Translations under genes and position numbers: made by a program
Part shown: positions 1 to 64,000 of the stretch, one piece after another
Layout: every line of letters starts with the position of its first letter
Numbering within the stretch: position 1 is the stretch's first letter
The notes under the pieces: generated by a model
The model's input: only the letters and a program-made list of their open reading frames with translations
Databases searched by the model: none
What the model was told of the DNA's origin: nothing
NCBI GenBank assembly: GCA_951406725.2
Contig: OX597822.1
Location: 86,614,001-86,678,000, forward strand
Direction of reading: 5' to 3'
DNA length: 64,000 nt
DNA from: Octopus vulgaris
Taxonomy: Eukaryota

Positions 1-133
1 AGCTAGAGCTGAGACCAAGTCTTTGCCTGCCCGTGTACAGACAATAGCATTGTGTGCTCCAGAAACAGCCGGTCCGTGGTCAGCCGTCACCATCAGACAC
101 ATCTCAATGAATTTGGTGGCATATTTTGGAAGT
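1..133 (-). CDS. ACLY: ACLY exon, cut by window edge: [44 protein letters not shown] (citrate synthase homology domain)
   Basis: tctaag| acceptor, phase 2, [12 protein letters not shown] motif. Confidence 0.96.
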
Positions 134-3100
134 CTTAGAAGTTGAATAATAGAAAGAAAAACCTTAATGTATTAGTGAGAGAAAGAATAAGTAGAGAGGG
201 AGAGGAGTGAGGAAAGATAGGAAGGACAGAGGGAGAAAAAGAGAGCCAAGAGCAGACTGGAATTCAATGATAGGAAATACTTTAAACAGAATGAAATTTG
301 TTCAATAATAATAATTGTATCTAATTTAGGCACAAAGCCATCAATTTGAGAGAAGTGGGGATAATCAATACCATTAATGCCAATACTTGATTAATATTAT
401 TTTATTGATCCCAAAAGGATGAAAGGCAAAAGTGGACCTCAGCAGGATTTGAACTCACAATATAAAGAACTGGAAAAAATATGGTAAGACATTTCTTAGG
501 CACTTTAATGATTCTGTCAGCTAGGAACAAGTTATGAATGGGGGGGGGGCATTCGATCAGGTCTTGCCATCATCACCATTATAACATTTTAACATCTGTT
601 AAATATTATGTCATGGTTTGGGCAGTTTTACAGGGGCTGGCAAGGCTGGAGGACTGCACTAGGCCCCAGTTGTCTGTTTTGATATGGTTTCTACAGCTGG
701 ATACCCTTCCTAACACCAACCACTTTACAGAGTGTACTGGGTGCTTTTCATGTGACACCTTCATGAATGCTTTCTATATGGTGTCTGGCACAAGTGCTTT
801 TTAAGATATAATTCTATATAACAAAGTATTTTCTCTCACAGAACCATTTCTGCTACAGATGAATCAGGTATTTTTGATTCCTGACAAAGACAAAAATAAA
901 CAAAGAACTATGAAAAATGTATGGAAAGAATATAATTGAAATATTAAGTTACCGTCTTTGGAACCAGAGAAGGCTAAGGACACCGCCAATGCCTAAATCT
1001 TCTTTAAAAATATCTGTGATTGGAGTTCCAGCATAGAGTAGCTCTGAACCTCGTTCATCACAAATGCTGGTCATGAAAGATGCAGGTTTACGAATCAAAC
1101 CAAGTTCCTGTGAAGGAAAAGCAGAAATAAATCAGTCCTAATAGGGATAAATGTTCACGACAGATGGCAGTAAGTGAAGGTCTCAATCAGAGGGTGGGGA
1201 TTAGTGAGTGAAAGGCTCGGTGGGTGAAGGTGGTCAAAGTGGGGGCTCAGTCAATGGAGGGCTTGATGGGTGTAGGTAGTTTCTGTGGGTATGGGACAAG
1301 GAGTGGAGAACCTTGTGAACGAAGGGCTCAGTGAATAAGGGGAAATGCAACGAAATACTGAGTGAATTACAAATGAGAGAGAAATAATGATGTTGCAATA
1401 AGTGGATCTTACATTCACTTTAATGACAAAGTATTCCAGTTATTCAATCAAAAGTACAGTGTCATTAGGCGTATATTTCAGTCACTGAATCCAACCATGA
1501 GGCAGACTTAGTGAAGAGAAGTTAGTGACCTATGAACTCTAAGTGCAGTCCATTCAATAAGCCTCTACAGTTCCCTTCTACCCAATCTCACTCAAGAAAT
1601 TGTGTGAGAAAAATCTCACCCGATGTGATCATACAGTGGAATTGAGCCCAGGACCTAGTGATAATGAAGTAAACATCATCACTTGACCAAGTGATGAAGA
1701 AAAGGAAGACAAAAAGCACTCAGAATATAAGGTGATACACTATGGTCAAAGTTTTAGCATTTTAGCAATTCAGAGATTGCAACAAATTCCATTTCATCAA
1801 ACTGTAAGATATCAAAAGAAATAATTATCCTAGAACCAAGAAACAAATCTGATCGATCATCATAGGTGTGTCGTGTGTAAATGAGGCAGTGGCTGCAAAC
1901 TGCATAGTCCAATACTTATAGTTACCATTAAGTTATACTCAAAGGCAAAAAACTGCATAGTTCAATACTTATAGTTACCATTAAGTTATACTCAAAGGCA
2001 AAAAACAGACCACTTTGCTTGCTTCAGTATGTCAAGTATTTTACAATTTATTCATTCATATTTATTTCTTGGAATTCAACCATAATTATATGTGGGAATA
2101 TTTGAGAAGATATTAATGAAACAAGGTTATGTGTATTTCTTGTTTGTTACTTGCCTCTAAGAAGTATTTTTATAATAAGGAAGGAAAACTTGAGCCTTAA
2201 TATGGCAATATTCGTGAACTGAAATACCAAACTGTTGTAATTTAAGTGGAGGAAATGAACTGATGACAGTAAGTTAATGAAAACTCCATCCTTTGAAGTA
2301 TCTTTGGCAGTGAGTCATTCGTTCACTGCACCAGTGGTTAAGATAGGACTTCTACACAGATATACCCATGACAACTCATCTGAGGGTGAGTCACAGTTTT
2401 TTGCTAAATGGTAGGAAGTGCTTCAAGCAATTAAAACATTTGTTTCCACCTGTATTCAACAAAAATCATCAAGAAACTTATTTAATTAACAATTAAAACC
2501 ACAAAGCCTGTAAGGTAAGTGGATTAAATAAGGGTTTCAAATTTTGCCACAAGGGCAGCAATTTAGTGGGAAGGGGATGAGTCGATTACATCAACCCCAG
2601 TGTTCAACTGGTACTTACTGACCCCCAAAAGGATGAAAGGCAAAGTCAACCTTGGTGGAATTTGAACTCAGAATGTAGCAATGGGTGAAATACCATTGCC
2701 TTAAGTGAATTAAATAATAAAAAAACAATAAAGTAGGATTGAAACATCCTTAACATACCCTAGCCCATGCATAATCCATTGGTACAGTTGGAGGGGCCCG
2801 TTCTGGCTCTGGAATAATAATACCTTGGCCAACAAGATTTTCGTAGACTTTCCTTGAAGAAAGATATAGAAATATAAAATTAAGTTAATGTGCCAATTGT
2901 GGGTGTGCTGGTTTTAGGGTTTTAATAATGATAATAATATGTCCAGCCTGAATGTATAATATAATAACACTTACTTTATAAGTGTCCCAAGTCCATCAAA
3001 ACTGTTAGGAACATAAGCACCAGCTTCTCTAAGTGCTTGATTTTTAGCAACAGCTGTTTCACGGTCAGCATTAGCACAAGAACCAGCATGACCGAATTGA

Positions 3101-6008
3101 ACCTATAAAGAAAAGAAAAAACAATTTAGGTTAACATAAAAGATAACTTCATAAGTTTTACAAGAAAATCCTCAGACTATTAATAAAAATACATAAGAAA
3201 TAAATAATATCTAGAGAGAATGAATGACTAATTATTTATCAAGTGCAACTGATTAAAATTAAAGATTGAACTTGTATCAATGAACAAAATGTAGGCAATT
3301 GATCTCTGCTGATCAAACTGTAGAAGATATTTCAGTGAACAACAGGTTGGAAGAGTTCATTAAATATAAACACTCAACCAATACACATTAAAGATGACGG
3401 TTTAAAAGTATTTCAATAATATTAAATATAAGAAAAAAAGGCTCAGTTCACACACAATCATCATCATCAAAATGTATTCAAGGGGTAGCACTCATATAAG
3501 CTGGGTTGGAGGGAACTTTATCTCATGTTTCATTTTTGGCTCAGTTTCTATGACTGGATTCCTTTAGTAACACCATACACTAATGCTGGATACCTTTTCT
3601 TTTGTGGGCCCAGGATCATGTCCTTCATAAGGTTGAAGAGCCCTTTACAGAATATAAGGGGTATGTTTTTGTGATTCCACCAACACAAGAGACAGACAGA
3701 GAGAACCATATTGAGGACATGGCATCACAAAAGGAAAGCTCCCCCACATGTGTCTGCTTGCTCACCAGCTTCTTTTTACCGAGTGAGAAGATGAGTGACA
3801 GAGGCACAGACAACAGTGATGAGAGGGACGTGTGATAGGAGGACTCAACATTCTGAGATTGGTATTTCTATATTCAAAGCTGAGATGACAGGGAGGTAAG
3901 GGAAACCCATGTGTTCCGGAAGATGGAGTGATGGCAAATGCACAGATTGTGGAGTACAAAAGAAATAAGAGCATGCTGAAAGTCAAAGTAACAGGCAGGA
4001 CAGGAGGAGAGGCAAAGGGTCCAGTGTGGCCACTGAAAAATAGGTGAGGAGGTGGGCCAAAGGGAACCAAGTGTAGAGATGAAGATCTGTAGAAAAGGTA
4101 TAGGTAGAAACTCCATAAGCTGTACCCAGCGTAAGCTATGGACACATAAGAAGTGCAGCAACATCAAAAGAAGGTTAATTGGGAAGATAGCTTTCATGTG
4201 CGGCAGATGCAGAGGGGCAATAAACACTGCAGATGCTTAGAAAGCTGATTCCATCACATGTCAGGGGAAGAAACTAGAAATAGTTGACAGCTTCTGCTAC
4301 CTAGGCAACCAAGTCTGTAGTGGGGGTGGATGCTCAGAGAGCATTGCCACACTAGAATAAGAATAGGCTGGGCAAAGTTCAGAAAGCTCCTACCCCAACT
4401 AGTGACAAAGGGCCTCTTGCTCAGAGTGAAAGGTAGATTGTACGATGCATGTGTGTGAACTACCATGCTTCATGGCAGTGAAACACAGGCTGTGACTGCT
4501 GAAAACATGTGGAGGCTCAAAAGAAATGAAACTAGCATGATCTGCTGGATGTGTAATGACAGTGTGCACACACGATAGTGTAAGCGCCCTGAGAGAAATG
4601 TTGGGCATAAGAAGCATCAGATGTGGTGTGCAAGAGAGACGACTGCATTGATATAGTCATGTGTTATGTATGGATGAGGCAAGCTGTGTGAAAAAGTGTC
4701 ACTCCCAAACAGCGGAAGGAACCTGTGGTAGAGGGAAACCCAGGAAGACATGGGATGAGGTGGTCAAGCATGACCTTCAAATGTTGGCCCTCACAGAGGC
4801 AATGACTAGTGACCGAGACCTCTGGAGAGATACTGTGACTGAGAAGACCTGGCAAGTAAAAAGTGTGATGACAGCCATAGCCTACACCAGTGTCACATAA
4901 TCAGCCCACTTAAAAAAGTACCTTTGGATCATCAGGTGACATGCCGTGCTTGAGGAGACCTATTGAGTTAAGTAAATCAAAATCAAATCAAATCACAATC
5001 AAATGGAAATTGTAGTTGTGGCTGATGTCAGTGTCGCCTGACTGGCCCCCATGCTGGTGGCATGCATGGGTCGTTGCCAGTGCCGCTTGACTGGCTCCTT
5101 GTGCCAGTGGTATGTAAAAAGCACCATCCAAAGGTGGTTGATGCCACCCACCCCCGACTGGCTCCTGTGCTGGTGGCACGTAAAAAGCACCATCCAAACA
5201 TGGCTGATGCCAGTCCCCCGCCTGACTGGTTCCAGTACCGGTGGCATGTAAAAAGCACCCAAAACATTCCTAGAGTCAGTAGTGTTAGGAAGGGCATCCA
5301 GCAGTAGAAACATTGCCAAATCAGATTGGAACCTGGTGTAGCCTCATGGCTTGCCAGTCCCCAGTCAAACCTCCAGCATGGAAAACAGATGTTAAACGAT
5401 GATGATGAATACTAGTGGTGTTTTAAGAGAAATGAAGATAAAATCAGCTAAAATACCTCAGAGGTAAACATTCGGGCACATGTGCCAATACACCAAGCCA
5501 CAAGAGGTTTGGTGATTTTACCAGCCTTCATTGCTTCAATTACTTTGTATTCTTCAACACCACCAACCTGAGGAGAGATAAAAGATTTACGTAACAACAC
5601 ACAGATGGATACATTTTTATACACCTCATATACTGTTAAAAAAAATCATAATTCTCTTAAATGTCAATCAATTCTCTTAACATGTAAATAGTTTGTAAAA
5701 TAATTATCTTCTAAACTAAATGGATGTAAAAATATTATTCAAAATTTTACATGAAACAATAATATTGAGAATTTTAAATTGGAGCAAATTTATACTCCAT
5801 ACTGTAAATGTTGCATTTACAGTTGATACTGGTAAATATTATAGTTAATATTAGTAAATATAACACTCTAAGCAGTGTAAATCTACAAGCTGATGAACTG
5901 GTAGAGTTATATGAGCATTGTGACGTCCATTCTGGCTGTGTTCTGACTTCAAAAACTTGCCTTTTGTTGTTTTGGGTACTAATGCTGTACTGGTATTTTT
6001 TCTTTCTC

Positions 6009-6039
<31 letters not shown>

Positions 6040-9000
6040 AAGAAATCAGCTGTAGTCTGATCTGGAGAGGGATAGGCTCTGACAATTCTAAAAATTTACC
6101 CAAAACATGTACCATGACGGCACACTTGCAATTCCACCAGAAGATGAGGTAGCAAGGCAAGACAAATATAACACTAACTAAAGCTAGTCTGCACTACATA
6201 ATATGATAAATAACTGATGATAACACTGTAGCAATAACCATTTTAGCCATTTTGAAATATGGCACGAATTGGTAATATGACGTAATGTCTTTGCCGAAGA
6301 ATTATTATTTTCGTTTTTTTCCATTGGTTAATATAACTACTCATATAAAGATTCTAAAAGTTTCTTAAAGAATATTTGTCATGGATTTCTATTCTTTTAA
6401 GTCAAGTTGAGCAGTTATAAAAACCCTGGATTTTGGGAAAAACTTCAGTGTTTGTTGGATGTCACTGAACTCTATGACACTCACTCTTTTGAGACATCAG
6501 TAATTTTCATGCCATGTCTAAAGTTAATCACAAGTCTATTTTGATTTGTTGGTTAATGTATTAGTTAGAATTAAGAAATTAGTTAATGAATTTATAGTCG
6601 TTCTTCTACACGACAAAGTTATCTTTCTTTCCTACTGTAAATAATATAAAATGTTATATTTATATAATAAAACTAATTAAAAGAAAATGTTTCTCTTCAC
6701 GTTTGTTTTTCAACTGAGCATAAATAAGTATGCATTTCTGTAATCCTTAATTTATATTTTCTTATAGCGGTTTAAAGGACACAAAGAAAATATTCAACAT
6801 ACATGTCATTAATATTCATAGCGTTTCACGTGTATATGTCTCTATGACGTTATATACTGTAGTTAGGGTTTTAGGTATAATGATAACACTAAGTACAAGT
6901 GACGTTAATCATTATATTCTCCCTTACTCAGAAAAAAACCAAATAAAATAATATAACCTAAGAGAAAGTTTAAGGTAGAATAAGCAAAATCGCCATAAGA
7001 AAAACACTAATCAACAGCTACTTTATCATCACATGATTTTTCATCTATTTCTACATCCATTTCTTTTATGGTAACATCATAAAGTCTCACACACACTCAC
7101 ACATACATGCAATCTTTACAATGATCTTTAAAAAAAAATCCTTAAAACTCTTGAGATTACCTCTCCCAGAAGAACTATCATCTTCACATCTTCTTGTTCT
7201 TGATACCGCATTATATAATCAGGGAATGTTGTGCCAGGATATCTAAACAAAATTAAAATTCACTCATAGTTTTAAAAATATATATTTATTTTAATCTAAA
7301 CTAAACAACCGTTTTTAAATTATTTCTACTTCCAAATATGGACATTGAACTCAGATGCAAATGGAGAATCAGATTTAAATTACTGCAAAACACATATACA
7401 TGTGTGTGTGTGTGTGTGTGTATATACACAAGAGGAATATTGGTAGGTGCCCTTGTTCATATATAAGTTACACTATTAAGAGTTTAAGCTAAGAAGAGTC
7501 TAACTTTCTTAGTATCATATTAAAACAATTAAGGAGTTAACAACTTTATATAGTACCAACAATTTTCAACCTTTCATAGTAACAGTTGCAGCACATTCCA
7601 AAGAATGTGAAAGAAACTTTGCAAATAAAAGGCATCAGTTGTCTCTGTAAGAAGAAAAAACTGAGTTGCATTGATTGACTAATTGAAAGATGTTAGAAAG
7701 AACTTTTTCAGAGTTCTCCACCCCTCTACAGTCAGGAACTCATGCTTGAAAAAAAAAAGAAAGGTATCTTGTTACCAAAGAATGAATTTCTGTCTTTATT
7801 TTCTAAACAACAACATCATCATCATCATCGTTTAACATCTGCCTTCCATGCTGGCATGGTTAAAAGTGAAAAGTAATTTAACCATGGATTATTTTCTCAC
7901 CTGTCTCCACCAATAGCAACACCTTCGTAGACTCCATTTGTGTTTAATGCTATGATATTATTCAATTCATTTGACATCCCACCTGAACGAGACACATATG
8001 CTACGCTGAAAATAAAAAGGTTAACAAAATTAAGGATTCTTTTACACAGGAGAGCATTAAAATAAAGAAAAAGCCAAATACGTGACCAGGTCACAGTTTT
8101 TTTTGTTACAACTAATTCATTTAATTCCTGTAAGAAAGGCACGAGAGCTATGTCACCTCATGATGAAATATAATTACTATAAAATAACTATTTATAAGAG
8201 GAGCATTGAGCTTTAGATTAATAAACAATGATGTGAGAGTTAGTGACATTCATGCCTTTACCAAAGAAAAAGGAGTGGGGAATTTCAAATTAGAATTAAA
8301 CCTAGACTACTCTAAGCAATTATGCCATCTCAGCAGAACTGATCAATTGAAAGAATTATTAAGTCTTACCTGCCAGGTCTGTAGAGTTTTGAAGACAGTA
8401 TGTTATCCAGCATGCCACCTGTGTTTCCAATTTTGAAACAACCAGGTTTTACTCCACCAACCTGTTTGAGAGTAAAAGGTGAAATAATAGCAAAAAAGAA
8501 ACATATACAACACAGCATACAATACATTACATGTACACACATATAAAGTTGTAATAATGAAGTTGTAAACCAGACAATGGTATTTTGAAATCATTTAATA
8601 TGTTTCAGGTCTGTGTAATAAATATTCTTTTACTTGTTTCAGTCATTTGATTGCGGCCATGCTACAGCACTGCTTTTAGTTGAAGAAATCAATCCCTAGA
8701 CTCATTCTTTGTAAGCCTGGTACTTATTCTATTAGTCCCTTTGCTGAACCACTAAGTTATAGAGGCATAAACACACCAACATCGGACTTCTTTCAGTTTC
8801 TGTTTACCAAATCTACTCACAAGGCTTTGGTCGGCCCAAGACACTTGTCCAAGGTGTCACGCAGCAGGACTGAACCCCGAACAATGTAATTGGGAAGCAA
8901 GCTTCTTACCACACAGCCACACCTGCATAATATATATAATGGGAAATCCATCCATTACGTAAGACCTTCCTCAGTTAAGACATTTCAAAATATCACTGTT

Positions 9001-12000
9001 TGGATTGACTTCATTATTGCAACTTAAATGACGACTCGATGCCAGTACAAACAAGCTGGTCTAGACTCCATTTGTGCAAAGAGTCTAACAACAATTAGTA
9101 GTTTGTTATATAGTTATGCTGAGAAATGATGCATGATACCAGAAGTTTTCACATGACTCAAGTATGGTTGTGTGCATGCGTGCATACACACCACATAACA
9201 GTACACAGTAGAAATTAGAAGGTGTTACCAATACTACTAAGATCTAGTATTTTCAGGCATTTTTATGGCAAGAATGAAACTTATATCCTCTCATTCATTG
9301 CTGGAAACCAGATTTTCTTCAACCAGATATGATACCCTTTATGCCAATATATGATAGCGTGTCTTGAACATCATTATATGGCAAAGAACCTTATCTTCCA
9401 TATACCAGATAGTATATCTTATATACCATACACCAGTGTATGACAAATGATTAAAACCGACAGTAAATCACTGGTAACTATTAACCACCAACCCTGGAGA
9501 TGGATGAAAATGCTATATTTAGAGTTACTAAGCATTAAATTTGGTACACTACCATTTCTACAGGCTGCTTCCATGAAAGTAATTCTAACTGCTAGGGCTT
9601 TCATTGAAAATGTTTCTTATGGTTTGTTACCAACCTGTAATTTCCAGCCTCAAAATTCATTGAAATAACAACAACAACTAGTGGGACCCATAAATATTTC
9701 ACAGAATTAATGGTAAACCTATTGGGTTATTTCAGAAAACTTTATCCAAAAAACCTGAAAGTGTAGCCTGTGTTGTGTCAGTAAGGAAAGATAGTGAAGT
9801 GATAGGTGATATAAAAACTTGGTTCAATTAAAAAAAAAATACACAATCACCACCTCCACCACTTCCATCATCATCTCCCCCACCCTCTCTCTGTCTGCCT
9901 TTCTTTAACCTCACCATCAGAATATCACCCCTTTGCTAAATTGATATTTTTAACTCTCCTCTTCTATGTCATCACTACCTTCAACTAACTTTTTAACCAC
10001 ATAAATTTTACGTCCCCCTCTCCACCTTGCATCATGGATGCCTCTCTCACCCTTTGCCATACCCTCTTTTTCTCTCTTTTCTTTCTCCTCTCTTTCCCTT
10101 CAACTAATCACATGAAAGCGTTACAATTAAATTCCCTCTACTTCATGTCATGAATGCTTTTCTCTCCCACTTCTCTAATCACATGAAAGTATTACTAATG
10201 GGCTAAGTAATGGAATGACAAACAGAATTATTATAATAAGCACTTGAAAGACTAAAAACTTGTGGATACCTAAGGTCACAGGTGGTAATGTGTGTAGTGA
10301 TAATTGCTTTTTTTAAAATTTGGTTTTTCCATGCTAGAATGGGTTAGATGAATATATTATTGAAGCATTGTTTTATAGTTGGCTACCCTTTCTGTTGCTA
10401 TTGTGTAAGTGTTCTTAAAAACTACTTTATTCCTCATGTCTTTGAAAGCAGAAAATCAACAGATGACCTATTGACAAGGGAAACAACATCATCACCACCA
10501 ACTGCAGCTGAATGATTTGGGGAGAAGTGCAAGTGTCAACACAGAGACATTTGTGCGTACACACACACACACACACACACAGAGGCTTTCTTTCAGTTTC
10601 TACCTACAAAGTCTACTCATAAGTCTTTGATTGGCACAAGAATATAACAGAAGGTACCATGCAGTGGGGCAGAACCAGAAAACGTGTAGTTTCAATAGCA
10701 TAAAAATCAATTCTAGGGAATGCATTAAAATTATAACCAGGTCAATATTTTGTTCCCATTACACCTAACAGAAATACCATAAAGAAATAATAAAACTACA
10801 ACCACGACTAGAGTGACATTGTAGGGAAGGTGTGAGAGGCTGGATCTGGTCAGTTTTGACATAAAACAGGGAGAATACTTCGACTGGACATGGCTGGATT
10901 AAAGAGCATATAATAACCACATATACACACATAGAAGTACACAACACTTCTGTTGTGAAAGCTGCGGCAAAGAAGACATAAACTCCCCAATTACAGTTGC
11001 AAGATTTTCTTTAAAAATGAAAGAAAAAAAATAAATAAATAAAACCGTACAGTTGCAGGGCCAATTATGCAGACACTTTTCTTGTTAGCTTCCATGATTA
11101 GTTGTCTGGTGAGGTTTTCGGGAATTCCTTCAGCAATGATAGCAATTGTTCGTATCTATAATGAAATTTAAGGAATAAAACAAATATTAACAGAAGGAAT
11201 AAAATACAACAAACACATTAAAAATTGAAAAAACAAAATGTGTGTTTATGATTTACATAAATCTTGTGAAAATTGATGGGAAACCAAACTAATGAGGAAG
11301 CTTGTGCATGGTCGCTGACCCTCTAGAAATGGCAGCCAAATTTGTTTGTAATCATCTCCTACCATCTTAAAAAAGGAAGGACACATTAGATAATGTAATC
11401 CTTATTACATTATGACTGAAAATGAGATAGGATGATAACAGTTAGAATGATTATGATCTAGAGTCTACTTGGTTACGGTCGACCTGGGTTAAATAGTAAC
11501 AACCACTTCAGGGGAGATAACTTTACTAACCCTAGGTTACATTACTTGCTTCTCTACCAGGCTGGTGATTTTACTGAAATTATATTTTTCGTTCTTGTTA
11601 AATACAAGCTTTAAGCTTCTAATTAATAATTGCTCATCTGGAGTCTGCATTAATTAATTACTTTAATCAATATAAGAACTTTGAAAGTTACATTTCAAAT
11701 TTATTCACTGTAATGTTTGCAAAGTATTCAACCCTGAAATATTTTACAGTTGAATGAGAAATCTCACAAAAAAGTCTAAGATTACCATTTATACCCAAGA
11801 GAAGCAGCAAATGACTTATGCTAATGGATGAGAAGAGTGAAAAGACCTTTGAATTCGAGTTACCATTCACAAGTGAAGCTAAAAATGCTTTAGATATTTC
11901 CTTTTCAACAAAAAGGTTTTTATTTCTTTACTTGACTGTCCCGAGTGTTACTTGTACACACCACCATTCACTTGGACAAACATTGGTGATACCATATAAA

Positions 12001-14791
12001 GACATATTTAATATTCCGTACAGTGTGCAGTAAATTTCAGTGAAGCATTGCAGTCAGCTGAATCAATAGGTTTCTTCTAATTTTGGTTTGTACTTTCTCA
12101 CCAAAACTATGTTATAGCCATTGTTTTGATGAATTATTCAAAGTAGGAGACACAAAGCTCATGACACTTATCAGCTCTTCAACACTGGTGAAATCAAAAC
12201 GACTGATGATAAGTGTGAACATCTGTAGGATGGATGTTAGGGAAAATGTGACTGATGAGGAAATTCCAGAAGAAGTTTTGGGGAAAATATTTAATATGGA
12301 ATCTTGTATGTAAAATCAAAAGTGATGTGAAGAGATGGATGTGTTGGGTGGTCGTAGATGAAGAGAATATTTGGCAGAAGAGAGAGAGGAAAGACAAGAA
12401 AAAGCAAAACTACGAGCAAATAGTTGAAGTAAGTAAATGAATCTTTATCTTTCAGTCAAATGTTATTCTACCCAATCACCCTCCTCTCTCTCTCACATAT
12501 ATATATATATATATATAACTCTGAAATGTTAATCCCAGTTGAACTTTATAGAAGATCACAAGAGGTGGGGAGGGTTATCAGATTCACTTATGTCAGAGTT
12601 ATGAAGGGACATATCAAAAACAATGGTTTGGCTCAACCACTTAACGGCCTCAGATGGATCGGGTGATTTACATATTTTTTCCAAGACCTACTTGGCAGAT
12701 ACACAACTCCATTTAGTAAAATATTTTGAGAGTCTGGAGTTGTTGTCCAGTAAAAGGATGGGCTGCTTTGTTTAGGCAGTATTCAGTGAATCTGATGGCA
12801 TCAGAAATAGAAATGGATAGGTTTGGTAGTGAGATAGAAGTTGATAATGTAAGAGAAGAGTTAGCTTAATAAACTTTAATGACTGGAGAACAGTAGTGAC
12901 ATCAGATAAACTTGGGGAAATGAAGAAGAGAGATTTTGAAATTAGTGTTGGCATTCATAAAGAATCTGTCAAAGACACATCAGAAACAAACATTGTTTCA
13001 GAACAAAGTCAGGATGTGTGGAAAATAGAGAAAAGATTTAGATATAGATTAAGAGATTTATATCTGACAAAGGATTACAAAATATGAATGGATGGGATTC
13101 GTGTTGCAGCAAAGTACTTTATTTTCTTTTGTTTTGTTTTTTTTTTCATTTGACTTCATTGTTCACATATGGGGTAGTTTCAATAGAGAAAAGGAAAAAG
13201 TACAACTAGCATCTAAGAACTAGTTGATCCCTATAAGCAGCTTATATGGAAGTTCCAAACTGAAGGTACAAAATTATGCCCAATACAAGTGAACAGCCTT
13301 ACAAAGCATTATTAAAACCAGTCATTCACTGAAAAATTTATTTCTCTTGTACTTTCTGATAAACATTGAAAAAAAAAAATGGTGCAGCCAGAAGACATCA
13401 AAATATCGGTTTATCCTTAAACAGAAGGCCTGGTCCAGCTGCTAATGACAAAGAAAATTCTGCTAAAGTACCTTAGGCCAAGTGGTGGCGTTAAACTGAC
13501 TGCTGCTTAGTCCACCAATTTTTAACTGCAAATTGCAAAGATCTAAATAGGTAACTGTAAATTCAACCACAGCAAGTAACGAAAATCTGTATAAAGAATA
13601 ATGTTACCTTTGAGTGTAGGGTTAGGGTTTAATTTTGAGGCCAGGGATCTAGCAGGCTCCCATGCCTTACATATATTACATGAAAATAGTTTTACCTGTC
13701 GTCCCAAACAGTCCAATTGTATTACAGTATTATTACCATCACTATAAAAGATTAAAAAAAAAAAAACTAAAGTACAGCAAATGAATGTGATTTTAACCTG
13801 AGGGTAATTGAGAGTTTCCATTGTACTTTCATAAGCCGAACGTAGAGATGCAAAATTCACCAAGACATCAGCATGAGGATGTTTCTTCATGACATCTGCC
13901 ATATTCTTGTAAACTAAAAAACATTAAATGAAATAAAATATATAGAAATGTTTAATAATATAGTAAAATATTTTGAAATATTTAGCAAAAAGTGCAAGAG
14001 AAAAGAAAAACAAGGACTTAATTCATTTTGTGCCATCAAAGATATGTTTCTCTCTTTCTCTCTCTCCATCACACACACAGCCAATTATAGGTTAAAAGAA
14101 TGGTTGCTGATTTGCCTTATTCATATCATTATGCTTATTAATGAAGCTTTTATCATTGTGGGGATAATAATAATTATTGTTTTTTTTATTAATTTTGGGT
14201 TTATAAGATAATTTAATATCAGTTTTGAATTCATTTGGGGTTTGTTATCAATTGCTGGTTTATAAATGGCTGGATTACTAGTTATATGTTTATTTTTACT
14301 TATATTTCCAGTTATGGCAGGATTAGAAAATTTCAGTTTTTTTTTTTTTCGGCTGCTAATTAGTTTTGTCATATTTATTAATGTTGTTTGGTCGATGGTA
14401 TTTTATTTTATCTCTATATCCAGTGTTTGCTAAAGCTGTGTTATAGAAATCCACATGTCTAGTAAACATTTTCTCATTAGAAGACAAATAGGTTAGTCTC
14501 TTACCAATGTTGGAGGCTAATGGATTTTGGATGGTTAGTTCGGAAGTCATCATAGCTTAAATTAGAATTTTATTTGTGGAAAGGTTCATGCAATCCAATT
14601 GTTAGACTGAAGTTAACTGAATTATTATCCTTCTCAATAGACATAGAAAGCCCATGCCTTTTGAAAAATTTATAAAATCTTTTCTTAAGTAATTCCAATT
14701 TTCTATTAGATGCATTTTTTATGATGAAAAGTGCATCATCCCTATATAATTCCACCCTTTATTTCTGGAAATTCATCATACATTTTTTTCT

Positions 14792-14838
<47 letters not shown>

Positions 14839-17692
14839 ACACTATTTGAGATGCATGGTCTAGTGGTAAAGTGTTGCACTCACAATCACACAAATGTGGT
14901 TACAAATTCTGTCTACAACACTCGCACACATATCCATATGCACGCATGTGCACACCCACACACACGGAGGTAGTGATGAGTAATCGAGACATCTGGCAAA
15001 TTGCTGGGCTTAAGAATCCGTATCAAGCTAAGTGAAATTGTAGTCACAGCCGGTACCAGTGATGCGTGAATAGCACCTGTGTCAGTGACACATAAAAGGT
15101 ACTCGGTACACTCTGTGGAATGGTTGGTGTTAAGGTCATCCAGCCATAGATACCAAGCCAAAACAGACTGGAGCCTGGCACAGCTCTCCAGTTTACCAGT
15201 TCCAGTCAAACTCATGCCAGATGCTAAATGATGATGAGTATCATATCGGAATTATATCCAATACATTTCATTCTGTTGGAACAGATCAGCGATAGTAAAT
15301 CATCCATTTGGTGATAAAAAATTAGAAAGCAAATATTTCACTGATTCTCACAATGAAATTGGTAATTCCTATTGATGACAATAGATGTGGAATGTAAATA
15401 TTGAAAATTGTGTCATTATTAAAGATGAGGTTGACAAGGATTTATATAATAATAATAATGAAATTATTGTATACAGTGCTCAGGTGCACCACAACTTGTC
15501 AGAAAGTGCATATAAAGTACATGCAGTAATGTAGAAATGTCTGGAAAGCGAACAATGTATGAGTCAGATACATGCTTGTGTGTGTATGGAGGGGAGAAAA
15601 TCAAGTGTAGTGTTGGCAAATCTCAGGAAGCATGGAAGTTTTTGAGAATCTGTTTCTATAAAAGAACTTACCAGGAATGAGAATTTCTTTGTGGCCCCAA
15701 TAAAATTTCTGTCGGTGATCACCACTAGAAAAAACAAAACAATACTGTTGAGGTGTGTGTGAACAACTGAATTGAGAACACCAATAAGAACTGGAAAATA
15801 CTTGTCTATCTCTCTCTCTAGCCTATTTGGGGGAAGGGTGTACAATTAACAGAGCTGATCCTGCTATGAGGTACAATTTGAACATAGATGTGAAGAAACT
15901 GAACTGGATTCTATAGAAAAATTTAGTACGGAATTCTACTGTTTCTATCATTTCAATTATAAGGAGAAAAATGGAATGCGATATTCATGTAATTCTCAAT
16001 GACATTAATATAGTAAGTGAAATGGTTCCAACATGTAACTGGAAGCAAGTTATGGATCTACTTCATCATCAGGAACCTACCAAATGGTGCTGGTACATAT
16101 TATTGGGCCTAGTTTCTATGGTTTAGCCAATTACCTCAACCTCAGTGATTGACTGGTTCTTATCTTATTTATGACCCTGAAAGGATGAAACACAAAAATT
16201 ACTTTGGCGGAATTTGAATTCTGAACATAAAGTCAGAAGAAATACCACTAAGCATTTTGTCTGGTGTGTCAATGATTCTGTGATTCTGCCAGCCCACCAC
16301 CTTCCTTACTCTTAATAACAAAGAAAATATTTTCCAAAGAAAAATTGAATAGAAAAAAGATAATTACGTAAAGGGGTACATCATAGCAACAACTGAAGGC
16401 TCATCTCTGGAGCAGACATAGTCAAAGTCCAGCATCCCTTGTACAGCCCGTTGCTGCATTCCATATACAATAGCTTTGGTCTGTTTGGAGAAGAGACCAT
16501 GCTGCTTTGTTTCTACATCATTGGCAATGTCATGGTGAGCAATCTTGGAATTGCTGGAATTGGCGCTTAGATCGCCTGATGATTTTCGCTTCAATATTGG
16601 TGAACGCTAAAGAGAAGGTAGAAAATAAAATACTTATTAATGAATGCAGAACTTGAGGAGGAAATTCAGGTAAGATTACACAAGAATCAACAAATACAGT
16701 CAGGCCAATGTCTTGTTCATTGATTTCAGTGAAAAATCCATGGAATCTAAAGATAAAAGTTCAATTTAAAGTTCCTGAGAATAAGAATAGTACAAATGGT
16801 TGAATAATACAATTTTTTACATACTTCAAGAAATTAAAAGTAAATAATCTTTTATGTGCTACAAATTTCTCTGATTACAATGTTACTAAGTAACTAATCA
16901 TGAACTATTGTCTGTGACCTGGGCAACCAACAAAATACTATTTAAATTTTCAACCTGAGGTATAATCAGTATTCAAGCAGTCACTGGAAAACGATATGGC
17001 ATTGTTGGCAAAAATGAATTGCAACTAGAGAGCTGTGTGTGTGTGTGTGTGCGCATATAACTATACAAACTTGAAGCAGAGTACAAATAAAAATTACACC
17101 CACACAAACACACATTATATAAAAACAAACATTCCTTGGAAGCCTATGTCACAATACAAACCTGTAAAAATAAATTTATTTTCTCTTTTATAAATAAATA
17201 ATTAATCAAGTAATGAAGAAAACAGCACTAAAAGTCCAACAACAATTGAAAGAATGACATTTGATATATTCCACTTGAAACTAATTATTCAAGGAATTGT
17301 GGTGAAAGTTTTTAATTTCAACATAAAATTGAAACATTTGTTACTCAATTTCAGTTGAAGTCATTTCAATTGAAATGACCTTAAAAAAGGCAAAAGGATC
17401 ACCACTTCCTTCTCATGGCCACCAACTTAGAGATCTTAAGTTTATTGATGCTTTCAGAATATATTTAAGATTTTTCTCATTAGTAAAACTCAATGTTTCC
17501 ATACTTCATCCTTGGAAATAATCTGTTCATGCAGAACTGATATTAATATTTTCAGTTTTGTATATGGCTGATCAACAAGTTCATTGTACAAGCATATGAT
17601 TTAGGTCCCATCCTGATACATGGCACCATTTGGCGAGAGTCTTCCATTATTGCACATTGACCAATGCCATGTGAATGAAATTTAGAGAGTAC

Positions 17693-17729
<37 letters not shown>

Positions 17730-20700
17730 TGTGAGTGTGTTAGTGTGCGCGCGCGCATGCAGGCGAACAAGCAGTTCAGAGTATGTGTCATATATGTGAA
17801 CTGAAACAGAGTTGACCAAAATTATTGAATAATGCCAATTTCTCATACTTTTGGCCAAATATCCAAGTTAAAGGGTTCATTGAAAGAAATCTGTCTATAT
17901 CACTTTTGGGAGTATAATTATGTGTTTGAGAGTAACATGATGAGTGTGAGGTGTGTTGGGGTATACAAGGACATACAAAAGTGTAAGAATTCTTTTTGGT
18001 AATATTTACTCTAAGTGTAATGGCAAAATAAATTCATACTAAATTAAACTAGTGTTATATTTTCACACTAAACAATACTGTACAAGCAGACCAATATACG
18101 AGGAAAGGTGAAATACTGACAGATTAGTTGACCAATGAAACAGAAAGCCATCAGAATGTAGTTTATTGGAATAAATAATAATTTTAAGGTTATAAGATAG
18201 AGAAATAGAACACAACATAAAGAAGAGGTAGTTTCAATATTTTGAAAATTCATTTTAGGGATTTATGTAGATATAATTAAAACCTACCTTTAACAAAATA
18301 TAACATGATCTACATGACTATACATAAAAGCAATATATATGAAACCACTACACACACACACAGACATGTAAGTACACATGCAGAAAAATAAAACACTTGC
18401 AATCAAACATTCTAAAAATGTGGATTATATTAGAGAAAAGGTAAAAAAAAAATTACTGCTGAAGAAATCCCAAAATGACCATCTCAAAGTACCAACTTCT
18501 AAGCAAGTGAAATAATAATATTCTGTATGCCATATGCAACAGTTAGTAAATATTTGACCAAAATAATTTATTAATAAGTCATTTTAATCCCTGATACTTC
18601 TACAAATATTCCCTTCTTGTGAAGCTAAGATGGAAATATATGTGAAATAAATTCTTTTAAAATAATGCTAATGTTTATAGCTTAGGAAATGATCTTAATG
18701 AGAAATGAATATAGAAATTTGAAACTCGCAGGAAAAATTATAAAATGGAGGAGCTACGTTTTGTAATTTGACAAAAATAAGAAATGATACCTGAATTTCA
18801 TTTTCACAGTATTGAACATACATTTTCCCTGCAAATTGACAATAGCCAAATGGATTTACAAGCTTTTCGACTTTACATCAGTTCATCTTTGAATAGTATT
18901 CTCATATAATTAATAATTTTCAACTTTTTTTTTTCAGCTACTCTTAAGACCACTACTACTCATCAACTGCCATTCAATTCCACCAGCATATATATATCTA
19001 CATTGCAAGTAATCAAAACAAAAAGAAAAAAAAAATCGCAACCATTTCCTTCACATCAGCCATCATTTATTCATGAGCAGTTATTTTTCAGTTCACTTGT
19101 ACTTAATTTTTACACAAATTAATATCAGAATAATGAACTCTTCTAATTCAGGTTCATTTCATAAAGCCACAGTGCTATATATAAAGACTGAGATGATCTG
19201 ATATTGTTTAACTTAAATTCTTCAGCAATAGTCAGTGAAAGAAACATTCACAACCGCTGCTACTTCAACACAAATTCATTCTGAAACAACTTAGTCTTAT
19301 GTGTATATAACCTTATATATATATATATCTATCCTATGTGTACGTACAGTCATCTAAAACGAATATAGAGAGAGTCCCACAACACCGCATTTCAACGTTT
19401 TCTAGAAAAAGGTCAGGTGGACTTTTGGGTTATTTTCATATGTATACACACACACAATACTCATAGAAGCACAAACACATACATGTGAAACACAAATATA
19501 TACATGCAGAAAGAGACTATTATGATTGGGGCATCCATAATTGTCTGGGGGTTTTTTTCTCTACTATTATTATTATTTTGAGTAAGAAGCTGTGCCCATC
19601 CTCTTCCAGCCCCTCCAACAACAATAAGAAGAGGGATGCCATTAGCATTCTGTTGAAACACCTGTAAGTCAATGGCTGCAGGAAAAGCAAGTGCGACAAA
19701 GAAATTAAAGACAATTGAGATTTTGTGGAGGGAGGAAGGATTGGTGATAGAGGTTAGTGCAGGCTCAGGACTTGGAAACACAACATGGATGATGAGAGGA
19801 GATGGAGGAGAGGCAAGTGAGTCAAACGTGCTTGAATGGAGGGGACATAAAACTATGCTGCTGTATGACGGACGGACACACACACACTACAAAGTGTTGT
19901 GTGTTTAACACAGGAACTGGATTGAAAATCCTTTCTTTCATGACTGTTGTGTAAGGGAGTTGTTTTTTATTCATAACATGAACCACCACAAACAAAACTA
20001 CTTACCTGGAAACAACAGACATAGGAACAAAAAGCAACAACATCAAGTGGCCAAGGATTGAAGGTTTTCAGACAAAATACAGAGACTTTCGAAACAAGAC
20101 AGTGCTTAATTGGAAGCTACCAGTTTCAAACCAAAAACATTAGTAGTTCAACTAAGAGACATCACACCATGCAAAGGAAAGAAAATACAAAATTGACTTA
20201 CACCAAGCTGAGCTTGACAAAATGTACTCTGTTAATAGAAACAAAAAAAAATCATTGGTGTACTTCCAAGCTGATCATCTGTTAAATATCGGCATCAGTT
20301 TTCAATAGTAAAGGGGTTGTGTGTGTATATATATATATATATATATTTGAAAAAAGAAAAAGAAGGATTTCACAGGTAATTCTAATCAGTTTAATTCATT
20401 CTTTAATTTTTTGATAATATAAATTTTAGTTCATAGATCTAGTAAGTTTTTTGTTAACTTGGGTGTGGAGAATTAAAAAAAAATAATTTTCTTATTAACT
20501 TCTTTGGAGAACTTTCTCGCATTTGTTGTCAAACAGACCTGAGGATTTGGGGTTTTGTGATCTTTGTCCTTTTTATTTTTTTTGGTTTGTTTTTCTCAGT
20601 GTTGTCACTGGGATGTTCTGGGTCTTGGAGATGGCTGTATTGATAAGGTTTATCGGATATTCTTGTCTTTTAAGGAACCATTTTAGTCTTGTAATCTCTT

Positions 20701-23700
20701 TTCCTGTAGTGTGGATTGTGTTACTATGGTACTATGGTGCAGAATTAAAATCAAAGAAGATCTTGGAGTCAAGAACACAATAGCTACAAGAATATGAAAA
20801 GAACTATGGAAAAGACCAAATAAAACCCAGAAAACAAACCCATAAGAAGCTGTCAAACTTGAGAAAAACACAAGAAATGAAGAATCTCACACAATAAACA
20901 AACTTCAGTCAAAAATTGGAGGATCCCAAACACAAAGTTATACAGAGGCCAAATACCAAACACCAGATACAGCTACCATCAAAACCCCAAGAACAATTAC
21001 CATAGACAAAATCAAAGATATATGAAGAATGAATGGAACAGCAGAAGAACCAAACCCCCTCATATTAACCAAACAAAATTCTACAACTCAGAACATTATC
21101 AACATGAAATGCCAGTGAACAGAATATTTCACCACAACAGAACCACCCCTATCCCAAATGGGAATTCTTTTTTAGGACAAGATACCTTCCATCAAATGAA
21201 AGAAAAAAAAAAAAACACCACCCTTGACAAAGAAAAACCACAGGCACCAAAAATAATCAACATATCGGCCCAGAAATTAACACAACAGGAAATCAAACTA
21301 TTAGAAAATGGACTGAAGTTCACACCCAACCCGAACTTATAAAAAGACAGGAGATTTTTGTTGTAAATTATGCCTAGGAAAATTTTTCCAGGGTGTAGAA
21401 TATGAAGAGAATTCACAAGTGTAAAACAAAAAAAACTTCAAACAACTGCTAAATAGAGAAAGACACCTGAAAGAATATATAACCTACCTATGATGATCAC
21501 TGCAGTCAAATATTGCAGAGACAAAACACAAATGCAACATCCCTACAGACCAACTGCTAGCACTAAGCAAACTTCAAAAAGACTCCTCAATAGTCATAAA
21601 AGAAGCTGACAAAGTTGGAGCAATTACCCTCATGGACAAAAACCACTACAAAGATATGACCCTAAAACAATTGAATGACAAAGGATTTTATAGCAAAATC
21701 AACAAATGCGAGGAAAAAATTCAATAATCAAAGTAGATAAACTGATGACAAAGCACCAAAATAACCTCACACTAAAGGAAATCAATTACTTAACTAACTT
21801 TGAAATGAAAATCAGCAATTTTTATGGATTACCAAAACAACATAAAAGGCAAAACTTCATATGTCGAGGTACCAAAACTGACTGATTTAAAATTACACCC
21901 AATTGTTGCTGGTCCAGCCTCAAGCACATAATGTCTAAGTAACTTATTAGACATTATTCTGAAACTCCTTTGTAAAAAAGTGCCAAGCTACATCACAGAT
22001 GATATGGAATTCCTGAATTATATACCCCAGAAAGTACACCAAAGACACAATCTAAGTCAGCTTTGATGTAACAAGCTTATATACTAACATCCCACACGAC
22101 TTAGGAATTGAATCTGTTGACTTCTGATTTACAAAACATCCAGATTCCATTTCAGAGAGATTCCTGAAAGAGTTTTATTTTGGAAGGGCTCAAATTAATA
22201 TTGGGGAAAAACCACTTCCTCTTTGATAACGAACTATATTTACAAATAAAAGGAACAGCCATGGGCACCAAAGTAGCTCGAACATATGCAACACTCGTTA
22301 TGGGATACCTAGAGGCAAAACTATATTCCCAACAGTAGGAAATGTTCAGTCACAACTTCGCCACCTATATTAATAACAACTGGAAACGTTACCTAGATGA
22401 TTGCTTCATATTCTGGGAAAGAAACCAAGAAGACGTGCAAAGATTCTAATTCATTATAAACAGGCTTCATGAAGCAAAGAAAGTTCTGCAAAGAAGTTAA
22501 CAAGAAAAAAAAATTTTTTTTTAATCCTCCACACTGAAGTTAAACAAAGAACTTGCTAGATCTATGAACTAAAATTTATATTATTAAAGAACAATAAATT
22601 AAATTGATTAGAACTACCAATGAAGTCATTCTTTTTCTTTTTTCAAATATACCCAACTGTACCAAGGATCTCGCGCATTTTCCAATATATATATATAGAC
22701 AGACAGACAGATAGATAGATAGATATCAAGGTACAAGTGAGGAGTTGTAAACCATGGAGTTATAAAAATATCCAAGATTAGACTGATTGAATGCCTAACA
22801 AAGCAGGCATATACATATATAGTATTATTAATATTATACAATTATATATTGTTAACAGGTGGTAATCTAAAGATTGTTCTCCACATTTTTTACCTGTTGG
22901 TCACATGGTATCAACCTTGTCTGCTAGATCAGTATCAGTTTTTTTGATTTAATGTTAAAGTGTAAAGAGTTACAAGTCAGGATTTCTGAAGAGGTTTCCT
23001 GCAATCATCTCCTGATGTCATCTCTAACAGAAATTTATGCCTGAATATATTTGACTGTAGAGATGTTCAGTTACAGCAGTTAATTGGGTTTAAATATCTT
23101 AACCAAATTTAAACATTTAGTTAAGACATTCAAATGGAGAAACTGATACTGAAAGACTACAAACTTAACAATCATAACCCTCTTCTTATCTCCAACAGAT
23201 GACAAAGTTCAGTCACTAGAACATCGATATTTCTTTCTCTTTTAATCCAGCTGTATCATAACACTTTAAAAGCTTTGTAATTTAGTAGCCCTTTGAAATG
23301 AGGTGTCAGATAATTATTAGTTCAATGGCTGTTTGATTTCAATATCCAGTCATAATTTCACATTTTTAAATCGATTAATCAACAGACCAAGGTTACTGAT
23401 CGTGACGTGATTAAATTTTCATTTTAGAGATGCAATGTTTTAAACTGCATTTTTATATTCTTTACAAAGAGAGCCCCCACACACACACACACAGAACAGG
23501 CTTTATAAACAGGATGATCCTGATTAAAATACAAGGATGTGGCTCAATACAACATGAAAGAGATCAAACATTGATAGCAACAACTGGACCACAGCATCAC
23601 AAGAGGGAAACCTGTATCGGAAAGCAATCCACTTTGATATTACATCTCCTGACATTACATCTGGATACTAATCGTTGTTGATATTGGTAGATGAGAGCCA

Positions 23701-26700
23701 CTGAAACTCATCTATTCAATCTTGTTACAAGTACCTCAAGTTACTGAGTAAAATACAGATAGTTGTTTACCAATGGGAAGATAGCATCAGAAATCAAATG
23801 TATAGTTGTTTCACTGAATTTGTAACTGTTAGGAAACTTTAAAATTTATCACATGGACATTAACATTTTTAGTAAAATAAAATAATTGGAGACATTGCCA
23901 ATTATCATGAGCTTTCATTATTCATGAAGTATTTTAACATTTCATAAAAACACATCCTATGAAACAAGTTGCAAGAACAGTTCATTTATCTGGTAAATTA
24001 ATCATGACTTGAATGAAAATATCCTTGATTCAAACTATTTCTCAGGAACACAAACTAGTTTTTTTGTTTTTTCAGTTTGTATTCAAAGATTTCCATATAA
24101 ATATTTTTGCAAGATTCTAATAAAGCAAACAAATCCATTTACAAATTACTTAGTGTATTTGAAAGTTGTTTTTAAAGCTATTTAAAAAAATATAAATCTA
24201 TTTAATAATTTCTATGAATAGTCTTATGTCACAGCTTAAAAAATTTTGGTAAACAAAACAAAAAATGAACTTTTGATACAAAAGCAACAAGTTTGTGAGA
24301 AATTGTTTTATAGTTTCTTTAGAAAAGAGCAGCACATTTGAAATAGAGAAATTATTCAACAATTTAAGTAAATCCAATTCTAATTTCCCAAGAAAAGAAA
24401 TTTGAAATAATATAGGATTAAAAATAAAAAGCTTAAGCCCAAAGAAAACACACACACAAAACTTGTATTAATATAGTTCAAAAATTTATAACGTGATTAA
24501 AATGTACGGTAATTATGTAACTGCATGGTTAATAAAACAAACAATTCATGGGAAAGCAAAGCTAAACAACCGAATAGAGCATGAATGTACATATCATCAT
24601 CGTTTAATGTCCGCTTTCCATGCTAGCATGGGTTGGATGATTTAACTGAGGATTGGCGAACCAGATAGGTGCACCGGGCTCCAATATGATCTGGCAGAGT
24701 TTCTACAGCTGGATGCCCTTCCTAACACCAACCACTCCGAGAGTGTAGTGGGTGCTTTTACGTGACTACTTGTACTCTGAATTCATCGCTGTACTCATTG
24801 CCAACCCTCACCTTACTGACTGCATCCCTGTACATGGCTTGTACAGTTCTCATCAACCACTTGTCTATCACTAGTTTCCACATTGACCACTAGATAAGGG
24901 ATTGGGGGACCCTGTCAAAGGATTCCTCCATGTCAACAAAAGCCAAGTACAGAGGTTTATCTTTGGCTAGGTATTTCTCCTGCAGCAGCCTTACCAGATA
25001 TATAGCATCAGTGGTGCTTCTCCCTGGCACAAAACCAAACTGCATCTCATCTCAGCTAACTCTCCCTAATTAGTTGGGCTATGACCCTCTCCATGACTTT
25101 CATCACCTGATCCAACAATTTGATACCTCAAATATATATATACTACACACATGAACACATTCATACATGCATATATAATGACCATTTACTTGGATTCCCA
25201 TGAAACATCAAAGTAAATTGAATGTTTGTTGTACCCAACTAAAATGTGTGTGTGTATACTCTCATATGTAACTGGAAAAAATATCATTTATATTTGATTT
25301 TCCTGATAAAAAATAAAGTGAAAATTAAATTTATAACTTGCAACTAATAGATTTAAAAAAATACTAATTTGTTGTTAAAATCTAGCAAAAGCATAAAACA
25401 GACGAAATACTCTAACAAACTTAAAATCATTTCTTGTTTGTTAAATACTGAAAAAAGGAAGATGGACGTTAATAACATCTGAATTTTGTTTAATCCCAGA
25501 ATATAAGAAGATAGAAAGGAAGTGAAGCTGAGGGGCTGAAAAGAAACTTCTGACCCAATTTCATTACTTTGCCTAGCTGACAAACAGCTCCCACTCCTGT
25601 AGTAACAGAAAGTGTATCAGTCACAAAAATCATTTGTCTAATAAGGAACTGTCAGATGTTGAGCTTCACAGACAGGATGACAAGGGACAATGACTTCTGG
25701 TGGTTTACTGCGCTTGAGAAAGGCACATCAAGTTAAGTGAAATCATGGTGATCCTTGCATCTCTCTTCAACTGAGCAATCCTACTCATGCAGGTCATGAG
25801 TGCTGATGTTGTGCAAAAGCACCTAGTTGGCGTTAGGAAGGGCTTCCAGCCATAATGACCATGCAAAAACAGACATGGAGCCTGGGCAGCTCTTGTCGAA
25901 CCGTCCAACACATGCCAGAATGGGAAAGAGACATTAATCATTGATGATGATCATCATCATCTGTCATTGAACCCATGACAGCATGGGAAAGAGACATTAA
26001 TGATGATGATGATTTATGTGAATGTGGTTATTGCATTGTCTCAGTAATCAACAGCCTGCACTTCCATAAGATTGGCCAAAGCAACCCTTGACAAAAAGTG
26101 TACAAGAAAAGGATAAAGAAGCAGAGATATATGAAGCATTCAAAATCCCAAGGTATGTTATCCAATATTTTTAGCATACAATTAGAATAATGCGCTTTTC
26201 TCCATTACTTTCTCTATATTTCTATTAACCAAGCATAATATAAATCTGAATCTGTGATAGAGATTTTTAAAAAACATTGGGTCACATTGTTCTGAAATAC
26301 TGTAATAAAAGTGCAAAACTAATAAAATCTTATGCACAGTTAAGCTGTGAGCATGCACATCGATTTGTCAATGAGTGCAAATACTAAATGTGTGCATAAG
26401 AGGTTAGTGGCCTAAAATAATTTAGTAATTAATAAGTATATTAAGTTTCGAGTTTATATTTACTTAAACATTCAATGTACACAGACTTTTGTCAGGAATA
26501 AAAAAAAATGTTCACAATATATAATTTGTATGCATGCTAACAACAAAAATTTAGCAAAAAACATTGCTCTTGTTTAAACAAAAGCAAAACAAAAAAATCA
26601 AAAAACACAAACAAAACCTAGGGGTGGGAATTGTTAATTAGTATACAATTTAAAATCTATTTATTGGAGATTGATTGAACAATTAACACACAAAATGATT

Positions 26701-29700
26701 ATCAAGCAAAACAGAAAAAACACAAGAAAAATTAGAAATAATCAAACATGTAAGCTAAATGTGCAAGCAGTTGTTAGAATCTCTAAAATAATTTTGTATA
26801 ATAATGAAAAATGGGGAAATGCATGTTGCTTGAGATTTCTATTAGTCTAGAAGTGCCATTGGAAAGTATAATTAAAGTTCTTAAGCTGAATGCCGAACTG
26901 GATTCTGATTCCCAGTGGCAACTTCCATTTACTTTGCTGGGAAATATAGGAATGGTATAATCTCTATTTCTTCCTCTTCTGAAGTCAATAACACCCACAT
27001 TGATTAACAAATATCTATGTATTGCTAAGTTACAGACCCATCTTTTCTCAAAAGATGTTAATGCAAAGACACACAATAGGCTTCAACACAGTTTCCATCC
27101 ACCAATTTCATTCACAAACCATTGGTCAATTAATGGCTATAGTAGAAGAATGTCAAGATGCTGTGTAGCAGGATTGAACTGAAGGCCTCTTGGTTGGGAA
27201 ACCAAGTTCTTAACCACACCCAGGCAATAACAAAAACTTAATTTCTTGCTAAATACAAAGTAAAGGTTTGTGTGAAAGGTATTTATAATCAACCCATAAG
27301 AATTTACATTCAAAATCAAGTGGAATTAAAATTAATTCTATAATTTAGCCAGCAAGTTAATTTCCTTGACTGTCTCCCTCCACCCTTAGTGGGGAAAATA
27401 AAATAATTGATTTCTTTAATTTTAAGTTTTCTATTCTCTTGCTCCAAAGAAAATAATAAGGGAATGAAGGAATAAAACGGTTAATATCAATCTTCAGTTC
27501 ATTCAGGTTACACATGCATCATGATGCTGGTAAAACAAAGCATTAAAAGGTTGGTGGAATAAAAGAGAACCAAGCCCCAAATCTAGTCAAAGATTATTAG
27601 CTACAAAAAAAAATGCTAACTGAAGATTAATTCATACTATAATCTTAGCACAATTATAAAACTCATGAATACACAAATCTTAATAATAATCAACATCCTA
27701 GTTTATTACCTGCTATTACTGAGAGAGATTATACTAATCTTTGCAATTGAACAGATAAGTCATATCCTCCTGGATAGTACACCAGTTTGTTGGAGTTTGA
27801 GCTCACAGTACAAAATAATGCAACATTCCTCAACTATCGTGTTCCTCCTGCTCTTTGATTTCAACAGGGAATTGTATCATCTTTATATTTAGTTAGATGA
27901 ACCAGATTTGTTTTGAACCGTGAATGTAGCACAAAGCTGGTTACAAGATACAAAGTGTAGATCCTTCATTTCATAGGCTGTAATTACTTCATTATGTGAC
28001 TAGTTGTAACTCTTTTGTAAAATTCATTCATTAAAAAATATAAGGAATTACAATAAAAACAATTACATATTATTCCTTGATCCTCAGCTGTTAGGTATTC
28101 AATGGCAGGTAAATTCAAAGTAACAAATAATTTACATTAAATGTCAGAGAAATCATTTATTACTGTAACTTCAAATGACATACCTAGATTACTGGAGAGC
28201 CATAACTTATCACTAGCAACTACACTACATTGTTTGCTGAAAGACCTTTAGCCAGTCATATGTTGAGACATCTATTGTTGAAGACTTTGGTGCCATCGGG
28301 CACTAAAATATGAAGCATTTAACCAATTGTAAAATGCTTTAATAGCGTTCCACCAGTTCTTGTTAACAGATTTCATAATGAATTAGTATCAACATTTTAA
28401 GGAAAAGATGGTCAAAACATATTGAAAATACAAACACACTTTTTTTTCCTCTATGTGATCAGTCAAGCTGCTAGAAAGAGTAGCCATACCTACATAAAAT
28501 TACACTATTATCTATGTCACACTGGCTAATGTGGTCTTGGGTTCCAGGCAGATAAGACAAAGATGGAATAGTCATCATCAGAATGCTTTTGATCATAGGT
28601 TGGTTCAATCAGAGCTGACTTGGGGTTAGACAACTTGTGAGGAGGTTAAGCAATTCATTTTGCTACCACTAACAGTTTCAGATTCAGGAATGGTCAAACC
28701 TCACACTTCAGCAAGTTTCTTCTCTCATACACTTGGCTTGGTTAATGCCTCATGTAGCCATAGAATTTTGTACAGAGAAACAGTGTAGAAGTCTTGCATA
28801 AGTTTTTTGCTAATACATGTCAGTTAACATAAGCTAAAAATTGGTTGCCTCTTAAAGGATCTTTGTCTGTCAAGTTACTTGGTGACCTTCCCAGTGCTGG
28901 TGACATGTAAAAAGCACACAGTCCACTCTGTAAAGTAGTTGGCATTAGGAAGGGCATTCCAGCTGTAAAAACTATGCCAAAACAAACAGCAGTGTTTGGC
29001 GCAGTCCTCAGGCTTGCCAGCTCCTGTTAAACCATCCAACCCATACCAGCATGGAAGACATGTTGAATGATGATGATGAGACACCCAGGTACTACAAAAG
29101 CTCCATTTAAAATGGTAATCAGAGGTAGAGAACAAAAATAGGCATCTGGCTAGCCAGGTCTACTAACTAACTTCCATTCCACTTTGAAGCAGTTTTATTT
29201 AATATTCAAAGCTAATATGTTTAGAATAGTCAGAACATTTACCAATTCACACACGCGTGCGCACGTGTGTGCACACAATACTTCAGCTCAAGTGTCTCTG
29301 TATAATCAATATTCCATGGAGAAGAGAAACCAGGAATACTTATCACAATAACATCAATACAACTAACACAATCATGAATATAGAAGTGCAGAGTAGCATA
29401 AACATAGGAGAGACAGAAGCTAATAGAAACAAAGAGAATTGCAATGAAATCATGCTCGCTACTGTGTCCAATAGAGAAAGAAAGGGGAGGGGGAGAAGGC
29501 AGAGTTGCAAGGATTACCTGCATATTCTGAAAGGAAAAACAAAAATACAATTAATTGAAAAATGAAAACAAACAGAAAATACAAAAATAGAAGAGAAATA
29601 TAGAATAATTTTGGACTTTGTATTTGTTTGATGTGGGGTTGTATAATGGAAGTGAAATATTACAGGCTGGAATAAAACCTTTTAAAACAAATTTGAAAGT

Positions 29701-32700
29701 TAATAGGTGGAACTGGTTCAGAAAGCAATTTGTGAACATACATTAGTCTATAACAATACTTACAAACATAAAAAAATGTATATTAAAAGTATACACGGCT
29801 TATATAGCTGTTCTCAATCACCCACAATCTAATTGCAGTAGCAGTTTGTTTGTTTAATAAGTCTAAAATGTTTTGGAGCTGTGTTGTTTTAAAAATGAAA
29901 TAATTTACCACAGTTATGGAGGAGTTATCAGTGCATGTAAAATGGTTTTTGGGTATCATTAAACAAGTTAATTTAAAATTCCAGTATTTTGACTTTATAA
30001 TTAATGTCACAAATGAAGAACAATGTTACAAAGTTAATTTTGATTGTCTGACAATAATCCATTTCAGTTTATTACATGATTTATAAGAAAAGAACAGTCA
30101 TCTTTCTTGTAACAATGAAAAACAACTTTGGGTGAATGGATTTTGTTCATTCAAGATAGATGCCAAATACAGTCCAGTTAACAATAAAGACAATTACACA
30201 CACACACAGGGCCAGAGAAAGATCAAAGGCAGACAGAAAGTCAGAGAGGTATGGAGACAGACAAGCAGACAGTAAAGGAAGTAGGTAAGTAAACAGAGAG
30301 GTAACTAAACAAACAGCAAGAAAGGAGACCTTTCCTATGATGGTAATGTGTGCTTTTGAAGGATTTTTGTTTGTTATTTCTAGTCCATCGCTCAACCATA
30401 TACAGGAAATAAATGTCTGTATTTTCAATAACAGACAGTCATAAAGGAGGGTAGACAAGGAGACAGGCGTGAGATAGACAGATTAAGTAGGTAGGAAGGC
30501 AGACAAACAGGTAGAGAGGTTTGTAGACAAATAGATAGAGAGGTTTATAGACAGAGAGAAGGTACAGAAGCAGACAGTGAGGTACATACATAGACAAAGA
30601 GAAGACAGAGCTATAGATAGAGACAGGTGGTATATACTATGAACAGCTTCAAATTGGCTGAACTTAAAAAATAACAGGCTCCTGTATTTTATATCTATTT
30701 CTTTACTACCCACAAAGGGCTAAACACAGAAGGGACAAACAAGGACAGACAAAGGAATTAAGTCAATTACATCAACCCCAGTGCGTAACTGGTACTTAAT
30801 TTATTAACCCCGAAAGGATGAAAGACAAAGTCGACCTCGGCGGAATTTGAACTCAGAACGTAATGGCAGACGAAATACGACTACGCATTTCGCCCAGCGT
30901 GCTAACGTTTCTGCCAGCTCGTCCAACCCATGCCTGTATTTTATATCAATAATTAAAAAGACATCATCTGTTTGGTTTGACAGTGATAAAAAAAAAACAT
31001 TTAAAGCTGATAAGGAGAAAGACACAAGACAGAAATAGGAGCTATGTCTTAAATTGCAGTTTGTTCTATTATAATAAACACAACATAAAAACATTGTGAT
31101 ATTTAAATCTTCAATACATTACTCCCAGTACATTACTAAATTTAACAGATGAAGCCATTTTTCCATGGAAGGTTTTAACTCATCATTGTAAGTTACATAC
31201 TTCTTCAGCTGAGTGATCCTAATCTTGCAGGCTCATGGGTGCTGGTGCCATGTAAAAGTGCCCATACCAGTGTCACATAAAAAAACACCCAGTCCACTCT
31301 GTAATGTGGTTGGCATTAGGAAGGACATCTAGCCATAGAAACCATGCCAAGGCAAACATGCAGCCAGGCCAGATCCTGTCAAACCGTCCAACCCATGCCA
31401 GCATGAAAAACGGACATATAATGATGATACACTGCACATCTATTAAGTAATGGCTATGCAGAATCAATTCTAATTCTCCATACAGTTCTTTCTTACAATT
31501 CTAGATGGGCATATTTTAAATTACTTATAACAAAATTTTTCTTAACTGGGACTCGCATTGGTGCAAGTAACATATATAAAGAACCCAGTACAATCTGTTC
31601 TAGCATCGTTTCTACATCTTGATGCCCTTCCAACTACTTCACAGACAATGGTGCCTGGTATGGCTTCTGGGCTTAGCAGCTCCTGTCAAACCATTCAATC
31701 TATGCCAACATGGAAAGCAGATATTAGATGATGATGAGGAGGATTTCAGTACTGATTTCCCCCATAAATGAATGTTCTGTTGTTATTCTTGAAGTTGCTT
31801 TTATAACATTTTTATTTTACAATTTTTTATAAGCTTGCTATGCTTGAGAAAACACATCAAGCTAAGTGAAATTGTCATTGTCCTTGCAAACAGGTGTGTC
31901 CCCTGCATCCCTCTTCAGCTGAGTGATCCTATCTTGTGGGTATTGGTGCCACATAAAATTCACCTGTATGTGCTGCATAAAAGCACCCAGGCAGCTCCTG
32001 TCAGATTCTCCAACCCATGTCAGCATGGAAAACTGACATTAAATGATGATATTTCACAGATCTCTATTACACATAATCTATTTACAGTCCTCTATCACAT
32101 GGCATGCATTTTACCATTCTGTATAATATAGTACCTATTTTACACTTGTCTAGTATATGGTACCCTTTTGACAGTTCTTAATCACGTGGTACCTTTTTTT
32201 ATAGGCACCTCAGAAAAGAATCCATAATAATCTACTAGCGCAGTTCAGGTCTCTGACATGGGCTCATGGATGCTGTCCGTCCTCCTCTGATGAAACTATA
32301 CAGAAAGAGAAATAAAATAGTTAGTAACCATTAAAAACAAAGATAAACTCACTGTCCCTCCCGGAAGTAAAAAGTTAGCAGTAGTTTGCACAGGTTGAGG
32401 AGTGGTTGGAATGTCTTTCTTGCCCAGTGCCATGCTAACAATGGCAGTCATATGAGTTTCAGGACCATAAACATGGATCGGAACCCCAAGTGTGGAACCT
32501 TGAAAAAAAATTGAAAACAAAAGAATTGTAAGAGAAATAATACAAATTTGAAGAAATAAGTCAATTTTGTTTTTGTACTTTTTACAAATACAAGAATAAA
32601 ATGAAAAGATAAAAGAATTTACAAAATGTATTTATGTATACAATGGTAGATTTAGTGAAGTTATTGACTCATGAATATAAACCATTGGTGAAAGTGGAGG

Positions 32701-35700
32701 AGCCAGTGTTGAGTACACATGATACGGTACAACTGTTGTAAATAAGCATCTCATACAAGCAAACATCCCTCGTTTCCAATCTTCCTTGAAATGATTATGA
32801 CAATGATACTACACATGACGGGCTTCTTTCAGTTTCCCCTCACAAGGCATTGGTAGGCTTAGGCTATCATAGAAGTCACTTGCCCAAGGTGCCATTCAGT
32901 AGGACTGAACTTGAAGCTACGTGGTTGATGGAGAACGGAACCTCAATCATACAGCCATAAACACATATCAAACATAAAGCTAGTACAGAGTTATAACTTA
33001 CCAAGTTCTTTCATTATACGTAACCCTTCCTGGTAGTTAGGTCCACCACGTCGAACATAGATGGAGACATTGTGTTCTATCAATCTCTGCTGATATTCTC
33101 TTAGAGCTCGTACAATTCCCTACAAAGTCAAGACAATAAAGTTCAGTTTAATATGTTGTTAAAATGGAGAAAGTTAGTCACATGAGGTGCGAAAGTTGGT
33201 TGCAAAATTAATACATTATAAGTAGCATTCAAGATTAAGAAATGGAATTTAGACTAAAAATATCATAAGTGAACAAATTAACGATTATACTAAATCACTG
33301 ATTTGGTGGAATTTAAGGATTAAATGAACCATTTCTTGGTCATTTTACCCCATTTTTAATGCAAATTCTTTCCAGAATCACAAGAATTTTCAAAGCTGAT
33401 GCTTATCTTTACAGCATTAAGAAAGAGAAATCTTAGTTTGGCTTCAATAGAAATCTATTACAGAGAGAAAGAATTTAACTTTGCTCTACAAATAATGAAT
33501 CAGTTTCACAACAGCAATGAACCAATCTGTTTCACTGCACCTATTTAGAGAGACATGGATTTGGCTGCTTAGAGCCAAGTGCCTTGGCCACAAATAACAT
33601 TGGTGTTAAGATATAAACTTCCATTGAAATACAGATAAAACATCTTACAAAATATTTCTGCTACTCACATCAAAAGGTTGGTTATTGCTTATGACAAAAT
33701 GAAAAAAATAGATTGAACAACTGAGGGTCATCAGGATTGTTTTTATTACGTATAATCTCTCCCATTCTCTCACCTCTTCACTCACACAAAATCATGTTGA
33801 AACCATCACTGAAAATCAACTGAAGATTAGAAAATGTTCAGTCTTTAATAGCTTTTACCCAAATACGGCCTGGATTCAAATCCCAACAGGGAAACATTTT
33901 TTGATTTGCACATCTCAATTTTATGCATAGGAAAAAATGAATAGCAGCAGTACAACTACAGCAAAGTAATTTTAAATTTTATACTACATTGCTGAAGAAT
34001 TGACTTTTGAAACTTTAATTTTGAATCAATAAATTATATTTTATACAATTATCAAATGAAATTAGAAATGTTGAGATACAAACCTTGAATGTTGTTGCAA
34101 CATTAGTGAAATTAGCAATACCACCACCAATAATAAGAATTTTGCCTGCAAGAAAATAATTGTAAATAGTAAATAAGGAGAAAATTATGATAAACACAAG
34201 TTTCTATTTGTTGTTCTGTTCATTTCACCATTGTGATAGATTGAAATTTTGCATCGGATGTTCTAACAGCAACTGGTTGCTTAACCACAATGAATGGTTA
34301 GGAAACACTTTATATGTTACAGAGAGGTAGACATATCTACACAGATGTGTCCACCCTACTTGACTGTGTTTTCCAATGACTTTCAGAAAAATAGATACTT
34401 TTAATGAAATTTTCGACAAATATGCTTCACGTAGTGTAGATTCTGATAAATATCGGAATTTGTTGGGAAAACTTTTTCCCAAGGGGTGAGGGGAGGAGTT
34501 TCAGAAAATTCACACAACCCGGCTGTTAGTACTTTTTTGTCCTCCTGCACTGATACAGACTAAATAGACGTAACTATTTAAATATTCAAAAATATGTGCT
34601 ACTTGCTAAATAAATCTTAAATGCTGGTGTCAAGAGTAGAATTACATTCTGATACAATATAAGCTTATGACATTTCCTTTAACTAGTACTGATTTTATTT
34701 ATTAAGAACTAATAAATATCAATTGATCAAGAAAAATTAATTAACCATTAAACCTGGAATTCTTCTGTAAAGTTTATGGTATTCCTTAAAGTAGAAACAG
34801 TTTTGGTTCTAAAAACTCAGATTTAACTAGAAGGAGGCTGTGTTCACAGTTTACCAGAAACTTTAGAGTTGGCACTTAACCGATTTCCCAATATAGCGAT
34901 AATTGGCAAACTCCACATTAAAATCCAGTTTTTTGGGCGTTGTGTCAAGTATTTCCAATTGTTTCAGCAATGATCTCCACCACAGCTTATTTGCAACACA
35001 GGCATGGATTACTTACAATTGATGGAATGTTGAAAAGTTTAAAAGATTCTGATGCAGCTCAAAAGGAATTCGATCAAACACATTCAGTGGTTGACAGAAG
35101 TGCTGGTAAGGTATTAGATCAGTGCTTTTCAACCTTTTTGCTGGAGCGAAACCCCAAGGAAACATTCCACTGGCTCGGGGAACCCCTGTGCAATAATTTA
35201 ATAATATTATGCACACATATCTGCACAGGGGAATTAAAAATTACTGCCGATTTTAGCAGTTTTGTAACTTCTTGCGGAACCCCTGGACTGTACTGGCGGA
35301 ACCCTGGTTGAAAACCACTGTATTAGATTACCAATTCCATGTTCAGGTACCAGTTATCTTCCCCTCGTTCAGGGCTAATATGTAGTTTAACAAGCTTCTC
35401 AATTGCTGAGCTGAGCTGTTATTACTACTGTACAACATTTGACATTATTATGGTTTAATTTCCAAAATTATTCAAGCATGAAGGAACTGAAGAAACAAAT
35501 TATATCCTGACACTGCGCCTGACTTTTCATTTATAAAATTATTGAAATTTATTAACTTTGAAATTTTCTTTGAATACATGCGATTACAAGGAAATTATCA
35601 TTTGAACTTACCCTCTTTATGCTTGGTCTCTGTCATGAGACTAAGAATAGTTTTGGCATATTCATAGGTCTGCATTTCACTGGGGGCTCCTGAATATTCT

Positions 35701-38700
35701 CCATAGTTAGCCAGCTCTGATGCCCCTCCCAGATCACAAATAGTATCTCTGAAAGAAGGGAAGCATCAAGAAAATATTTAAAAGCTGTGTAGCATAAATA
35801 TGTCCAACATAGAATTGGAATTCAGAAGGAGTTCAACAATTCTTGGTTGTAGCAAATACCACATTTCTTACCAAACTAGTGTAATATTTTATAAAAATAT
35901 CAGAGTCACAATATATTTCATCACAATTAATTTTTAATAATTGATTATCAGCATTTTTTAATAAGGGATCAAACCATAACTTTTATTGATGAAACTATTT
36001 CTGTTATTTCTAATCTGCATTTTTTACTATTGCTTCAAGAGGCATTCAGTATTTCATTCTAATGGAAAATTACAACTCCTGACTCAAGATTGCAGTTTAT
36101 TTTTAAATAAATCTCTATAAAATGATAAATATAAGACTATAACAATAATAAAACTCCCTTAAAAAGGTGCTAATGTCTCTTTTCAGACTAAGCTAAGGAT
36201 TTCTGATAAAAAAGTAAAAAGTTCAAATTTTGACAAATTGACTTAGCAAGCAAGAACAATTTTGTTTGAAAATATTAAACTGTATCACATAAAACAACAA
36301 ATAACTTGAAATATTTTTATTTGAGCCAAATTAGTTAAAGAATCAGTTTGGAGTGAAACCAAATATCATAAAATAAGAAGTTCCTGTATGAGACTTTTCG
36401 ATATTATCTTCCATTATTCCAAATAATTAATGTAAGGTATTGGTGGAACAACATAAGAGAAACAGCAACAACTGGCATTAAGAAATGACAAAAAATCTGG
36501 CTCACAGGATGCTTATCTCATAATATTAAGTTATCTAATAGAAATCTCTGAACTTTGAATGTCCTCAAAATTGTCTCCCACATTTAACACAACTATATCA
36601 CTTCAAATTGTAACAATTGGACAAACTGGAATTAAAACCAAAAATAAATAAAAACAATTAGTTAGGGTAAATTAGTTAGGGGAAACTCTGTTAGGGTAAA
36701 GTAGAGTTGATGAGTTGAAACCAAGCTAGAGACTAATATATGTTCAACAATATTTCTTTGGAGAAATACATTGAAATTATATTTTAACAAAAGGAAAATG
36801 AAAATCTGTTTGAGAACATAAAACGGCTTACGCATAGATAACAGAAGCACCTCCTCCTGCAACCATTGTCCAAATTCGCCCTACTTTATTGAGTATTGTT
36901 AGTTTAAGAGATGCTCCACTCTTGGCATCAAGATCAGCAATGTAAGCTTCCTAAAGAGAAGAAATAAGAAAATATCAGACTAAATTTTAAATGGAGGATG
37001 GCAGTGTAAAAACAGTAAATATTTGCAAGATAATGTCATGAAATGGGAGGTTTTCGTATTAGGAGTTGAAGAGGAGTTAATGACAATAAGTTAATACTAC
37101 ATAATCACAAAATTTTATTTTAAAGATAGGGTTAGAAATTTTAAAAAGCTGGTTTAATAATTTTAAAATTCAGATTTATTGTATGAAAAATAGGAGTCAT
37201 AAAATTTAATTTAATGAGAATAGCCTTATTACATTAACTGAACATTAAACAGTAGAAAATGACAAAGTGCATGAGGTACATTACTCCTTGATTATGAATC
37301 GTGATAACTACAACAAATAGTTTGCTGGGCCATTGAGCTAAACCCTATCCAACATACCACAATTCACTTAGTTGTGCACAATAGGTACAACAACATAAAC
37401 CTGTTCACAAAAGTAAATACTTGCTCCTGACATTTACACAAAGTTTCAGGGGGATTTGGGGAATAAGAGAAATCAGGTTGTCTTCTAATTTTGCTTTCCT
37501 CAAATTTAGCAATGGTTCTGTGGTTAATAAGTTGACCTCACAACTATATAATTCTACATTTGGTTCCATTCAGCAGAAACTTGAGTTAATATCTTCTACT
37601 TTAGTTTTGGTTTGAAAGGAGCCTTGTGGCTGAAACTTTATTGATGGAAACTGTGCAAAAGCCTGTCCTGTGTAAACGCATGCATTTGTGCTTTTGAGTG
37701 AATTAGTGTAAATTCCTTGTGATTTTACTCTCTCGGGAAATAGTCATCAGATAAAATGAGTACCAGACTAAAAACTGGGGTCAATATAGTTGAATAAAAC
37801 CAGTGAAATAAAAGAATTGAAATAGAAAAAAAAATATGGAAATTGAAACTGGGCACCATGTAGAGCTCCCTAGGAACTTCAGAGTTTTCCAAACTTAAAA
37901 AACTTACCTCTGGCAAAGCATCCCGGCCAAAAGGTGGTGGAAATTCCATTACATCACCCCACTTTGCTTTACACAAAAATTCTGCACACTGATCAATCTT
38001 GGCAGCTAAGTCAAGGATGAAAACTTTGCCATTGGTCACAACTAAACAAAATATAAAAAAATTTATTTGATGAAGACATTTTCAGAATATGAACCATTTG
38101 TATTTCTTATGGTGAGTGTTATACTATAAATTTCTTTAATCTATACTAATATTAACGTAACTTTAACACAAGGCAAGATATTGGTCTAGCTGATGAAATC
38201 TGTTGTACAATATTCCAAGAAAAGAGTTTGGCAAAGGTGCTTTGTGTTACCTGTCTGCTTTAACCCCTAAACTGAAGAGGTGATGTCAAAACCTGAGGGG
38301 AATTCTGTTGCATCAGCATCCAGATAACCTTTGGTACGCTGATGATATTATGTTGCAGAGACTGATTGACAAAATTAATCAAATCTCCAGTGAGTCTCAG
38401 AGATCAGCACCAAAAACTGTAATATTTTGACCACATTATCAGGGCTTAGAACATTTGTGTTCACATCCCCAAGGGTTGAGTAGACAGGGAACAAATTCAT
38501 GGGTAACAAAGATAAAGAGGAAATGATGACATCAAAGAGTTAAACAGAAGGTCCCTGGAGGAAAATACAGTTGCAGCACAAGACTGTATGGTTAAGAGTG
38601 ATGACAGTGTCTGAGCGCCACCAATTCTCAGCTATCAATAGTATTTATTTTAATGAACCACCAGAAAAATGAAGAGCAAAATCAGAGACTTTGTATTTGA

Positions 38701-41700
38701 ATCAAAAAGATTGCATATCAGCCAATAAGGAAGCCTCTATATGGTCACTTGACTTGCTAGAAATAATAGTCAAATTCCTCTCAAATCACACCCTACCTTA
38801 TTCAAAAGGGACTTGTAGAGCAATGTCATCCTGGATAAATAAAAAGAAAAACCTAGAATGTTTATATGTGAGTTACCTTTCATTATAAGTCTGATTGATC
38901 AAGATCAACCGGGGGCTAAAGAACAACAGAAACTAACTGGTCTCTAGTTTATTTGCTAATTCTCTGATTTCACTTTTAAGAATTAACAGAAAAAAAACTT
39001 ACCCAAAGGGTTGATTTCTAGATAAGTGAAATGCAAATCCTGATACTGGTTATACAGAGCAGAAATGAAACGAGACAGGATCCTGAAAGAACACAAATTT
39101 AAGAAAAGTTTATCAACAAATAAATATAACAATAGTAACACCAACAGTAATTCACTCAAGATGAGATTTACTAAAAAGAAAGTAATTATATTGAAGCAAA
39201 CTAATAAATGGCTCTTGTTTCTCTAAGAGTTAATTAAAATATTTCATTATAATCCCAACTAATTTAGAGACTAACAAGAACTTCATTCAAATAAATATCA
39301 CTCGCAATTATTTGTGCCAACTGCTTTAATCTTTCTCTCAGCAGTTCCTTGACCACCATTAAACTGTGCACGCTAAAATACTGGGAATGTAGATCTCTCT
39401 CTTCCACTCTCTCATATGAGGTTTGATCAATAAGTTTCTGGACTGTTGCCATAGTAATGAAGTTAAAGCATGCAGAGTGAATCCACTTGGCAAAGATTGA
39501 CCTTCAACTCTGCTGTGCAGGAGTACTAAGTTTTAACACTCTAGCTCACTTCTGCTGTTTACAGCAGTGCTTAGAAGGAAGGTGTGTAGCGTGTGATCGT
39601 CGCATTGACCATGACAGAGAAAGTTGTCATGGCGATAACTGCTCAGAGGCCTACACAAAGTTGCAGAAAATGTATGAAGAGGGGTGTATGAGATTCACAC
39701 AAGTGTACAAATGGTTCAAACATTTCCAAGATGGCCAAAAAACTGTTGACATTGACAAACATTCTGGGAGACCCACAACCAGCAGAACTGGAGGGAAAAA
39801 CATTGCAGATGTGTGTGCAGCTGTGAGAGTAAATTGTCAAATCACCATCCGTGAGTTATTAGAGGATGTGCAGATTAGTTACAGTTCTGTTCAGTCCATA
39901 ATCACTGAAGATTTGTGTATATATTCTAGCTCACTTCTGCTGTTTATAGCAGTGCTTGGAAGGAAGGTGTGTAGCATGTGTTTGTCGTGTTGACCAGAAC
40001 ATAGAAAGTGGTTATGGTGATACTGGCTCAGAGGCTTACGTAAAGTTGCAAAAAGCATATGAAGAGGGGTGTATGAAATGCACACAAGTGTACAAGTGGT
40101 TCAAACTTTTCCAAGATGGCCAAAAAAATGTCAATATTGACAAACATTCTGGGAGACCCGCAACCAGCAGAACTGAGAAAAACATTGCAGATGTGCATGC
40201 ATCTGTGAGAGTAAATAGTCAATTCACCATCCGTGAGTTATCAGAGGATGTGCAGATTAGTTACAGTTCTGTTCAGTCCATAATCACTGAAGATTTGTGT
40301 ATGAGATGCATGTCTGCCAAGTTTGTACCAAAACTGCTTTCAGCTGACCAAAAAGACACTCGGATTTCAGTTGCATAAGATCTCCTTGATTGTGTTGAGA
40401 ACAATGAAAACATTTTGAAAACTTTATGTAAGCCTCTGAGCAGGTATCGCCAAGCTTTTGGCAAAATTGGATGCAGATTCTCTGCTCAACTTCCTCTGTT
40501 ATGTATAATGCGATGATCACACGCTACACACCTTCCTTCCAAGCACTGCTGTAAACAGCAGAAGTGAGCTACAACATTAAAACTTAGTGCACATGCACAG
40601 CAGAGTTCACGGTCAATCTGTGCCAAGCGGCTTCACTCAGCATGCTTTACACACACACACATACACGATAAAAATAGCTACATAAATTCTAAAACAATTT
40701 ATGATTTGCAGACTTCCAGTATCCTCCATTAGCTCTGTTAGTAACCCTTAAATTCTGGACATTAGTGGTATGGTTATAATATGTGAGTCAGTCTATCTAA
40801 ATAATATTATCATTTTTATTTTCTTACAAAGAAAAACATCCTTCCATACTTACTCTTTGACATCTGCGGAAACACAAACAAGCAGTGATGCAATCATGTC
40901 TGCCTTGATAGGATCACCAGGGGGAATCTCCAGTCGTTTTGCCTAATTATATAATAAAATGTTTCCTGGAGTTTATCAAAACATTTTGAAATAAAAACAA
41001 GTGTCATTAATGGTATATATAAATTTCGGGTCTTTTCTTTTTTTAAAGCAATTTCTTGTAAATCCCACAATATTGAAGAAAGGAGGGTGTGGTTTTAAGA
41101 AACAAAGAACAACCATTGCAACTCAGCATTCATTGCTAACTCTCTCAATACACACCATTTCATAAGGAACCTTACCAAAGTCTTTCTCTATATCAACAGA
41201 CTCCCAAAACAATTTCTTCATTTTGTCTCTGTACTTCCACTGTTGTTGTTCTTCCAGACATAAAATCCAAACTGCATTTCATTGATATTACTTTCTGTTT
41301 TATCCTTTTCCATTAACTTCATTTTTATGCTCTAATACATTAATTACTCTAAACGAGCCATAGTCCAGGGGACTGCCATCCAATCTGAGGAGAGGAATAT
41401 CATCATCTTTCACCAACACCCTACAAATCCTTGTCCTTTTTTTCACATTTCAACTACCATTATAATTCTCCCACAACTCTTGCAATTCCACCCTTCATTA
41501 CTCTTACCACTTCTTCAACTTCCTTCTCCTCTCCTACTCATACAACTGGATTGGCCTCTATGTTACCATTTCATTCATTCTCCCCATTCAACATCTTGTC
41601 CAGATAACCCTTTAACTTTCTCTTACTTCCATCAGGACCCACAATTTGCCGCACTTTCTCCTTCAAACACTTCATCTCTGTCAAACTACAAATCTTTCTT

Positions 41701-42800
41701 TCCTTAACTGTTTAGTCATCTGACTCTCCCCTCAGATCATATATTTCCTTAATGTTTCCCAAGGGATTTCTGTGTTTTTATTACCCCTTTTTCTGTGGCT
41801 TTCTTGGTCACCTTATAACTTTCATGTACTGCTTCTTTTACTACCATACTCCTTACCCTCTTCTTCTCATCAATTCCCTTCTCAACTTCAAAATTCCATC
41901 AAATGTCTATGTGATATTTCCATGTACACATCATCACCAACAGCTCCTTATAGATCATCATTTACTGATTTCCAACCAATTCCAGCATTCAACCACATCA
42001 CACATTACCATACTCAACTTCTCTTTGAGCGCTTCCTTTTCTGTCACCTATTTTAAACTCCACACTTTCAGCCTTGGTTGCTTTTTTTCTCATCTACTAA
42101 GCTTCTCTTTGTATTTCTCACTTTCAAGTCATAGACAAATAGTGCGATGTAACAACTTCCTCTCCTGTGGTTAGTTTTGTATCCTGAAAGTTCCGCCTGT
42201 CTTACTACCTATGTACTGTCAGGTGGTAGTCAACAGATGATGTTGTTGGACATCAAACAAACTCTCACCCTCTCCAGAACTACCATGGGAAATGCACACC
42301 TTCCAGACACCCTTGCTAAAAAAACATGCACTTATGTCCCTGCATTCCATTAATCACTCTCATACCACTTCCTTTCCATCTTGTCTCCTGTAAACAACAA
42401 ATGTTCACTCTTCTTGTGAGTGGTACCTCCACCACATTACTCCATCTCCTTGTCATTGCTGTCTACATTCCACATCCCAACCATACATGCTAGTTTTCAA
42501 AAAGGACATCGTACTTTCACTGGGTTCCCCATCTTGAGTTATAATGAAATACATTGTGCATCCCACATGATATTTTGGGCTGTATCCCACCCCTATATAA
42601 TAATACTCCTCGTGGCAGTCCTTTTTGAAAGAGAATTTTACAGTCAAATATCCTTCCTGGTGCCAATCCTTTTAGTCACCTTTTATGAAAATAAACACAG
42701 TGTACATATACTGAAGATGATGCACATGGATAACAATTACAGATTTTTTAAAATAAAAAGTAGAATTTCTTTTACCATAACCATTAGTAATTCATAAACA

Positions 42801-42831
<31 letters not shown>

Positions 42832-45800
42832 TCTATTTATTTTGAGATGAAGAGGCTGTACTTCTGTCACTTGCAGGAACACTAAAACCGCAAGGTGAAT
42901 ATGATGTTTAATTTAAACTTCTGAAGGGGAAAAAAAAATGATCAAAGAGGGTTGCAATGTTGGGTAAGAACGGCAGAGCAATGTTCAGTGAAGAGGTGAG
43001 GAGTGAGACAAAGTAGGGGTAGCAACAGATATGGGTGCATCAGCTGGACTTGGGTGGAAATGGTAGACAGAGAAAAGAAACAGCACATCAGTGAGCTAGT
43101 GATTGATATAGGTATTAGTGATAATGAATCCTGGCCAATCAGATGAACAACCTTCCTTTTTGTGAATGTGTTCCAACAATATGAACAGTACTTGAATATT
43201 TGTTGCACTTGAGGTTGCTTCGATGAGGAATAAGCACTTCCTAGTGTTGTGTTGTAGGAAATATTCTTCAGTTGTTTAACTGCAGCACAGCTGTATGTGA
43301 ACCATTTTGGTTTTGGTTGTGATGGATGCTGAGACAACAAAGCTAGGCAGAGGGTAGCAGTCCCCTGTTTAGCTGCTTCAGAATAGGTCAAGGAAGAATT
43401 CGTTTATTGCAAAGATGAGTCAGCACAGAATTGGTTTAGCCTCAAAAGTAAGAGAGGGATTAGAAAAAGAAAATGTAATAGTTGGGTTGAGAAGTAAGAA
43501 ATAGTTGAAGGAACTGATGCACCAGTTCCTGGGTGAGTGAGTAGGATTGAGGGGACTTAGCAGATGATAAAAAGAAATATATAGGAGAGCGGGGTTGCTG
43601 TAGATATGAGGACATTGAGAGTGATCGCAGGTGAGTGAGATGTTAACGATGGAGATCAGAATGTTGGTACAGGATGTGAAAGTGCCAAATGCAACTGTGT
43701 ACACTGATGCCTTTGGTGATGATGACTTCAGAGAAAAGCAAACTGAGGCAAATACACTCAAAGCAAGATGAGAGGTAATAAAACAACAGCTAATGCTTGG
43801 AGTAGTTTAAGCAGATATCAAAACATCTCCCATCTATTTAAATAGAACCAAAGTGGAAGCCTTTGTTATTGATGTTTAAGTACTAGCTTGTGTTTGTGTA
43901 AACTCCACTTTTTAGAATGAAACTAGAATCCAATCAAAGGAGTAGAGACGAGTTTGAGATAAGGAAGGAAGATATGCATCTCAAAAAGAATAGTAGAATT
44001 GCAATGAATTACAGTGAAATAGGACAGAAATGTAATGAACATATACATTATTGTGACAAACTATAATAGATAATAAATCTGCAAGAACATTTACCTTAGC
44101 ATCAACATCTCCAATATCGACACCACCTTCATGATGAAACAGGATAACATTCTCATAGCGTTGGGAGTAAATGCACACATAATATTCTTCAGCCTTTAAA
44201 ATAAAATATCAAATTAAATCCTAAATATATATCGAGTAATTCTGAAAAATCAAGACAAGTTAATAAATTGTTTAAAACATATTTTAAGAAAATTTTCATG
44301 GAATCGTCAGATACTGAATCACCATTTGGTGACGACCTGATCCCTTCTCCAATGACTTCAACAATAGGATGGAAAACCAAACTCTATTGTGCATTTCTAT
44401 CTCTCATTCAAAACTAAATTCCTTGCCACTACATCACGATTCCGAATTCAAAATCTGCCATGAATATATAAACAATGCCTGTTAATATTGAGTAGTCCCA
44501 ATTTATTTAGAGACCTATAATTCAGAGATAGCCATCAAACACTTAGCAGTGTCACAGAAGTCCAAATCCATGACAAGTCATACTGCAATGAAGTAAATGG
44601 CACAAACCTGTAAACTGATACACATGGTTATTCTATTTCACAAACCTAACTTTACGCTTAGACAATAAATAGCTTTATTATTCATGGAAAACTTATTATA
44701 TATCATAATTTCACACCCAACACGTGTGTAAGTAAATATTTCTTAGCTGGAATTATTTGTATAAGTTAATTTTATGAAAGTTACCAAATATCAGAATCCC
44801 AAAACATGGAGAAGTTCTAATCAAAAATGAAGTAATTAAACTGAGAAAGCAGAATATGTTTAGAGTTAAACTGGCAACCATGTTCAATGAGATTTAAGTT
44901 ACATAAAAGACAACAAACAGCTACACAACAAATAGCAATAAATAAAAGATGAAGTCCATATAACACTATCTGAGAAAGCAATCTGTAAATTGAGCACCAA
45001 CTTCAGTCAAGATGGCTGTTACTAATGAAATAAGACATTATGGGTTGCTTAAACCAATAAACATGTGTTACTACTACTACTACTTCATGGACTAGAGAAA
45101 TAAAAGTTTGTAAGTTCAGTTTATTTCCACTAGGGCCATATTCCACAATGCATACATATAAATATATATATCTTTTATCATTTACTTGGTTCAGTCAGAC
45201 TGTGGCCATGCTGGAGCACCACCTTGAACAAATTTTAGTCAAACGAATTGACCTTTTATTTTTAAACCCGGTAGTTGTTCTATTGGTCTCTTTTGCCAAG
45301 CTGATAGGTTATGGGATGTAAACACACCAACACCAGTTGTCAAGCAGTGCTAGGGACAAACAGAGACACAAACACACATACACATATAAATTTTCAACCC
45401 TTGATCAATTTTTTTCACCAGGAACAGCTGACAGGTTGTGAATAAGCAACAGTTAGTTGCTTAATATAAAGATGTTAATAATAAATCCCATAATTAGTCA
45501 TGTAATGATTTCTAGAATGAAACAAATGTATGATAACAATAAGGAAATTATAAAATATCAAAAACAATGTACCTGGTTGTGCGAAATAAAGGGTTCAATC
45601 ACAAAATTCTTCAGTTTTCCCTTAGCAGAACCAATCTGAAAGACAAAGCAATGAATAATAGTAAAAATTAATTTAAAATTCAATTCTCACTATTTACATG
45701 CATGGATGACTGAGTTGGAACCAAAAGGACCAATGGATATAAAACTTGAAGGTTGGATGCACACATGTAAAGATACTGGATATGTATATCATTACACAGA

Positions 45801-48800
45801 TTCATTTACGAATAAGTATGAATACATACATCTAATTAGTAACACTCATCATTTCCTCCATCACCTGAGAGCAGAATAACCACAGTACTACATCCTCTGA
45901 CCTGCTCAGTTACCTTTCTTTTCTCCATCTTGTTCTCCATTGTTAACATCTCACTCACCTGCTATCACCCTCAATGTCCTCAGATATCTACCGCAACACC
46001 CCCCCTCCTATATATTTCTTTCTATCATCTGCTACAGTCCCCTCAATCCTACTCACTCACCCAGTCCAAACTTCTATATCACCTCACCTAATCTCACCAC
46101 ACCCAATGTCCCTCAAGGGTATGTCATGGCACATCTTCGCCATCATCACTCCCGCTCTTTCTTTTCTAACTCTACAACAAGGCACCTAACTCTGTCCCTC
46201 TATACCTTTAATTTCTCCAACTGGCATAAAGCTACACACCCTCAATACTACTCTCCCCTCTCCCAGTTGAGGGGGTTTTGTTTTGTAAGGTATTTGGTGA
46301 TCCTGTTGGTGCTGGTGCCATATAAAAAAGCACCCAATCCACACTGTAAAGAGGTTGGCATTAGGAAGGGCATTCAGCCATAGAAAACATGCCAAAACAA
46401 ACAATGGAACCTGATGTGGTTCCCAGCCTTGCCAGCTCCTGTCAACCCATCCAATCCATGACAGCACAGAAAACATGTTAAATCATGGTAATGATGATGA
46501 TGAATCCCTTTCTTGGAACTTAGTGTGAGAAAACAGTGGCCAGGGCTGTTTGATGCAACATCATAAAATGAATGTTGAAATGACACTAGATACTATCTCA
46601 CTGTATAGTAAATAGTTTAAAACATTTAAACTAAATAGAAATCATGTAACAGCTCATTCTGAATATAAATACTTATGAAAAATAACATACTGGAACAGCA
46701 TTTATTAATGAAATGATCAAGTAATTCTAACTCCAATCATTTGGTCATTCTGCTTAAAGAGTGTATGAAAAAATATAGAAACATTAAAATCACTTATCAA
46801 TGCTGAAACTAACCACATCAAGCAATTGCTCTAGGAATTCTTCTCATGAACTCGGGGTAGTGTAAAACAATTCTCAAAGTGCTTCAGTATGTTAAAAAAA
46901 ACTTAAGGATATTATGAGTTACAACAACTATGACTATGTGCCACAAATTGAGATATGTAATTTAGAGATATTGACTTAAAAACGGGGGGGGGGGGCCTCT
47001 GTTTAACAATTCTTTTCACAACAGTTACAAACAGTGCTACACTTGATGTTCACTCCCTTCCATTCCATAATCAAAAGAAATATTTCACGTTTGCAAATCC
47101 AGATATTAAAATGAAAACAAAAGAAAATATTTTTCTCTACAATATCAAGTCAGCTTTTTTTTACTGCAATCTTGCACTCCAATTACAGTCGACAATATCT
47201 GAAAGAAATTGTGTTGCTTATGTAGAAGTCTATTTCCATGTCATTGATTTCTGCTGTAACTAATTTTATTTTCTATATAATCTGTATTTCTTTTATATTC
47301 AGTTTTAAAAACTAGTTTAATCTTTGCTACAACCTGTAGCTCAACAAACATATTATATAAATAATATATAAATATATACATACATATATATATATACATA
47401 TATGTACATACCTACATATATATGTATATATACATGCATATATGGGTACAGGACATAAAAAAAATATGAACAAAAAGAGAAACGAGAACATAAAAAACAA
47501 AATCATAGAAAAACTTTTTTATGAACAACAAAAGAAACAAATAGAGAAACGAGACAGGCAACATAAAGAACATTCCCTTCATCAGTTGTCCCCTGTTTTA
47601 TCTACTCTGCATTTCGAAGGTAGGGACAACTTGCTTAAATAAATTTAAAAGGAAATAGTATTTTTCTTAGTAATCATTAATAAAACAAACTTTCTCACAA
47701 CTGTTTTTTAGATACCAAAGCATGCATTGTAGTAAACTGGTTAAAACAGAAAAAAAATAACTGAAACACCTATTTTCTTGCTGTTTGTACATGATGAGGG
47801 AGTGAAATAGGGGCTGTGAAGTACAATATAAAGCACAATATTTTTTGACAGTACTTATCAAAACAAGAAGGCAAAAACCTTCATAATCTAATCCATAGGA
47901 ATTATAAGAAAACACACAAGCACAAAGATTCAGATTTTTTCTTTTAAAATATTACCAATTTTTTCCAGCTTGCAAGATTAATTAAAAATAATTCAAAATT
48001 GTCAATTTCAATTTAATTCATGAAATATCAAACAGAATATTTCATACAACTGAAGCTAACTTTTTCTTTTCTCGTCTTTTTATTCTACCAATGTTTATTT
48101 ATCTAGAAGCGAGAGGGAGGGAGAGAGAGAGAGAATAACACTATCATCATAATCCTCAGCTAGTACCAGACTGCAAAGAGATTACCACTAAACTAGTGAG
48201 TAATGGAACACTTATTCCATTTTAAGCAGAAAATGAAGATTAAAGTCCATTTCTTTGAAATCGCAGGATTAAATTGCAATAATTACTCTTTGGTGAGTAA
48301 ATTTGCATGAAATGATAAATTTGGGGAGCTATGTTAGCAAGCTTAAAAAACATGGACAGATCTCAGAGAAGAAACCAGATGGAAACAACTTATATAATCA
48401 TTCATATATACACACACACACACACACACATTTATGTTGACGTATGGAAATGTGTAATGATGAATATAAGAGATGTTTGTAAGAATAAATCATTTGATGT
48501 TGGAAAAAAAATTAACATAACTGTCCAGTATGAATCTTTTCTAGCAATACTTTGTAAAAGTAGATAGGATGTTCATTATCAGCATGTCTAAACACAATTG
48601 ATTTATTGAAAGTTATAGCTTTAAGTATCAATTTTTCTCTATCAGAAGGTAAGCAAGTATTTATATATAGAATACTGAAAATTATAACAAAAACCACCTC
48701 TGTATTCACATAACTGTTTTATTATACAAGAAATTTAACCATTTAGCATTCAGATTACTCTCGCAAATCTAATGCTTATCTATTTACATTGTTTTGAATT

Positions 48801-49045
48801 AATCAAGCATTATCTCACAGCTTTGAGAATTCAATGATGTGATTATTTTAGAATGACATTATAGAGTAGGTGTGAGAGGCTGGATATAGCCAGTTTGGCC
48901 ATAACACTCACGGAGTGGTTGACGTTAGGAAGGGCATCTAGCCGTAGAAACACTGCCAAATCTGACTGGGCCTGATAAAGCCTTCCGGCTTCACAGACCC
49001 CAGTTAAACCGTCCAACCCATGCTAGCATGGAAAACAGACGCTAA

Positions 49046-49084
<39 letters not shown>

Positions 49085-51841
49085 GCTAGTTTAAATGCTA
49101 AGTGTTAATATAATTCACAAGTATAAACACTTTTCCTGTAATTTAAAAACTCAAATTGATGATTATGGGATAATTTTAAATGACCAAACATTTATAGGTC
49201 AGAATAGATAAAATAAAAAAAAAAACAAGTAGACATAAAGACCATGTGTTTAGTGAAAACAGTGCTTATGATTAAATTTTGAAGGGAAATAATTTAGAAA
49301 GGATGTTGGTAGATGTATTTGTTTGACAAATCCATCCCAAGTCATTGTTGTCAATGTTTGATAAACAGAGTAGAATACTTATGAGACAGAACTTAAAATA
49401 ACCTTTAAAAGCTGGTGTTTATTGAAAGAACACATGAAATAGAGGTTTCCCTAACGCTGCAATTCTCAAAAATGAAGGGCTGTGTGTAATGTTTGGTGTC
49501 AGGCTTGGGGAGAGAAACAATACTAATAGTTAAAGAGAAACAATACTAATGATTAGAGCAATAAGAGTAGAAACGAGTGGGTTAAAGTTAAGGTGAGGTA
49601 CAGCTAGAAAGATTAAAGTAGAAACCAAAATAATAATGCTAGGAGCATACAGTGAAGGTGGTTCGTTCACATTACTCTGTAAGGAACATGGGGCCAATTT
49701 TCTGGTTTCTCTGATGTATATATTCCTTGTTGGATGGGACACTCAGTCCATTGAAGGATTACTCATTTTTACTAGTTGGTAAAAATGTGAAATGAAGTGT
49801 TTTGCTCAAGAAGACAATGAATCGCCTAGTCCAGAAACTGAAACCACAATCTTATGATGAAGAGTCCAATACCCTAACCACTAAGCCATGTGCCTCCATA
49901 TAGTGAGGGTACCAAGGTACCATATAGTAAATAAGGTCAGCTTTGAAGATTAATCCCATCATGTTCTAGTTTATTGATTATTTAGGTAAGGTTCAGAGTT
50001 AAACAGGAGGCAAAATGAAAGATAACCCAAGCGAAAATGTCAGTCATTTCATCAGGAGCTTATATGTTTTATCTTTTATATTTTTTATACTTGTTTCGGT
50101 CCTTAGACAGTGGCCATGCTGGGGCACTTACAACTATTAGCCTACAAGTATTTTCTTCCCTGTCTTTAATAATTATGTCTAGTCGATTAGCCTGGATCAT
50201 TCTGTCGGTGTTGACTGAAAAATCTCAGCAGTATCTTTTAATAACAATGATGTAGCATGTTATGCTAATATTGTTACTGCTGTATTGCATGCATCTTATA
50301 TGTTTGCATGTGGCTACAACTAACAACAGTTTAATGTCAAATCTTGGATTTTCAACTGAATAAAGCTCCTGGATATACAAGATCACATGTAACTACAGCT
50401 ACTTTACATAACAGTGATGTCATGGGTAATTTGTTTTTTTTACATCCATCTTGTAGAAACATGAAAATAAAAAGTTAGAAACTATCAATGATAATATTTT
50501 TCTCTGACTCTTGATGAAAGAACATTTAACTCATCAAAGAATAAGTTAAAAGTTGAAGATGATATCTAGTGTGAGGAGGAATTATTATATCAACCTGTTT
50601 GAGAACATTGATGATAAATGTTGTCCATAAAGATGTACATTATCGGAAATAGGAACTCTGGTTGGTTGAAATAGGAATTCTGGTAGCCAAATAACTGTGA
50701 CGATGTGAAAAAATATGTAAGAAGATATCTGATATGTGCTACAATAAAACCAGAATTACTTCCATAGCAGACATAGTCTAAAGAAATCAAAGCAAGGATA
50801 AGTGTTTGCAAATGGATTGTAGCTTTCTCAATAATTTAGGGCAGTTCTTAATAGCTGTTGATGCAAACACTGAATAGTCAGGAGTAATAAGAGTGAGGAA
50901 TAAAAAAAACGGAAACAGTTTGGCAGGTATTAGCATTGTGTTTGCCAAAAATGATGATCTGGAGGCAGTGTCTGGCAATTGCTGTGACTTTCACATTATA
51001 ATAGATTAAGTATGAATATAAACATATGAAAACACCTCCATATTATCTAAAATCAAACAGAATTTTTGATAGTTGCAACAATTTAAATGAGTTTAAAAGT
51101 ATATTCACCAAATAAAAGTTCAATTAATATATATTTGAGCAGTATACTTATGATTAATCAAATAAGCCCTCACTCAGAAAGATTTAATCCATTTGATGGC
51201 TATTTTGTTATCAAGCACAGGAAATGGTAGACCTATATCTCAAGCAGGATCTAACCCAGCTGTGATTCTTAAGAATGACAAGGATATATTAATTTCAAGA
51301 AGACCAAATAAACAATGACACAAATATCAATAGTGAACAAACTGTTGAATCAGTCCCTCAAGCTTTCAATGATATTCCACACTATTAATAAAGATTATGA
51401 TTTGACAACCAATACAGGAACAAACATTGTGAATGGTGTAATAAGCAATTCTCAATGAAATCAAATAAACTAATTCCTTTCCAGATGTGATGTCGTTGCT
51501 ATGGTAATATATTGTCATGTCATAGTATCGCATTTGTTTTAATTACTTACACAGGATTCAAATTATTTAAGATGCTTGATATTACAGTTTGACTATTCAG
51601 TTGAAAGACAAAAAAAAGCATCTGGAGATAAAAATCAAAGGCAACAACAATGAAACAATGGTATAAACACACCAATTGCCAATAACAAAAACACCTTGTA
51701 ATAAAGATCCCAAAATACAGGACAATTGCATAGTTAAACATACAAGACACACTCATGTATGTGCTCCTCATATAACACTGTTGCTGTTGATAAAATATCA
51801 AATTTGACATGACTGTACAGGAACTGACATAGCAAAGACAG

Positions 51842-51890
<49 letters not shown>

Positions 51891-54468
51891 AAGAGATTCT
51901 GTCAGTCTGTCTGTTTGTCCAGCAAAATGAAAGTAAATGGTTCAGGGGAAGCTATTATGCTTTCTCTATACATTAAAAATCGAAATTCTGTGTCTTTCTT
52001 TCTCCGGCAAAATGAAAGTACCTGGTTCAGGGGAAGCTATTATGCTATTACCTAATTTGTCTCAACCAAAATTATGCAATGGTACAACACTAATTATGCA
52101 CAAACTTATGAGGAACTGCAGTGAGGCAAATATTCTCAATGGTTGTGGTAAAGGTGAGACCGTCTTCATTCCTCACATACCAGTTATACCATCTAATGTC
52201 CCATTCCAATTTAAGCAGTTACAGTTTCCTACCTCACTTTCTTTTGCCATGAGCATTAGTAACATTCAGGGCCAAACACTAAAAGTTGCTGGGTTGCAAC
52301 TTGAAGAACCCTGCTTTTCACATGGCTAACTTTATGTGGGAGCATCACATGTGGGACAAAAGCAAATCTTTTATGCACCCCAAAATAAAACAAAAACCAT
52401 TGTTTATAAAGAACTATTCATTCTTAATGCAACATAAATGCCTCAATAACTTCGCATGTATGACATCGATCATTTTTCTACTTCAATTATTATATGTTTT
52501 CTTTTATAAAATACACACATATAGGAGTAAAATATATATATAATTCTGTGCTGGTGGCACATAAAAAGCACCAACCAATCGCGGCCGTTGCCAGCCTCGC
52601 CTGGCACCTGTGCCGGTGGCATGTAAAAAGCACCCACTACGCTCACGGAGTGGTTGGCGTTAGGAAGGGCATCCAGCTGTAGAAACACTGCCAGATCAGA
52701 CTGGAGCCTGGTGCAACCTTCTGGCTTCCCAGACCCCGGTCGAACCGTCCAACCCATGCTAGCATGGAAAACGGATGTTAAACAATGATGATGAATAATA
52801 CTTTGAATGTGGCTCCTAAGAAACAGTAAATGTAATTACCCGATCAACAACAGGTGTTACCACTACTGTTTGATAAGAGATTCTTCAATACACTCAACTA
52901 CACAACACTAAAATAATCCGGATATTAGCAAGTAACATTTAAAAGGTCAAGTAGAGTCTGACTATATTTACAAACCATATGAATATCATTGTCATCATTT
53001 AAATGTCTGTTTTTCAAGCTATCATGGGTTGGTGGTTAACCAGGATCTAGCAAGCTGCAGGGCTATGCCTAATTTCAGTATCAGCTTTTGTATGGGTTCT
53101 ATGGCTGGATGCCCTTCCTAATGCCAACCCATGTTTTATTTATTATCTATAAGTAAAAAAAGTAACATGCAAAATCCTTCTAGATTTTCATAGCTTATGA
53201 GATGACAATAGCTGAATAAGGTTAAATGATTTAATGAAGCATTTAGAAGAAATATACAGTGAGAAGAAAACGATAAATATTGTTTTATTATTCTTCCTTT
53301 TTCTAGCAAGTATAGGGAAACAACTCTGAATATGCTCAGTATTCTTTGGCAAAGTATAGATTCCATGGAACTCAAGTAGTAATGAATGATTATTTATTCT
53401 TTAATAATCAGAATTATTGATTTTTTTTCTACCTACACCAATAAACAAATGTATTATTATGTATATTTTCTTATTTTTGATTTTTCAGTAAGCACAGAGA
53501 GGTTTTTCTTCACTGAAAAGGTCAAAACAAGTTCGGATTATGTCTTGAGTTGACCCCCTTACTTGCAAAACTGGTTTCTAATTTAGGTACAAGGCCAACA
53601 ATTTTGAGAGGCAGTGGGTAGTCGATACCATTAAGCTCATTACTAGACTGGTTCTTTATCACCACCGGCAGGTGAGAGGCAAAATAATGAAATACTTTAA
53701 TAATTGACAAGCATTATTTTTCCTCGTCAGCTGATTTATTTCCACATGACAAGATTTTCAATGCTCTATATATTAAATATGTTAACACCAACCTAATAAG
53801 TGTTCAGCTATGCTTGTTACACAATAAAGCTAGGACATAAGAAATGACTCACAAAAGAAAGAAGGATCTAAATTGGAGTCACACAGACTTATCCTCTATC
53901 TCTCTAAACTTGCTAACAGCAAAGTACTAAACTAGAGTTCCTGTAACTGGAGTGTTGGTGACTGAATGTTTACCTCCTAAAATCAGTTTTTCTTCATTAT
54001 AATCCAGACTGGATCATAATTATGATGCATGCCTGAATTCAAAAGAGATCTGGGTAGTACTTACTGCATATCTCAGTTCAAGTGTTTCATATAAAAGCAC
54101 CACTCCTACTTCATGACTGAGTAGTTTCAGTGGAGAATGAAACAGCTATAGGATTTCTCACAGATTAAATGAGAGAGAGAGAGAGAGAGATTGTAAGATA
54201 TAACCCAATAACTGAACAACAATTATTCAGGCTACTACTGAGCTCCCACTTTGCTTTGTGATCAAAAAGAAAAATACTAAAAAATTATGTAGAATACACA
54301 AAAACAAAATAAAACCAACAAAACATTTTTGCAGATTAACCACAGGAGCTGCACACAGACACACACACACACAAATTCATTATGATTAATACCTTAAATT
54401 TTGTTTGCTTTCTATGTTAGTATGGAAAACAAATAAAAAAAATAACAACAACAATGATGTATAAAGAT

Positions 54469-54509
<41 letters not shown>

Positions 54510-56341
54510 CATATTTGCTGATGAATATATCTCCAATGAAAGAGGAATGCCAATTATTTTTCCGCTTACTCCACATCGTCTCAATCTGCATAATGAAGGT
54601 TTTCAAATAAGAAACTAGAGAGTTATCTACATTATACATGTTTCAGGCATTCTGAATTATAATGCAGTCAGTCTATATCCATATACATATGAGTGTATAC
54701 ACACAGACATATATCATCATCATTGTTTAATGTCCATCTTTTATGCTAGCATGGCTGAGATGATACCACAAGAACTGGCCAGGCCAAAGCCTGCATCAGG
54801 CTTCTGTGACTGTTTTCACAGGATTTTTACAGCTGGATTCCCTTCCTGATACCAACCACTCAGCAGAGTGGACTTAGTGCATTTTACGTGGGACAAGCAC
54901 AGGTGAGATGAGTAGTGCTTTTTACATGGCACAGGCAAGCTCAGTTTTGGCAAGGTTTTTACAGCTGGATGCCATATATCTTATAGCAGAATCACTACAA
55001 GAACTAGAGAAGAAGTTTCAGGTGTGGCTTAGAATCAAAGGGCCTTAGAGTTAACATAGCGAAAACCAAAGTTTTAGTAAATGGGAAGGCAGATAAATTA
55101 CAAATTCCTTCAGGTGGATGGCCCTGCTTGATCTGTAGGAAAAGGCGTAGGCAGAAACCCCATAGATGTACCTGGTGAAAGCTATGGACACATAAAAGGT
55201 GCAGCAATATCAGAGGAAGGTTAACAGGGAAATTAGATTTTGTGTGTGGAAGGTGCACAAGTACAATAAACACCAAAAATCTATAGAAAATAGATTCCAA
55301 CAAATGCCGAAGGGGCAAAACTAGAAGTAGTTGATAACTTCAGTTACTTAGGTGACCAAGTCAATAGCAGAAATGGATGCTCTGAGAGTGTAGATGCTAG
55401 AATAAGAATAGGCTGAGCAAAGTTCAGAGATCTCCTACCTCTGCTGGTAACAAAGGGTCTCTCGCTCAGAGTGAACAGCCATGCTACATGGTAGTGAAAC
55501 ATGGACCATGACTGCTGAGGACATGTGTAAGCTTGTGAAAAATGAAGCTAGTATGCTCCGCTGGATAGGTAATGTCAGTGTGCATACACGACAGTGTAAA
55601 TGCCCTGAGAGAAATGTTGGACAAGAAAAGCATCAGATTTGATGTACAAGACAGACGCCTGCACTGGTATGGTCATGTGTTGCATGTTGATGAGGATAGC
55701 CGTGTGAAAAAGTGTCGCACTCTAATGGTGGAGGGAACTTGTGGAAGAGGTAGACCTAGGAAGACGTGGGATCAGGTGGTGAAGCACGATCTTCAAATGT
55801 TGGGCCTCACAGAAGCAATGACAAGCAACTGAGACCTTTAGAGATAGGCTGTGCTTGAGAAGACCCACCGAGCCAAGTGAGATTGTAGCTGTGGCCAATG
55901 CCAGTGTCACATAACTGGCCCATTTAATGTACCCTTCAATCATTGGGTGATATGCTGTACTTGTGAAGACCTGTCAAACTGAGTAAAATTGTAGTTGTGG
56001 CCGATGCCAGTGCCATCTGACTGGTACCTATGCCAATGGCATGTAAAAGGCACAGTTCATGCATTGGGTCTCATGGAGGCAGTGATGTCAAGCCAAGTGC
56101 AGACCCCCACCTCTGGCTTACCAGTTTTCAATCACAGTGTCCAACCCATGCCAGCATGGAAAGCAGACGTTAAACAATGATGATGCACACACAAACACTT
56201 ATATATACACATACATGTGTGTGTACATACATGTGTGTGTACATACATGTGTGTATATATATATATATGTATGAACTATCCAATCCATGCCAAAGCAGAC
56301 AGTAGTCTTCTGACTTGCCAACTCCTGTCAAATCATCCAAC

Positions 56342-56380
<39 letters not shown>

Positions 56381-59300
56381 CATGTGTGTGTGTGTGTGTG
56401 TGTGCGCACGCATGCGTGTTATTTCTAAGCAAGAATGTTGCTGACACTGACGAAGTTTTGGCCAGGCATGCCAACAGTACTTTAGGTAACTGAAACTTCA
56501 AAGTCACTGTCAACAATCTTTTTGTTTAAGCATAAATTTGTTACCAACCCGGCTGAAACTGGCCCTGGGTCTGAGTACAAATGTCTTGTTTTCATAAGTT
56601 TTGAATCAAAATCTTCCACCAAACCTTAGTCACAATTTATGTTCCTAACATTAGCTGAATGATAACTAAATTATTTTACTAAATTCTTTGTTATATTTAA
56701 AGTAATTGAAAGAAACACAGAGCATCTCAAAATAAATACAGTAACGAAAGGGTCAAGCATAAATTTGTACTCAATGAAAGTATAGAGTAACCCATCAGAT
56801 TTATGTAAAATTGTTTTTATTATAACTGAACATAAAAGCAAGCATTTATTTATATATATATATATATGTGTGTGTATGTATAAAAAATAGATGAGTGTAT
56901 TTTTTCCTTGTCTGTGTATCATCATATGTGGTTGTTTCTGACAAGAAATTTCGCTTTCATGTAAAACAACTATATTTGTAGCCATTATCCATAATCTACT
57001 CCCAAAACACTTCAGTAGCTCTACTTTGCATCGTTTGCAAAACTTATATGTTCTATGATCATTAAGGTGCAATGACCTCCACAATAACCAGCCTTCAATT
57101 TCATTTTCTATTCCTAGGTTAATCGGAAACAGCATAGATTGCCATGTTACTTCTAAACCTTCTAGGTAGTTCAATTTACATATATATATACACTAGCAAA
57201 CACAATTGTCCATTGGACAGTTTATGTTGCTTTGGTGGTATATTTTTCACCAAATAATTGAACTACCTAGAAGGTTTACAAGTAACATGGCAATCTATGT
57301 TGTTTTCGATTAACCTAGGAATAGAAAATGAAATTGAAGGCTGGTTTACTGTGAAGCTCATTGCACTTTAATGATCATAGAACATATAAGTTTGCAAGCG
57401 ATGCAAAGTAGAGCTACTGAAGTGTTTTGGGAGTAGATTACGGATAATGGCTACAAAATATAGTTGTTTTACATGAAAGCGAAATTTCTTGTCAGAAACA
57501 ACCACATAAATGGTGTAAGGAAATTGAAGGAGGACATTGAAACTTCCCCTCTGCAAGTTTATTTTATTCAACAGCAAAGGGAGCAATTTTTTCAGAGAGA
57601 TAAGCTAACAAAAGCCCCTTTATTTGTCCATAAAGTTAAATTGGTATGGAGCTTTCTGAAAGATATGTATAGCTTTCACTAGTGGAGGCAAAATTCTTAT
57701 TTAAAGGTTGATTCTTTGGGACGAATATGTGATTGTTTAAAAAGGGCTAGAACGACAATGCTAAAATGTATTTGAAACAATGAACAACAGTCGAAATATC
57801 ATAATGGATGGGTAAATGAGCATCCTTAAAGTGAAACAATGATATCAAAGGTAAACAAAGGTATTAACAAATATAAGAGAGGGAAGGGAACATCACCTTT
57901 CAAGTAACTCAGAATAGGTAAAGGTAAAGCAGAGTCCTGCAGGGTACAATGCTGGGTCCACTTCTTTTTATTGTCTAAATCAATGACTTTGCAGATTCCA
58001 TTAAACATAACACAATCAAAATATTTGCTCCAGAAAGTAATTAAGGGAGCATATGACTGAACAATACTTCAGATGGACCTATGCACAGTAATCCAATGGG
58101 CACAAAAGAAAATAATATGCAGTTGAATGAATAAAAATTTGAGCTCATCCACTCTGGAGAAGAGGGCACACTCAAACAACCATATACATTACCGTCAGGA
58201 GACCTACTTGAACAGTCAGATAATATCAGAAACTTAGGTGTAACTGTTGACAGTAACCATAGCTGGAGAGTGCACATCAACAAAAAAGATGATGTTGCCC
58301 ACAGAATGTGCTCATGGATCCTCAGAACTTTTCAATCTAGGGATCATGAAACCATCATCCTTCTCTTTTCCATATTCACTAGGCCCCACCTTGAATACTG
58401 TTGCCCATTGTGGTCCCCCTAAAAAAAAAGACATAATGAGGATCGAAGCACCACAAAGATCAATCACTAATAAATAAATGGCATGATGGGACTTGATTAT
58501 TGGGCTTGACTTAAACAGCTGAAACTATTCTCTGCAATACTGTCATAAGCAATACATTATTTCCACCAATATTATCCAAACAATATTGGTATTATGTTTA
58601 CAATTCACCTAAGACTAGGCAATGCGTCCCCTACAAAGGTTGATATCACATCACATAAGAACATTGTGACATGATTTCTTCATTGCAAATGGTCCTGCTA
58701 TTTTCCATGTTATCCCAAAAGAAATTTAAGCAGGAAAAGACCCCACAACTTTCCAACAGTACCTGGACAAATTCCTCCAGGAAATACCAGATAAACCACC
58801 TACACCTGGGCACGTCTCAGCCAACAACAACAACAACTCTCTGCTTGAGTGGTCCATGGTGTCCCGAAATAATTAACTAAAAGACTTTTCCAGGTGATGC
58901 TCTTGAGTTAGTCATGGCCTGGGGCAATAATGGCCAAAACCAATTTAAGTTATCTAAGTTTTTTATATATATATATATATATATGGTTAGTGATCATGTA
59001 TAAGGGTGTGTGCAATTGTGTGTACTTGTAGAAATGGGGATTAGCTTTGCTTAGAGATAGGTCTTAATAAAAACAGCTTTTTCCAATAGTTCTTACATGG
59101 CTTTCTAAATATTTTTAATATTATAAGGAGTATTTAGATTGGTTTCTATTTAATTCAATTATGTTTATCAAAAACTTGAAAATATGAAGGCTTGCTGGAA
59201 AACTATTTTTAGACATAGGTCAGCCTTTATCAAGTAGGCTTTCAGTGATGAATAGTGCACCAGCTATCACCCCTTTAATCTTTATTGAGACAGAGGCATG

Positions 59301-62300
59301 CTATTTAGTTAAGTTTTCTCCCACAAGTGGGCCCTCTTCGCAACCCTCACACAAACCAGATCACTGACGACCCCAAGGAATGCGCAGAACTCATTGCCAA
59401 GTGCTATGCAAACATATTCACTGTTGAAAGTCAAAATGTACCATCTTCACCATCACTAACAGCAAATTCCATAACAACTATGGAATTTACACCTGCAATG
59501 CTGCGACGTCACCTTCAAAATAAGCGCAACTATGCCTCCCCTGGTCTCGATGGAGTTACATACCTGCTTCTCAAATGTGGCAGGTACTTCCTTTTACACC
59601 AGCTTTCTATTTTCTTCCAGTACTATCTCAACAATGGTGCTACTCCGGAGCAGTGGAAAACTGCCAGTGTCATTCCTCTGTTCAAAGAGAGCGACCGCAC
59701 ATCACCTGTCAACTATCGCCCAGTCAGTCTCACTAGCTGTATTGCAAAACTGATGGAATCATGTGTCAGGGAAACACTCTGGAACTTCTGGAGCTCTCAC
59801 AGTCTCATCCGACCCTCACAATATGGATTTGTCCCTAACTCCAGCTGCAGTGATCAGCTTGTCGAGTTCCTTGAGGACATTACTCAGATCACTGTCAGTG
59901 GCTCATGAGTGGATGTTGTCTACCTTGACTTTGCTAAGGCTTTCAACTCTGTGCCACACAAAAGGCTTATGGTGAAACTCTCTGCAATGGGTGTGAGGGA
60001 TGACCTTTTTAACTGGTTGAAATCCTTCATTCTCAGCCGAAAGGAGGTAGTCACAGTTCTAGGACAGCATTCTACACCATATGAGATGTCATTGGGTGTA
60101 CCACAGGGATCTGTCCTTGGTCCCCTCTTGTTTGTGGCATACATTAATGACATAGATGCCAGTTTAAAGAATGCCACAGTATTGAAATAATCAGACGACA
60201 TCAAGCTGTACCTTGAAATCAAGAGGACAGATCCTGATGTCTACAACTCTTTCCTGCAATCAGACCTAGACACAATGCAGCAATGGATCACAGACTGGCA
60301 ACTGAAACTGGCTGTGGACAAGTGTACCACCATGCATTTTGGGAGAAAAAACCCTGCATCCACATACTCCCTCCACAACACTGATATCAAGAAATCCTCT
60401 TGCGAGCGTGACCTAGGCATCACTGTCAGCAGTGATTTGCGTTGGACAAAGCATATCTCTAAAATTGTCAAGAAGGCCGAGGGTGTCTTGGTATCACTCA
60501 GCAAGACTTTTGTTAGCCGCTCTCCAGCCATCTATTTAAAACTGTATACAGCTATGGTACGACCACACTTGGAATTCGCATCATCAGTTTGGAATCCCTA
60601 TCTTGCTCAGAACATTGACCTCCTGGAATCTGTCCAGAGACGTGCAACCAAACGCATACCCTCCATCAGACACCTACCATATTCTGAGCGCCTTGTTTCC
60701 CTGGGCATGAATTCACTGAAGCTCCGGCGTCTGGCGATGGACTTGGTAAACACCCACAAAGTTATCAACCACCTCACCAACAACAACACTGAACACCTTT
60801 TTGATCTCCATGTGTCTAACACACATGGACATGCCTACAAAGTCAGAAAACAACACAGCTCCCATGACTTTCGGAAACATTTTTTCACGCTCAGAGTTGC
60901 TGAAGCATGGAATAAACTGCCTGCGTCAGTTGTTGACTGCCATGACACTGCATCTTTTAAGGTCCTCATGCTTTCCGAAATCCGCCGAAACTACACCTGA
61001 TTATATATACACTTTAGATGAGTTGTAGTGCACCTGAGCACTGTACACAATTATTATTATTATTATTATTATTAACTATGTGGTTTCAGGTTGAATCTCA
61101 CTGTTCTGCACCTTGGGCCTATGTCTTCTACCATAGCCTCATAAGTAAAATTTGGTGAACATCATCATCATCACCATTGATTAATGTCCGTTTTCCATAC
61201 TGGCATGGGTTGACTGAGGTCTGGAGAGCCAAACCCACCACAGAAACAGTTTGTGTTGTTAGGTAGTACCAGCACCTTGCCTATCAAGGCTTTTATTGAA
61301 GTTGACTATGATGAAGTCATTTGGACCTTGTTGCCTGTCTGAGAATCACTTCTTCCTACCACTCACAGAGCTCTGGGAAAATGTCATAGGAGAAGCCCTT
61401 CCTCCTAACTAAGCCATTAAAAGTAAAAGAATTAGGGTGTAATCTGAGGATGATGTGGCATTTCTAACAGGTCATGTGATCATATAATTTCATTTATTAG
61501 TTTGTGAAAAGCCTCAAAGATAAAAACTTGTCATTGGCCTCCCACATGAAGGGACACAGTATTAAGAAAAATGGCAATGAGGAACTGTAGATATATTCCA
61601 CCCCTACCAACATGGAAAGTAGATGTTGGACAGTCAGGGGCCACACCAGGTTTCTACAGCTGGATGACCTTCCTAGTGCCAACCACTTTACCAAGTGTAC
61701 TGAGTGCCTTCTACATGGCACTGGCAATCAGTGCCTTTTGTGTGGCACCAGCAAACAGTGCTTTTTACATGGCACCAGCACCAGTGTCTTTTACATGGTT
61801 CCAGCACCATATATATGGGGGGGTGGGGGGTGTATCATTTCAGGTTATATCACTTAAGGCAAGTCTCTTCTAATATAGCCTTTGACCAATCAATGCCCTT
61901 TGAATGGAATTGGCAGACAGAAACTGAATGAAAAGCCCATCATCATTTTAATGTCATTTTAAGTGAATTACCAGTCAATGATTTTAAATCTTAATTCTCA
62001 ACTCCAATAATCTTTTTGGTTTTAATCATGTTGATTGTTTACTTCCCTAAATGTTCCAATTTTGTGATTTTATTATTTTTAAAACTTCCATGGCACTAGA
62101 GCTCTAATATTCCTTTTAATCAAACAGGTCTTTGAATCTTCCTCTGCTAATCCGTCAGGTAAATAGTGTCTACCTTCAACTGAGTAAACTAAAGCAAAGG
62201 AAATATTGTCAATAATGTCTATTGATACAAAATTCAAAATGGAGATGTACCTACCTCAATTTCTTGGTTAATCTTTTCTGACAGCCATGCTTTAGCCCCA

Positions 62301-62377
62301 TTTAAATCAACACCAGCTTTAATCAAACCAAGCTTCCCTCGTCTCTTAATCAGTTGGTCAGGTTTAACGACTAGTTT
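1..62377 (-). CDS. ACLY: ATP-citrate lyase (ATP-citrate synthase), multi-exon gene, partial at both ends (23 exons in window)
   Basis: Spliced translation gives hallmark ACLY motifs: [55 protein letters not shown] (phospho-His), [12 protein letters not shown]. All joins are GT-AG and phase-compatible. Confidence 0.98.
953..1107 (-). CDS. ACLY: ACLY exon (155 nt) [20 protein letters not shown]...LSLLWFQR
   Basis: tcacag|...|gtaact, phase 0-2. Confidence 0.97.
1897..2006. repeat. Tandem duplication, 2 x 53 bp
   Basis: aaactgcatagt(c/t)caatacttatagttaccattaagttatactcaaaggcaaa repeated with one mismatch. Confidence 0.9.
2530..2700 (-). mobile_element. tRNA-derived SINE fragment (same family as 30695-30921; other decayed copies near 320-520, 16130-16300, 62470-62600)
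   Basis: shared core aaaggatgaaaggcaaagtcaacctyggcggaatttgaactcagaa. Confidence 0.75.
2759..2852 (-). CDS. ACLY: ACLY exon (94 nt) KVYENLV...[12 protein letters not shown]
   Basis: ttcaag|...|gtatgt, phase 2-0. Confidence 0.96.
2975..3102 (-). CDS. ACLY: ACLY exon (128 nt) [12 protein letters not shown]...[12 protein letters not shown], contains the catalytic phospho-His
   Basis: ttatag|...|gtaagt, phase 0-2, GHAG motif. Confidence 0.97.
4050..5408 (+). mobile_element. RTE-type LINE 3' fragment (decayed ORF2 C-terminus, repetitive 3' UTR, (GAT)n tail)
   Basis: translates to [14 protein letters not shown]...KGRLYDACV...HGSET and [16 protein letters not shown]; ends gttaaacgatgatgatga. Confidence 0.85.
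5457..5567 (-). CDS. ACLY: ACLY exon (111 nt) VGGVEEY...[18 protein letters not shown]
   Basis: cctcag|...|gtattt, phase 0-0. Confidence 0.97.
7161..7242 (-). CDS. ACLY: ACLY exon (82 nt) YPGTTFPDY...KMIVLLGE
   Basis: gtttag|...|gtaatc, phase 2-0. Confidence 0.96.
7901..8005 (-). CDS. ACLY: ACLY exon (105 nt) [15 protein letters not shown]...[11 protein letters not shown]
   Basis: tttcag|...|gtgaga, phase 2-2. Confidence 0.97.
8370..8461 (-). CDS. ACLY: ACLY exon (92 nt) [30 protein letters not shown]
   Basis: aaacag|...|gtaaga, phase 0-2. Confidence 0.97.
8625..8927 (-). mobile_element. tRNA-derived SINE (CORE-like family)
   Basis: minus strand reads gtgtggtaagaagcttgc...ggggttcagtcc...caccttggacaagtgtctt (A/B-box-like head, CORE-like segment); related pieces near 10580, 32820, 45180. 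Confidence 0.65.
11051..11155 (-). CDS. ACLY: ACLY exon (105 nt) [13 protein letters not shown]...IIGPAT
   Basis: ttatag|...|gtacgg, phase 0-0. Confidence 0.96.
13798..13913 (-). CDS. ACLY: ACLY exon (116 nt) YKNMADV...[21 protein letters not shown]
   Basis: ttttag|...|gttaaa, phase 1-0. Confidence 0.96.
14100..14800 (-). mobile_element. Penelope-like retroelement RT/thumb fragment
   Basis: ORFs [10 protein letters not shown]... and [16 protein letters not shown]...[10 protein letters not shown]. Confidence 0.75.
15446..15655 (-). mobile_element. 3' end of CR1/L2-type LINE, related to 59325-61075
   Basis: reverse complement agttgtggtgcacctgagcactgtatacaat plus (TTA)n matches the 3' end at 61021-61075. 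Confidence 0.75.
15672..15724 (-). CDS. ACLY: ACLY exon (53 nt) [17 protein letters not shown]
   Basis: ttctag|...|gtaagt, phase 2-1. Confidence 0.96.
16368..16606 (-). CDS. ACLY: ACLY exon (239 nt) [11 protein letters not shown]...[25 protein letters not shown]...MYPF, linker plus start of CoA-binding domain
   Basis: ctctttag|...|gtaatt, phase 0-2. Confidence 0.94.
20202..20228 (-). CDS. Candidate 27-nt microexon STFCQAQLG
   Basis: ttttttttgtttctattaacag|AGTACATTTTGTCAAGCTCAGCTTGGT|gtaagt, phase 0-0, no stop; TGCATG downstream. Confidence 0.5.
20343..22652 (+). mobile_element. Penelope-like retroelement, decayed, with about 175-bp inverted terminal repeats
   Basis: [40 protein letters not shown] and [12 protein letters not shown] motifs; 20343-20520 is the reverse complement of about 22484-22652. 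Confidence 0.88.
24594..25128 (-). mobile_element. RTE LINE pieces: RT fragment (24775-25128) joined to 3' tail (24594-24766)
   Basis: [41 protein letters not shown] on minus strand; tail matches the other RTE 3' ends (here read on the plus strand). Confidence 0.85.
29518..29526 (-). CDS. Candidate 9-nt microexon AAT ATG CAG (NMQ)
   Basis: long T-rich tract ...tttttgtttttcctttcag|AATATGCAG|gtaatc, phase 0-0 matching both flanking exons. Confidence 0.55.
30200..30630. repeat. Degenerate (AGAC/AGAT)n low-complexity tract
   Basis: purine-rich tetranucleotide-like repeats. Confidence 0.7.
30695..30921 (-). mobile_element. Near full-length tRNA-derived SINE (Meta-domain-like core)
   Basis: minus strand: gagcTGGCAGAAACGttagc (A box), GAGTTCAAATTCC (B box), ctttcatcctttcgggg...taagtaccag core. 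Confidence 0.8.
32245..32295 (-). CDS. Candidate alternative exon [16 protein letters not shown] after a 57-nt intron
   Basis: Intron 32296-32352 has GTGAGT donor, TACTAAC branch point, pyrimidine tract and TAG acceptor; in-frame TGA at 32245-32247. Confidence 0.6.
   Translation of the reverse strand, partial: FHQRRTDSIHEPMSET
32353..32498 (-). CDS. ACLY: ACLY exon (146 nt) [20 protein letters not shown]...[10 protein letters not shown], end of the N-terminal (ACL-A-like) half
   Basis: ttcaag|...|gtgagt, phase 1-0. Confidence 0.96.
33002..33119 (-). CDS. ACLY: ACLY exon (118 nt) GIVRALREY...[18 protein letters not shown]
   Basis: ttgtag|...|gtaagt, phase 0-1. Confidence 0.97.
34084..34145 (-). 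CDS. ACLY: ACLY exon (62 nt) [20 protein letters not shown], citrate-binding loop
   Basis: ttgcag|...|gtttgt, phase 1-0. Confidence 0.96.
35120..35320. mobile_element. Non-autonomous hAT (Charlie-like) MITE, 201 bp
   Basis: 15-bp TIRs CAGTG(C/G)TTTTCAACC; perfect 8-bp TSD TATTAGAT at 35112-35119 and 35321-35328. Confidence 0.92.
35612..35748 (-). CDS. ACLY: ACLY exon (137 nt) [22 protein letters not shown]...MTETKHKE
   Basis: tttcag|...|gtaagt, phase 2-1. Confidence 0.97.
36832..36950 (-). CDS. ACLY: ACLY exon (119 nt) [17 protein letters not shown]...[13 protein letters not shown]
   Basis: ctttag|...|gtaagc, phase 0-2. Confidence 0.97.
37908..38041 (-). CDS. ACLY: ACLY exon (134 nt) [17 protein letters not shown]...[12 protein letters not shown]
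   Basis: gtttag|...|gtaagt, phase 1-0. Confidence 0.97.
39003..39082 (-). CDS. ACLY: ACLY exon (80 nt) [26 protein letters not shown]
   Basis: tttcag|...|gtaagt, phase 2-1. Confidence 0.96.
39415..40650 (+). mobile_element. Rearranged mariner (Tc1/mariner) derivative with HTH region of transposase
   Basis: TIR-like atgaggtttgatcaataagtttctggact; QVYKWFKxFQDG...HSGRPxTS...TIREL...AKFVPKLL; internal tandem copy and inverted 5' copy (EQRICIQFC). Confidence 0.9.
40854..40942 (-). CDS. ACLY: ACLY exon (89 nt) [29 protein letters not shown]
   Basis: aattag|...|gtaagt, phase 0-2; variable sequence but position and phase fit. Confidence 0.9.
41100..42400 (-). mobile_element. Highly decayed non-LTR retrotransposon remnant
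   Basis: purine-rich minus strand with a VDIEKDF (DxEKAF-like) RT motif near 41180; boundaries approximate. Confidence 0.4.
44095..44193 (-). CDS. ACLY: ACLY exon (99 nt) [12 protein letters not shown]...[15 protein letters not shown]
   Basis: ttaaag|...|gtaaat, phase 0-0. Confidence 0.96.
45573..45635 (-). CDS. ACLY: ACLY exon (63 nt) [21 protein letters not shown]
   Basis: ttcag|...|gtacat, phase 0-0, IEPF motif. Confidence 0.95.
48735..49108. mobile_element. piggyBac-like MITE (TTAA flanks) interrupted by an RTE 3' tail (about 48900-49083) ending in (GAT)n
   Basis: TTAAccatttagcatt ... aatgctaagtgTTAA imperfect TIRs; near-duplicate gccagttt/gctagttt around the insert. Confidence 0.7.
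51900..52420 (+). mobile_element. Helitron Rep-helicase (PIF1-like) C-terminal fragment
   Basis: LCNGT...[26 protein letters not shown]...[13 protein letters not shown]...CFSHG then in-frame stop. Confidence 0.88.
52545..52795 (+). mobile_element. RTE-derived 3' tail / SINE-like copy
   Basis: ggcgttaggaagggcatccagctgtagaaac...catgctagcatggaaaacggatgttaaacaatgatgatga. Confidence 0.85.
54975..56184 (+). mobile_element. RTE-type LINE 3' fragment
   Basis: [43 protein letters not shown]; homologous to 4050-5408. Confidence 0.85.
56925..57508. repeat. Long inverted repeat: about 250-bp arms (56925-57176 and 57257-57508), about 80-nt spacer
   Basis: arms are reverse complements with scattered mismatches. 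Confidence 0.93.
57850..58960 (+). mobile_element. Decayed CR1/L2-type LINE RT 3' fragment
   Basis: [33 protein letters not shown] motifs broken by frameshifts. Confidence 0.8.
59325..61075 (+). mobile_element. 5'-truncated CR1/L2-type LINE, RT in one frame with two nonsense codons, (TTA)n tail
   Basis: [66 protein letters not shown]. Confidence 0.93.
62255..62377 (-). CDS. ACLY: ACLY exon (123 nt) [18 protein letters not shown]...INQEIE, ATP-grasp domain
   Basis: tttcag|...|gtaggt, phase 0-0. Confidence 0.96.
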
Positions 62378-62635
62378 CTGAAATGATAAACAGAAATAAT
62401 AAAATTAGTGAAATAAATCAAATTTTAACACCATGACATGGTGAACATTTTGCGGTCAAATAGGTCAATTATAGTTGATTAATTCAATCCCAGAACATGA
62501 CTGGTATCTATTTTATCAATCTCTGAACAAATAAATGGAAAAGTTAATCCTTACAGAATTTCAACTCAAAATAAAGTAATTAAATACTACAGAAGGTTCT
62601 AGTTCTATCAGCCACCTCCTTTCATAATCAATATA

Positions 62636-62870
62636 TCATCATCATCATCGTTTAATGTCTGTTTTCCATGCTGGCATGGGTTGGATAGTTTGACTGAGGG
62701 CTGGCAAGCCAGAAGGCTGCACCAGGATCCAATCTGATCTGGCAAAGTTTCTACAGCTGGATACCCTTCCTAATGCCAACCACTCTGAGAGTATAGTGGG
62801 TGCTTTTTACATGTCAGCAGTACGGGACCAGTCAGCTAGCACTGGCATCAACCATGCTCAGTGCCAGTGC
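62636..62870 (-). mobile_element. RTE-derived 3' tail copy
   Basis: reverse complement of the 52545-52795 sequence. Confidence 0.85.
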
Positions 62871-63274
62871 CAAGTAATAAAAAAATATTTGTGGTGATTT
62901 CTACTATTTTTTAACAATTTTGCTTATATGCTGGCATTTAATAATGCCATTCCGTTTCAGTTCTGATTAGTTTTCTTGCTCAGTTTTTAATTATTCCACA
63001 GCTACAATTAGATCTTTGTCCGTACAGTCAAGATTTGTTCAAGTTTTCTACGGGATGTAGTCTTGCGTAATAAATTCAAAAATCAAATTCATTTTTGACA
63101 AATTTTGAAATTTTAGTCAATCAGAAGCCCCTATTATCAACATACCAGAAATTGCACTTGCCCGTTTCTATAGCCAGGTATTAGAACCAGTGCAAAGAGT
63201 AGGGTTAAGGTTAGGGGTTAGGGTTGAGGCAAAGGTATGAAAATTGTAATCTGTTGTAGAAACTTATTGAGTAC

Positions 63275-64000
63275 AGAGCAGAATAAGACATGCGTAGGCT
63301 CGAAGGAAATGAAGCTAGCATGATCTGCTGGATCGTGCACACACGACAGAGTGTAAACGCCCTGAGAGAAATGTTAGACATAAAAAGCATCAGACGTGGC
63401 ATGCAAGAGAGACGTTTGTGTTGGTATGGTCATGTACTGCAAATGGATGAGGAGAGCTGTGTGAAGAAGTGCCACTCCCAAACAATGGAAGGATTCTAGG
63501 GTAGAGAGAGACTCATGAAGACTTGGGACGAGGTGGTGAAGCATGACCTTCGAACACTGGGCCTCACAGAGGCAATGACAAAAAAGCAAGACCTCTGGAG
63601 GCATGCTGTGACTAAGAAACGGCAAATAAAGTGAGTCTACAGCTGTAACCTACACCAATGTCGCATAACCAGCCCACTTAAAAGTATCTTGAATCGTAGG
63701 GCAACATGCCATATATCAACATCAGCAATATCAAAATCAAATTAAATGGAAATTGTAATTGTGAGCCCCATGCCGGTAGCATGTAAAAAGTACCATCCGA
63801 ACATGGCTGATGCCAGTGCTGCTTTGATTGGCTTCCGTGCCGGTGACACTTAAAAAGCACCATCCGCTCATGGTCAATGCCAGATCTTCTGGCCCCTGTG
63901 CCGGTGGCACGTAAAAAGCACCCACTACGCTCTTGGAATCGTTGGCATTAGGAAGGGCATCCAGTTGTAGAAACACTGCCAGATCAGATTGGGGCCTGGT
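63275..64000 (+). mobile_element. RTE-type LINE 3' fragment, runs off window
   Basis: MRRLEGNEASMICW...ERRLCWYGHVLQMDEE; homologous to 4050-5408. Confidence 0.85.

What the first reader, a model, noticed from the sequence alone, without database searches (positions are those of the whole stretch)
29462..29600. 9-nt microexon AAT ATG CAG carrying an in-frame ATG for the C-terminal half
Very long U-rich tract, strong acceptor (tttcctttcag) and donor (CAG|gtaatc), phase 0-0. Included in the fusion it adds NMQ. In a transcript from an internal promoter, or downstream of the stop exon, it supplies the start [12 protein letters not shown].. for an ACL-B-like subunit; exon 16368-16606 has no in-frame ATG until inside the conserved domain (YGM). 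A second acceptor 56 nt after this donor (ccctttctttctctattggacacag|TAG, or cagtag|CGA GCA TGA) again leads straight to a stop, echoing the mini-intron design at 32296-32352.
Basis: partly seen in the sequence, partly recalled or inferred. Interest (0 to 1): 0.7.

Follow-up and report, generated by a model that had tools for sequence, protein, structure and literature searches.

The report
Optional three-residue exon in mollusc ACLY
Nine bases inside a long intron of a mollusc's ATP-citrate lyase gene form a tiny in-frame exon (Asn-Met-Gln) that close relatives either splice in or skip; it likely adjusts the enzyme's flexible linker next to a predicted phosphorylation switch, and it likely does not start a separate half-enzyme.

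Summary
The 9-nt exon is real. It lies at 29526-29518 (minus strand), phase 0-0, in a fused ATP-citrate lyase (ACLY) gene of a mollusc, likely an octopus. It ranks 1st of 2052 exon-like candidates in 59.8 kb of intron; a second, 27-nt microexon (20228-20202) ranks 2nd. Public isoforms show all four include/skip combinations. NMQ stands in 18 of 29 clade proteins spanning the site, including relatives 87% identical, but in 0 of 4 proteins of the window's own assembly type. Snails and abalone have an optional 3-residue insert at the same spot (LAK, GPQ, GRQ; IVQ in an unnamed mollusc), none with Met. The split-enzyme reading is not supported: 0 of 346 fetched proteins begin at this Met, the second acceptor has no branch adenosine at -43..-15, and an equally good 56-nt acceptor-then-stop follows an ordinary exon. 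The slot sits just before the motif aligned to mammalian T447/S455. No read-level test succeeded. The scan noted both microexons before on this same window. Verdict: ordinary cassette microexon with a mildly interesting mollusc-wide pattern.

The parts
29518..29526 (-). 9-nt cassette microexon, Asn-Met-Gln, phase 0-0
   Evidence: isoforms P0123, P0127, P0132, P0133 and relatives
29527..29615 (-). Acceptor AG with T-rich tract and 87-nt AG-free zone; no TGC in the 93 nt upstream
29511..29517 (-). Donor GTAATCC, score 7.5 (real donors 2.4-12.1)
29462..29517 (-).
29450..29461 (-). TAG, or CGA GCA TGA, after the second and third AG; overlaps a GCATG 63 nt past the donor
20202..20228 (-). Second cassette microexon, 27 nt, STFCQAQLG, phase 0-0
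32353..32498 (-). Upstream constitutive exon, ends ...[10 protein letters not shown]
16368..16606 (-). Downstream constitutive exon: rest of the linker (R-S-P...R-K-S-S) and start of the CoA-binding half
32245..32352 (-).
1..62377 (-). Fused ATP-citrate lyase gene, 25 exons in the window covering residues 51-923 of P0123

Best explanation
The nine bases at 29526-29518 are an in-frame exon with intact splice sites in a fused ATP-citrate lyase gene; close relatives include or skip its Asn-Met-Gln, so it is likely an optional cassette here too, and it likely tunes the flexible linker beside a predicted phosphorylation switch rather than starting a new protein. Shown: the exon, its frame, the four isoform combinations with the 27-nt exon in sister assemblies, and its place between the citrate-binding domain (ends at 417) and the CoA-binding domain (starts at 484). 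Inferred: use in this very genome, regulation by tissue or state, and effect. Inclusion replaces G-G-T by N-M-Q directly before R-S-P-x-x-x-R-x-x-S, whose serines align with T447 and S455 of a mammalian ACLY, and adds three residues of spacing. The likely effect is on kinase or partner access to the linker, not on catalysis. That it is a real cassette exon of the fused enzyme: about 0.9. That it has a selected regulatory effect of this kind: about 0.55.
For: Rank 1 of 2052 candidates. NMQ in 4 of 12 members of the window's own cluster; pairs P0127/P0130 and P0132/P0128 differ by these three residues only. NMQ in 14 of 17 proteins of relatives about 87% identical, on contigs of 1.7-4.8 kb (sources checked as Logan assemblies for all but P0005). 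There NMQ is 3/3 and the 27-nt exon 7/9 identical, while the constitutive linker after them is 11-13 of 37 identical. Near-identical pairs that differ by 3 residues at this spot: Haliotis rufescens X1/X2 (LAK), Biomphalaria glabrata (GPQ, two pairs), unnamed P0276/P0279 (GRQ), unnamed P0023/P0295 (IVQ, plus one substitution). P455 and R459 invariant and S462 nearly invariant in 32 aligned ACLYs; S454 and S462 align with T447 and S455. S455 is an AKT/PKA site that primes GSK3 sites (PMC11260853, passage). Linker 424-489 has the lowest pLDDT (22-25 over 431-480) and no secondary structure in the model.
Against: 0 of 4 proteins of the window's own assembly type carry NMQ. No read-level junction was obtained (one search was uninformative). 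Many Logan rows are near-duplicates, so 14 of 17 stands for about two lineages. The gastropod inserts are seen as proteins only; exon status and common descent are inferred, and Littorina, Babylonia, Liolophura and the two named bivalves show no isoform pair in what was fetched. In mammals, deleting the alternative linker exon changed nothing measurable in vitro, in cells or in mice (PMC11260853, abstract and discussion). The model is poor overall (mean pLDDT 63), so low linker confidence is weak evidence. No phosphorylation data exist here for any mollusc.
Confidence: 0.55

Rival explanations
1. A real cassette exon with no measurable effect on the protein: a tolerated spacer in a disordered linker, its letters kept by splicing signals (the final Gln codon is the donor consensus CAG).
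For: The mammalian exon-14 isoforms are indistinguishable, and enzyme without the disordered region has a similar rate (PMC11260853, discussion). The slot's sequence differs among lineages (NMQ, LAK, GPQ, GRQ, IVQ) and always ends in Gln or Lys, as a donor consensus would favour.
Against: Both microexons are far better conserved than the neighbouring linker (3/3 and 7/9 against 11-13 of 37), and the 3-residue length recurs in several mollusc lineages.
Confidence: 0.3
2. The second acceptor (29461) or the one at 32295 is used in some transcripts as a poison splice that lowers ACLY through nonsense-mediated decay.
For: Both have pyrimidine tracts in the top 1% of intronic AGs by a plain count (25 and 8 of 3217); the 32295 site also scores 9.5 under the gene-trained model and has adenosines in the branch window.
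Against: The 29461 site has no A at -43..-15 and scores low under the gene-trained model. The shortest real intron of the gene is 122 nt. A 56-nt look-alike with immediate stop follows constitutive donor 13798. 65% of all intronic AGs meet a stop within 17 codons and 17.5% within 3.
Confidence: 0.07
3. The exon is used in sister species but silent in the window's own species.
For: 0 of 4 proteins of the window's assembly type include NMQ.
Against: Splice signals are intact and top-ranked; an assembly 99.8% identical at the protein level includes it in 2 of 4 proteins.
Confidence: 0.05
4. One reading: the exon supplies the start codon of a separate 651-residue C-terminal (ACLY-B-like) subunit, from an internal promoter or after an upstream stop, so that the fused enzyme can be made again as two halves.
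For: The ATG is in frame, has A at -3, and lies about 32 residues before the place where natural second subunits begin (Met 442; archaeal subunit residue 4 matches query 477), so such a product could fold. NMQ with its Met is kept in relatives 87% identical.
Against: 0 of 346 fetched proteins start at this Met; all 12 members of the window's cluster are 1062-1102 aa. No N-terminal half ending in the predicted tails among the fetched proteins (one clade protein, P0156, ends by running on past the 27-nt exon). Other molluscs' inserts lack Met. No internal first exon or promoter was identified. Reinitiation after a 450-codon frame is inefficient in animals (general knowledge; PMC6614817, start of abstract only, says it works best when the stop lies near the 5' start).
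Confidence: 0.03

Closest known systems
Human and mouse ACLY exon 14 skipping (PMC11260853)
   Same: Same enzyme; a short in-frame cassette in the disordered linker near phosphorylation sites; both isoforms full length.
   Different: Other position: the mammalian 10-residue cassette lies at the far end of the linker, after S455 (P0091 and P0095 lack it), the mollusc slot lies before T447. Here there are two cassettes of 9 and 27 nt. ESRP1 control is shown for mammals only.
Neural microexons controlled by SRRM3/4 or the eMIC domain of Srrm234 (PMC8797185; 10.1101/2024.09.17.613571)
   Same: 3-27 nt, frame-preserving, conserved peptide, long pyrimidine tract and AG-free zone.
   Different: No UGC within 93 nt upstream and a strong rather than weak acceptor; long flanking introns; tissue pattern unknown.
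Two-subunit ATP-citrate lyase of archaea and bacteria (PDB 6hxi, 6znw, 6hxj)
   Same: The intron lies in the linker where these enzymes are split (subunits match query 4-417 and 477-1086).
   Different: No sign that this gene yields two chains; every clade protein that reaches the second half is fused.

Membership tests
Fused animal ATP-citrate lyase | ATP-grasp, citrate-binding, CoA-binding, CoA-ligase and citrate-synthase domains in one chain | tested here: met
   Pfam on P0127; full-length match to human ACLY chains; exon chain in window
Cassette microexon | 3-27 nt between AG and GT, frame-preserving | tested here: met
Cassette microexon | Both inclusion and skipping products exist | tested here: met
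   At protein level in sister assemblies and relatives; not in the 4 proteins of the window's own assembly type
Cassette microexon | Junction reads in this species | tested here: inconclusive
   repeats swamped the lay and even the constitutive exon end had no cover
eMIC/SRRM4-dependent neural microexon | UGC between branch point and AG (in 74-79% of mammalian targets, so not obligatory) | tested here: not met
   no TGC in 93 nt upstream; frequencies from 10.1101/2024.09.17.613571 passages
eMIC/SRRM4-dependent neural microexon | Weak 3' splice site with long AG-free zone | tested here: inconclusive
   AG-free zone 87 nt, but acceptor score 12.35 is near the top of the real ones (3.3-14.4); criteria from PMC8797185 section 10
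eMIC/SRRM4-dependent neural microexon | Neural-specific inclusion that depends on Srrm234 | not testable with these tools
   no tissue-labelled raw reads were listed
Two-subunit ATP-citrate lyase | Separate A and B polypeptides with their own start and stop | tested here: not met
   0 of 346 fetched proteins start at the Met; no predicted A-half tail found; absence from databases is not proof
Orthologue of mammalian ACLY exon 14 | Same position in the linker | tested here: not met

The most novel reading that the evidence does not exclude
Cephalopods kept the Met in this exon because an unseen internal first exon splices onto it in some tissue, giving a free 651-residue C-terminal half and so re-splitting the fused animal ACLY at its ancestral seam. 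A tamer novel reading, an ancient mollusc-wide 9-nt exon kept in length but not in sequence to set the spacing before the AKT/PKA-GSK3-type motif, has odds near 0.35 and would deserve about 0.45.
Probability: 0.03. Interest if true: 0.75.

Novelty: new member of a known kind. Interest (0 to 1): 0.27.

Why it matters
Modest. The function of alternative splicing in the ACLY linker is open even in mammals (PMC11260853). Molluscs vary the same linker at a different place, right beside the conserved phosphorylation motif, with a three-residue slot that recurs in cephalopod-like, abalone and snail lineages. That gives a natural comparative test of whether linker splicing tunes signalling to acetyl-CoA supply. 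The exon itself already stands in public isoform sets, so it is no discovery of a hidden gene part. The split-enzyme idea would matter far more but has no support.

Tried and rejected
No whole genome is held, so no genome-wide or cross-species DNA comparison was possible. Run search: no RNA holder on record among 24 listed; all are contigs. Laying 4 of those runs on 29300-32420 gave only interspersed-repeat matches and zero cover on the microexon and on the constitutive exon end, so it says nothing either way; joints to the downstream exon were not tested at read level. Search for an N-terminal half among proteins under 605 aa: 126 hits, 120 listed; one from this clade (P0156, NMQ and 27-nt exon included, then an unrelated tail); none with the FHQRR tail. 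GCATG after both microexons (+63, +30) suggested RBFOX control, but 6 of the 22 other donors have one within 150 nt too: not counted. eMIC-type control: hallmark UGC absent. The careful tree did not finish; the quick tree was used. Literature searches that found no paper on this exon: microexon+cephalopod (2 papers), microexons+octopus+neural+conserved, ACLY+microexon (7 papers, 5 listed), microexon/mollusc/Octopus bimaculoides/Srrm234 (15 of 529 listed), octopus+ATP citrate lyase+isoform; judged from listings except where noted. 10.64898/2026.09.05.749416 has 0 mentions of ACLY in its main text; its supplements, which I could not see, may list this exon.

Full report
Setting. The window holds most of an intron-rich ATP-citrate lyase gene on the minus strand: 25 exons for residues 51-923 of the public isoform P0123, with 2 differences. 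The two differences match P0125, so the window is of the assembly type that gave P0003, P0125, P0126 and P0129. A quick tree of 25 proteins puts it among molluscs, in a clade (support 100) apart from gastropods, bivalves and the chiton, with two unnamed lineages about 87% identical. That this is an octopus and the relatives squid or cuttlefish is my inference; no call names them.

AATATGCAG lies at 29526-29518 between a T-rich acceptor and GTAATC, phase 0-0. Scored with the gene's own splice sites, it ranks 1 of 2052 exon-like candidates in 59.8 kb of intron; rank 2 is a 27-nt exon at 20228-20202 (STFCQAQLG) that the finding does not mention. The downstream exon has its first in-frame ATG at codon 50.

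It is spliced in relatives. The window's cluster has 12 members, 1062-1102 aa, in four forms: neither exon (5), NMQ only (2), 27-nt only (3), both (2). None of the four proteins of the window's own type has NMQ; an assembly 99.8% identical has it in 2 of 4, and a third (98.5%) in 2 of 4. Among 17 proteins of the 87% relatives, 14 have NMQ and 3 skip it; many are near-duplicates. In these relatives NMQ is unchanged and the 27-nt exon is 7/9 identical, while the next 37 linker residues are 11-13 identical. Read-level proof was not obtained.

The slot recurs in other molluscs without the Met. Pairs that differ by three residues at this spot are Haliotis rufescens X1/X2 (LAK), Biomphalaria glabrata (GPQ), an unnamed pair (GRQ, also in Aplysia and Elysia chlorotica) and an unnamed mollusc pair (IVQ). 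Biomphalaria shows the same two-by-two pattern with a second, 5-residue insert (LLNCW); Physella has IFFPG. Their genomes could not be read, so exon status and common descent are inferred.

The start-codon reading. A product from Met 442 would be 651 aa and would hold the whole second half; natural second subunits begin near residue 477, and the ATG has A at -3. So it is possible in principle. But none of 346 fetched proteins starts there, all 18 NMQ proteins carry it internally, the Met is absent from other molluscs' inserts, and no predicted first-half product was found. Reinitiation behind a 450-codon frame is unlikely (general knowledge). I put it at 0.03.

The stop acceptors. The 56-nt span after the donor ends in CAG and TAG as stated. 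Its tract looks poor under the gene-trained model (243 of 3217 intronic AGs do as well) and good under a plain pyrimidine count (25 of 3217). Against use: no A at -43..-15, where the 24 real acceptors scored have 4-12; the shortest real intron is 122 nt; and constitutive donor 13798, in the second half of the gene, has a 56-nt look-alike with 19 of 21 pyrimidines and an immediate TGA. The echo of the 32296-32352 motif is therefore not special to the linker. The 32295 site is the stronger of the two and stays untested here.

How it most likely works. The exon is skipped or included in full-length mRNA and changes three residues in the disordered linker (424-489 lowest in confidence in a mediocre model; disordered 429-493 in mammals, PMC11260853). 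It sits directly before R-S-P-x-x-x-R-x-x-S, whose P and R are invariant and whose last S is nearly invariant in 32 ACLYs, and which aligns with T447, P448, R452 and S455 of a mammalian enzyme. S455 is an AKT/PKA site that primes GSK3 sites (PMC11260853; the paper prints T477, the alignment points to T447). Tuning of access to this motif is my inferred mechanism (0.55); a neutral spacer is the main rival (0.3), given that the mammalian cassette has no measurable effect. Neural control is open: the UGC hallmark is absent and the acceptor is strong.

What is known. Mammalian ACLY exon 14 is the closest case, at another position in the same linker. The exon stands in public isoform sets of sister assemblies. 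Five searches found no paper on it. Papers seen: PMC11260853, abstract, sections 4 and 10, passages; PMC8797185, passages and section 10; 10.1101/2024.09.17.613571, passages; 10.64898/2026.09.05.749416, passages; PMC6614817, listing only.

Verdict. Observation confirmed, interpretation partly supported. New member of a known kind; interest 0.27.

Noticed in passing
window 20202-20228 (-): Second microexon, 27 nt, [18 protein letters not shown] in relatives, where all 11 proteins that carry it also carry NMQ. TGCATG about 30 nt past its donor.
   Followed up: partly
window 13741-13797 (-): 56-nt look-alike intron after a constitutive exon, 19 of 21 pyrimidines, then TGA at once; served as control.
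   Followed up: partly
window 59312-60997 (+): Two neighbouring frames with weak reverse-transcriptase matches, below Pfam's cut-off: likely a decayed retroelement in the 16.6-kb intron.
   Followed up: no
window 39484-39990 (+): Frame with a Mos1-type transposase HTH match above the cut-off: likely a mariner-type transposon remnant in an intron.
   Followed up: no
window about 30690-30921 and 31300-31420: Very high-copy interspersed repeats, with depths far above the rest in all four runs laid.
   Followed up: no
proteins P0126 and P0129 (gene end lies outside the window): Window-type proteins with other C-termini, and P0129 with a 17-residue longer N-terminus; may be annotation variants.
   Followed up: no
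proteins P0153, P0291, P0116, P0286: Snails and a sea slug have a second optional 5-residue insert after the 3-residue one (LLNCW, IFFPG, IPLIR), echoing the two-cassette layout here.
   Followed up: partly
window 2694-2699 (-): Third-ranked exon-like candidate, 6 nt, strong acceptor and weak donor; not checked against isoforms.
   Followed up: no
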